Shown piece by piece: positions 1-32,000 of a stretch of 32,000 nt of DNA. Where the stretch lies: positions 750,001 through 782,000 of the forward strand of contig CP047921.1 in assembly GCA_010202845.1 (NCBI GenBank), written 5' to 3'. The notes under the pieces are model-generated. The model saw only the letters and a program-made list of their open reading frames with translations, ran no database searches and had not been told where the DNA came from. The stretch is from Candidatus Saccharibacteria bacterium oral taxon 488. GTDB taxonomy: Bacteria > Patescibacteriota > Saccharimonadia > Saccharimonadales > Saccharimonadaceae. A program made the position numbers and the translations under genes. Position 1 is the stretch's first letter. Every line of letters begins with the position of its first letter.

Positions 1-234
1 GACTGCCTCTTCTGTCGTCAGGAATTGATTTTCTTTCAAGAGTTGATTTCTCGCCTCATTGGCGCGTGCAATTGCCCCGAGGTACATCTGATACCCTGGC
101 GACCTCGAATTACTCAAACCATCAGGACAGCCCTCTCTAAAATCTCTATCAATCTGATTCCTCCACTGAGCATCGATTTCTGAAGGAAACTGTCTAGCGG
201 GTAGTTGAGGCAATGAACTTAGACGCTCTGTCAT
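1..234 (-). CDS. hypothetical protein, N-terminal part only (gene runs off the left edge)
   Basis: My translation of the minus strand from the ATG at 232-234 gives MTERLSSLPQLPARQFPSEIDAQWRNQIDRDFREG... and stays open to position 1. TGCTATATT (revcomp of 243-251) lies 8 nt upstream. No recognisable domain. Confidence 0.4.
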   Translation of the reverse strand, partial: MTERLSSLPQLPARQFPSEIDAQWRNQIDRDFREGCPDGLSNSRSPGYQMYLGAIARANEARNQLLKENQFLTTEEAV

Positions 235-315
235 GATGTTCTAATATAGCATGACCAGGTCAAAAAGGCTAGACGTAGCCACCCCAGCCAATTTACACCA
301 CGACTTCACATGTAT

Positions 316-348
316 CAAAAACAAAAACGACCTCAACTCATGAGGCCG
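316..348 (-). terminator. rho-independent terminator downstream of tRNA-fMet
   Basis: On the minus strand, CGGCCTCA-TGAGT-TGAGGTCG forms an 8 bp stem with one G.U pair. It is followed by TTTTTGTTTTTG. Confidence 0.6.
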
Positions 349-363
349 AAAAATCAATAAACA

Positions 364-440
364 TGGTTGCGGGGGTAGGATTTGAACCTACGACCTTTTG
401 GTTATGAGCCAAACGAGCTACCAGGCTGCTCTACCCCGCG
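364..440 (-). tRNA. initiator tRNA-fMet (anticodon CAT), CCA encoded
   Basis: The reverse complement folds by hand as CGCGGGG TA GAGC AGCCTGGTA GCTC G TTTGG CTCATAA CCAAA AGGTC GTAGG TTCAAAT CCTAC CCCCGCA ACCA. It has the C1xA72 mismatch and A11:U24 typical of bacterial initiators. It is near-identical in acceptor, D and T arms to E. coli tRNA-fMet as I recall it. Confidence 0.9.
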
Positions 441-468
441 GCACATTGTCCATCTTAGCAAACACGAA

Positions 469-909
469 TTATTTTTGCAAGCTCTGACTCGTCCGCCGCG
501 CACCAAAGAGGAAATTGATCCACTGCTGGAAGTTACTGGTCGGTTGCTTTTGCGGCGTGGTTTGGGCGGTCGGTTGCTGCTTGGCCGCGTCGGTTGACGG
601 CACGATCAGCAGCTTTTCGCCGGGCGAGCCACGGCCCAGACGCTGGCGCACCGCGAGATCGAGGTACTCATCGCTTTCATAATATTTTGACTCATATGCC
701 AACAGCTCGGTGCGCAATTTCTCAACCGTCAGCTGGTACTTTTTTTGATCGACCATCTGCTGCAATTCATAATTGCGCTGCATCGATTCGATCGACCCCC
801 ACGCCCAACTCAGCGCGATCAGCGCCGCCGCCGCAACCACAACATTATTCAGCGTCAAATAATCGTGACGCACGTGGTACCAAAATCGTTTGAGTTTCAG
901 CATGTTCAT
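469..909 (-). CDS. FtsB/DivIC-like septum formation initiator (single TM plus coiled coil)
   Basis: 146 aa ORF with an N-terminal TM (VVVAAAALIALSWAW) followed by a coiled coil. It then has SDEYLDLAVRQRLGRGSPGEKLLIV, which resembles the conserved FtsB/DivIC C-terminal motif. The tail is Q/P/T-rich. The start may be M1 (909) or M3 (903). Confidence 0.6.
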   Translation of the reverse strand: MNMLKLKRFWYHVRHDYLTLNNVVVAAAALIALSWAWGSIESMQRNYELQQMVDQKKYQLTVEKLRTELLAYESKYYESDEYLDLAVRQRLGRGSPGEKLLIVPSTDAAKQQPTAQTTPQKQPTSNFQQWINFLFGARRTSQSLQK

Positions 910-1098
910 GTTGGTTTTATCAGAAGCTATGGCTATATTATGAGGGGTCGGGTGGGGTTAGTCAAGATGAGCGGATCTGCAGATGATTTTACTGGGTGAT
1001 CATAGCATGAATGGCTAAACATTAGTAAGGGCCAAGCTGTAGGGGGCTAGTAGCAATCTAGTGAAATTACCAGTCCATTTCGGCCGCCCGTAGTAAGC

Positions 1099-1872
1099 TC
1101 AGTACACCAGTTCCATAAACTCGGAAGAGTTCACATATTCAAAATCATGTACCAGATGGTCGCTCAGGAGATTGTTAACATTCAAAGGGCGTGGCACCGC
1201 AGCACCGAGATATATAGCTGCAATGAGCGCCGTCGATAAGCTGTGGCGAAGATTGAGTACGGCAAGCTTTTCAAAAATATCCGCTTGATGTGTTTCGAGG
1301 TAGGTTTTGTGTAGCTTGGTCATCGAGCCCTTCGCGAGTTCTGGCTGCGTCACGTCAAGCCCCAGATCCTCAGCCACATCGACGAGGCGCCGGCTAGCTA
1401 TCGGCGTCAGACGATCAACATCGTACCTCGTGTCAATGACCGCTTGATTTTGCCGCCGCTCTCTCCACTTGTTGTACAGCCAATCCACTTGTTCAGTTGC
1501 AATTGGCGACGACCGTTTCAGCACTGACAAATCGGCACAGAGTTGGTGGCCTGCAAAGGTCACGCTGGACAATGTCCGCGAGGAAGCGATATCTGACTCG
1601 ATCATTTCTAGAAGCCGCGGCCCCTCGTCCTCTGATTCTAGATAGACTGACTTGAATCCAAATTCGAGCAGGCTTTGATCCTCCAGTGAATCAAAAGTTG
1701 CAAGGTCAATGATGGCCCATGAGTAGCAAAACGGTTTTGATGCTCCCCGAACCCGGAAATTCTTTGTCCACTCAACATCGAGCGCAGCAACGAGACTTCG
1801 TTCCTGACTAAACGGGCGCTCTGGGTCACCAAACGAGCGTTCCGCCCACTGCAAGTTTGTTCTCAGGTGCAT
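1099..1872 (-). CDS. hypothetical protein, possible RNase H-like / DEDD-type 3'-5' exonuclease fold
   Basis: 257 aa ORF. It has LDVEWT (a DxE Exo I-like motif), FAGHQLCADLSVL (Exo II-like) and NLRHSLSTAL (a degenerate Exo III-like motif lacking the Asp). AGGAGA lies upstream. The fold assignment rests on motif resemblance only. Confidence 0.55.
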   Translation of the reverse strand: MHLRTNLQWAERSFGDPERPFSQERSLVAALDVEWTKNFRVRGASKPFCYSWAIIDLATFDSLEDQSLLEFGFKSVYLESEDEGPRLLEMIESDIASSRTLSSVTFAGHQLCADLSVLKRSSPIATEQVDWLYNKWRERRQNQAVIDTRYDVDRLTPIASRRLVDVAEDLGLDVTQPELAKGSMTKLHKTYLETHQADIFEKLAVLNLRHSLSTALIAAIYLGAAVPRPLNVNNLLSDHLVHDFEYVNSSEFMELVY

Positions 1873-2040
1873 CGACTTATGTATTCTCCTAGAGACGATT
1901 TTAACTCACATAGATGCTTTTACCAAGATACGGTCATAGTCGAAGAACGGCGCCAAGCCGAGGGGCATGACGTAACACTTTTGGTAGCCTAGATCGCTAA
2001 ATATATGATCCCGTATCGCGTCAGTCAGCTCAGCTGACCA

Positions 2041-2691
2041 TCATCCAGCGAGCGGGGAGATGAAAGTCCATTCTCTTCCTGGGCCGAACCTAGCAAGAAA
2101 AAGCTCTCTCTCGATAGCTTTGCGACACTTTTCGTATGACTCCCATGCTTGGTTGGTGACTTCATGCAGCGCTTTGCGTCGTTCTTCCAAGTTACTGCGC
2201 TGCTCGGAAGTGAGCAAAGCCTGGAAACGCGGATTAATTATAGCTGCTGAAATGACGTTCAACTGCCTGTAAAGCTCTGCCCAAAGCACCTTTAGTGCTT
2301 CACGCTTTTCTTCGCTTGGGGGGCTTTCGATAAATTCAAGAGCGCCGACACATAGCTCATTAGGCACATTGAAGATATGATCTCCCGAAAGTGTGCTGAT
2401 GTAAGCAGCGTCTTTGTCGCACGCCATTAATGATTCGTACGATACGACTGACTCGCTAGGGGTTTCACGATTGTCTTTAGCTGCGGTTTCTGCAGTCATT
2501 TCCCTTACTGTCTCGTTTGCTATCTCCCCAAGCTTTCTCGTATGCTCATATGGCCGTCCGCACTTTTCACACACTTTTTCCTTGCGAGATATTTCCTCCG
2601 GGGCTACATCTACGCCAGGTATGGCCTCCGCCTGCTGAGTTACTGGTGGCTCTTGCTCTGGTGGTCGGAATAGTTGCCGTCGTTTTTTCAT
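2041..2691 (-). CDS. hypothetical protein (disordered N-terminus, CxxC half-site)
   Basis: 216 aa ORF. TGCTATATT (revcomp of 2702-2710) lies 10 nt upstream of the ATG. No recognisable domain. Confidence 0.5.
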   Translation of the reverse strand: MKKRRQLFRPPEQEPPVTQQAEAIPGVDVAPEEISRKEKVCEKCGRPYEHTRKLGEIANETVREMTAETAAKDNRETPSESVVSYESLMACDKDAAYISTLSGDHIFNVPNELCVGALEFIESPPSEEKREALKVLWAELYRQLNVISAAIINPRFQALLTSEQRSNLEERRKALHEVTNQAWESYEKCRKAIERELFLARFGPGREWTFISPLAG

Positions 2692-2750
2692 CCTACTTTT
2701 TAATATAGCACAAACTCAGGAACTAGTAGCAAACTCCGGATAACCAGAAG

Positions 2751-3038
2751 CTATCTCCTCAAAGACTCCTGCGCGTCCTCAGCGGCGAAGCGGATCGGGT
2801 ACATACTCGCTTTTGGAAATTCTCTTTTGAGTCTGGCAGTCAAATCATTGTAGTGCATACCAGGGTTCTGATCCAACAGCCTAGTTGCAGCCTGAGACAG
2901 ATTGGCATAAAGCTCGTGTTCCTCGCGCAGCATGTCATTAATATTCTGCACTACAGTTCTTTCCTCTACTTTGTCTGGATCAGCACCAACATCACCAGCA
3001 CTAACATGATCTGTCTCTGGAAGCTTCAGATCCTCCAT
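2751..3038 (-). CDS. hypothetical small acidic protein
   Basis: 95 aa ORF with a GGAGA Shine-Dalgarno 4-5 nt upstream of the ATG. It sits 36 nt downstream of the tRNA at 3075-3150 on the same strand, with no intervening terminator. Confidence 0.5.
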   Translation of the reverse strand: MEDLKLPETDHVSAGDVGADPDKVEERTVVQNINDMLREEHELYANLSQAATRLLDQNPGMHYNDLTARLKREFPKASMYPIRFAAEDAQESLRR

Positions 3039-3074
3039 ATTATCTCCTGTCTCCGTTCGCTTGGGTTATATTCG

Positions 3075-3150
3075 TGGTGGGGGTGGCTGGGATCGAACCA
3101 GCGACCAACAGGTTATGAGCCCGCTGCTCTAACCGCTGAGCTACACCCCC
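3075..3150 (-). tRNA. tRNA with CAT anticodon: elongator Met or lysidine-dependent Ile2, CCA encoded
   Basis: The reverse complement is GGGGGTG TA GCTC AGCGGTTA GAGC A GCGGG CTCATAA CCTGT TGGTC GCTGG TTCGATC CCAGC CACCCCC ACCA. All seven acceptor pairs are Watson-Crick, so it is not an initiator. The variable and T arm (TTGGTCGCTGGTTC..CCAGC) resembles E. coli ileX as I recall it. TATAAT (revcomp of 3159-3164) lies about 9 nt upstream. Confidence 0.9.
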
Positions 3151-3198
3151 ATGAGCGATATTATACCGTAAAAGCAGCCGAGTGAGAAGTACCGTCAT

Positions 3199-3573
3199 TT
3201 ACCCTACTGCTGGCCGGCAAGCTGCTCGCGCGTTCCTGAGCGCAGCGCGCGCCATTGCAATTCCTTCCCTATTTATCTGTTTTTGTTCCTCGGTTAGCGG
3301 ACCCTGGCCCCACAAGGCATGAGCCTCCCTGGTACGTGTACCTAAAACCGTAGGGCTATGGTGAGGCCGTAGTTTCTTATCCGCGGGGATATTCTGATCA
3401 GATAGTCGCTCATCAACCGCATGGGCGTTCTGATCAGCCGGCGGTTTAAGCCCAAGTGCCCATCGCGCTTTATAATATGGCCAGCCCATTTCATCGACAA
3501 GCTCATCAACCTTCTTCCACTCCTCCGCGGTCAATTCACGGCCCCGCTCACCAGTCTGCGATAGTTCACTCAT
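3199..3573 (-). CDS. hypothetical protein
   Basis: 124 aa ORF on the same strand as its neighbours. No recognisable domain. Confidence 0.45.
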   Translation of the reverse strand: MSELSQTGERGRELTAEEWKKVDELVDEMGWPYYKARWALGLKPPADQNAHAVDERLSDQNIPADKKLRPHHSPTVLGTRTREAHALWGQGPLTEEQKQINREGIAMARAALRNARAACRPAVG

Positions 3574-3636
3574 AACTAGTAAATATCATATTTTGCCCAT
3601 AAAAGCAATACTACCTCAGCGCCACAGCCCCTCACC

Positions 3637-3668
3637 ACAAAAAGACTCCCGCATGAGCGAGAGTCTTT
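3637..3668 (-). terminator. rho-independent terminator after the 68-aa gene
   Basis: On the minus strand, AAAGACTC-(12 nt loop)-GAGTCTTT forms a stem. It runs into TTTTTGTGG. Confidence 0.55.
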
Positions 3669-3725
3669 GAGGCACCTGTTTGTTTGATACCATTGTACCG
3701 GTAACCAGGTGTATAATGCAAGTGC

Positions 3726-3932
3726 TTATTTCTTCTTTTTGATTGTCAAAAAGCCGTTGCGTGGATTCTCGGTAACGATCCGATCATCTGGCAAATCGCA
3801 TGGCTCGCCCTTGGCGTTCTTTTCAACCTTGGCGAAAAAATAAATCGTCTGCGTTTTGCCACCGCGCAGCGTGACTTCGGTTTTATGCAAGTAGTATGTA
3901 ATGCCTTTTGAGTTTGTGTGCTTATAAGCCAT
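3726..3932 (-). CDS. small conserved hypothetical protein
   Basis: 68 aa ORF, MAYKHTNSKGITYYLHKTEVTLRGGKTQTIYFFAK.... A GGAGG Shine-Dalgarno lies 7 nt upstream, with TATAAT further upstream and a terminator downstream. Confidence 0.6.
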   Translation of the reverse strand: MAYKHTNSKGITYYLHKTEVTLRGGKTQTIYFFAKVEKNAKGEPCDLPDDRIVTENPRNGFLTIKKKK

Positions 3933-3995
3933 TCGTATACCTCCTGTTAGTATTATACTATTCTAGATTAGCGTCTCTGTTGACCCCTGTCAAGC

Positions 3996-4658
3996 CTAAA
4001 GCGGTTTTTGACGATACCGAAGCAGTAGTTTCAGTACCGCCAAAGCCACCAGTCGAGCAATGATAATCAGCATAATTACCCCTGTTACCACCAATGACCA
4101 GCCCGCCAAGTCCGATGACCAGAGCGGCGGTACAAATGTCTGGTAATATGGTGCTGTGGCAGGCGGCATAAATTTGAGGTCAAGCGACGAAGCGGCCGGG
4201 TACTTCGCCCATTCATCATTGATACAGCTGACGTAGCGCGGGTCGGCCGTAGCATAAAATCGCCCCCAGCCGCCAGCCTGTGCTCGGGCGTCACACACTT
4301 GGCGGACTTTAGCGACTGTATCGTTGCTGGAACGAGAGGCCGACTTTGACTCAAACGCTTTCCAGGCCACCTCGTAGGCCCGCTTGTACGAGTGCTCCAG
4401 AGCGATGCGTCCCGGGTCAGCGTTCATGTGCGCAACCACGTAGCGCTGCAAGTCATACACCCGCCGCTCCAGCGCCCCCTCGTCGCCCTCCTTGTCGGCG
4501 TTGATGACGGCGTCACGGCGCTCGATCATGCCAATATTATTTAGCCTGAGGAATGTCGCACTGACAAACGACGCCATCACCAGCAAAATGACCAGCTGCC
4601 ATGTCTTAATTTCTTCTAGTCGCCGGATCGCCCGACGCGTGCCTCGCTTATCTGCCAT
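3996..4658 (-). CDS. hypothetical membrane protein (N- and C-terminal TM helices)
   Basis: 220 aa ORF with hydrophobic segments WQLVILLVMASFVSATFL and GWSLVVTGVIMLIIIARLVALAVL. TGGTATAAT and a GGTGGGG Shine-Dalgarno lie upstream. Confidence 0.6.
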   Translation of the reverse strand: MADKRGTRRAIRRLEEIKTWQLVILLVMASFVSATFLRLNNIGMIERRDAVINADKEGDEGALERRVYDLQRYVVAHMNADPGRIALEHSYKRAYEVAWKAFESKSASRSSNDTVAKVRQVCDARAQAGGWGRFYATADPRYVSCINDEWAKYPAASSLDLKFMPPATAPYYQTFVPPLWSSDLAGWSLVVTGVIMLIIIARLVALAVLKLLLRYRQKPL

Positions 4659-4724
4659 TCCCCACCTTTCTCAAGTCCATTATACCAAAGATACTGGGCG
4701 AATGCGACACGGGGCTAGCGTCAG

Positions 4725-4733
4725 TGGTATAAT
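4725..4733 (+). promoter_or_regulatory. extended -10 (TGGTATAAT) 6 nt upstream of the murC ATG; predicted leaderless transcript
   Basis: TGGTATAAT is read directly at 4725-4733 and the ATG is at 4740. No Shine-Dalgarno is possible in the 6 nt between them. Confidence 0.5.
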
Positions 4734-4739
4734 GACGCT

Positions 4740-6005
4740 ATGAGGATTTATTTTTCGGGAATTGGTGGTGTGGCGATTGGGCCACTAGCAGAAATGGCCA
4801 TCGGCGCTGGACACGAGGTCTGTGGCTCTGACCGGGTGGCCGGCTTGATGACGGAGGCGCTCAAGCAGGCCGGCATCACGGTGTCGTTTGATCAGTCGGG
4901 CGAGTTTTTGCGCAGCAAGCATCAGCGAGAGCCCTTTGACTGGTTTGTCTATACGGCGGCCCTGCCAGCGGATCATCCAGAGTTGGTACTGGCGAGACAG
5001 CTAGGGATTCGCACCAGCAAGCGTGACGAGCTACTCGCTCAGATTATCGCCGACAAGCAGCTTAAGCTCATCGCCGTCACTGGTACGCACGGCAAGACGA
5101 CGACGACTGGTATGCTGGTGTGGACGTTGCAGCAACTCGGCGTGCCGGTGAGCTACCTAGTTGGCTCGACGCTTAGTTTTGGCCCAAGCGGTCGGTTTGA
5201 TCCGGCCAGTCAGTTTTTGGTGTATGAATGCGATGAATTTGACCGCAATTTCCTCCACTTTTCGCCGTGGCTAAGCCTCATCACCTCAGTTGATTATGAT
5301 CATCCCGACACCTTTCCGACGCCAGATGATTACCGAGCGGCGTTTCGGCAATTTGGCGAGCAGTCGACGCAGGTGATCGCTTGGCGAGAGGACGCTGAGG
5401 TATTTACTCCGGCCAATGTGACGGTGCTTGAACAGACTGATCCCCAAATAACGCTGGCTGGCGAACACAACCGGCGTAACGGCACGCTGGCAGCACGGGC
5501 GGTGATGCTGGTGCGAGAGGCGGCTGCCCTTGAGATTGAGACTGAGGCGATTATCGCGGCGCTCAACACCTTTCCGGGTACCGGCCGGCGCTTCGAGAAG
5601 CTAGCTGACAATCTCTACACCGACTACGGCCATCACCCATCGGAGATTGCCGCCACGCTGCAGCTGGCCCATGAGCTGAATGACCGCGTGGTGCTCGTCT
5701 ACCAGCCACATCAAAATATTCGCCAGCACGAGGTTCGTGAGCGCTACACTGATGAGATTTTTACCCATGCCAGCGAGATATATTGGCTGCCGACGTACTT
5801 GACCCGCGAAGACCCAAACCTGCCGGTGCTGACGCCAGAGGAATTAACGCACCAATTGACGACGGACAAGGTGCATATCGCGCAGCTGGATGAGGCGCTA
5901 TGGCACACGATTGAACAGCAACGAGCGCGCGGCGCGCTGGTACTCGGTATGGGTGCCGGGACAATCGACGGGTGGCTGCGCGAGCAATTAGGTCGCAGCG
6001 CCTGA
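4740..6005 (+). CDS. murC: UDP-N-acetylmuramate--L-alanine ligase (Mur ligase family)
   Basis: 421 aa. The N-terminal FSGIGGVAIGPLAEMAIGAGHEVCGSD matches MurC FVGIGGxGMxGIAEvL..G..vSGSD. The ATP site is VTGTHGKTTTTGM. TSVDYDHPDTF, FPGTGRRFE, DYGHHPSEI and VYQPHQ line up with the E. coli MurC motifs I recall. It is shorter than E. coli MurC. Confidence 0.85.
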   Translation: MRIYFSGIGGVAIGPLAEMAIGAGHEVCGSDRVAGLMTEALKQAGITVSFDQSGEFLRSKHQREPFDWFVYTAALPADHPELVLARQLGIRTSKRDELLAQIIADKQLKLIAVTGTHGKTTTTGMLVWTLQQLGVPVSYLVGSTLSFGPSGRFDPASQFLVYECDEFDRNFLHFSPWLSLITSVDYDHPDTFPTPDDYRAAFRQFGEQSTQVIAWREDAEVFTPANVTVLEQTDPQITLAGEHNRRNGTLAARAVMLVREAAALEIETEAIIAALNTFPGTGRRFEKLADNLYTDYGHHPSEIAATLQLAHELNDRVVLVYQPHQNIRQHEVRERYTDEIFTHASEIYWLPTYLTREDPNLPVLTPEELTHQLTTDKVHIAQLDEALWHTIEQQRARGALVLGMGAGTIDGWLREQLGRSA

Positions 6006-6016
6006 TCACGGTTCGC

Positions 6017-6676
6017 CTACTCGTCAGGCTCACCACCAAGCGCCGCCCGGATATCATCATACGAAAATCCCTGACGGGCCAGATACGCCATAAATTTTTG
6101 TTGATCGCCGGCGTATTTGTGGCGTTTTTTAGCGATAATTTTTTGCAGTTCCTCGTCGTCGGAGCGGATATTTTCGCTAACTAACTGTTCTATCGTCTCG
6201 CGCTCAATCCCCTTTTGCGCTAGTTCCAATTTGAGCCGCCTGACACTGGTGCCTTTTTGCATAAATCGATGTTCCAGCCAAAAGCGGGCAAACTTTTCAT
6301 CATCGAGGTACTGTTTCTCGATCAGCCGCGCCAGCACCCGCTCGGTAATTTCCGGTTTCACGCCTGGACGCTCAGTAATTTCACCAGTCTTTGGCGAGCG
6401 CTTTTTGGTCGGCCTGGTTTTACGCCACAAATAATCCCGCACTTCTTTAACCGAGCGCGGCCGTGTCAAACAATACTCCATGGCCCGGGCGTACAACTTG
6501 CCAAACTGACTCTCGTCCTCTAGCGCTGTCAATTCGTCGTCGGTATATTCGCGCCCAACCTTAATCCCCAGCTCGCCCACCTGAAAGACATCAAGGCTAA
6601 AGCGATATTTGCCATCAACGCTAACATTGACGCGGTTTTTATCGCGAGTCTGGAGAGAGATGTCGGTGATTTTCAT
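6017..6676 (-). CDS. recX: recombination regulator RecX
   Basis: 219 aa. It has the typical RecX start (ITDISLQTRDKNRVNVSVDGKYRFSLD) followed by helical repeats (YCLTRPRSVKEVRDYL...). TATAAT (revcomp of 6683-6688) lies 6 nt upstream of the ATG. The gene sits in the recA neighbourhood. Confidence 0.85.
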   Translation of the reverse strand: MKITDISLQTRDKNRVNVSVDGKYRFSLDVFQVGELGIKVGREYTDDELTALEDESQFGKLYARAMEYCLTRPRSVKEVRDYLWRKTRPTKKRSPKTGEITERPGVKPEITERVLARLIEKQYLDDEKFARFWLEHRFMQKGTSVRRLKLELAQKGIERETIEQLVSENIRSDDEELQKIIAKKRHKYAGDQQKFMAYLARQGFSYDDIRAALGGEPDE

Positions 6677-6721
6677 AAAAATATTATAACGCGAAGACGG
6701 TGAGCTCGCTACTGGCAGAGG

Positions 6722-7246
6722 CTACTCGACTACTTCGACAACCTTACCATGCACGCCGTTGTAGCAAGCAGCAGCACGCGGCTCGGTGATGACCGGTAGT
6801 TGCCCTGGAATAGCGCTCATATTAACGTCGTCAAGCGTACCGGCCTCGACGCAACCAAGCGTGATGTGCGGGCGGAACCCATCAACATCCAGCCCTGGGT
6901 GAATACCATCCAGTGCCGCGAGTAATTGCTGACGCGCCTCAATCATCCAGGCATTTTTCTGCGTGCGTAGCTCAACCCAAATACAGTTACCGGCCTCGTC
7001 TGGCAAGAAACTAACACCATCAAGCACCAACTTACTTAGGATAGGTAGTGCCGCAGCGGCCGACTTGAGGCGTGGCATGTCCTGCTCGGTCACGTTAATC
7101 AGTGTCACGTGTGGGATAAACTCACCAAAGTCAAGATTCATTTTTTCTGACAGCTCTCGAAGATACGCATTCTGCTTATCATCAAAGACGAGGCTGACTG
7201 ATGCCATATGTTTTTCGACTGGATATGCGGTTTCTGCTGCGCGCAT
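6722..7246 (-). CDS. 2H phosphoesterase superfamily protein (LigT/ThpR-like 2'-5' RNA ligase / cyclic phosphodiesterase)
   Basis: Two HxT motifs are present in the expected spacing (PHVTLINV and PHITLGCV). The ATG overlaps the recA stop as TAATG. An alternative start is M14 at 7207. Confidence 0.7.
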   Translation of the reverse strand: MRAAETAYPVEKHMASVSLVFDDKQNAYLRELSEKMNLDFGEFIPHVTLINVTEQDMPRLKSAAAALPILSKLVLDGVSFLPDEAGNCIWVELRTQKNAWMIEARQQLLAALDGIHPGLDVDGFRPHITLGCVEAGTLDDVNMSAIPGQLPVITEPRAAACYNGVHGKVVEVVE

Positions 7247-8316
7247 TAGTTTTCTCCTTCTTTTACTTTCTCCCGAACCTTCTGGTCAACTTCCGCCAGA
7301 ACCTCAGGATGTTCTTTCAGATACAACTTAGTTTTATCACGGCCTTGACCAATGGTCTCGCCGTTATATTTGTAAAAGGCGCCAGATTTTTCAACAATGC
7401 CGTGCGTGGCTGCCAAATCCAGAATATCGCCAGTTTTAGAGATGCCTTCATTATACATAATGTCAAACTCAGCGATGCGGAATGGCGGCGCAATCTTATT
7501 TTTCACCACCTTGATCTTGGTACGGTTACCGAGGATATCATCGCCAACCTTGATCTGCCCAATCCGGCGAATATCTACCCGCTGCGAGGCGTAAAACTTC
7601 AGCGCGTTACCACCCGTCGTGGTCTCCGGATTGCCAAACATCACGCCAATCTTCATGCGAATCTGGTTGATGAAAATCACCGTGGCTTTCGACTTGTTGA
7701 TGATACCAGTCAATTTACGCAGTGCCTGACTCATCAGCCGCGCCTGCAGGCCCATGTGAGAATCACCCATATCGCCGTCAATTTCTGCCTGCGGTGTCAG
7801 CGCTGCCACCGAATCCACCACGATGAGATCTACCGCATTTGAGCGCACCAAGGTTTCAGTAATCTCCAGCGCTTGCTCACCGTTGTCCGGCTGCGATACC
7901 AACAGATTTTCCGTATCGACACCCAACCGCTTGGCGTAGGCCGGGTCAAGCGCGTGCTCAGCGTCGATGAACGCTGCCGTGCCGCCCTGCTTTTGGATTT
8001 CGGCGATAGCGTGTAGTGTCAACGTTGTCTTACCTGAACTTTCCGGGCCGTAAATCTCAATAATGCGGCCTTTCGGGTAACCGCCGCCCAATGCCAAATC
8101 GAGGCTTAGCGAGCCCGACGGAATCACCTCAACGTCAACTTTGTGCGCTTCGCCCAGCTTCATAATCGAACCATCACCAAACTGCTTGGTGATCTGATCC
8201 ATGGCCAGGCCCAATGCCTTTAATTTACCATTATCAATCTTTTTTTCTGGCGCCTGAGCCGTGCCAGTTGCGGCGTCTGTTTGGTGTTTATTATCGGTTT
8301 TCGCTGCGCTAGCCAT
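7246..8316 (-). CDS. recA: recombinase RecA
   Basis: 356 aa with Walker [14 protein letters not shown] and canonical RecA sequence throughout ([48 protein letters not shown]). A GGAGGGAG Shine-Dalgarno and TGGTATACT lie upstream. Confidence 0.98.
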
Positions 8317-8387
8317 ACCTCTCCCTCCGTTATCTTATGTTGTATAGTATACCATAAATCAAGCACCTACCACGAGTGGTGAAACTT

Positions 8388-8396
8388 TGCTATAAT
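8388..8396 (+). promoter_or_regulatory. extended -10 (TGCTATAAT) 6 nt upstream of the pilin ATG; predicted leaderless
   Basis: TGCTATAAT is read directly at 8388-8396 and the ATG is at 8403. Confidence 0.5.
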
Positions 8397-8402
8397 GAAC
8401 AC

Positions 8403-8795
8403 ATGAAACGACAAGCAGGCTTTACGGTCATTGAGGTACTGGCAGCGATTATATTTCTCGGCGTGGCCACGGCGGTGGCGTTCACCCAGCTGGTGACGAT
8501 CCAACGCGAGCACCAAAACGACCGGAAAAAAACCGCTATTAATGCCATGCATTATAGCCTCGAAGAAGCCTATTACAAGCAGCACGGCTCTTATCCGGAA
8601 AAGATTACCGACGAGACGCTACCGACCATGGACAAGGAACTACTCAAAGATCCGAGTGGTAAAAAGCTTGGCGACAATGGCAGCGCCTATCGCTACGAGC
8701 CGACTAATTGCCACAGCGGTAAATGTAGATCATATTCGCTCAGAGCCATGCTTGATGGTGAGGCAGATTTCGTCAAAGACAGCCGCCACAAATAA
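8403..8795 (+). CDS. type IV pilin / pseudopilin with N-terminal prepilin methylation motif
   Basis: From the internal ATG the protein reads MKRQAGFTVIEVLAAIIFLGVATAVAF. This is the class III signal G|FTxIE plus a hydrophobic alpha1-N helix. A C-terminal Cys pair (NCHSGKC) resembles a pilin disulfide loop. The GTG at 8376 in the ORF track was rejected as the start. Confidence 0.8.
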   Translation: MKRQAGFTVIEVLAAIIFLGVATAVAFTQLVTIQREHQNDRKKTAINAMHYSLEEAYYKQHGSYPEKITDETLPTMDKELLKDPSGKKLGDNGSAYRYEPTNCHSGKCRSYSLRAMLDGEADFVKDSRHK

Positions 8796-8811
8796 CTAAA
8801 TCGTAGCCAAA

Positions 8812-9669
8812 CTAATCGTAACAGACTGGCCGGCCATTCTTGAAGGCTTCAATGGCGTTATTGAGGATGGCCACTTGGTGCTTGGGATTGGCCACGTAAT
8901 GAAAAATATAAGTCGTCTCCTCACCCTCAGTACTGAGACGAATTGTGCCGTAGTTAAAGATCGTCTGGGCAATGCCGGCTTGGAAAAAGCTGGCGTCCTC
9001 AATGCTGCCGAGACTCACTGTCTGTTCATGACGAACGAAGAGGCTCTGTTGGATTTCCTGGATGACGCTTTCATTAGTCATGAAAAAGTGATTCTGTAGA
9101 TACACCCACAGGGTGATCGCGCCGCCTAACACCACCAAGGCAACGAGCAGCAGCGCAATACCCAGCACCGCTCCCGGATTCACCGCCGGAAACAGCGGAA
9201 TATTAGCGGTCAGCGACGAGAACGAGGCCGCAAATACCAGCAGCACGACGACCAACAGGAGAGTGACGGCTGTAGGAATGACCATGCCGATCGGGTGGCG
9301 CTTGATGTCGAGGATGACATACTCGCCTTCGCTGAGATTGAGCTGCGGATAATCGCGAACGGACTGGTCGTGACGCGCCTTGGTCTCTGGGCTAACTGCG
9401 GGAACGGTCGGCTCAAGCGGCCGCGCAGCATGAACAACATTTGGTTCGTTAGCGTATTGGGCACGAATCTGTGGATTGAAGTTTTGCCCCTCAATCATCT
9501 CTGGCTGGATGGTGACGTGCGAGGTTGGCTGTGGCTCGATTGGCGGTGCAGTCGTCACCGGTGGCGGTGTCACGTCAGCCGGCGGATGATGATACAGTGG
9601 CCGGCCGTCAGAATCATAAGCAACCGGCTGGGTGTAGTCAGGCTCAGGATTAGTCTGGTTCGGATTCAT
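8812..9669 (-). CDS. membrane protein with bacterial PH (bPH_2 / YdbS-YdbT-like) domain and proline-rich N-terminus
   Basis: 285 aa. LSEGEYVILDIKRHPIGMV is followed by two TM helices and a C-terminal beta-rich domain, as in the YdbS/YdbT family. TGCTATACT (revcomp of 9677-9685) lies 7 nt upstream of the ATG. Confidence 0.6.
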   Translation of the reverse strand: MNPNQTNPEPDYTQPVAYDSDGRPLYHHPPADVTPPPVTTAPPIEPQPTSHVTIQPEMIEGQNFNPQIRAQYANEPNVVHAARPLEPTVPAVSPETKARHDQSVRDYPQLNLSEGEYVILDIKRHPIGMVIPTAVTLLLVVVLLVFAASFSSLTANIPLFPAVNPGAVLGIALLLVALVVLGGAITLWVYLQNHFFMTNESVIQEIQQSLFVRHEQTVSLGSIEDASFFQAGIAQTIFNYGTIRLSTEGEETTYIFHYVANPKHQVAILNNAIEAFKNGRPVCYD

Positions 9670-9696
9670 TAGTTCTAGTATAGCATATCGGCCGGA

Positions 9697-10731
9697 TTAT
9701 GCGACGTCACGGGCATGTTTTGTCCGATTGTTATGGCGTGGATTACGCTGCGCCACCCGCCGCAGATCCTCGTGCGCATCAAACTCGTCAATGATCTTAT
9801 GCCCCAGCATCCGCTCAATCACATCCTCCAGGCTGACGATACCAACCGTCTCGCGAAACTCATTCACCACGATGAACAAGTGATGCCGCACTCGCAAAAA
9901 CGCCGCCAGCGCGTGCTGCAATGTCTGATCCTCGCGGATGTAATACACCTTTTTCTCCATGACGGTTCGCGCCCGCTTACTCGTCGACGAACGGTTAATT
10001 GTCAATAAATCCTGAATATATAGCATCCCCACTATATGGTCAATATCGCCCTTGGTCACCGGAAAGCGGCTATGTCCAGTCTTGTGCAGCGCGTCCAGTA
10101 CTAGTGGGCCTAATACCTCGTCCTGATCCACTGTATCAATCACGCTACGCGGCGTCATCACCTCCTTGACCGGCACCGCATCAAACGACAGCACACCGAT
10201 GACCATCTTTTTCTCGTCCCGACTGAGCGCCTCGCCCGCCTGTTCGACCATGGCGACGAGCTCTTCTTTTGATTCAATGTCGTAGCCGTCATTGGGCATC
10301 GGCGCCACTGAGCGAATCATCGCAAATAGCGTCGGAAACTTCTCGATCAGCGCTAAAATTCGTCCCTCATATCGCTCGTAGAGCCGCTGGGAATATTGTT
10401 GCCATAGCGAAATCCGCGCCAGTGCGCCCGCCTCCAATGCGATGGCTAGCGAAATGAGAATGCCCAGTAGCCAATGAAACAGCTCCACACCGATGACACT
10501 GAGCGTCACCAACAGCACCGCTGCGATCACCCGCTGCAACGAGAAAATATCCCGCATCAGCGCATGCCGCTTTAACAAATGCTGCGCATCCTGATCACCA
10601 CGACGCGCTCGCCGCTGCAGCTCAAACTTACTGTGTGACGAGGCCTGCGGATGAACGCCCATGACTATTACGAGCAATATCAGCACTATCACATACAGCA
10701 TTCCTAGCAAAATATCGCTCATGCTGTTCAT
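9697..10731 (-). CDS. CNNM/DUF21 transmembrane domain plus CBS-pair protein (CorC/TlyC hemolysin family)
   Basis: 344 aa with N-terminal TM helices, then VKEVMTPRSVIDTV...GHSRFPV...IVGMLYIQDLL...LFIVVNEFRETVGIVSLEDVIE, typical of the CBS pair of this family. It lacks the C-terminal CorC_HlyC domain. Confidence 0.8.
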   Translation of the reverse strand: MNSMSDILLGMLYVIVLILLVIVMGVHPQASSHSKFELQRRARRGDQDAQHLLKRHALMRDIFSLQRVIAAVLLVTLSVIGVELFHWLLGILISLAIALEAGALARISLWQQYSQRLYERYEGRILALIEKFPTLFAMIRSVAPMPNDGYDIESKEELVAMVEQAGEALSRDEKKMVIGVLSFDAVPVKEVMTPRSVIDTVDQDEVLGPLVLDALHKTGHSRFPVTKGDIDHIVGMLYIQDLLTINRSSTSKRARTVMEKKVYYIREDQTLQHALAAFLRVRHHLFIVVNEFRETVGIVSLEDVIERMLGHKIIDEFDAHEDLRRVAQRNPRHNNRTKHARDVA

Positions 10732-10777
10732 TGTATACTTTTTATGCTATAATAGCCAGAGTTAATTTGGAGGAAGT

Positions 10778-11479
10778 ATGAACGGAAAAACCTGGGCTAT
10801 CTTTGCAATCGTTGTCGCGGCTGTCGTCGGCGGTATGATTTATCTGTCAACACAGAATCGTTTGAACGTTAGTGATATCTCAAATGACGCAGCTATGCGC
10901 ATCATACCGGCCGAAGCGCGCACTGGTAACATCGGTGAGCACACTATCGGCAACACCAATGGCAAAGTTGTGATGATCGAATACGGCGACTACCAGTGCC
11001 CGGGCTGCCGCACCGCTGCACCAGAAGCCAAGCGCGTGGCCGAGAAATACAAGGACCACGTCGCGCTGGTCTTTCGTAATTATCCGATCCCGTCGCTCCA
11101 TCCAAACGCCCGAGCGGCGGCGGCGGTCGCCGAGGCAGCTGGGCTGCAGGGCAAGTTCTGGGAAATGCACGATCTACTCTACACCAACCAAGGCGCATGG
11201 AGTAATGCCCGCGCCAAAGAACGCACCGACGTCTTCAGTGGCTACGCCAAGCAGCTGGGCCTGAAGGTTGATAAATTTAATGCTGACCTAGCCTCCGGTG
11301 CTGTCACGAAGAAAATTGACTTTGATGTGGCGGTCGGGCGACAGTTACAAATTGATGGCACACCAACCTTTTTCATCAACGGCAACAAGCTCAACCTCGG
11401 TGACGCTAGCTCTATCGAAAATGCTGTCAAAGACGCCCTGAAAAAAGCCGGCGTCGCAGTTGATGAAGCAAAAAAATAA
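10778..11479 (+). CDS. DsbA-family thiol:disulfide oxidoreductase, membrane anchored
   Basis: 233 aa with an N-terminal TM and the CxxC active site YGDYQCPGCR in a thioredoxin-like context (GTPTFFINGNK). TGCTATAAT and a GGAGGAAG Shine-Dalgarno lie upstream. Confidence 0.8.
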   Translation: MNGKTWAIFAIVVAAVVGGMIYLSTQNRLNVSDISNDAAMRIIPAEARTGNIGEHTIGNTNGKVVMIEYGDYQCPGCRTAAPEAKRVAEKYKDHVALVFRNYPIPSLHPNARAAAAVAEAAGLQGKFWEMHDLLYTNQGAWSNARAKERTDVFSGYAKQLGLKVDKFNADLASGAVTKKIDFDVAVGRQLQIDGTPTFFINGNKLNLGDASSIENAVKDALKKAGVAVDEAKK

Positions 11480-11516
11480 TATCAAATTGATCAAAAGCAT
11501 TAACTAGTGTCCAAGT

Positions 11517-11549
11517 AAAAATCACCCCGGTGCCTGTGGGGTGATTTTT
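11517..11549. terminator. strong, potentially bidirectional rho-independent terminator
   Basis: AAAATCACCCC-GGTGCCTGT-GGGGTGATTTTT forms a perfect stem. It is flanked by an A-run and a T-run. Confidence 0.75.
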
Positions 11550-11842
11550 ATGCCGTCCCTTTTTAGGACATGCGCACTTATTGTGCTATGTATGTTTGCC
11601 ATTTGGCAGGCACCACATCCACTGCGACCTTTTTGCGCCGACTGGTCGACACAACATTGATTGCTATTGGCATGTGTTTCGTACTCCTTTGTACTAGTGC
11701 AGCCTCACGCGCTTCGACCTTTATTGCCCACTTTATTTATAAGCAGCGACATGCTTCGGCGCGAGACACATCAGCCATGATAGCAAAGACTGATACGAAC
11801 GTCAAGCAGAAGCTACCTCTGATCTGACCCCTGATACCAGCC

Positions 11843-12763
11843 TCAAAACAAGCGCAGCCGCTTGGCGAAGATGTACACAATACCGATGAGCAGCACCGTA
11901 AAACCGGTAATCACCGGATACGCCCACGCCTCACCTTGAAACGGCAAGGTAATATTCATGCCGTACATACCATAAAACACATTCGGGATGGCCAGGAGAA
12001 TAGTGATGGCGGTCAAGACTTTCATCCGCTGGTTGAGGACATTGTTGGCGATGGTTGAATAGGCGTTCTGGATACTGGTGATGGTCTGGCTGTTGGCGGC
12101 GACCATGACCAGTAATTGCTTGACGTGCAGCACCAGATCACCCAGCGCCTCGAGGTCGCACACCGTGAACAGGCCACGACGATTGAGCGCTAATTGGCCG
12201 AGCACGCTCGCTAGCCCCTCGAGACTCGAATGAAACTCGTTGAGGCTATCTTCGATAGCCACAAACTCAATAAAGTCAGCGTTTTTCACCTCGTGGCGCG
12301 ACAGCCGGTGTCGGGCGGCAGCGATATTACCAGCAAGGTCATGAATCTGTTGTTCGTACGCAGCCACCGCACAAGCGATGGTCGCTGCGAGGAGCGCACC
12401 AGGCTTATCGGTCGTGGTTGTGAGAAACGGCTCGGCAGCTTGTGGCGAGAAATTATTGGCAGGATTAATCGTTACAAACTGGGTTTTCGACACAGCAGCC
12501 AGTAGCGGCGCGGTCTTTATGGCATTGTCTCGAACCAGCGGCAGCCGCACAAAGACATACTCAATGCCGCCGCTATATTCCATTCGCGGCAGCTCGCGCA
12601 CATCGGCCGCGTCACGGACGATATTTTCATCGAGGCCGAACTGCTCGGCGAGTTCGCTTGGGCGCAGCGTGCCGCTGACATGCGCCCAGACGCCACGATG
12701 AAACTGATGCGTTCGCCCTAACGAATCACCCATACATCGCCGCTCAAAGTAGCCCACCGTCAT
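11843..12763 (-). CDS. corA: CorA-family magnesium/cobalt transporter (paralogue 1)
   Basis: It has a YGMYGMNITLPF GMN motif between two C-terminal TM helices. The start was chosen at the ATG at 12761-12763 (MTVGYFERR...) because TATAAT (revcomp of 12770-12775) lies 6 nt upstream. The TTG at 12799 in the ORF track abuts the MFS stop and was rejected. Confidence 0.8.
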   Translation of the reverse strand: MTVGYFERRCMGDSLGRTHQFHRGVWAHVSGTLRPSELAEQFGLDENIVRDAADVRELPRMEYSGGIEYVFVRLPLVRDNAIKTAPLLAAVSKTQFVTINPANNFSPQAAEPFLTTTTDKPGALLAATIACAVAAYEQQIHDLAGNIAAARHRLSRHEVKNADFIEFVAIEDSLNEFHSSLEGLASVLGQLALNRRGLFTVCDLEALGDLVLHVKQLLVMVAANSQTITSIQNAYSTIANNVLNQRMKVLTAITILLAIPNVFYGMYGMNITLPFQGEAWAYPVITGFTVLLIGIVYIFAKRLRLF

Positions 12764-12769
12764 GCAAAA

Positions 12770-12775
12770 ATTATA
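12770..12775 (-). promoter_or_regulatory. -10 box (TATAAT) 6 nt upstream of the corA ATG; predicted leaderless
   Basis: On the minus strand the sequence reads GGGTATAATTTTTGCATG. Confidence 0.45.
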
Positions 12776-12799
12776 CCCCAGAAAACACCACTCTGGCAA

Positions 12800-14452
12800 T
12801 TAGCCGCGTAGCCGCTTTTCTCTAACTGGCATCACCGCAATCATCGCGACAACCATCAGCCCTGAACTGATCAAAAATACCTGATGCAGCCCATCGGCAA
12901 ATGCGTGGAGAATGACATTGGTAAATTCCTCCTGCTGCTGGCTGAACTGCTGTTTTGCCTGAGCTTGAGCTGGTGCTGGTAGCCGCTCAAACCCTTGAGC
13001 CGCCACCCGAGCGATCATCTCTTTTTGAGCATTCAGCCGCAGCAACACGTCAGCATTCAGCTCACCAGACAGCATCTGCTGGGCAGCTGGTGAGCGCTGT
13101 AGGCTCTGAACATATGGCAGTTGATGTGGATCACCGACATGTGCTAGGATGCCAGCGGTTAATACGCCCGATAATACCGCCGCACCAATTGTCGAGCCCA
13201 GCCCACGAAATAGCTGCACGCTGGAGGTCGCCGCACCGAGGTCTTTTTGCGTAAACTCATTCTGCACCGCCAAGGTCAAGATCGGCATCGCTGCGCCGAA
13301 TCCAAGCCCAACAAATACCGCCACGATAGCTTCGTGCCAATATGGCGATTCTGGCTGTAGAATTGTTAGCACGGCGACACCGACCGCCGTTAGCCCAAAA
13401 CCGACCACTATCCAGCGTTTATATGCACCAGTTTTAGCAACCAGCCGACCGATAGTTATCGAGCTTGTTATACTGCCTGCTACCATCGGTAGCAGCATCA
13501 GCCCAGCCTGCGAGGCAGTGGCGCCAAATACCTGCTGATTAAACTGTGTTAGATATAAAATTGCCCCCATAAAGGCCGCGCCAAACAGGCTAGCCGCCGC
13601 CATAATCAAACTATATGTCCGATTGGCAAAGAACCGTAGCGGCAGAATCGGCTGCTTGGCTCGCCGCTCGATCAGCACAAAACTCAGCGCCGCCAGTACT
13701 GATATCGTTAGTAGCATGCCCTGAACCAACGCTAGGCTAACACCACGCTCGATTAGTCCCTTAAAGATAATCTCTGTATTGTCTACCGCCAGCACCAGCG
13801 TCGCCAGGGCGATAGTGATAAACAGCGCACCGAGATAATCGGGCTTGTGCGTGCGGTCGTGCTTGATCTGCGGGCAGTAGCGAATGATGAGGATGGTGGC
13901 GATCACGCCGATCGGCACATTGATCAAGAACGTCCAGCGCCAATCACTGACCATGCCAAATAGCGACACACCATCTGTCAGCCAACCACCGATTAACGGC
14001 CCAGCTACTGAACTCATCCCAAAGACCGCACCAAACAGTCCTTGCCATTTACTACGTTCCTTTGGCGGAAAGAGATCACCAACAATGGTAAAGGCATTCG
14101 CAGTGATGATGCCGCCGCCGATGCCCTGTAGCGCCCGCCACGCAATCAGCCACTCGACTGTCGGCGCCAGGCCGCTCAGTAGCGAGCCGATGGTAAAGAT
14201 ACTCACCCCGGCGAGCAGTAGCGGTTTGCGGCCATACATGTCGCTCAACTTACCAGCCAGCGGTACGGTCACCGTGGTGGTCAACATGTAAGCAGTCACG
14301 ATGAAGCCAAGCGACGAAAAGCTATTAAATTCCTTGACAATCGCCACCAGCGCTGTCGAGACAATGGTCTGATCCAGCGCCACCAAAAACAGTGCGCTCA
14401 TCACCGCACTCATAACGATTAATTTATTTCTGATCGATAATTCGTGTAGCAT
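12800..14452 (-). CDS. MFS transporter, DHA2 (EmrB/QacA-like, 14-TMS) drug:H+ antiporter family
   Basis: 550 aa and many TM segments. It has the N-terminal LDQTIVSTALVAIVKEF and GKLSDMYGRKPLLL motifs characteristic of the EmrB/QacA subfamily. Confidence 0.85.
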   Translation of the reverse strand: MLHELSIRNKLIVMSAVMSALFLVALDQTIVSTALVAIVKEFNSFSSLGFIVTAYMLTTTVTVPLAGKLSDMYGRKPLLLAGVSIFTIGSLLSGLAPTVEWLIAWRALQGIGGGIITANAFTIVGDLFPPKERSKWQGLFGAVFGMSSVAGPLIGGWLTDGVSLFGMVSDWRWTFLINVPIGVIATILIIRYCPQIKHDRTHKPDYLGALFITIALATLVLAVDNTEIIFKGLIERGVSLALVQGMLLTISVLAALSFVLIERRAKQPILPLRFFANRTYSLIMAAASLFGAAFMGAILYLTQFNQQVFGATASQAGLMLLPMVAGSITSSITIGRLVAKTGAYKRWIVVGFGLTAVGVAVLTILQPESPYWHEAIVAVFVGLGFGAAMPILTLAVQNEFTQKDLGAATSSVQLFRGLGSTIGAAVLSGVLTAGILAHVGDPHQLPYVQSLQRSPAAQQMLSGELNADVLLRLNAQKEMIARVAAQGFERLPAPAQAQAKQQFSQQQEEFTNVILHAFADGLHQVFLISSGLMVVAMIAVMPVREKRLRG

Positions 14453-14554
14453 TGTTTGTTACCTTTCATGTTATTCAAGTATCAGTAGCCCATAAATATA
14501 AGAACTCTCCAACTCACCTACCTAGTACGATTACATCCTGCACCCAAGCGTAGT

Positions 14555-14584
14555 ATTTTACGCCGGATGGGCGGTGGGTGTCAA
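14555..14584 (-). promoter_or_regulatory. candidate sigma70-type promoter for the MFS gene (TTGACA-N18-TAAAAT)
   Basis: The minus strand has TTGACA (revcomp of 14579-14584) and TAAAAT (revcomp of 14555-14560). This implies a 5' leader of about 100 nt. Confidence 0.4.
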
Positions 14585-14687
14585 GCCGAGCTGCCGCAAA
14601 TGACACCGTGCCGTGAAGTCTATCGACCCAAGCTGTCCTGATACTTACAATGCAAAATAGCCGCAATGACATTCTACGGCAGCAGCC

Positions 14688-15059
14688 TTACAGCGTCGTA
14701 TCCTTTTTATAATTTTTCTTAGCCTCTAGCAAGCGGCGATTTTGTTCAACTTTATCTTTGATCTCAAAAATTTCAACTGGATACTTTTTATCTAGTTTGG
14801 CAATCTTTGCAGCAACCGCTTCAGGAATATTGATATCAAATCGGTCGGCAAATTGAATCGCATAAATAATGATGTCGGCCAGTTCGCTTGCCATGTCGTC
14901 TTTGGTACCAATATGCGTATCGCTCCACTGAAAATACTCTAATAATTCATTAGCCTCCAATGATAACGAAATTGCCAAACCACGCGAACTCTTCGTCTTA
15001 TTCCACTGGCGAGCACAGACGTGGCTCATTACCAACTTTTGTACTTCTTCAAATGTCAT
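14688..15059 (-). CDS. MazG-like nucleotide pyrophosphohydrolase (dCTPase/DCTPP1-like all-alpha NTP-PPase)
   Basis: SLEANELLEYFQW...ELADIIIYAIQFADRFDINI matches the MazG-type EExxE...D helices. The start was set at the ATG at 15057-15059 (MTFEEVQ...) because AAGGAGA lies 6 nt upstream. The gene is markedly AT-rich. Confidence 0.75.
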   Translation of the reverse strand: MTFEEVQKLVMSHVCARQWNKTKSSRGLAISLSLEANELLEYFQWSDTHIGTKDDMASELADIIIYAIQFADRFDINIPEAVAAKIAKLDKKYPVEIFEIKDKVEQNRRLLEAKKNYKKDTTL

Positions 15060-15134
15060 GCTGTCTCCTTTATCTATTGTCACGTCTTATGGTGCTACTG
15101 ATAGCTCAGTCCCAACCCAGCCTCGCCAAAACTC

Positions 15135-16661
15135 TTACTTGACTAGTCGCAGCCGCTCAATCAACCAATCCCGCGGCAAAATTGACAAGAACCAGCCAGC
15201 GCGTGGGCCGGAATCTTTGCCAATGAGCACGCGGTAGATAGTGGTGAAGAGCTCCCGCGGCGGCAGCAAACCACTTTCCTTGTAGACGTAAATTGCTTGA
15301 TGAAACCAATTGCCGTCAGCTTCGGCTGGCGCCCCGGTGATATCGTCAGCTAATCGCCGCAGGTATTCTTTTTGCTCTGGCGAAAACTCATCGGGACGCA
15401 CCTCGTCCGCCAGGCGAAACTTCAATGATTCAGGCGCCCACTTTTCCAGCCACCGGCTGACGTAGCCTAGTTCCGTAATAATCACCGTCTCTTCCTCATC
15501 GACGATGCGGGCATATTCCGGACTGCGCCGCAAAATTTCTACCGTTTTTGCCGTGTCGCACAGCGCCGCTTGGTACGAAATGACTAGATGCGAGAAGGGA
15601 ATTGAGCTGACCGCTGGATGATTCAGCCCGTCAGTACACAGGAACAATAGCTGTTCGTCGAGCTCATTTTGCGGATGCTGCTTCATCGCCGCGAAGTCGT
15701 CAACCAGCCGCACCAGGCTATCGGTCTCGTCAAAATACAGTCGCTTGGCCGGCGAATATCGAAGGATAAAGTAGCGCACTACCTCAGGCGGCAACATATC
15801 GACAACATCATGCGCGTTCACGCCAGTGCCCTTGCTGGCACTCATCTTTTTGGTATCACCGGTGCGATTGATAAAGTCGTACGGCACCGGTACTGGCGCA
15901 TCAATGTCATAAACCTCGCGGGCAATCCGCTTGCCAGTATCATACGAGCCGCCCTTTGTCGCGTGATCACGACCAAACGGCTCAACATCAACACCGAGCA
16001 GCCACCACCGCCCCGGCCAGTCCAGCCGCCAGTCCAGCTTTACCTGCCCGTCGTCGTACCGGATTGTATGCTCTGAGTCATCATGGCTACGATAGGTAAT
16101 CGTTTTAGCATCGCTATCCATGCTGATAAATCGGCGATTTTTCAGCCGACCATGCTCCATAATCTGAATCGGCGACCACTGATCATTCAGCTGCCGGCCC
16201 GATACTTCCTGGATGGCGGATTTGGCCTTGTCGATACGGCTCAGCGAGCGCTCAATGGCCGGTACAAAAAACCCGCTCCGATATTTATCGCTAGCATAGA
16301 TCACGTCCATGGTGACGCCAATTTTATCAGCACTGTCGAGAAATGGCTTCAGGCAAAAATCCCCCCACGAATCGTACCGATCATCTGGTGATGGCACCGT
16401 GCAAAGCGGCATACCCAAGTACTGCTCATAACTAGCTGGCAAATTAACCGGCACCTTACGAAAGGCGTCCAGGTTATCCGAAACATGAACGTGGCGCGCC
16501 CGAATGCCTGCTTGCTTCAGCGCCCACACTACGGCGTCAGCGATAACGATTTCGCGCAAATGCCCCACATGATACACCCCCGACGGCGATGCGCCCGAGG
16601 AAACGAGCACCTCTTTATCCACATTTCGAAACTGATCTACGATATCATCAAGCCATTTCAT
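15135..16661 (-). CDS. lysK: lysyl-tRNA synthetase, class I
   Basis: 508 aa. It has a class I signature SPSGVYHVGHLREI (HIGH-type) and KMSASKG (KMSKS). The length and layout fit class I LysRS rather than the class II enzyme. Confidence 0.9.
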   Translation of the reverse strand: MKWLDDIVDQFRNVDKEVLVSSGASPSGVYHVGHLREIVIADAVVWALKQAGIRARHVHVSDNLDAFRKVPVNLPASYEQYLGMPLCTVPSPDDRYDSWGDFCLKPFLDSADKIGVTMDVIYASDKYRSGFFVPAIERSLSRIDKAKSAIQEVSGRQLNDQWSPIQIMEHGRLKNRRFISMDSDAKTITYRSHDDSEHTIRYDDGQVKLDWRLDWPGRWWLLGVDVEPFGRDHATKGGSYDTGKRIAREVYDIDAPVPVPYDFINRTGDTKKMSASKGTGVNAHDVVDMLPPEVVRYFILRYSPAKRLYFDETDSLVRLVDDFAAMKQHPQNELDEQLLFLCTDGLNHPAVSSIPFSHLVISYQAALCDTAKTVEILRRSPEYARIVDEEETVIITELGYVSRWLEKWAPESLKFRLADEVRPDEFSPEQKEYLRRLADDITGAPAEADGNWFHQAIYVYKESGLLPPRELFTTIYRVLIGKDSGPRAGWFLSILPRDWLIERLRLVK

Positions 16662-16668
16662 ATGTGCT

Positions 16669-16674
16669 ATTATA
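16669..16674 (-). promoter_or_regulatory. -10 box (TATAAT) 7 nt upstream of the lysK ATG; predicted leaderless
   Basis: On the minus strand the sequence reads TGGTGTATAATAGCACATATG. Confidence 0.45.
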
Positions 16675-16728
16675 CACCATAAAATAATCGTTGCTCTACA
16701 TCAGATAAGATGTCGGGGATGTGGGCAC

Positions 16729-16776
16729 AAAAATAACCGCCGGCCCGAGCCCAGAACAGACTCCGCCCGGCGGTTA
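16729..16776 (-). terminator. rho-independent terminator, orphaned behind the permease tail remnant
   Basis: AACCGCCGG (16736-16744) and CCGGCGGTT (16768-16776) form a GC-rich stem. On the minus strand it is followed by ATTTTTGTG. Confidence 0.6.
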
Positions 16777-16802
16777 CCAGCATCGGATGGAGAGACCCCG
16801 CT

Positions 16803-16874
16803 CTACTCCCACCGAAACAGCTTGATCGCGGCGATGTAGATAACGACAATCCACACAGCAAAGGCACCTATGCG
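16803..16874 (-). pseudogene. remnant of the last 23 codons plus stop of an ABC-2 permease gene
   Basis: My minus-strand translation is RIGAFAVWIVVIYIAAIKLFRWE*. The C-terminus of the intact permease (19947-21065) is QIGAVAAWTLVIYVAAIKLFRWE*, so 16 of 23 residues are identical. A 20-nt identical run, TACTCCCACCGAAACAGCTT, occurs at 16804-16823 and 19948-19967. An in-frame stop lies a few codons upstream, so this is not a gene. Confidence 0.75.
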
Positions 16875-17012
16875 TAGTATTACCCTAAATCCTAAGTCTC
16901 ACTTATACACTTTCGACACTAATATCCACGACAGTCGTTGATTTCAAAACTATTACAATATAACATAGTTATTAATGTTGATTTATTAACTTTCATTGAG
17001 AGGTAGTTATTA

Positions 17013-17912
17013 ATGGAATTTCGTCAGTACAAGACAGATTTAGTAAGAGAGGGCTTAATGCCCGAAGACAGTCAGGTTGTTTCTACAAATAATAAACTGG
17101 TTGCGATATCTCCTGAACAGGGTGTTGTTTATAGAGTCAGTAAAGCTGCTGGTTCTAACCTCAGGGACGACCCCCACGACTTGGGGTATTCTCATAGGGT
17201 ATCTTGGTATGCTGCCCAGGAGGCTCCCGTAGTTTCTCCCCTTGATAGAGAACCACTAACTGCTAAAGGTTATGTCATATCAAGATACCCTTTAATGATA
17301 GGTGACGTGCATTTAAGCGAAAACAATGCTGACGAGATATTCACAATGACTCAGCGCATCAGCAGTTCCTTAAGTACGGTTTCAGACAATATGATGTTGC
17401 GTTCACTTAATATCCCGGAATATGTAGGGAGTCGCATAGAGGACCTCGAGGGCAAAAAGATATCTCATCCGGGTGATCTTGATTATATTAGAAGAGAGCT
17501 AACTGCGCTACAGCACTCTTTCCCCTTCTCTGAATTAACTAAAGATGATACAGGTCTCATACATGGTGATTTTAAAATAGAAAACATTGTCTCAGATGCA
17601 AAAGGCAATTTAAGGGCTATAGATCTTGACGCTGCCGCCGTTGGGCCTAGACTATACGACCTATCATCTTGGAGATTGCGACAAGAATTAGGCGATAAAA
17701 CACCCGTAGAATCTGTTATTGAAATTGCGCGCAAAAAGGAAAAATGGAACGATGATTACTATAAAGCGCTTATAGGCTGGAAAGCCGTTTCTTCAATGAG
17801 CTTTACCTTAAGATATGAAGACGAACAGACTAGCCACCGCAAGATCAATGAGATAGCTAGAGCTGCTATAAAATTAGGCGGTTTACTACATCATACGGAA
17901 CCTGAGGTGTAA
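17013..17912 (+). CDS. phosphotransferase of the APH / choline-kinase (eukaryotic-like kinase) family
   Basis: 299 aa. The catalytic loop is LIHGDFKIENIV (HxDxxxxN) and the metal-binding segment is AIDLDAAAVG (IDxD, the DFG equivalent). A GAGAGG Shine-Dalgarno lies upstream. Confidence 0.75.
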   Translation: MEFRQYKTDLVREGLMPEDSQVVSTNNKLVAISPEQGVVYRVSKAAGSNLRDDPHDLGYSHRVSWYAAQEAPVVSPLDREPLTAKGYVISRYPLMIGDVHLSENNADEIFTMTQRISSSLSTVSDNMMLRSLNIPEYVGSRIEDLEGKKISHPGDLDYIRRELTALQHSFPFSELTKDDTGLIHGDFKIENIVSDAKGNLRAIDLDAAAVGPRLYDLSSWRLRQELGDKTPVESVIEIARKKEKWNDDYYKALIGWKAVSSMSFTLRYEDEQTSHRKINEIARAAIKLGGLLHHTEPEV

Positions 17913-17915
17913 TTT

Positions 17916-18689
17916 ATGAATGAGATTATCTTACAACAAAAAGAAATTATTCGAATATTTACAGAATCCCGTCAAGAGCTAATGCAGTCTTATGGCAATA
18001 TAACGTACGATAGTAAACAGGATAAATCGCCAGTAACCGAACTTGATATTAAAGTCGAGAAAACTGTCAAGGAACAAATTATGGCTCAGTTTCCTGATGT
18101 AGGTATTCGAGGCGAAGAGACGACAGCTGTTAAACCAAAGAATGGTGTAACTTGGTATCTCGACCCTATAGACAGCACACTAAGTTTCATCCATGGCCTT
18201 CCATATTGTTCAAACATGGCTGCTTGTGTTGTCGATGGTGAAGTTGTAGCAAGTGTCATATATCATTTTGCAACGGATGAAATATTCACGGCCATAAGGG
18301 GGCACGGCGCTTATAAAAATAACGTTAAAATTTCTATTCATGACATCCCTCTAGCAAGTTCTTGTGTTTTTGCTGATGCCTTTGCTTATAAAAATATCTA
18401 CGCTTTATATGCCAAAGAGGATGTACGATTCTATGCGCCAGTCGGTGCAACTGGCTACTTCATGGCACTACTAGCCCAAGGTAGTATACAAGGAATTTGC
18501 TACGCAACTGCCAACCTAAAGCCACATGACGTAGCGCCAGGTGTGCTGCTTGTTCAAGAGGCGGGCGGTAAATTCGTATCATTCAACGACAGGCCATTCA
18601 ACTACGAATCGCGACAATTCTTTGCTAGCACACCAACGCTGTGTCAGTTGACGAAGCAAAAATTGCAGAAAATAAAAAAATTAATGTAG
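17916..18689 (+). CDS. inositol monophosphatase (IMPase/FBPase/CysQ) family phosphatase
   Basis: 257 aa with the motifs IRGEE, WYLDPIDSTLSFIHGLP (DPIDxT) and HDVAPGVLLVQEAGG. The gene starts 3 nt after the kinase stop, with a GAGGTG Shine-Dalgarno. Confidence 0.8.
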   Translation: MNEIILQQKEIIRIFTESRQELMQSYGNITYDSKQDKSPVTELDIKVEKTVKEQIMAQFPDVGIRGEETTAVKPKNGVTWYLDPIDSTLSFIHGLPYCSNMAACVVDGEVVASVIYHFATDEIFTAIRGHGAYKNNVKISIHDIPLASSCVFADAFAYKNIYALYAKEDVRFYAPVGATGYFMALLAQGSIQGICYATANLKPHDVAPGVLLVQEAGGKFVSFNDRPFNYESRQFFASTPTLCQLTKQKLQKIKKLM

Positions 18690-18759
18690 TATAGACGCGC
18701 AAAGACTAGTGCCCCACTATCTTTTTAACAGCCGATATTTGCCTTCTTAGCATCCTAGT

Positions 18760-19200
18760 CTACACAATCCACCTAAAATATGGCCTTTTTATTAAAACTA
18801 ACAGACGACGGTCTTTATGATCAAGTCTTAAGAGGTGTGTGTGATAATGATACACGCTTCGTGTCGTAGACAAAGGAGATCTTGTATAGATATTATATCC
18901 CTTGGCTTCATAACCCTCAAGAAGAGCAATATACTCTAGCTTAGCTTCGTCACTAAAGTCCGCGAGCTTTCCAGCATGTCTTTTCGGTATAATCATCAAG
19001 TGATCAATTACCCCCTGTCCATCCCATAAGGAATAGGGAAATTTGTTTCTAATAACCCTAAGATTACGAGTCTCGGTAATATTTTGATAGTGACCCTTAG
19101 TGATTTTACAAAAATCACAAGTTTGATCGTTTTTGTACTTCTTGTCTTTTGAGAATTTTACATAACTCCTCTCTTGACGAGTTGATCGAGGAGCTGTCAT
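18760..19200 (-). CDS. HIT (histidine triad) family nucleotide hydrolase/transferase
   Basis: 146 aa with CDFC, RNKFPY, HLMIIPKRH and the triad HYHTHLL. The NKFPY-type motif resembles the nucleotidyl-transferase (Ap4A phosphorylase/GalT-like) branch. Confidence 0.75.
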   Translation of the reverse strand: MTAPRSTRQERSYVKFSKDKKYKNDQTCDFCKITKGHYQNITETRNLRVIRNKFPYSLWDGQGVIDHLMIIPKRHAGKLADFSDEAKLEYIALLEGYEAKGYNIYTRSPLSTTRSVYHYHTHLLRLDHKDRRLLVLIKRPYFRWIV

Positions 19201-19207
19201 AAATATA

Positions 19208-19843
19208 CTACCCTATTCCCTTTCTAATTTGCGTAGAAGATATGTCGTTATCCATATTCTTTCTACCCGTAACTATCAATCTATTATCATTAAAAGCCGC
19301 TGAAGCCCACGACTCTGATCTTATACAGAATTCCGATATATGTTCCCTTCCTGGACGAATAACACATACCGCACGACCGCCATTAGATAGATGCTCTCTC
19401 ATGCTAGGTAATTGATCCGATCCAACTACGAAGAACAATCTACAGGAGGCAATACCTAAACATTGCTCTATAGTTTTGGGAACATAATCATTTATCTGGT
19501 CTATCCCTGCAGCCGGCCCCGATAGATCATCAACATAAGTTGGAGTACAATCTATTGCTGGTAGAGAAAGGATTCTGTGTACTCTCTCATCGTAAGGCCA
19601 TCCACCCTGCCCACCGCCCAACTTATCTATAACATATTCAGAACTATTAGGCGTAACTACCAGTGCTTCTACGGCCACTCCCTTAGCGATTAGCGCATGT
19701 TTTGCTGAAGTAATTGCATCAATATGACCGTCGTGTATTGGAGCAAAAGAACCAACCATAATAACCGCACCAAAGTTAGAAATATCTGTACTTAAATGCG
19801 AATCAACACCCGAAATTCTCTCTATCGTATCTATATTCGTCAT
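19208..19843 (-). CDS. NadD/NMNAT-like nucleotidyltransferase (HxGH cytidylyl/adenylyltransferase superfamily)
   Basis: The motifs are GSFAPIHDGHID (GxFxPxHxGH), VVGSDQL, VIRPG and a C-terminal ISSTQIRKG (ISSTxxR). The start was set at the ATG at 19841-19843 (MTNIDT...). The TTG at 19900 in the ORF track is less likely. The gene's stop is 7 nt upstream of the HIT gene's start. Confidence 0.75.
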   Translation of the reverse strand: MTNIDTIERISGVDSHLSTDISNFGAVIMVGSFAPIHDGHIDAITSAKHALIAKGVAVEALVVTPNSSEYVIDKLGGGQGGWPYDERVHRILSLPAIDCTPTYVDDLSGPAAGIDQINDYVPKTIEQCLGIASCRLFFVVGSDQLPSMREHLSNGGRAVCVIRPGREHISEFCIRSESWASAAFNDNRLIVTGRKNMDNDISSTQIRKGIG

Positions 19844-19946
19844 AACTTTTGTACAATTAAAGTACTTACTTGAAATAAAATCAACTACTTTTTGCCACAA
19901 CTAACATATATTTATAACAATATCACGAAGCATGATATTCTGCCAA

Positions 19947-21065
19947 TTACTCCCACCGAAACAGCTTAATCGCAGCGACATAGATAACGAGAGTCCAGGC
20001 AGCGACAGCGCCGATTTGCGGCAGGGCCTCGATAAAACTGGCATGCTCAGTCATGATCAAACGGAAACCATCAGTAATCGGCGTCATCGGGATAAACTGG
20101 GCGGCACCGCGTAACCACTCTGGGAACATGTACAGCGGGAAGAATGCACCAGACAAGAACATCATCGGGAAAGAGAGTAAGTTGCTCAGCGGTGCGGACT
20201 GATTTTCATTCTTTGCCCAGCCACCGATCATGAGACCCATACCTACCATCATAAAGGCCGCCAGCACCGCCATAAGGACAAAGAGCCCCCAATCGCCGCG
20301 CATATTAAATTGGAACATCAACATGCCAACGACAACCATCATAGTCAGGCTAAGCAGCGAAATAATCGTGTAGTGAATCGCCATAGAAATAATCAGCTGA
20401 CCCGAGGTAAACGGCGCCGCGCGCAGTCGGCGGTAGGAGCCACGCTGTTTTTCGGCCGGCATCTGGTTGGCCAGACCAAATATGCCCATACTCATCAAAC
20501 TAAATGCCAACAGTCCAGTGAATGTATAGTCAAATGGCTTCAACCGCTCGTCGCCGACAGCTTTACCAGCAGCCTTGAGCGGCGCCTCTGGCTGACCCAA
20601 ATGCTTATTTATTTCATTGGCAATCTGATTCATCACCGCAGTTAAGGCGCTACCAGTTTGCTCGGAGCCTTTTGCGTACAAGACATTGATAGTGCCAGTC
20701 GGGCGAGCATCCCTGCCCTCACCCTTCACTTTGCCAAAATCGCTTGGTAGTTCAATGATGCCGTTCAGTTCCGAACGCTTCATCTTCTCGCGAGCCTCGT
20801 CCATATCCTTGACATCTTTGATTTTAAGAATCGAGTCTTTGGCATTGTCTTTGGCGCCTTTGACGAAATTTTTAGCAAATTCTGTCTGCGAATTATTGAT
20901 AATCGCGATGTCAAAGCTGGTCGATTGATTATTAAAAATCGAACCGAATACCAACAAAAAGATGAGCGGAAACAGGAAGGTAAAGAATAGCGACATTTTA
21001 TCGCGGATGAAACGTTTTTGTTGGGCGCGTACTTGCCCGAATACACCAGTCCAATATTTTTTCAT
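19947..21065 (-). CDS. ABC-2 type transporter permease
   Basis: 372 aa with an N-terminal TM, a large extracytoplasmic loop and five C-terminal TM helices, typical of ABC-2/YadH-like exporters. It starts 1 nt after the ATPase gene. Confidence 0.85.
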   Translation of the reverse strand: MKKYWTGVFGQVRAQQKRFIRDKMSLFFTFLFPLIFLLVFGSIFNNQSTSFDIAIINNSQTEFAKNFVKGAKDNAKDSILKIKDVKDMDEAREKMKRSELNGIIELPSDFGKVKGEGRDARPTGTINVLYAKGSEQTGSALTAVMNQIANEINKHLGQPEAPLKAAGKAVGDERLKPFDYTFTGLLAFSLMSMGIFGLANQMPAEKQRGSYRRLRAAPFTSGQLIISMAIHYTIISLLSLTMMVVVGMLMFQFNMRGDWGLFVLMAVLAAFMMVGMGLMIGGWAKNENQSAPLSNLLSFPMMFLSGAFFPLYMFPEWLRGAAQFIPMTPITDGFRLIMTEHASFIEALPQIGAVAAWTLVIYVAAIKLFRWE

Positions 21066-21066
21066 A

Positions 21067-21831
21067 CTAATCCCGAATCGCCTTTCCTGTTAAATCAATA
21101 AATACGTCCTCCAAATTGGCCTGCTCGACAACTTGCTTTTTCTTAAAACCGCGCGCCAGTAGTTGCTGGATCAGATTATGTGGCGTATCAATGGTGATGA
21201 TTTTACCGTTGTCCATAATCGCCAAGCGATCGCACAGCAGCTCGGCCTCGTCCATATAATGCGTGGTCAGCACGATAGTAATACCTTCATCGCGAATCTC
21301 TTTGATCAAATCCCATAAATTGCGGCGCGCCTGCGGATCCAGCCCAGTGGTCGGCTCGTCAAGGAATAGCACCGTTGGGTTATTAACCAGCGTCGACGCG
21401 ATGGCGAAGCGCTGCTTTTGCCCGCCCGAGAGCTGCTCGACGTAGCTTTTGGCTTTGTCGGTCAATTGCACCTTGGCCAGCAGCGCGTCAGCGTCGACCG
21501 TTTGGCCGTACAGGCTGGCAAACATTTTCAATTGTTCACGCAAGGTTAGTTTGTCGTAAAACGTTGTCGATTGCAGCTGGATACCAATGATGTTTTTAAT
21601 GTGCTTCGGCTGCTTGGCAACATCAATTCCGTCGATAGTCGCCGTGCCGCCATCAATCGGCCGGAGCGCCTCCAGCATCTCGAGTGTTGTCGTCTTACCA
21701 GCGCCGTTGGGGCCGAGAATACCGAAGATCTCGCCTTTCTTGACCTCAAACGACACGCTATCGACGACATTCTTGCCATCGTACGTCTTGACGAGTTGGT
21801 CAACTGTTATGATTGGTTTGGGTTGAACCAT
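21067..21831 (-). CDS. ABC transporter ATP-binding protein (ABC-2/DrrA-type)
   Basis: Walker A is GPNGAGKTT, the signature motif is LSGGQKQR and Walker B is LFLDEPTTGLD, with an H-loop at TTHYM. A GGAG Shine-Dalgarno lies upstream. Confidence 0.92.
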   Translation of the reverse strand: MVQPKPIITVDQLVKTYDGKNVVDSVSFEVKKGEIFGILGPNGAGKTTTLEMLEALRPIDGGTATIDGIDVAKQPKHIKNIIGIQLQSTTFYDKLTLREQLKMFASLYGQTVDADALLAKVQLTDKAKSYVEQLSGGQKQRFAIASTLVNNPTVLFLDEPTTGLDPQARRNLWDLIKEIRDEGITIVLTTHYMDEAELLCDRLAIMDNGKIITIDTPHNLIQQLLARGFKKKQVVEQANLEDVFIDLTGKAIRD

Positions 21832-21975
21832 GTATAGCTCCTTTCCGCGCTCTGTTTCAGCACTGCATACCTTAGCGATAGAATGATTCCCTGTAGTCTA
21901 TCTTTAGTTAGTCATTATAACACTCTGCGTGAGGTATGCAACTCGAGAGGGCTAGCCAAGCCGACACGATACCGT

Positions 21976-21981
21976 TATACT
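21976..21981 (+). promoter_or_regulatory. -10 box (TATACT) 6 nt upstream of the CHAP-protein ATG; predicted leaderless
   Basis: The sequence reads GTTATACTAACCATATG, with the ATG at 21988. Confidence 0.4.
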
Positions 21982-21987
21982 AACCAT

Positions 21988-22644
21988 ATGCCGAAGAAGC
22001 CCCACCTCTCCATCACGCGGCCGCGCAGTCGTCTCAAGAAACGGTATGTATTTGCACTGGTGCTGATACCGTTAATCGCTGTTTGTATCAGTCTCGGCGC
22101 GCTGTATTGGCCAAAAATTACTCATAGACTTCACTTGCTGAGGGTGGCCGGTAGCATTGATTCATCACGCGGCGAGGCGACATTCCCGCAGATTGATACT
22201 ACAAATTTACATCCGACCCGGCAAAAAATTATCAGCCTCACCAAAACCGAATTCGAAGCACAATCCGCCGGCACCAAGTTCAGCCAGGGCGTCCGTGAAG
22301 CGTGGTGCGCCGATTTTGTGAGCTGGATCATGCAGCAGGCGGGTGCGCCACTAAAAAATCCGCACACTGGCGGCTGGCGTATTCCGGGAACGTTTACCCT
22401 GCGTGAATATTACGAGGCGAATGGTCGCTTCAAGCCTGCTAATTCTGGCTATCAACCGCGTCCTGGCGACGTGGCAATTTACCGCAATTCGCCGGTGTTT
22501 GGTGATCACACTAACATTGTCCTAAAAAATGACGACGGCGTTTTGACCACCGTCGGCGGCAATGAAATGAACCGTATCCGCGTGTTTACCAACCGCGATA
22601 AGCGCTACGATGGACTGCTGGGATATGGCGTGCTAGCAGAGTAA
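21988..22644 (+). CDS. membrane-anchored CHAP-domain peptidoglycan amidase/endopeptidase
   Basis: From the internal ATG the protein reads MPKKPHLSITRPRSRLKKRYVFALVLIPLIAVCISLGALYW (signal anchor). It then has AWCADFVSWIMQQAG (catalytic Cys), GDVAIY, GDHTNIV (His) and GGN, as in CHAP domains. Confidence 0.75.
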   Translation: MPKKPHLSITRPRSRLKKRYVFALVLIPLIAVCISLGALYWPKITHRLHLLRVAGSIDSSRGEATFPQIDTTNLHPTRQKIISLTKTEFEAQSAGTKFSQGVREAWCADFVSWIMQQAGAPLKNPHTGGWRIPGTFTLREYYEANGRFKPANSGYQPRPGDVAIYRNSPVFGDHTNIVLKNDDGVLTTVGGNEMNRIRVFTNRDKRYDGLLGYGVLAE

Positions 22645-22693
22645 GCCCAGCCCGTCCGATGCGGGATCGCCGCTGCCTAACCGAGTCGCCGCA

Positions 22694-23266
22694 CTACGCT
22701 GCGTGACTTGCCGCCAGTAGGAATGCCACCAATACATCGGGCTGCTGCTCAGCCAGCCACGTTACGGCGTCAACGATAGCATCCTTGTTTGTGCCACCAT
22801 TTTTGAGCTCCTCGAGGAGGCGCTTGACCGTCCGCTGCGTCTGGCCATCATACCGATCGAGGCGCATCGCCTGAGTGACTTGCTTGACCTGCTCGTCGCT
22901 AAGAGCAACGTAAGGCGAGACCACTTCGTGCGCATGCTTGGGACTGCGCTTGGCGGCTTCAGCCTTGCGTTGGAGGTTTTCCAGGCCTTCAATCGTTGCT
23001 CGCATCAAGGCCTCCGCTTCGTCCATGCCGCGTTGATAGGCCTGAGCAAATTCCTCAGAATTATCCCCGCCCTCGGAAACGATCGCCGGCAAAAACTCGA
23101 TCCGCATCACTCGGTGCATATAGGCGTCGCCCATTTCCTCGCCGGTCGCCATCACCTCACTCCACCAGGCGACAAACCGCGAATTTTCAGGATCATGCAG
23201 CTCGCGCATGGCCGGCAGCTGCGCTAATTTATCCTTAAAAAAGTGAATTAGTTTCTTGATGTCCAT
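22694..23266 (-). CDS. hypothetical cytoplasmic protein
   Basis: 190 aa ORF. TATAAT (within AGGTATAAT) lies 8 nt upstream of the ATG. No recognisable domain. Confidence 0.5.
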   Translation of the reverse strand: MDIKKLIHFFKDKLAQLPAMRELHDPENSRFVAWWSEVMATGEEMGDAYMHRVMRIEFLPAIVSEGGDNSEEFAQAYQRGMDEAEALMRATIEGLENLQRKAEAAKRSPKHAHEVVSPYVALSDEQVKQVTQAMRLDRYDGQTQRTVKRLLEELKNGGTNKDAIVDAVTWLAEQQPDVLVAFLLAASHAA

Positions 23267-23323
23267 GTTGCTTTATTATACCTAAAAACAATGGTAAGCA
23301 CAAGCGCCATCCCGCCGAGGATC

Positions 23324-24232
23324 TCAGCGCCGCTTCAAAAAATAATAGCCAATCGCCAGTGCTGCCAGCGCGCTGCCGCCAATAACCACCCAAAAGGTCA
23401 CCGGACTCTCCGCGGCCGGCAAGGGCACATTCATGCCATACAGCCCGGCCACCATGGTTGGAATAGTCAGCGCCACCGTGATCACCGTCAGCAGCCGAAT
23501 CGTCTCATTCAGCCGCGTATCCATCACTGCCCGGTAGCTATCACGCACATTGGTGATGGTTCGCAGCAGCGATTTACAACGGCTAATTACCTGTTCAAGG
23601 TCGATGGAAATATCTTCGACGTCATCCTTGTCGTCATCCTTGAGCCGCAAGCTGCGATTGGCGATCAGCCGCTCAATCGCCCAGTTCATCGGCAGCAAGG
23701 CATCCAGGTAATCATTTAACTTGCGCTCATATTCGGTCAAGGTGACGATATCACGCGCCCGCAAGGTGTGAATATCGTCAGTCGCCGCCCGCATCTGACG
23801 ATTGATGGTCGCCACCCGCCGCTGGTACTGACTTGACACCGCCTCAATCATCGCCACCACCAGTTCAATCCGCCGCGATGTCCGCACTCTGGTTTTGTCG
23901 ATAAACGGCTGCCACAGCCGACCCAGACTATCGCGCGACAATGTCACCACATACTCTTTGTGAATGCCGAACAAAATTGGCGTGGTAAAATCATTAAAAT
24001 CATCATCCGTATCCGGCAGCCGGGCGATCAAGTACGTCCACTCATCATCAAACTCAATACGCGGTACCTCGTGCGGGTCGAGCGCGTCACTAATCATATC
24101 CTCGTCCATCCCCAGCATCAGCAACTCGGACACCTCCTCTTCGGTTGGTCGCTCGCAGCGCAGCCAACTACCGCTACGCAGTGTCTGAATCGGTGCGATC
24201 GCCTCGCCTGTTGAATGCAGGTATTCTATCAT
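23324..24232 (-). CDS. corA: CorA-family magnesium/cobalt transporter (paralogue 2)
   Basis: 302 aa with a LYGMNVPLP GMN motif between two C-terminal TM helices. TATACT (revcomp of 24239-24244) lies 6 nt upstream of the ATG. Confidence 0.85.
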   Translation of the reverse strand: MIEYLHSTGEAIAPIQTLRSGSWLRCERPTEEEVSELLMLGMDEDMISDALDPHEVPRIEFDDEWTYLIARLPDTDDDFNDFTTPILFGIHKEYVVTLSRDSLGRLWQPFIDKTRVRTSRRIELVVAMIEAVSSQYQRRVATINRQMRAATDDIHTLRARDIVTLTEYERKLNDYLDALLPMNWAIERLIANRSLRLKDDDKDDVEDISIDLEQVISRCKSLLRTITNVRDSYRAVMDTRLNETIRLLTVITVALTIPTMVAGLYGMNVPLPAAESPVTFWVVIGGSALAALAIGYYFLKRR

Positions 24233-24304
24233 GTATTCAGTATAGCCTATTTGAAATATTTTGGTACCGGTTAGATGACAATAAGCTTGCGGAGGCCATC
24301 ATCG

Positions 24305-24339
24305 AAAACCACCAGCCGAGCTACCCGACTGGTGGTTTT
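24305..24339 (-). terminator. rho-independent terminator of the arc operon
   Basis: AAAACCACCAG-(13 nt loop)-CTGGTGGTTTT forms a perfect inverted repeat about 20 nt downstream of the arcC stop. T-runs are present on both strands. Confidence 0.7.
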
Positions 24340-24360
24340 GAGTATTTATTTATATGAGAG

Positions 24361-25314
24361 CTAACTCTTGATGCGCGTACCAGCGGCACCGTTGATAGCG
24401 TCAGCGGTTTTTTCGAGCGAGGTGATGATCGCCGTACGCCCCGAAGCGCCGGCCACAAAACTTAACGCCGCCTGGGTTTTCGGTAGCATTGAGCCAGCCG
24501 CAAACTGCCCAGCATCAATATGCTGCTGCAGCTCCTCGACCGATACCTCACCAAGTGACTGCTCTGTCGGCTGACCAAAATTGACCTTAGCTGCATCAAC
24601 CGACGTCAGGATCAGCAATGTATCCGCCCCGAGTGTGTCCGCCAGCTTGGCCGCACCAAAATCTTTGTCGATCACCGCCGCTACGCCGCTCAATTGACCC
24701 GACGCATCACGCAGTACCGGAATACCGCCGCCACCAGTCGAGACCACCAACACGCCGGCATCGACCAGCGCCTTGATGACGGGAGCCTCGACAATTTCCT
24801 GAGGCTTTGGTGATGGCACAACGCGCCGCCAACCACGGCCCGAGTCCTCGCGCACGGTATAGCCACGCTCGGCCTGTACCTTCTTGGCCTCTTCTTCTGA
24901 ATAAAATGGCCCAATTGGCTTGGTCGGATTTTGAAACGCTGGATCAGCCTGATCAACCACCGTCTGGGTAACGATGCTCGCTGCATACTTATCATGCACA
25001 CCACGAGTTGCCAGCGCATCGTGGATCGCTTGCTGCAACCAAAAACCAATTAGCCCCTGGCTCATCGCACCAGAATCTTCCAGCGGCAAGCTCGGCACCG
25101 CCTCGGTGTTAATCGCCTCCTCGTGTAGGACAATGTTGCCGACCTGCGGGCCATTACCGTGGACAATGGCTACGCGGTGGCCGGCTTGAATCAGCGGCAG
25201 AAGCTGGGCGATGGTTTCGTCGGCCACTCGCTGCTGCGCCTGGGACGAGGCCTCGCCCTGACGTTGCAGGGCGTTACCTCCAAGCGCGACGACAATAGTT
25301 CGCTGCTGATTCAT
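24361..25314 (-). CDS. arcC: carbamate kinase
   Basis: 317 aa with IVVALGGNAL, HGNGPQVG, STGGGGIPV and VIDKD, canonical carbamate kinase motifs. The start overlaps the upstream stop as TAATG. Confidence 0.92.
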   Translation of the reverse strand: MNQQRTIVVALGGNALQRQGEASSQAQQRVADETIAQLLPLIQAGHRVAIVHGNGPQVGNIVLHEEAINTEAVPSLPLEDSGAMSQGLIGFWLQQAIHDALATRGVHDKYAASIVTQTVVDQADPAFQNPTKPIGPFYSEEEAKKVQAERGYTVREDSGRGWRRVVPSPKPQEIVEAPVIKALVDAGVLVVSTGGGGIPVLRDASGQLSGVAAVIDKDFGAAKLADTLGADTLLILTSVDAAKVNFGQPTEQSLGEVSVEELQQHIDAGQFAAGSMLPKTQAALSFVAGASGRTAIITSLEKTADAINGAAGTRIKS

Positions 25315-26900
25315 TAAGCAATGGCTCCGTATACCGTGATAGCTACGAGGCTAATTATCGCAAAGACCACCATGATTGGCATCGAGCGCTTCAACCATGC
25401 ACGGTACGACACGCCGGCTAGGGCCAGACCGCCCATCAATGAAGCAATGGTTGGCGCCATCATATTCAACAGACCCGATGCCGCGGCAAATGCGACAACG
25501 ATAATCTCCTTGCTAGAGCCGACTAGATCAGCCACCGGCGCAATGACTGGCATAGTTGCCGCCGCTAGACCTGATGATGACGGAATGATAAAGCTCATCG
25601 GCAAGTAGAAGATATAGGCGAGAATACCAACAAAGCTACCCGCACCCTTCAGGGCAGATTCGCCCCAGCTGATAATGGTGTCTTGGATGGCACCATTCTG
25701 CATCACCACGCCGACACCGGCGGCCACCGCAATGATCAGCGCCACACTCAGTAGATCGGCTGTACCCTTCAGGAAGGTGTCAACAACGAAGATTTCCTCT
25801 TTCTTGAATTGGCGATAATAAATCGCTGCGATAACTAAGGTTGACAACAGGAACAGGGTCGAGATCTCGTTGAAGTACCACTCACCAAATGGCAAGACAT
25901 GATCGAGACCCAAGATAGCACCAACGACCGGTAGCTCTGTAAACCATTTATGGATATCGGCGAACAGCGTGATCCCCCAGTTGCCCCACGGGATAAGCGA
26001 GATGATCATCAATAGGAAAGTGATGCCAAAGACCGCCATCACTGCTTTACGCGGACCGGTAAATTCTGGCACGTTGCTCATATCAAGTGCGGTGGTGGCT
26101 GGCTTATACCGAACATCATCTTTATACTTACCAGCCTTTACCTTTGACGCGTATCGCATGGTGAACACGATAGCCGCGACCAAACAGAGCAGCAAAATGA
26201 TTGATTGGAGACCCAATATATTACCGAGCGGCACGTCAGCCGACTTGGCAGCGATACCAGTTGAAAATGGGTTTAACGTTGAACCAAGCACACCAGTACC
26301 AGCACCCAGCACGATCACCATCACCGCAGTCATGGCGTTATAGCCAGCCGCCATCATGATCGGCACCACCAGCGCGTAAAACGCCACTGCCTCTTCCTGC
26401 ATGCCGTAGGTGGTACCACCGATAGCGAAGAACGTCATGAGAATTGGGATGAGCCATTTCTCCTTGCCCTTCATCTTACGCAGCATGGCACCCAGTGTCG
26501 CATCCAGTGCGCCAGTCTTCATCGTCACCCCGAGGAAGCCGCCGAGGATTAACACGAAGACGATGACGTCGAGCTTCTCACTCATGCCCTTGATCGGCGC
26601 AAGTGCTGCATCCCACAAACCTTGGCGGGAATCAGTGGTCGTCTCGGTGCCGTCATCGGCTTTTTTAGTAGTGATTTTATCAGTCTGTTTGTACGTACCA
26701 GCGATGCGCACTGTCTTTTCCGCATCATTTGGATCTGGTTTTGTGTTGTACACACCAGACGGGATAATCCACGTTAGGACCGCCATCAAGGCAATCACCA
26801 CAAACAGCACAGTAAAGGCTGAGGGCGAGCGCAGCTTTTTCTTAATTTTTTTCATTTTTTCTACCATGTCCGGAGCCTCCTTTACTCCTGTATTAGACAT
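25314..26900 (-). CDS. YfcC / DcuC-type (C4-dicarboxylate anaerobic carrier family) membrane transporter; putative arginine/ornithine exchanger by operon context
   Basis: 528 aa polytopic membrane protein whose overall sequence resembles the YfcC family. It is embedded between arcB and arcC with 0 and -1 nt spacers. Confidence 0.8.
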   Translation of the reverse strand: MSNTGVKEAPDMVEKMKKIKKKLRSPSAFTVLFVVIALMAVLTWIIPSGVYNTKPDPNDAEKTVRIAGTYKQTDKITTKKADDGTETTTDSRQGLWDAALAPIKGMSEKLDVIVFVLILGGFLGVTMKTGALDATLGAMLRKMKGKEKWLIPILMTFFAIGGTTYGMQEEAVAFYALVVPIMMAAGYNAMTAVMVIVLGAGTGVLGSTLNPFSTGIAAKSADVPLGNILGLQSIILLLCLVAAIVFTMRYASKVKAGKYKDDVRYKPATTALDMSNVPEFTGPRKAVMAVFGITFLLMIISLIPWGNWGITLFADIHKWFTELPVVGAILGLDHVLPFGEWYFNEISTLFLLSTLVIAAIYYRQFKKEEIFVVDTFLKGTADLLSVALIIAVAAGVGVVMQNGAIQDTIISWGESALKGAGSFVGILAYIFYLPMSFIIPSSSGLAAATMPVIAPVADLVGSSKEIIVVAFAAASGLLNMMAPTIASLMGGLALAGVSYRAWLKRSMPIMVVFAIISLVAITVYGAIA

Positions 26901-27890
26901 CTACAGCGTCAAAGCGATAACCGCTTTGATGGTATGCATACGATTTTCCGCCTGGTCAAAGACGATCGAATTTGGTGAGCGGAAGACGTCATCCGTCACC
27001 TCCATCGCCTCTAGCCCGAAATCGTCCCTGATGTGCTGGCCGGTCGTGGTCAACGCATCATGAAAGGCCGGCAAGCAGTGCATGAACTTGACCTCAGGAT
27101 TGCCGGTGAGGTTCAGCATGTCGCGATTAACCTGGAAGTGACGCAGCTGGTTGATGCGCTCAGCAAACTTATCCTCTTCGCCCATCGACACCCAGACATC
27201 GGTGTAAACGACATCAGCACCGCGCAGGGCTTCCTCAAAATTATCAGTGATAGTAATCCGCCCGTGGTTCTGGTGCGCCAGCTCATGCGCGTGATGGACG
27301 AGGCCCTCCTCAGGGAACAATTCACGCGGTGCCAAAATCCGAAAGTCCAGCCCCATAATCGCCGAGCCGAGCAGCAGGCTGTTAGCCATGTTATTGCGGC
27401 CATCGCCGACAAACACCAGCTTGACGCCGTGCAGCCGACCGAGGTGCTCCTCGATAGTCATAAAGTCGGCTAGAATCTGCGTTGGATGGAACTTATCAGT
27501 CAATCCATTCCATACTGGCACGCCGGCGTGCTTCGCTAGATCTTCTACCGTTTTGTGTGCAAAACCGCGAAACTCAATACCGTCAAACATCCGGCCCAGC
27601 ACCTTGGCGGTGTCCTCGACCGTCTCTTTCTTGCCAAGCTGAATATCGTCTTTACCGAGATATTCCGGCGCGATACCGAGGTCGTTGGCCGCCACCGTAA
27701 AGGCGCAGCGCGTCCGCGTCGAGGTTTTTTCAAACAACAACGCAATGTTCTTGCCCTCATGAATCCGATGCGGCGTACCGGCGTACTTCATCCGCTTATA
27801 TTCATTCGCCGTCGTTAGTAGCAACCGAATATCACCCGCAGTAAAATCACCCAGTGTTAGGAATGATCGCCCTTTCAAACTTTGTGCCAT
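26901..27890 (-). CDS. arcB: ornithine carbamoyltransferase (catabolic by context)
   Basis: 329 aa with STRTRCAF (carbamoyl-phosphate site), HPTQ, DVWVSMG and HCLPAFH motifs. Confidence 0.93.
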
Positions 27891-29126
27891 TTATACATCC
27901 TCCCGTACTAGCGGCATGCTCATACAGCGCGGACCACCACGGCCGCGGCCAAGCTCAGCGCCGCTGACTTCGATAACTTCAACGCCGTGCTCGCGCAATT
28001 TTTGGTTCGTCACATAGTTGCGGTCATACGTCACCACCACGCCCGGCGCAATTGCCAAGGTGTTCGAGCCGTCGTTCCACTGCTCGCGGGCTGCTGCGAT
28101 CGGATCGCCGCCGCCACATTCGATCAAGGTAACGCTCGGCAGCCCCAAGGCCACTCGCAAGACATGTTCGAGATCCGTCTCATGCGTAATGCGCGGGAAC
28201 GGCTGTCCCTCAACCTTTTCCAATACGAAACAATTCATCTTGCCGCCGCGGTCGCGGATTTCCGGATGAATAGTAAACTTGTCCCGATCAATCATGGTAA
28301 ACACCGTATCCAGGTGCATAAAGGCGTGCGACTTCGGAATCTCCATAGCAACGACTTTCTTAAAGCCAGAGCCAGCAAACAGTTTCGTCGCCATCTTTTC
28401 AATTGCCTCAGCCGTGGTGCGCTCCGATACGCCGATGGCCATCACTTCACTGCTCAACACTAGCTCATCGCCACCTTCAATTGAGAATTTTTCATGGCGA
28501 TCATACCACACCGGCACATTCTTGCCGGCAAACCGTGGATGATGATCAATGATGTAGCGCATGAATAGCGACTCTCGACGACGCGCCGGCCAGTGCATCT
28601 TGTTGATCGTCAGACCGTGACCAATGGTTGCAGCCGGGTCACGCGTAAAGTACAAGTTCGGCATCGGATCGAGATAGAATGGATAGTGATTTTTCTCGAT
28701 CATATTGTGCAGCTGCTGGTGCTGATCTGGCGGCAGCGTAATCTCGTCCTTGCGCACACCGGCCATAATTTTACGCACCATCGCGTTCGTTGGCAGGTCC
28801 AGCAGGAACTGGCGCAGCACTCTGGTAACACGGCGCGAGCCTTGCTTCGAATTTGCCAACATTTCATCAACAAACTGCTCACGTAATTGATCAGTATATA
28901 GCGCCTCGGTCACCAGCTGATCGAGATACAACACCTCGACACCGTGATCACGCAATACCTGAGCAAACGCATCATGCTCCTTTTGGGCGACCTGCAAATA
29001 CGGAATGTCGTCAAACAGCAGATCAGTCAAGTAGTCTGGTGTTAAGTTTTCTAATTCTTCGCCCGGACGATGCAATAGCACCGCCTTGAGTCGGCCAATT
29101 TCTGATGTAATATGTAATGGATCCAT
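27891..29126 (-). CDS. arcA: arginine deiminase
   Basis: 411 aa with [17 protein letters not shown] at the N-terminus, FTRD, MHLDTVF and the C-terminal catalytic [10 protein letters not shown]. Confidence 0.95.
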
Positions 29127-29208
29127 ACCCCCATCCCCTTTTTGTTTATGGTTATACTAATAATATAGCATATACTAAACAGAACACAAGTATCATTCAG
29201 GGGCTAGC

Positions 29209-29823
29209 TCACTGCCGAATGATGGCTAACGACGACTCGACTGTCACCTGGGCCGGGTGGCGTCTCAGCCACTCATCGACCGCCCGCGCCGCGCCCGGCA
29301 AGGCTTCATTGGCGTAATCATCAACGATGATGGTTGCTTTCTCATGAAATTTACCATCGCACAATCGAAACGAGTCGGCGATTGATTCATAAAAATCACC
29401 GTCAAAAAACGCAAAGATGATACTTTCCGGCACGTCCTCAGGAATGAAATCAGCAAACCAACCTTTGTGAATAGTTGGTAGTTTTAATCCGGCCTTTTTA
29501 AAGTTTTGGATGAAGGTTTTGCGCGGCGCCAACAATTCGCCAGCTTTGAACTGCTCGCCGGCAGCGCTGTTGTCTGCTTGAGTTTTTTCTGGTAGGCCAG
29601 CAAACGAATCGTAAACATGAAACTCACCAGCAAAATTATAGGCGTCCAGTAGCCGCCGAATGAACAAACTCGTCGTGCCGACGTAACAGCCAAACTCGAC
29701 GATGTTTCCTGCCGCGCCGCTTTGCAGCACCTTTTCCAGTTCCCGCAGCAAAGCGCCGAGTTCTTTGGCGTCAACTTGATCGGAAATGATGGGATATTTG
29801 GCGAGGAGTCGGTCGGTGATCAT
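29209..29823 (-). CDS. TylF-like (macrocin O-methyltransferase family) SAM-dependent methyltransferase
   Basis: 204 aa with IVEFGCYVGTTS (SAM glycine-rich loop), YDSFAGLPE (the DSFxGLP motif of the TylF family) and FAFFDGDFYES. Confidence 0.7.
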   Translation of the reverse strand: MITDRLLAKYPIISDQVDAKELGALLRELEKVLQSGAAGNIVEFGCYVGTTSLFIRRLLDAYNFAGEFHVYDSFAGLPEKTQADNSAAGEQFKAGELLAPRKTFIQNFKKAGLKLPTIHKGWFADFIPEDVPESIIFAFFDGDFYESIADSFRLCDGKFHEKATIIVDDYANEALPGAARAVDEWLRRHPAQVTVESSLAIIRQ

Positions 29824-29853
29824 TACTACTATTAGTATACCAGTTTCTCTTCA

Positions 29854-29862
29854 TGCTAAAAT
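29854..29862 (+). promoter_or_regulatory. extended -10 (TGCTAAAAT) 6 nt upstream of the PEBP gene ATG; predicted leaderless
   Basis: TGCTAAAAT is read directly at 29854-29862 and the ATG is at 29869. Confidence 0.45.
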
Positions 29863-29868
29863 CATAGT

Positions 29869-30330
29869 ATGAAAATTGCTAGTCCTGCGTTCACCGAAAA
29901 CGCTAAAATACCAAAAATTTACTCCAAGTTCGGCGGCAACCAACGCCCACCGCTCGAGATCAGCGACGTGCCAACAGATGCCAAAAGTCTGGTAATCGTC
30001 TGCCACGACCCCGATGCGCCTGGACGCGATGGATTCTATCATTGGACGGTTTGGAATTTGCCGGCCAAAACCACTGAAATCACTGGCGAATCACTGCCCC
30101 TAGGCGCTGTCGAAGGCGTTACCAGTTGGGGTTGTCCCGGCTGGGGTGGGCCGCAGCCGCCGTTTGGCACGCACCGCTATCAATTTTACGTATACGCGCT
30201 GGACACAACGCTGGATCTACCAGACAGCACCAGGCCCAAAGAACTCATCACTGCTCTCACGCCGCACATCATTGACCAGACCGTGTTGACTGGAAAGTTT
30301 GGCGTGTTTGATATTTTCCGGCACGGCTAG
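29869..30330 (+). CDS. YbhB/YbcL family Raf-kinase-inhibitor-like (PEBP) protein
   Basis: 153 aa with CHDPDAP, FYHWTVWNL and GPQPPFGTHRYQFYVYALD, the PEBP signature. Confidence 0.85.
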   Translation: MKIASPAFTENAKIPKIYSKFGGNQRPPLEISDVPTDAKSLVIVCHDPDAPGRDGFYHWTVWNLPAKTTEITGESLPLGAVEGVTSWGCPGWGGPQPPFGTHRYQFYVYALDTTLDLPDSTRPKELITALTPHIIDQTVLTGKFGVFDIFRHG

Positions 30331-30423
30331 CCGAGCCCACCAATTAACCAATAGCCAGACCCGTGAATCTTCCAGTCGCCATCTTTCCTCTCGAGTCATT
30401 TTTTAGTATACTATCTCCAGCGT

Positions 30424-30500
30424 CGGGGTGTGGCGCAGCTCGGTAGCGCGCACCGTTCGGGACGGTGAGGTCGTCCGTTCAAATCGGATCACCCCGACCA
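30424..30500 (+). tRNA. tRNA-Pro (anticodon CGG), CCA encoded
   Basis: It folds by hand as CGGGGTG TG GCGC AGCTCGGTA GCGC G CACCG TTCGGGA CGGTG AGGTC GTCCG TTCAAAT CGGAT CACCCCG ACCA. TATACT at 30407-30412 lies upstream. Confidence 0.92.
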
Positions 30501-30567
30501 TGAAATTATTTGAAGCGTATGTTCATCACCTAGAACCTCTGGCGATCACAAAAGCAAAGGAGGCTAT

Positions 30568-31035
30568 ATGCAGCGACGAGTTAACGTACGCGGAATTATT
30601 ATCAACGATCAGGGCGAGCTATTTTGCCAAAAATTGACCGCCAATAACGGCGCGGGGCGAGAGTTTTGGTGTGCACCGGGCGGCGGTTTGGAGATGGGCG
30701 AAAGTTTGCTGGACGGTTTACGCCGAGAGATGATTGAGGAAACTGGCGTCAAGCCAACCATCGGCAAGCTATTATTTATCCAACAATTTACCGACACCAA
30801 CCCCTCGTCTAAATACGGCATGACCGAGCAACTTGAGTTTTTCTTTTCCGTCACCAACTGGCAAGATTACCAGCATATCGACCTGGAGCAAACATCGCAC
30901 GGCGTCGAGGAAGTGGCGGAATGCGGCTTTGTCAATCCGAAAACCACACGGATTTTGCCGAGTTACCTAACAGAGGTTGACCTAAACTGGCTGGTTAATG
31001 AGTCGACCGACGTTCAGATGATGAGCGAATTGTAA
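30568..31035 (+). CDS. NUDIX hydrolase
   Basis: The Nudix box GGGLEMGESLLDGLRREMIEETGV (GX5EX7REUXEEXGU) is present. An AAGGAGG Shine-Dalgarno lies 5 nt upstream. Confidence 0.85.
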   Translation: MQRRVNVRGIIINDQGELFCQKLTANNGAGREFWCAPGGGLEMGESLLDGLRREMIEETGVKPTIGKLLFIQQFTDTNPSSKYGMTEQLEFFFSVTNWQDYQHIDLEQTSHGVEEVAECGFVNPKTTRILPSYLTEVDLNWLVNESTDVQMMSEL

Positions 31036-31136
31036 CAATCCCACCGAGACTATTTACCAAAGATTTTACTATAGTCAGTTTTCGGATAATCTATCGTGCT
31101 TAACGTACCATTTTTAGCTAACACCCCAATAATTTG

Positions 31137-31586
31137 CTACATATAGTCACGCCGTAGGGTGGTTATTGCATGAACAGCCGCCTCCTTAAGTGCGGGTGAA
31201 TTTTCACTCGCAGACACCACTTCTCGGTAACTGCCCAGACATTTTTCTAATAGCTTCCACCTATCGGCTGGAGACTGGTTGAGCTGATTCGCCAAAACTG
31301 ATATAGCGTCAATAAGTAACGACCGGAGGTCACCCTGAACTGATCTATTGATATATCCTTGCGCGCGAGGAATATCCTCACCGTGATCAACTTGCTCAAC
31401 ATAACCACGAAAACTTCTCGCATATTCAAAGTCAATATAGCGAGTCGCAGAATTATCACCGTCAGAACCCGACAGCCGGACAAGATTACGCATAAAAGCA
31501 TCCTTGTGAGCAATATGTATTTTATGCAACGCAGATAATGCCAGAAGAGCATCCATTAAATGCTGTTTGATATTCTCTGAGCTCAT
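31137..31586 (-). CDS. protein-kinase-like fold, C-lobe half (catalytic loop and metal-binding segment)
   Basis: 149 aa with HKIHIAHKDAFMRNLV (HxDxxxxN) and RYIDFEYA (the DFG equivalent, as in RIO/Kdo/APH-like kinases). The ATG overlaps the upstream ORF's TGA as ATGA. Confidence 0.55.
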   Translation of the reverse strand: MSSENIKQHLMDALLALSALHKIHIAHKDAFMRNLVRLSGSDGDNSATRYIDFEYARSFRGYVEQVDHGEDIPRAQGYINRSVQGDLRSLLIDAISVLANQLNQSPADRWKLLEKCLGSYREVVSASENSPALKEAAVHAITTLRRDYM

Positions 31587-32000
31587 TTCACGCCATGCAA
31601 GACCCTCAAAGTTGACCGCTTTTCATCGAATCGAGTCATGATCCATGCCGAACGGTACTTGGAACTAATGGGCTTCCCTGCTATCATAAGTGCTTGAATT
31701 GAGAAGGGGGCCAGTCCCTGCGTACTAACATACTGGGTCATGGCGACCTCGGCAAGAGCAGTTGTCAGTGGAAGCCGCTTAATAGCAAACTCTTCCTTGG
31801 AGCCACTAACTGTTTTCACATCTACAGTAAATGCTCCGTTGCGAGACGAGCCTTCACGTGATAAATCTCTGTGTGGCTCAGCTGTAGCGACAGGGGGGAA
31901 GTTCGGTGTAACATACAGCAATGGTTTATTGTCTAAATCAAGCTCTGGATAAAACTCCCTGGACATATGATCAACTTGCTCTGACATGTCAGGCAAAGAC
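31583..32000 (-). CDS. protein-kinase-like fold, N-lobe half; start uncertain and may lie beyond the window edge
   Basis: It has EEFAIKRL (VAIK-type lysine), an alphaC-like AEVAMTQYV and hinge-like AWIMTRFDE. The frame is still open at position 32000. The ORF-track start at 31996 is a TTG. Confidence 0.5.
   Translation of the reverse strand, partial: SLPDMSEQVDHMSREFYPELDLDNKPLLYVTPNFPPVATAEPHRDLSREGSSRNGAFTVDVKTVSGSKEEFAIKRLPLTTALAEVAMTQYVSTQGLAPFSIQALMIAGKPISSKYRSAWIMTRFDEKRSTLRVLHGVK

Follow-up and report, generated by a model that had tools for sequence, protein, structure and literature searches.

The window analysed here, a 32,000-nucleotide stretch of DNA from an oral Saccharibacteria (TM7) host of the HOT-488/Nanosynbacter group, contains a four-gene, low-GC block inserted at the 3' end of an ABC-2 permease gene. 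The block (16852/16875-19946) is probably a non-autonomous accessory islet that occupies a hotspot, has spread by homologous recombination in its flanks, and is accompanied by a duplicated permease tail that is the scar of its founding integration. It is well resolved, yet it represents a fairly ordinary kind of genomic islet. An earlier reading of the sequence alone had proposed an insertion with a duplicated gene tail and a stranded terminator, and all three are real, given the empty sites in relatives, the absence of the genes from 79/80 species representatives, and a composition unlike that of the host.

Architecture of the insertion and the duplicated permease tail

The left conserved flank is a two-gene ABC-2 operon on the minus strand. 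Its first gene encodes an ABC transporter ATPase (21067-21831; Pfam ABC_tran, E = 6e-32), whose position upstream of the permease is conserved in relatives with contigs extending to it, and its second encodes an intact 372-aa permease (19947-21065; Pfam ABC2_membrane_3, E = 3e-45) ending in ...QIGAVAAWTLVIYVAAIKLFRWE*. The right conserved flank is lysK, a class I lysyl-tRNA synthetase gene (15135-16661, minus strand; Pfam tRNA-synt_1f, E = 1e-93), and lysK and the ABC ATPase gene are the homology anchors of the region. The variable region is bounded on the right by the conserved lysK promoter region (16662-16726, minus strand), which has an extended -10 element, TGTATAAT, at 16669-16676; GTGTATAATAGCACAT-ATG is common to hotspot states with lysK downstream, with minor variants in more distant relatives. 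Between the tail copies lies approximately 3.07 kb of DNA with 39.7% GC (0.376-0.430 in 500-nt windows), as in the hand count of about 40%, whereas the 55-68% given for the flanks was too high: these lie at about 0.45-0.58, with a mean of 0.52 over the remainder of the window. Third-position GC is 0.30-0.37 in the island genes versus 0.55-0.67 in neighbouring genes. The sequence-only reading had named host-like composition and a lack of empty sites as evidence against insertion; GC and GC3 are instead foreign, and empty sites exist.

The islet comprises two convergent two-gene operons, one holding an NMN/NaMN adenylyltransferase-like gene (NT) and a histidine triad (HIT) gene, the other an APH-fold kinase gene and an inositol-monophosphatase-family (IMPase) phosphatase gene. 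NT and HIT alone are co-oriented with the ABC operon, so read-through from that operon could reach these two genes only. The convergent stop codons of IMPase and HIT are separated by 18690-18759, and a fold of 18685-18765 yields a small hairpin, AAAGACUAGUG-CCC-CACUAUCUUU, followed by UUU (-14.3 kcal/mol, z = -1.4), which weakly suggests that hairpin and T-run may form a bidirectional terminator. At the left island end, the NT upstream region (19844-19946, minus strand) is 92% identical in L099, a diverged carrier of the islet, versus 68% for the adjoining permease tail, and a promoter scan placed a promoter-like element, TTGGCA-N16/18-GATATT/TATTGT, immediately 3' of the permease stop. An AT-rich hairpin noted earlier at 19919-19939 does exist; however, its fold (-9.5 kcal/mol, z = -0.76) is no better than those of shuffled sequences. 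At the right end, the AT-rich region upstream of the kinase gene (16875-17012) has 100% identity to its counterpart in L121 and, with indels, 78% to that in L099; it presumably holds the kinase promoter, and the promoter scan called no consensus promoter within it.

The last 72 nt of the permease gene (tail A, 19947-20018, minus strand) recur at the far end of the islet as a stranded, in-frame remnant (tail B, 16803-16874, minus strand), which translates to RIGAFAVWIVVIYIAAIKLFRWE* and is preceded by stop codons. The two are identical at 57/75 nt without gaps, above chance level given that the same 75-mer scores a mean of 18.8 (sd 3.9) across the window and 39/75 at its next-best non-self match, and at 17/23 amino acids rather than the 16/23 first counted. 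A repeat search returned a 68-nt direct repeat with 81% identity and 3144 nt spacing; the repeat measures 68-75 nt in all. The perfect 20-nt match reported between the copies, TACTCCCACCGAAACAGCTT, is present at 16804-16823 and 19948-19967, and occurred in none of 100 shuffles. Directly 3' of tail B lies the intrinsic terminator of the ABC operon (16727-16776, minus strand), a GC-rich hairpin with arms at 16734-16749 and 16761-16776; the 91-nt terminator region folds at -39.6 kcal/mol and leads into the T-run UUAUUUUUG (minus strand). That this terminator was stranded is borne out by the empty-site genomes L046 and L051, in which the homologous hairpin and T-run come directly 3' of the permease stop.

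The permease protein is identical in island-free genomes L001 and L003, the tail A allele is common to L008 and L048, and the protein encoded by tail A is the same as in island-free L001, L008 and L048. Judged by these matches, tail A is the clade-typical allele and tail B the diverged copy. The earlier proposal was that a diverged copy had restored the gene; the diverged copy is the stranded one and not the intact tail, which makes it less clear than implied which copy restored the permease. Tail B itself looks composite. Its final 47 nt agree at 46/47 positions with a permease allele found in nature (L023/L033 tails) and continue into the resident terminator, and homology to the L099-type island stops at 16852, inside tail B. 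The first approximately 23 nt accompany the island in L099-L103, L122 and L123, and probably also in L121, where tail B has an indel and has lost its stop codon, and where identity falls within tail B from 98.5-100% to 87-92%. On this alignment evidence, approximately 16852-16874 appears to travel with the island and approximately 16803-16851 looks like a resident-type permease allele. Alternatively, these 23 nt may be an ancient leftover, or their partial homology (12/16 nt) may be due to chance.

Occupancy of the site and spread of the islet

The predicted empty site, with the permease followed by the same terminator, is found in the relatives L046 and L051, where the permease stop leads to the same GC hairpin and T-run and then to lysK, with terminator and lysK promoter both within 144-148 nt of the permease stop. 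In L007 and L052, only 29 nt separate the permease stop from lysK. Across 80 species-level genomes, at least 10 other cargo states are found at the island position, and together with the empty sites these alternative occupants indicate a hypervariable hotspot. The four island genes are absent from 79/80 species-representative genomes with this permease; the island is carried by L053, a GTDB species-representative genome, and in near-identical form by L121. In L039 and L057, a c18+lysK block has left a second, independent scar: a 27-nt piece of the permease tail lies after the block, ahead of the intergenic region that belongs to the other synteny type. The repeat differs in length between these two scars (27-30 nt for c18+lysK, 49-72 nt for the island), and the shorter c18+lysK remnant suggests, from comparison of the junctions, recombination scars and not a fixed attachment site. 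The remaining hotspot occupants have no tail repeat. Unrelated IS copies are present in the neighbourhoods of L021, L022, L026 and L030.

As first reported, the island and the rest of the 32-kb window contain no integrase, transposase or terminal inverted repeats. No island copies were found on viral contigs, and recA and recX are present in the window. Six aligned genomes share the island, tail B and terminator at 99.9-100% identity (99.93-100%), whereas their ABC genes are 94-99.9% and lysK 91-97% identical. The shared haplotype block has at least six left ends and at least six right ends among 12 island-bearing contigs. A near-identical island in flanks diverged by up to 9%, with varying block ends, indicates repeated import by homologous recombination, and the island appears, from these alignments, to move between strains by this ordinary route. 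The mobilisation that the sequence-only reading had left unexplained thus has a likely answer in recombination through the flanks. In L100 and L102, the island persists despite deletion of the ATPase gene of the ABC operon and of the greater part of the permease gene.

Since the comparison sequences are mostly metagenome-assembled, and one contig (L114), in which a radical-SAM gene is fused to the permease, looks chimeric, it has to be weighed whether low-GC DNA was wrongly joined to Saccharibacteria sequence during assembly or binning. The exact kinase protein of the island is, however, encoded on 18 independently assembled contigs, in addition to L053 and L121; of the 18, the 15 viewed closely were produced by different studies and assemblers and, L114 apart, have the same junctions, and diverged island versions lie at the same position in other lineages. 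An artefact is effectively refuted and has almost no chance of being correct.

An ancestral, vertically inherited island, with empty sites as secondary losses and low GC imposed by gene constraints, finds some support in these diverged versions. L105-L107 carry the island at the same position with 74-78% identity to the window, similar to the 70-76% of their ABC and permease genes, and in three host backgrounds, whose own GC is 0.43-0.52, that of the island stays at about 0.40. A perfect empty site would also be regenerated if the two tail copies recombined. Vertical descent cannot, however, produce an island at least 99.9% identical between flanks of 91-97% identity, nor the contrast between the window and L099, where island genes are 89-98% identical and the ABC genes, permease and tail A 68-80%; these contrasts already indicate an island phylogeny incongruent with the core genes. 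Presence in 1/80 species representatives with the permease, a tail B that is a different allele from tail A and not a decayed copy, and the occurrence of the module with host-like GC at other chromosomal sites in more distant lineages also argue against it. We consider this explanation decidedly improbable for the island as a whole; it survives for the deeper history of the locus only.

Under the favoured explanation of spread by flank recombination, the islet would move between strains and species inside larger tracts that recombine in the ABC operon and lysK flanks. Natural transformation would be the most likely route of DNA entry because Saccharibacteria are experimentally competent, taking up DNA via comEC and integrating it homologously with arms as short as 221 bp (PMC10633639), as found in strains other than this one. 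The duplicated tail would be the scar of the founding integration, in which incoming DNA, comprising a complete permease 3' end and then the cassette, was anchored by homology in the ABC/permease genes and joined at its other end by a short-homology or illegitimate crossover within the last 50-70 nt of the resident permease. Such a join would correspond to homology-facilitated illegitimate recombination, a mechanism defined in PMC3240628, or equivalently to a Campbell-type single crossover of a circular copy, and would have pushed the resident tail and terminator downstream while leaving the permease intact. The donor was likely a lower-GC Saccharibacteria lineage of the L099 type, which has an 89-98% identical island at the same position within flanks of 43-45% GC; none of the sequences compared shows a donor arranged exactly as expected before the insertion.

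Three features fit this explanation less well. The exchange boundaries between the window and L099 are sharp, at the stop codon on the left and approximately 23 nt into tail B on the right, and the flanks there are 74-80% identical or non-homologous, which is awkward for RecA-dependent recombination and fits a site-specific mechanism. The perfect 20-nt core at the 3' end of both repeats resembles an att core. Finally, compared with the module in 6/6 more distant contexts examined, the gene order of the window cassette is a circular permutation, which hints at a circular intermediate, something that transformation would not obviously produce. A non-autonomous, cis-mobilisable-like element would account for these features: a recombinase of the tyrosine or serine type, encoded at another genomic location or on a phage, would recognise the permease 3' end, with the two tail copies as att sites, and act in trans to excise and integrate a circle by crossover at the 20-nt core AAGCTGTTTCGGTGGGAGTA. 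The insertion at a gene 3' end that leaves the permease intact, the identity jump exactly at the stop codon despite permease genes only 74% identical in the window and L099, and the duplication of the same terminal 27 nt, core included, by the c18+lysK block are in keeping with such an element. It is nevertheless unlikely, though not negligible. The island, the 32-kb window and the examined neighbourhoods hold no recombinase gene, the unrelated IS being the sole exception; L099-type islands without the core at their right end persist in several samples; repeat length is unequal between events; other hotspot occupants lack the repeat; and within the clade the haplotype ends at many flank positions, as homologous recombination predicts.

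Predicted functions of the cargo genes

NT (19208-19843, minus strand; Pfam CTP_transf_like) encodes 211 aa from its ATG, or 230 aa from an alternative TTG start at 19900, and its translation contains the motifs GSFAPIHDGH and ISSTQIR. Its AlphaFold model (pLDDT 89) matches NMNAT/NadD structures in all of the top 15 PDB hits and has a TM score of 0.69 to human NMNAT1. The adjacent HIT-family gene (18760-19200, minus strand; 146 aa) was assigned from its HxHxH triad (YHYHTHLL), invariant across nine homologues, and from a profile search of the PDB that matched Hint-type AMP-phosphoramidases (E = 6e-7), its Pfam HIT score being borderline (21.2 bits versus a 21.5 cut-off). The 257-aa IMPase-family phosphatase (17916-18689, plus strand) scores 143.6 bits against a cut-off of 27 for Pfam Inositol_P and has Thermotoga IMPase 2p3n as its best PDB match (E = 2e-23), and falls below the equivalog cut-offs of HisN, CysQ, SuhB and NADP phosphatase. 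The 299-aa kinase (17013-17912, plus strand; Pfam APH, 33.5 bits) is a predicted small-molecule kinase of the APH/choline-kinase fold, with invariant catalytic motifs HGDFKIEN and IDLD; its model (pLDDT 91) best matches LicA choline kinase, AmiN, YihE and APH(9). The kinase family is very small: a search of 1.84 billion representatives gave 26 clusters at E <= 1e-30. The four-gene module is a rare one, shared with Saccharibacteria-like contigs.

Folds and motifs suggest that the cargo most likely acts in salvage or interconversion of a pyridine-type (NAD-like) nucleotide, although this assignment is a guess. As in NAD salvage modules built on NadD, NadR or eukaryotic NMNAT, NT has the (H/T)xGH and ISSTxxR motifs and a fold that confidently matches NMNAT/NadD structures alone. 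Unlike them, it has 16-21% sequence identity to solved NMNATs and lies far under the NCBIfam nadD cut-off (29 bits versus 112), and to our knowledge HIT, APH-fold kinase and IMPase-family phosphatase are partners in no described NAD salvage route.

Comparison with known insertion systems

Integrase-driven islands and prophages in the 3' ends of tRNA or protein genes, together with CIMEs and trans-mobilised IMEs, likewise target a 3' end and leave the gene intact, carry direct repeats at both ends with a perfect core inside imperfect repeats, and displace the original 3' end and terminator downstream. The islet differs in having no integrase in cis or nearby and no evidence of excision, in repeat lengths that are unequal for two events at one site, and in a population pattern of flank recombination.

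[quoted passage not shown] Its products share with the islet one long homologous anchor, a short-homology join at the other end, and foreign DNA inserted without a recombinase, with duplication or deletion of recipient sequence at the junction; a Campbell-type single crossover is expected to give the same product. Here the process would be read from natural genomes, and, whether taken as 12/16 nt or as the whole 49-72 nt, the junction patch exceeds the 3-10 nt typical of laboratory microhomologies. A further likeness is that the organism group is naturally competent (PMC10633639).

The islet also resembles flexible islets in recombination hotspots: its position between conserved genes is fixed, the site has many alternative cargos as well as empty states, composition is atypical, mobility genes are absent, and a near-identical island is found in diverged backgrounds with variable flank breakpoints. 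Familiar examples of such islets are the pneumococcal capsule locus (dexB-aliA) and the hypervariable islands of Prochlorococcus and SAR11. It is set apart from these by its host, an ultrasmall epibiotic CPR bacterium, and by two further features, a displaced operon terminator and an imperfect direct repeat derived from the 3' end of the flanking gene, neither of which simple allelic replacement would yield.

Direct repeat, composition and gene content of the island

The permease ORF (19947-21065, minus strand, 372 aa) has the C-terminal end QIGAVAAWTLVIYVAAIKLFRWE followed by its stop codon, and the minus strand at 16803-16874 translates to RIGAFAVWIVVIYIAAIKLFRWE and a stop codon, with several further stop codons immediately before it. 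The sequence-only reading had described these stretches, here termed tail A (the intact permease 3' end, 19947-20018) and tail B (a stranded remnant), as a duplicated gene tail sharing 16 of 23 residues; the similarity stands, but a recount gives 17 of 23. At the nucleotide level, the tails are identical at 57 of 75 positions in an ungapped alignment, against a background for the 75-mer tail of 18.8 on average (standard deviation 3.9, maximum 39) over the whole window and both strands. A repeat search, in which terminal inverted and internal repeats were also sought, returned the tails as a 68-nt direct repeat of 81% identity with a spacing of 3144 nt, the only meaningful repeat found. The perfect 20-nt match reported between them, TACTCCCACCGAAACAGCTT, is present in both tails exactly where it had been placed, and occurs in 0 of 100 shuffles. 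Direct repeats are thus present at the 3' end of the target gene, with the intact gene on the left and the remnant on the right, and, at 68-75 nt and with imperfect identity, they are not a short target-site duplication.

The drop in GC content described between the tail copies was confirmed, with 39.7% overall and 0.376-0.430 in 500-nt windows over 17001-20000; the flanks, for which 55-68% had been claimed, measure only about 0.45-0.58, the remainder of the window averaging 0.52. GC3 is 0.30-0.37 in the four genes of this block (the island, approximately 16875-19946) versus 0.55-0.67 in the permease, ATPase, lysK, MFS, CHAP and CorA genes. The hairpin and T-run noticed downstream of the remnant fold stably from arms at 16734-16749 and 16761-16776 with a U-run on the minus strand, and so display the GC-rich stem-loop and U-run of an intrinsic terminator. 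L046 and L051 (L-numbers denote permease- or island-bearing loci from related genomes or metagenome contigs) have a homologue immediately behind the permease stop. The promoter and terminator scanner accepts loops of 3-8 nt and therefore did not detect the 16729-16776 hairpin, which has a long loop with an inner stem; the element was assigned by folding and conservation instead. This stranded terminator now follows a non-coding remnant, and the kinase operon of the island points away from it. The overall proposal, that foreign DNA entered near the permease end and left a duplicated tail and a displaced terminator, was essentially right, and the insertion is real.

The island consists of two convergent operons: the nucleotidyltransferase (NT, 19208-19843) and HIT protein (18760-19200) genes lie on the same strand as the permease, and the APH-fold kinase (17013-17912, plus strand) and IMPase-family phosphatase (17916-18689) genes lie on the opposite strand. 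The left flank carries the ABC ATPase and permease genes, and the right flank carries lysK (class I lysyl-tRNA synthetase, 15135-16661, minus strand), a MazG-like gene and an MFS transporter. The MazG-like gene (14688-15083, minus strand) has a GC content of 0.39 and a GC3 of 0.41, versus about 0.53-0.55 in its neighbours; it is absent from L041, L051 and L052, is a 46-aa internally deleted remnant in L099 and encodes 72 aa in L109, and is a second small variable islet. Farther out, recA (7246-8316) and recX (6017-6676) lie on the minus strand about 9-10 kb downstream of lysK, and upstream of the ABC operon there is an arginine deiminase operon (ADI, OTC, DcuC-type transporter and carbamate kinase; 24361-29126, minus strand). 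A CHAP-domain gene (21883-22644, plus strand) is divergent from the ABC operon; its product is called at 253 aa in some relatives but at 218 aa in L002 and L108, a difference that suggests start-codon or N-terminus variation.

In agreement with the sequence-only reading, no integrase or transposase appeared among the Pfam results for the window, and no inverted repeat joins the island ends. Integrase, rve and resolvase domains were likewise absent, both from the Pfam matches obtained for ORFs in the island and elsewhere in the 32-kb window and from the precomputed hits on neighbouring contigs. A transposon or IS was rejected, there being no transposase and no inverted repeat between the ends, as was an integron cassette, there being no IntI-like gene, no attC-like imperfect palindrome at the island ends and no Rfam match. 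The island was not found on viral contigs in kinase and NT profile searches, which gave only remote NMNAT matches on very large (0.1-0.45 Mb) contigs, and a PHROGs search gave no meaningful match; the island is not a recognisable phage module.

A hypervariable site with empty states

A search with the permease retrieved 80 species-representative genomes, all of them oral or mammal-associated Candidatus Saccharibacteria (TM7). The closest permeases are from two uncultured Saccharibacteria MAGs (99%), one of which bears the island, followed by those of "oral taxon 488 strain 106.1.1" (CP128407.1, 98%) and a Nanosynbacter MAG (87%). The permease-lysK gap was measured in every fetched locus and falls into discrete values. 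It is 33 nt in L007 and L052, where 29 nt separate the permease stop from the lysK start and only the lysK promoter is present, and 144-148 nt in L046 and L051, where the homologue of the 16729-16776 hairpin and T-run precedes the lysK promoter. A gap of 611-639 nt (L001, L003, L008, L009, L039, L048 and L057) contains c18, an orphan gene in antisense orientation that takes the place of the terminator, that of 2184 nt in L041 holds three other genes, and that of 3288-3289 nt (the window, L002, L004-L006 and L053) holds the four-gene island, the remnant and the terminator. L046 and L051 therefore have the arrangement predicted for an empty site, the permease followed directly by the terminator, although as sequences empty sites are indistinguishable from never-occupied ones. 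L001 and L003 encode a permease protein identical to that of the window, yet are island-free.

The c18 gene, a 169-aa ORF (L001 11160-11669, minus strand), is also present in L008, L009, L039, L048, L057, L041 and the complete genome CP128407.1, and has no match in Pfam, NCBIfam, PADLOC or PHROGs. Most other lineages carry a different conserved gene set after the permease (c0, c5, c1 and c2), and these too have diverse small inserts directly after the permease stop. The occupants include a toxin-antitoxin pair of a SocA/Panacea antitoxin and a partner ORF, about 200-1140 nt past the stop (L015, L028, L031 and L034), an IS (rve-domain) transposase with an RpiB sugar-phosphate isomerase (L021, L026, L030 and L022, the transposase being broken in L022), a SAP_new25-domain protein (L040 and L041), and several orphan ORFs. 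Across the 80 genomes, at least ten states follow the permease stop, among them the terminator only, nothing, c18, c68, the Panacea pair, the IS with RpiB, and the island. The many alternative inserts mark this position as hypervariable. The four-gene island is a rare state, present in one of the 80 species representatives, with the exact kinase protein on 18 metagenomic contigs. Comparison of these loci shows the site to be a hotspot with empty states and the block in the window to be foreign.

Tail A is the clade-typical allele: island-free L001, L008 and L048 have the same residues, and the DNA differs from theirs mainly in the last two codons. Tail B did not arise as a copy of tail A that later decayed, as three observations indicate. 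At 46 of 47 positions, its last 47 nt agree with the functional permease tails of L023 and L033, and this stretch runs on into the terminator seen at empty sites. Its first ~23 nt (beginning CGCATAGGTGCCTTTGCTG) are common to the right end of the islands of the L099 type, a group carried by another lineage, with homology ending at window position 16852. In L121, a metagenome locus, the island is 98.5-100% identical to that of the window and identity then falls to 87-92% from inside tail B onward. The remnant is therefore a mosaic, in which island-linked and resident permease sequence were joined within the last 50-70 nt. The L121 remnant has also gained an indel and lost its stop codon, as expected of a non-functional fragment.

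A second scar is present in L039 (about 11254-11300) and L057 (about 3102-3140), where a 27-nt permease-tail remnant, reading GCGATTAAGCTTTTCCGGTGGAAATAG in L039, lies 12 nt past the lysK stop, after the c18 and lysK block, and continues into the permease-to-MazG intergenic region of the other synteny type. In these two loci lysK, an essential gene, seems to be part of the block inserted at the permease 3' end. Two blocks at one gene end have thus left direct repeats of different length (27-30 nt versus 49-72 nt). The recipient tail was duplicated in two independent events; no tail copy was found in the other hotspot occupants. For the island, ATAGGTGCCTTTGCTG versus ATCGGCGCTGTTGCTG is the candidate patch at which an illegitimate join could have formed, as in homology-facilitated illegitimate recombination, the pre-insertion donor sequence not having been found. 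Two independent tail-duplication scars at one gene end go beyond the routine.

Spread, origin and entry of the island

To obtain segment identities, six island-bearing genomes were aligned to the window. The island (3072 nt) is 99.93-99.97% identical among the six, or 99.93-100% taken with tail B and the terminator, and tail B with the terminator and lysK promoter is 99-100% identical, compared with 94.0-99.9% for the ABC genes and 91.4-97.0% for lysK. The switch from near-identity to normal divergence varies by genome, with at least six left and at least six right ends among 12 island-bearing contigs. In reverse-complement coordinates (window coordinate equals 32001 minus the value), the shared blocks end on the left at about 10367, 10856, 11043, 11334, 11535, 11901 and 12003, and on the right at about 15267, 15411, 15660, 15846, 15915, 16008 and 16314. 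Variable block ends, together with an island far more alike than its flanks, indicate repeated import inside homologous-recombination tracts of variable length. The pattern of alignment is not that of an element excising itself at fixed ends, and the comparison shows that the island spreads via homologous recombination in its flanks. An assembly artefact is effectively excluded, and a largely vertical history with losses, in which the island would have been inherited and the empty sites would be secondary losses, is considered improbable. Among Saccharibacteria, natural transformation that depends on comEC has been demonstrated experimentally only for S. epibionticum and N. lyticus, with integration of linear DNA carrying homology arms down to 221 bp (PMC10633639).

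Locus L053 was considered as evidence that the island carries along the final 51 nt of tail A, and was set aside: about two mismatches are expected and none is seen, which is too weak, and L099 speaks against the same reading, its tail A being only 68% identical. In L114 (3611-4867), the permease call is a fusion of 418 aa that includes Radical_SAM/Fer4_12 domains, with a CarboxypepD_reg gene after it, and this locus is probably a chimeric metagenome assembly.

A search for donor lineages with NT as the query retrieved diverged islands in other lineages, which have the same convergent order and start right after the permease stop. In one group (L099-L104, L122 and L123), NT is 86% identical to that of the window at the amino acid level. 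Between the window and L099, nucleotide identity is 79.6% in the ATPase gene, 73.9% in the permease gene and 68% in tail A, and then 92% in the region upstream of NT, 89% in NT, 97.7% in HIT, 96.9% in IMPase and 96.4% in the kinase gene. The jump in identity at the stop codon indicates that the island was exchanged between the two lineages long after their divergence. L099 has flanks of 43-45% GC and an island of 39% GC, making a lower-GC Saccharibacteria lineage of the L099 kind a plausible donor on compositional grounds. In a second group (L105-L107), NT is 73% identical at the amino acid level, and island (74-78%) and flanks (70-76%) are about equally diverged from the window, so that the cassette must have been linked to the permease 3' end for a long time. 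One metagenome DNA scan for a donor with the pre-insertion arrangement, or for a full-length tail B beside another downstream gene, found neither; its only matches were L121, a window-type locus whose right flank differs, and two loci of the L099 type.

On distant contigs (L087 and L088-L098; for example, L087 6682-9738), the four genes are adjacent in divergent order, with HIT and NT on one strand and the kinase and IMPase genes on the other, at unrelated chromosomal sites and with host-like GC. One of these contigs, L090, has ADI and OTC genes 73% identical to those of the window. The permease-linked order is a circular permutation of the divergent order. This was rejected as proof of a circular intermediate and is kept as a hint only, since the closest divergent-order relative is about 55% identical, leaving ample time for rearrangement.

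The locus is probably best explained by homologous recombination in the flanks combined with a founding join at short homology. In the founding event, an incoming permease 3' end with the cassette would have been joined to the resident chromosome in two steps, a homologous crossover within the ABC and permease genes and a second join at a short similarity inside the resident permease tail, by which the tail and terminator of the resident would have been moved away from the gene. The same outcome would be expected if a circular molecule made up of tail and cassette integrated by a Campbell-type single crossover, a route that would fit the circular permutation as well. From then on, tail B could act as a short right-hand homology arm, which would explain the breaks inside tail B in L121. 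The main rival is a trans-acting site-specific recombinase using the perfect 20-nt core, which is favoured by the sharpness of the island boundaries between lineages with flanks of only 74-80% identity; given that no recombinase gene was found in the regions examined, that the core is absent from the right end of L099-type islands and that the flank breakpoints vary, this rival is judged unlikely. A broader and doubtful possibility, to which we give little credence, is that the permease 3' end is a dedicated landing pad for integrase-free cassettes in competent Saccharibacteria, with the cargo perhaps an undescribed pathway. Such cassettes would bring their own homology arm in the form of a permease tail copy and could therefore enter at this position in every lineage, regardless of the downstream genes, via RecA alone or via an undiscovered trans-acting recombinase recognising the 20-nt core.

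Expression, cargo and comparison with known systems

Past the permease stop there is only a weak hairpin with no U-run, and a promoter-like TTGGCA-N16/18 element, kept in L099, begins right after the stop. In L100 (3159-3377) and L102 (1239-1457), the ATPase and most of the permease are deleted, while the island persists, immediately preceded by a permease fragment of 72 C-terminal residues. Together these features make an own promoter for the NT-HIT operon likely, and the 72-aa fragment is possibly kept by the island for that promoter. Read-through from the ABC operon, as predicted from the hairpin, is possible into NT and HIT only. The deletion in L100 and L102 also indicates that the ABC transporter is dispensable.

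PDB sequence searches with NT and the kinase returned no match, and structure prediction was therefore used. The NT translation contains GSFAPIHDGH and DISSTQIR (HxGH and ISSTxxR motifs), in which the H, G, H, S and R residues do not vary across 31 homologues. The NT model is confident (pLDDT of 89), and its top 15 fold matches are all NMNAT/NadD, the only structures that it matches significantly; the score against TIGR00482 (the nadD equivalog) is 29 bits with a cut-off of 112, and the protein is predicted to be NMNAT-like, not a confirmed NadD. The HIT protein has invariant H118, H120 and H122, scores 21.2 in Pfam versus a gathering cut-off of 21.5, and is closest to Hint-type hydrolases, whose structures it matches in a profile search (E = 6e-7). 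The IMPase-family protein scores 143.6 bits against PF00459 (cut-off 27) and contains WYLDPIDST, which includes the metal-binding DPID(G/S)T motif, with all equivalog models below their cut-offs. The kinase scores 33.5 bits against PF01636 (cut-off 23.2) and has an intact catalytic loop, with HGDFKIEN and IDLD invariant; its predicted fold matches LicA, AmiN, YihE and APH(9), a generic APH/choline-kinase fold. Its family is very small: from 1.84 billion representative proteins, a profile search recovered 26 clusters at E <= 1e-30, rising to 44 at E <= 1e-10. Substrate assignment for the kinase and the IMPase-family protein was rejected, as the fold and HMM matches are generic. The sole PADLOC match is a sub-threshold one of the HIT protein to ThsC (E = 0.0035, 15 bits), so the island is not a known defence system, and Rfam at permissive thresholds gave no riboswitch or other RNA element in 16400-20300.

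Our best guess, made with low confidence, is that the cargo may salvage or interconvert a nucleotide of the pyridine type. Under such a scheme, a precursor taken up by scavenging would be turned into a dinucleotide by the kinase together with the adenylyltransferase, whereas trimming or recycling would fall to the phosphatase and the HIT enzyme. Alternatively, the enzymes may modify a small-molecule antibiotic. On the doubtful broader view given above, the rare module, shared with Saccharibacteria-like contigs, could be a pathway not described before, in which precursors obtained from the host are used to produce or recycle a dinucleotide resembling NAD. The genomes of Saccharibacteria and other CPR bacteria are tiny, and these organisms rely on bacterial hosts; a compact, very rare and strain-variable four-enzyme module could affect the scavenging of nucleotides or cofactors from the host.

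Natural competence in Saccharibacteria was demonstrated only recently, and in the laboratory. The locus provides population-genomic evidence that gene blocks cross strains and species of Saccharibacteria in the human mouth, by recombination via conserved flanks and without mobile-element machinery, with duplicated gene tails, as recombination scars, marking the first entry of new blocks. The clear population signature of recombination-driven spread and the rare uncharacterised cargo module also go beyond the routine. The permease-lysK junction is a naturally permissive insertion site, and could serve genetic engineering of these organisms.

With integrase-mediated islands, ICEs and IMEs the locus shares attL/attR-like repeats at a gene 3' end, but no integrase gene was found in or next to the island. 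Flexible islets in recombination hotspots have alternative cargos and empty states between conserved core genes, and islands more alike than their flanks with variable breakpoints, and the locus in the window shares both features. The island is not a new kind of element; it amounts to an accessory islet that lacks an integrase and occupies a recombination hotspot in a genome-reduced bacterium from a naturally competent group.

Follow-up and report, generated by a model that had tools for sequence, protein, structure and literature searches.

We identified a four-gene cassette of Candidatus Saccharibacteria bacterium oral taxon 488 as a genuine conserved accessory unit, for which no published description was found in the searchable literature. 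Within the window analysed (32,000 nucleotides, CP047921.1:750001-782000), the region 17013-19900 carries four intact open reading frames (ORFs) for a kinase, a phosphatase, a HIT protein and a nucleotidyltransferase (NT). All four genes are adjacent in six further Saccharibacteria lineages, at 45-60% identity, with unrelated flanks and in three orientations, and the linkage is therefore not due to chance. The cassette is an undescribed variant of known pathway logic, and our preferred, still tentative reading is that it might be a horizontally exchanged accessory pathway for the salvage and nucleotide activation of a small hydroxyl compound, yielding a sugar or alcohol donor that carries a nucleotide.

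Organization and insertion site of the cassette

The cassette is made of two conserved bicistronic modules, the APH kinase plus IMPase pair on the plus strand (3-nt spacer) and the NMNAT-fold NT plus HIT pair on the minus strand (7-nt spacer), which are convergent with their stop codons 70 nt apart. The ORF calls confirmed this layout as given in the initial annotation, and every motif listed there (HGDFKIEN, IDLD, GEE, WYLDPIDST, VQEAGG, NKFPY, HYHTHLL, GSFAPIHDGH and ISSTQIR) was present. The foreign composition claimed for the island was also borne out, the GC content being 0.405 in the cassette versus 0.52 in the remainder of the window.

The low-GC insert is bracketed by two minus-strand copies of a 68-nt direct repeat with 81% identity, of which the right copy (19948..20015), found by repeat search, serves as the working 3' terminus of an ABC-2 permease gene. 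The left copy (16804..16871), found by repeat search and translation, is a displaced remnant of the same 3' end; its translation, IGAFAVWIVVIYIAAIKLFRWE followed by a stop codon, matches the permease C-terminus, and by tblastn the match lengthens to 40 aa with 52% identity. The outer approximately 20 nt of this left copy are common to all oral lineages, even where the outer flanks differ. The insert combines deviant composition with direct repeats that duplicate the 3' end of a target gene, as expected of an integrative genomic island. Only the four enzyme genes are found inside it, with no integrase, recombinase or transposase, and homologous recombination among related genomes better accounts for the spread of the cassette. 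After comparison with the PADLOC defence-system models, only a weak generic HIT match (ThsC, E = 3.5e-3) and a spurious Cas8c match were obtained.

The genes for the ABC-2 permease (19947-21065, minus strand) and the ABC ATPase (21067-21831, minus strand) were assigned by Pfam domains on an identical contig. The proposed placement of the cassette behind an exporter operon holds for the oral clade, where the ABC genes precede it (L033, L035, L036 and L038-L040), but not for the distant relatives, beside whose cassettes no ABC genes were found. Between lineages the ABC genes are far more diverged than the cassette. They accompany it only in the oral clade and probably do not contribute to what it does.

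Properties of the four predicted enzymes

The first gene (17013..17912, plus strand) encodes a predicted small-molecule kinase of 299 aa with the APH/choline-kinase fold (Pfam APH, PF01636; 33.5 bits, above the gathering score [GA] of 23.2). The catalytic loop HGDFKIEN occupies residues 184-191 and IDLD residues 203-206, and H184, G185, D186, N191, D204 and D206 are invariant across 19-20 homologues. The AlphaFold model (pLDDT 89.9) has a bilobal kinase fold, for which the best Foldseek match is LicA choline kinase (E = 8e-10, TM 0.64), with APH(9), AmiN, YihE and homoserine kinase nearly level; the best 50 of 627 PDB matches with E <= 1e-3 are APH/ChoK-fold kinases. Such a fold match does not tell substrates apart. 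None of the NCBIfam equivalog cutoffs examined (LicA, APH(3'), MTR kinase, CcrZ, CotS and homoserine kinase II) was reached, the best scores being 13-20 bits against 172-400.

The second gene (17916..18689, plus strand), 3 nt 3' of the kinase gene, encodes a predicted IMPase-superfamily phosphomonoesterase of 257 aa (Pfam Inositol_P, PF00459; 143.6 bits against GA 27). Its best PDB match is the Thermotoga maritima IMPase/FBPase 2p3n (86 bits), to which it can be aligned through GEE, DPIDxT and EAGG, and scores against CysQ-type PDB enzymes are weak. The second metal-binding motif starts with His, not Trp. Among the NCBIfam models, HisN gave the best match (123 bits, cutoff 275), followed by CysQ (87/229), FBPase/IMPase (85/264) and SuhB (67/332), all below cutoff.

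The HIT gene (18760..19200, minus strand), 7 nt 3' of the NT gene, encodes a protein of 146 aa that is predicted from its family profile to be a Hint-like nucleotide hydrolase of the HIT superfamily. The single-sequence Pfam score falls just under GA (21.2 versus 21.5). The family profile detects the Hint/HIT hydrolases 6iq1 (E = 6.6e-9) and 5uvm (3.4e-7) well ahead of the transferase branch, represented by Ap4A phosphorylase 3ano (E = 5.6e-3) and GalT (E = 0.33-0.47). All 32 homologues retain H118, H120, H122, C28/C31 and N52 unchanged, and the triad HYHTHLL is of the hydrolase type HxHxHxx rather than the HxHxQ of the GalT branch, so that the original assignment of this protein to the transferase branch had to be dropped.

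The NT gene (19208..19843, minus strand) encodes an HxGH nucleotidyltransferase of 211 aa with the NMNAT/NadD fold. An alternative upstream TTG start at 19900 would extend it to 230 aa (19208-19900). Since the 211-aa product has an exact match on 23 public contigs and the 230-aa product on none, and since most homologues begin at the Met of ATG 19843, the latter is probably the start. The protein scores 28.4 bits with Pfam CTP_transf_like (GA 21), and with its AlphaFold model (pLDDT 87.6) the top 15 PDB matches by Foldseek are all NMNAT or NadD (1kqn, E = 2.5e-6, TM 0.69, 20% identity). PPAT was matched only at E of about 0.03, and TagD, CCT/ECT and HldE, the HxGH enzymes for sugar- and alcohol-phosphates, are not among the significant fold matches. 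In a viral library, giant-virus NMNATs came on top. The nucleotide-binding motifs HxGH and SxTxxR are present as GSFAPIHDGH and ISSTQIR, and GSFxPI..H, CVxRxG and DISSTxIR are held in common with human NMNAT1. In profile searches against PDB, NadD was closest, marginally (E = 4e-3), and the NCBIfam scores stayed far below cutoff (TIGR00482, 29 bits versus 112; NadD equivalogs, 18-24 versus 150-315).

W92 and W169 of NMNAT1 are the aromatic residues in contact with the pyridine ring. In the sequence alignment the W92-equivalent of Saccharibacteria NTs is Ile, Leu or Val, and once Trp, whereas the outgroup and the fusion clade (see below) keep Trp; the W169 region is shortened, with His/Tyr or Ser aligned and no Trp. 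The replacement of this residue in Saccharibacteria and its retention in the NAD-linked outgroup indicates, at the level of the alignment, a remodelled second-substrate pocket.

Conservation, exchange and a sibling operon

The APH-IMPase and NT-HIT pairs are intact in every one of the six further lineages. Scattered housekeeping homologues without linkage, the pattern that the initial annotation had named as evidence against a cassette, were not seen. Cassette loci number 7 among 185,579 species genomes, which marks the NT gene as accessory and not as a widespread, vertically inherited nadD. The family counts 18 representatives among 1.84 billion and, in named genomes, occurs in Saccharibacteria only; all four protein families are tiny and clade-restricted. 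Oral lineages agree at 95-99% identity over the cassette but at only 70-80% in the flanking genes, which indicates, from these identities, recent horizontal exchange. The dN/dS values of 0.06-0.27 reflect purifying selection, with the catalytic motifs intact. The kinase gene was lost twice in oral lineages where the other three genes persist, and the kinase step is therefore dispensable there.

After clustering of the neighbours of 20 non-redundant loci, NT was found at 20, APH at 16, HIT at 12, IMPase at 9, GT2 at 8 and DUF6270 at 7-8; no resistance, biosynthetic-core or regulatory gene recurred alongside the cassette, and no PnuC-type transporter was found in the neighbourhoods examined. At one locus (L026) a 274-bp gap separates the NT-HIT pair from upstream genes for a Gfo/Idh/MocA-type oxidoreductase and a DegT-type sugar aminotransferase. 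At another (L028), a single-lineage arrangement on one strand, the NT and HIT genes bracket those for an aminotransferase near HisC grade (247 bits, cutoff 277), a 433-aa protein, a CYTH protein and an NDK-like protein.

A sibling operon, here called Type B, has the kinase and NT core in common with the cassette (Type A) and is composed of NT, GT2 glycosyltransferase, APH and DUF6270 genes, in that order; in the oral lineage these genes have overlaps of 4-14 bp. It is kept in about 7 lineages at 36-59% identity, with a NUDIX gene beside 7 of 8 operons. As Type B NTs retain all the family-invariant residues, they probably use the same substrate class as Type A. The flanks are heterogeneous, and therefore only the GT2 of the operon itself argues for a glycan. 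In addition, an actinobacterial protein (P0140) consists of an NT domain, retaining the Trp, fused to a kinase domain that is matched by the profile of the cassette kinase (E = 3e-24), and its gene stands alone on a contig of 66% GC. The kinase and NT pair is the evolutionary core, since it recurs both in Type B and, fused into one polypeptide, in P0140.

Outside the family, the nearest relatives of the NT domain (E of about 1e-16 to 1e-8) comprise fusions of NAD_synthase, 2OG oxygenase, NT and PRT-like domains, as well as phage-like contigs on which NadE, 2OG oxygenase and NT-PRT-like genes follow one another. They have a short GSDx...CVxRPG segment in common with the cassette NT family, but in place of a partner kinase they have a C-terminal PRT-like domain, keep the DxW motif and are linked to NAD synthase. 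This module is apparently uncharacterised, and may bear on phage NAD replenishment.

Predicted pathway, alternatives and significance

In the preferred reading, a scavenged sugar, polyol or glycoside would enter free, or the IMPase-type phosphatase would strip a wrongly placed phosphate from it; the APH-fold kinase would then phosphorylate the compound at the position to be activated, and the NT would then attach a nucleotide, probably AMP from ATP, to this phosphate, giving an NDP-linked, probably ADP-linked, product. The Hint-like protein could hydrolyse or phosphorolyse surplus or off-pathway NDP-X for pool control. For Type B, the product might be consumed in cis by GT2 and DUF6270 for envelope glycan decoration, with NUDIX in the role of HIT; for Type A, the consumer would be encoded elsewhere. 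This route is suggested by the four-gene linkage with both pairs kept and by the recurrence of kinase plus NT in the sibling operon and in P0140, by LicA as the best match of the kinase model, by the apparently remodelled second-substrate pocket of the NT, by the intact catalytic motifs under purifying selection, and by the oxidoreductase and sugar aminotransferase neighbours at L026, although the 274-bp gap is a counterpoint. Against it, the fold relatives of the NT are exclusively NMNAT/NadD and its nearest outgroup is fused or adjacent to NAD synthase; Type A encodes no transferase able to use the donor; HIT and IMPase may equally be read as plain reversals of the NT and kinase steps; and the kinase is dispensable in some oral lineages.

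Known pathways offer partial parallels. HldE kinase/adenylyltransferase with GmhB phosphatase forms the ADP-heptose pathway, and MupP-AmgK-MurU salvages MurNAc by phosphatase, anomeric kinase and nucleotidyltransferase in turn. By analogy, the cassette would follow the same three-step logic of kinase, phosphatase for a second or misplaced phosphate, and nucleotidyltransferase to an NDP-sugar. HldE, a kinase-NT fusion like P0140 with a transferase of the HxGH superfamily, has a ribokinase-fold kinase in contrast to the APH fold of the cassette kinase, which is that of the anomeric kinase AmgK; GmhB and MupP are HAD-fold while the cassette phosphatase is IMPase-fold, MurU is GlmU-like while the cassette NT is NMNAT-like, and neither route is known to include a HIT enzyme. 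The Lic/Kennedy pathway (LicA choline kinase, LicC or CCT as cytidylyltransferase, LicD as transferase) likewise places a kinase before a nucleotidyltransferase, activating a head group for surface decoration; LicA is the top structural match of the cassette kinase and eukaryotic CCT/ECT are HxGH enzymes, yet the fold neighbours of the cassette NT are NMNATs, not CCT/ECT/TagD, LicD or a CDP-alcohol transferase is missing, and IMPase and HIT have no Lic counterpart.

Of the three readings offered initially, NAD or nucleotide salvage and a Kennedy-like route from kinase to HxGH activation survive, and no specific support was obtained for detoxification. In NAD-type riboside salvage and homeostasis, the kinase would be a non-orthologous kinase for nicotinamide or nicotinate riboside, the NT a true NMN/NaMN adenylyltransferase and the two together a NadR analogue, HIT a dinucleotide (NAD/Ap4A-type) pyrophosphohydrolase (as in NadM-Nudix or nadD-yqeK) and IMPase an NADP/NMN phosphatase, together setting the NR, NMN and NAD pool of a NAD-auxotrophic epibiont. 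Kinases, Nudix enzymes and Ap4A hydrolases are known partners of NMNATs, and all these partnerships are mirrored here; the cassette resembles NadR (NMNAT plus ribosylnicotinamide kinase), NadM-Nudix and nadD-yqeK in combining an NMNAT-fold HxGH enzyme, with matching fold and ATP-side motifs, with a substrate-making kinase and a nucleotide-pyrophosphate hydrolase. The best structural and viral matches of the NT, all of them NMNAT/NadD, its marginal NadD profile match, the motifs held in common with NMNAT1, the NAD-synthase-linked outgroup and the solitary P0140 fusion, which keeps Trp and stands alone as NadR does, all point in this direction, as does the reported lack of de novo NAD synthesis in Saccharibacteria, which must salvage or import it (PMC7786006). 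We regard it as the main rival, somewhat less probable than the preferred reading. Against it, NT and kinase of these families are translationally coupled in Type B to GT2 and DUF6270, for which NAD salvage has no use, the pyridine-contacting Trp residues are replaced or unaligned, the NT scores lie far below the NadD/NMNAT cutoffs, the cassette is a rare accessory unit, and no PnuC-type transporter accompanies it in the neighbourhoods examined. By eye the four proteins look cytoplasmic, and hydrolase plus synthase would therefore form futile cycles. The cassette also differs from these systems in its APH/ChoK-fold rather than P-loop kinase, its HIT rather than Nudix or HD hydrolase and its additional IMPase.

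Transient nucleotide tagging in secondary-metabolite-like biosynthesis or detoxification, by which kinase and NT would phosphorylate and nucleotidylate an amino alcohol, an aminocyclitol or an antibiotic of the actinobacterial host until HIT/NUDIX and IMPase remove both groups, appears improbable. Antibiotic kinases (APH(9), AmiN and macrolide kinases) have the same fold, the IMPase scores best with HisN, the step after HisC acting on an amino-alcohol phosphate, the L028 NT and HIT genes bracket a near-HisC aminotransferase, and FR-900098 biosynthesis (FrbH/FrbI) is a precedent for a nucleotide handle taken off by a Nudix enzyme; but the L028 arrangement is confined to one lineage, no named antibiotic-kinase cutoff is reached, no resistance, biosynthetic-core or regulatory gene recurs, and known nucleotidylating resistance enzymes are of a different fold. 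That four unrelated housekeeping genes are chance neighbours without joint function is hardly credible: the superfamilies of all four proteins are indeed widespread and no subfamily cutoff is reached, but the linkage persists despite altered flanks and orientation, P0140 unites two of the families, the cassette travels as a unit, and families so small and clade-restricted are not housekeeping. As a more speculative proposal, less likely than not, the remodelled NT might convert a host-scavenged compound into a novel, Saccharibacteria-specific ADP-linked dinucleotide-like metabolite, neither NAD nor a known nucleotide sugar, made and recycled by Type A and installed on the envelope by Type B through GT2 and DUF6270.

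Saccharibacteria are ultra-small epibionts that rely on host bacteria for most metabolites. The clade restriction, purifying selection and active exchange between oral lineages suggest that both the cassette and Type B are adaptive for life as an epibiont. If the product is of the NAD type, the kinase would add a new fold to the riboside kinases, and the module would show by what means an organism auxotrophic for NAD replenishes this cofactor. If it is a novel ADP-linked metabolite, this would be the first NAD-synthesis enzyme lineage turned glycan-donor synthase, possibly via a fused kinase-NMNAT gene captured from actinobacterial hosts. If it is a nucleotide-linked donor, an enzyme of NMNAT lineage would have been turned to the synthesis of envelope glycans, and a surface decorated in this way could influence host attachment or phage susceptibility.

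Gene content and family placement of the cassette

The initial annotation had proposed a cassette of four genes in two convergent pairs, and all four open reading frames were found as described. The forward-strand pair consists of an APH-type kinase gene (17013-17912; Pfam APH, 33.5 bits) and, 3 nt 3' of it, a gene for an IMPase-family protein (17916-18689; Pfam Inositol_P, 143.6 bits), while the reverse-strand pair consists of a gene for an HxGH nucleotidyltransferase (NT; 19208-19900; Pfam CTP_transf_like, 28.4 bits), located 7 nt 5' of a HIT protein gene (18760-19200; Pfam HIT, 21.2 bits, slightly under the threshold of 21.5). The NT most likely starts from the ATG at 19843, because exact matches to the resulting 211-aa product occur on 23 public contigs, whereas the 230-aa version was not found on any. 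Two other reading frames, 469-909 (146 aa) and 1099-1872 (257 aa), match the HIT and IMPase proteins in length but are unrelated in sequence, and were set aside as coincidence. In the NCBIfam search none of the four proteins attained a subfamily cutoff, the nearest models being HisN for the IMPase-family protein (123 versus a cutoff of 275) and NadD for the NT (29 versus 112); none of the four is named by any curated family, and no description of the cassette was found in the searchable literature on Saccharibacteria NAD metabolism, teichoic-acid activation or the four-enzyme combination.

The AlphaFold model of the NT (pLDDT 87.6) gave significant structure matches to NMNAT/NadD only (human NMNAT1, E = 2.5e-6, TM 0.69, 20% identity); in this fold search PPAT appeared only at E ~0.03, and TagD, CCT and HldE were absent. 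Giant-virus NMNATs were matched in the viral library. Alignment of the NT family with human NMNAT1 by hhalign covered the C-terminal half alone (probability 74%), the pocket mapping being partial. For the kinase model (pLDDT 89.9) the nearest structure was the choline kinase LicA, in a near tie with many APH-fold kinases; since the tie is statistical, assignment of a substrate from the fold was rejected, and the profile search against PDB matched the catalytic loop only. The IMPase-family protein resembles generic IMPase/FBPase/SuhB enzymes, not CysQ. In the HIT family, the HxHxH triad and a CxFC motif are invariant and Hint-type hydrolases align best (E = 6.6e-9), GalT and Ap4A phosphorylase being far weaker, so that the transferase branch initially suggested for this protein is not sustained.

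Linkage of the cassette genes in other lineages

Homologues of the NT, HIT protein and kinase formed 35, 56 and 24 clusters, respectively, among 5.8 billion entries, and the few bearing names all belong to Patescibacteria/Saccharimonadales. Among 185,579 species genomes scanned, seven true loci were present, every one in Saccharibacteria, and 20 further loci were identified in metagenomes. Using tblastn and neighbour clustering, we defined three architectures, Types A, B and C. Type A, the APH, IMPase, NT and HIT set of the window, is present in the oral clade and also in six distant lineages, where identity is 45-60% and the flanks are unrelated. Its orientation is convergent in the window, divergent in four loci (L021, L024, L041 and L042) and co-directional in two (L023 and L027), and neither the APH-IMPase pair nor the NT-HIT pair is ever broken up. 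Type B (NT, GT2 glycosyltransferase, APH and DUF6270) was found in about seven lineages at 36-59% identity, with a NUDIX gene on the opposite strand in seven of the eight non-redundant loci and with gene overlaps of 4-14 bp in the oral lineage. Type C combines NT and HIT with other partners: a Gfo/Idh/MocA-type oxidoreductase and a DegT-type aminotransferase precede them in locus L026, a NUDIX-like gene lies upstream in L044, and in L028 (1988-6768) the genes for NT, a near-HisC aminotransferase, a 433-aa protein, CYTH, an NDK-like protein and HIT follow one another on one strand. Because these architectures recur across lineages, the four genes are not the scattered housekeeping homologues without linkage that the initial annotation had considered as an alternative.

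For the 433-aa protein of L028 no family match was obtained; it carries a PRT-loop-like IDDLFYRGRT, but BLAST and the profile of the outgroup C-terminal domain described below were blank, and its assignment as a phosphoribosyltransferase was rejected. DUF6270 gave no match in the literature, NCBIfam or PDB, the profile search included; an SGNH-like pattern is visible in it by eye only. The flanks of Type B are heterogeneous and were discarded as evidence for a glycan role. CYTH genes are also located within 3-5 kb of the cassette in L024 and L026.

Insertion, horizontal exchange and selection

The GC content of the cassette is 0.405 versus 0.52 in the remaining window, and two copies of a direct repeat of 68 nt (81% identical), at 16804-16871 and 19948-20015, flank the low-GC insert. 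The right copy constitutes the 3' terminus of an ABC-2 permease gene and the translated left copy is a displaced permease C-terminus; therefore, the cassette entered the permease gene at its end, and the copy that came in with it restored this gene. The region between the repeats contains no recombinase gene. The outermost ~20 nt of the repeat are kept even where the outer flank of a lineage differs. In L010 (1010-2266), a JGI contig with a different left flank, the permease encoded upstream of the cassette is annotated with a radical-SAM N-terminus fused to it, which reflects a rearrangement or else an assembly chimera.

Identical cassette copies were found on human oral metagenome contigs and in the MAG 'uncultured Candidatus Saccharibacteria bacterium SRR23388465_bin.18', where the cassette adjoins an arginine deiminase operon. 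This operon, a trait linked to mammal-associated Saccharibacteria, occupies 24361-29126 (reverse strand) of the window and encodes ADI, ornithine carbamoyltransferase, a DcuC-type transporter and carbamate kinase (Pfam domains taken from an identical contig). Directly past the insert lie genes for a class I lysyl-tRNA synthetase (tRNA-synt_1f; 15135-16661) and a MazG-like pyrophosphohydrolase (14688-15083), both on the reverse strand; their adjacency to the HIT gene occurs in no lineage other than that of the window and seems a coincidence. The window also carries three tRNA genes (364-440, 3075-3150 and 30424-30500), two for tRNA-Met(CAT) and one for tRNA-Pro(CGG), the tRNA-Pro not being reported by Rfam at the gathering threshold.

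Between the window and locus L033, nucleotide identity is 95-99% for the APH-IMPase-HIT segment (dS 0.06-0.10) and 87-92% for the NT segment (dS 0.29), in contrast to 70-80% with saturated dS for the adjacent ABC genes. This difference is direct evidence that the cassette was recently exchanged horizontally among oral lineages, probably by homologous recombination. The ABC exporter was rejected as a component of the system, its linkage being restricted to the oral clade and its divergence far above that of the cassette. A defence or phage origin was likewise rejected, as PADLOC and PHROGs matches were weak and generic only. The dN/dS of 0.06-0.27 shows that the cassette is under purifying selection. 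An identical frameshift near codon 53 interrupts the kinase gene in L039 (5882-6777) and L040 (3411-4306), which are separate assemblies; in L036 a deletion has left only 67 aa of the kinase, and in the related L035 none is detectable. NT, HIT and IMPase are intact in all four. In L024 (7264-7660), the HIT gene is followed closely on its 3' side by two fragments of a degraded second NT copy (36-43% identity). The Type B operon, too, has a lower GC content than the DNA around it (e.g., 0.40 versus 0.51 in L030; also L045, L048 and others), so that in several genomes both Type A and Type B have the appearance of mobile accessory DNA.

More distant relatives of the NT and the proposed reaction

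With the NT profile, exhaustive HMMER search of 1.84 billion entries gave 18 representatives at E <= 1e-30. In the next tier of matches, P0140 (L057, 5826-7559) is a single 577-aa protein in which NT and kinase domains are combined; its kinase domain matches the cassette kinase profile at E = 3e-24, and the protein is a Rosetta-stone fusion for the kinase-NT core. It stands alone on a contig of 66% GC next to Lsr2, a RES-domain protein and a large regulator-like protein, with no HIT, IMPase or glycosyltransferase nearby. In about 55 proteins of the phage-like outgroup, the NT domain is joined to a C-terminal domain tentatively assigned as a PRT on its PRPP-loop-like motif (hhDDDxxxGxT, conserved in 55 proteins), with one Pfam match at E = 0.015 and none in PDB. 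NAD synthase and a 2OG oxygenase are added in proteins of ~1,130-1,210 aa (e.g., P0155 on L061), and phage-like contigs carry these components as separate neighbouring genes, in the order NAD synthase, 2OG-Fe(II) oxygenase, 53-aa ORF and NT-PRT-like fusion (L058, 4063-7416; also L059 and L060). The set may represent an uncharacterised viral NAD-synthesis module, and these NadE-linked relatives root the NT clade in NAD-type chemistry. In the joint alignment, the DxW Trp (W92 of NMNAT1) is kept in NMNAT1, the phage-like outgroup and the fusion clade, and is replaced by Ile, Leu or Val in the Saccharibacteria NTs of Types A, B and C, except one with Trp; another Trp, W82, is common to every Saccharibacteria NT in this alignment and absent from the other groups. 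These differences indicate that the second-substrate pocket of the Saccharibacteria NT is remodelled.

It is firmly supported that the cassette is a functional unit with a core of kinase followed by NMNAT-fold nucleotidyltransferase (X to X-P to NMP-P-X), of which a phosphomonoesterase and a nucleotide-pyrophosphate hydrolase are conserved companions. A chance juxtaposition of the four genes is highly improbable, and a nucleotide-handle or detoxification role is unlikely. Salvage of an NAD-type riboside is the main rival to the donor route favoured below, and only somewhat less likely than it: the NMNAT/NadD fold, the NadE-linked outgroup, the NadR-like character of the P0140 fusion and the lack of de novo NAD synthesis in Saccharibacteria (PMC7786006) all speak for it, but it leaves GT2 and DUF6270 of Type B without a role and turns HIT and IMPase into futile reversals.

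As to the identity of X, the compound phosphorylated and nucleotidylated, we tentatively infer, as the favoured reading, a route to a nucleotide-linked sugar or alcohol donor, because it offers productive steps for both Type A and Type B, fits the lost Trp and has mechanistic precedents, namely HldE/GmhB and MupP-AmgK-MurU. On the donor route, phosphatase, kinase and NT would act in Type A with HIT in pool control, and kinase, NT, GT2 and DUF6270 would act in Type B with NUDIX in pool control. In its logic, the cassette is a variation on known schemes in which a kinase and a nucleotidyltransferase salvage or activate a compound, here with unusual folds.
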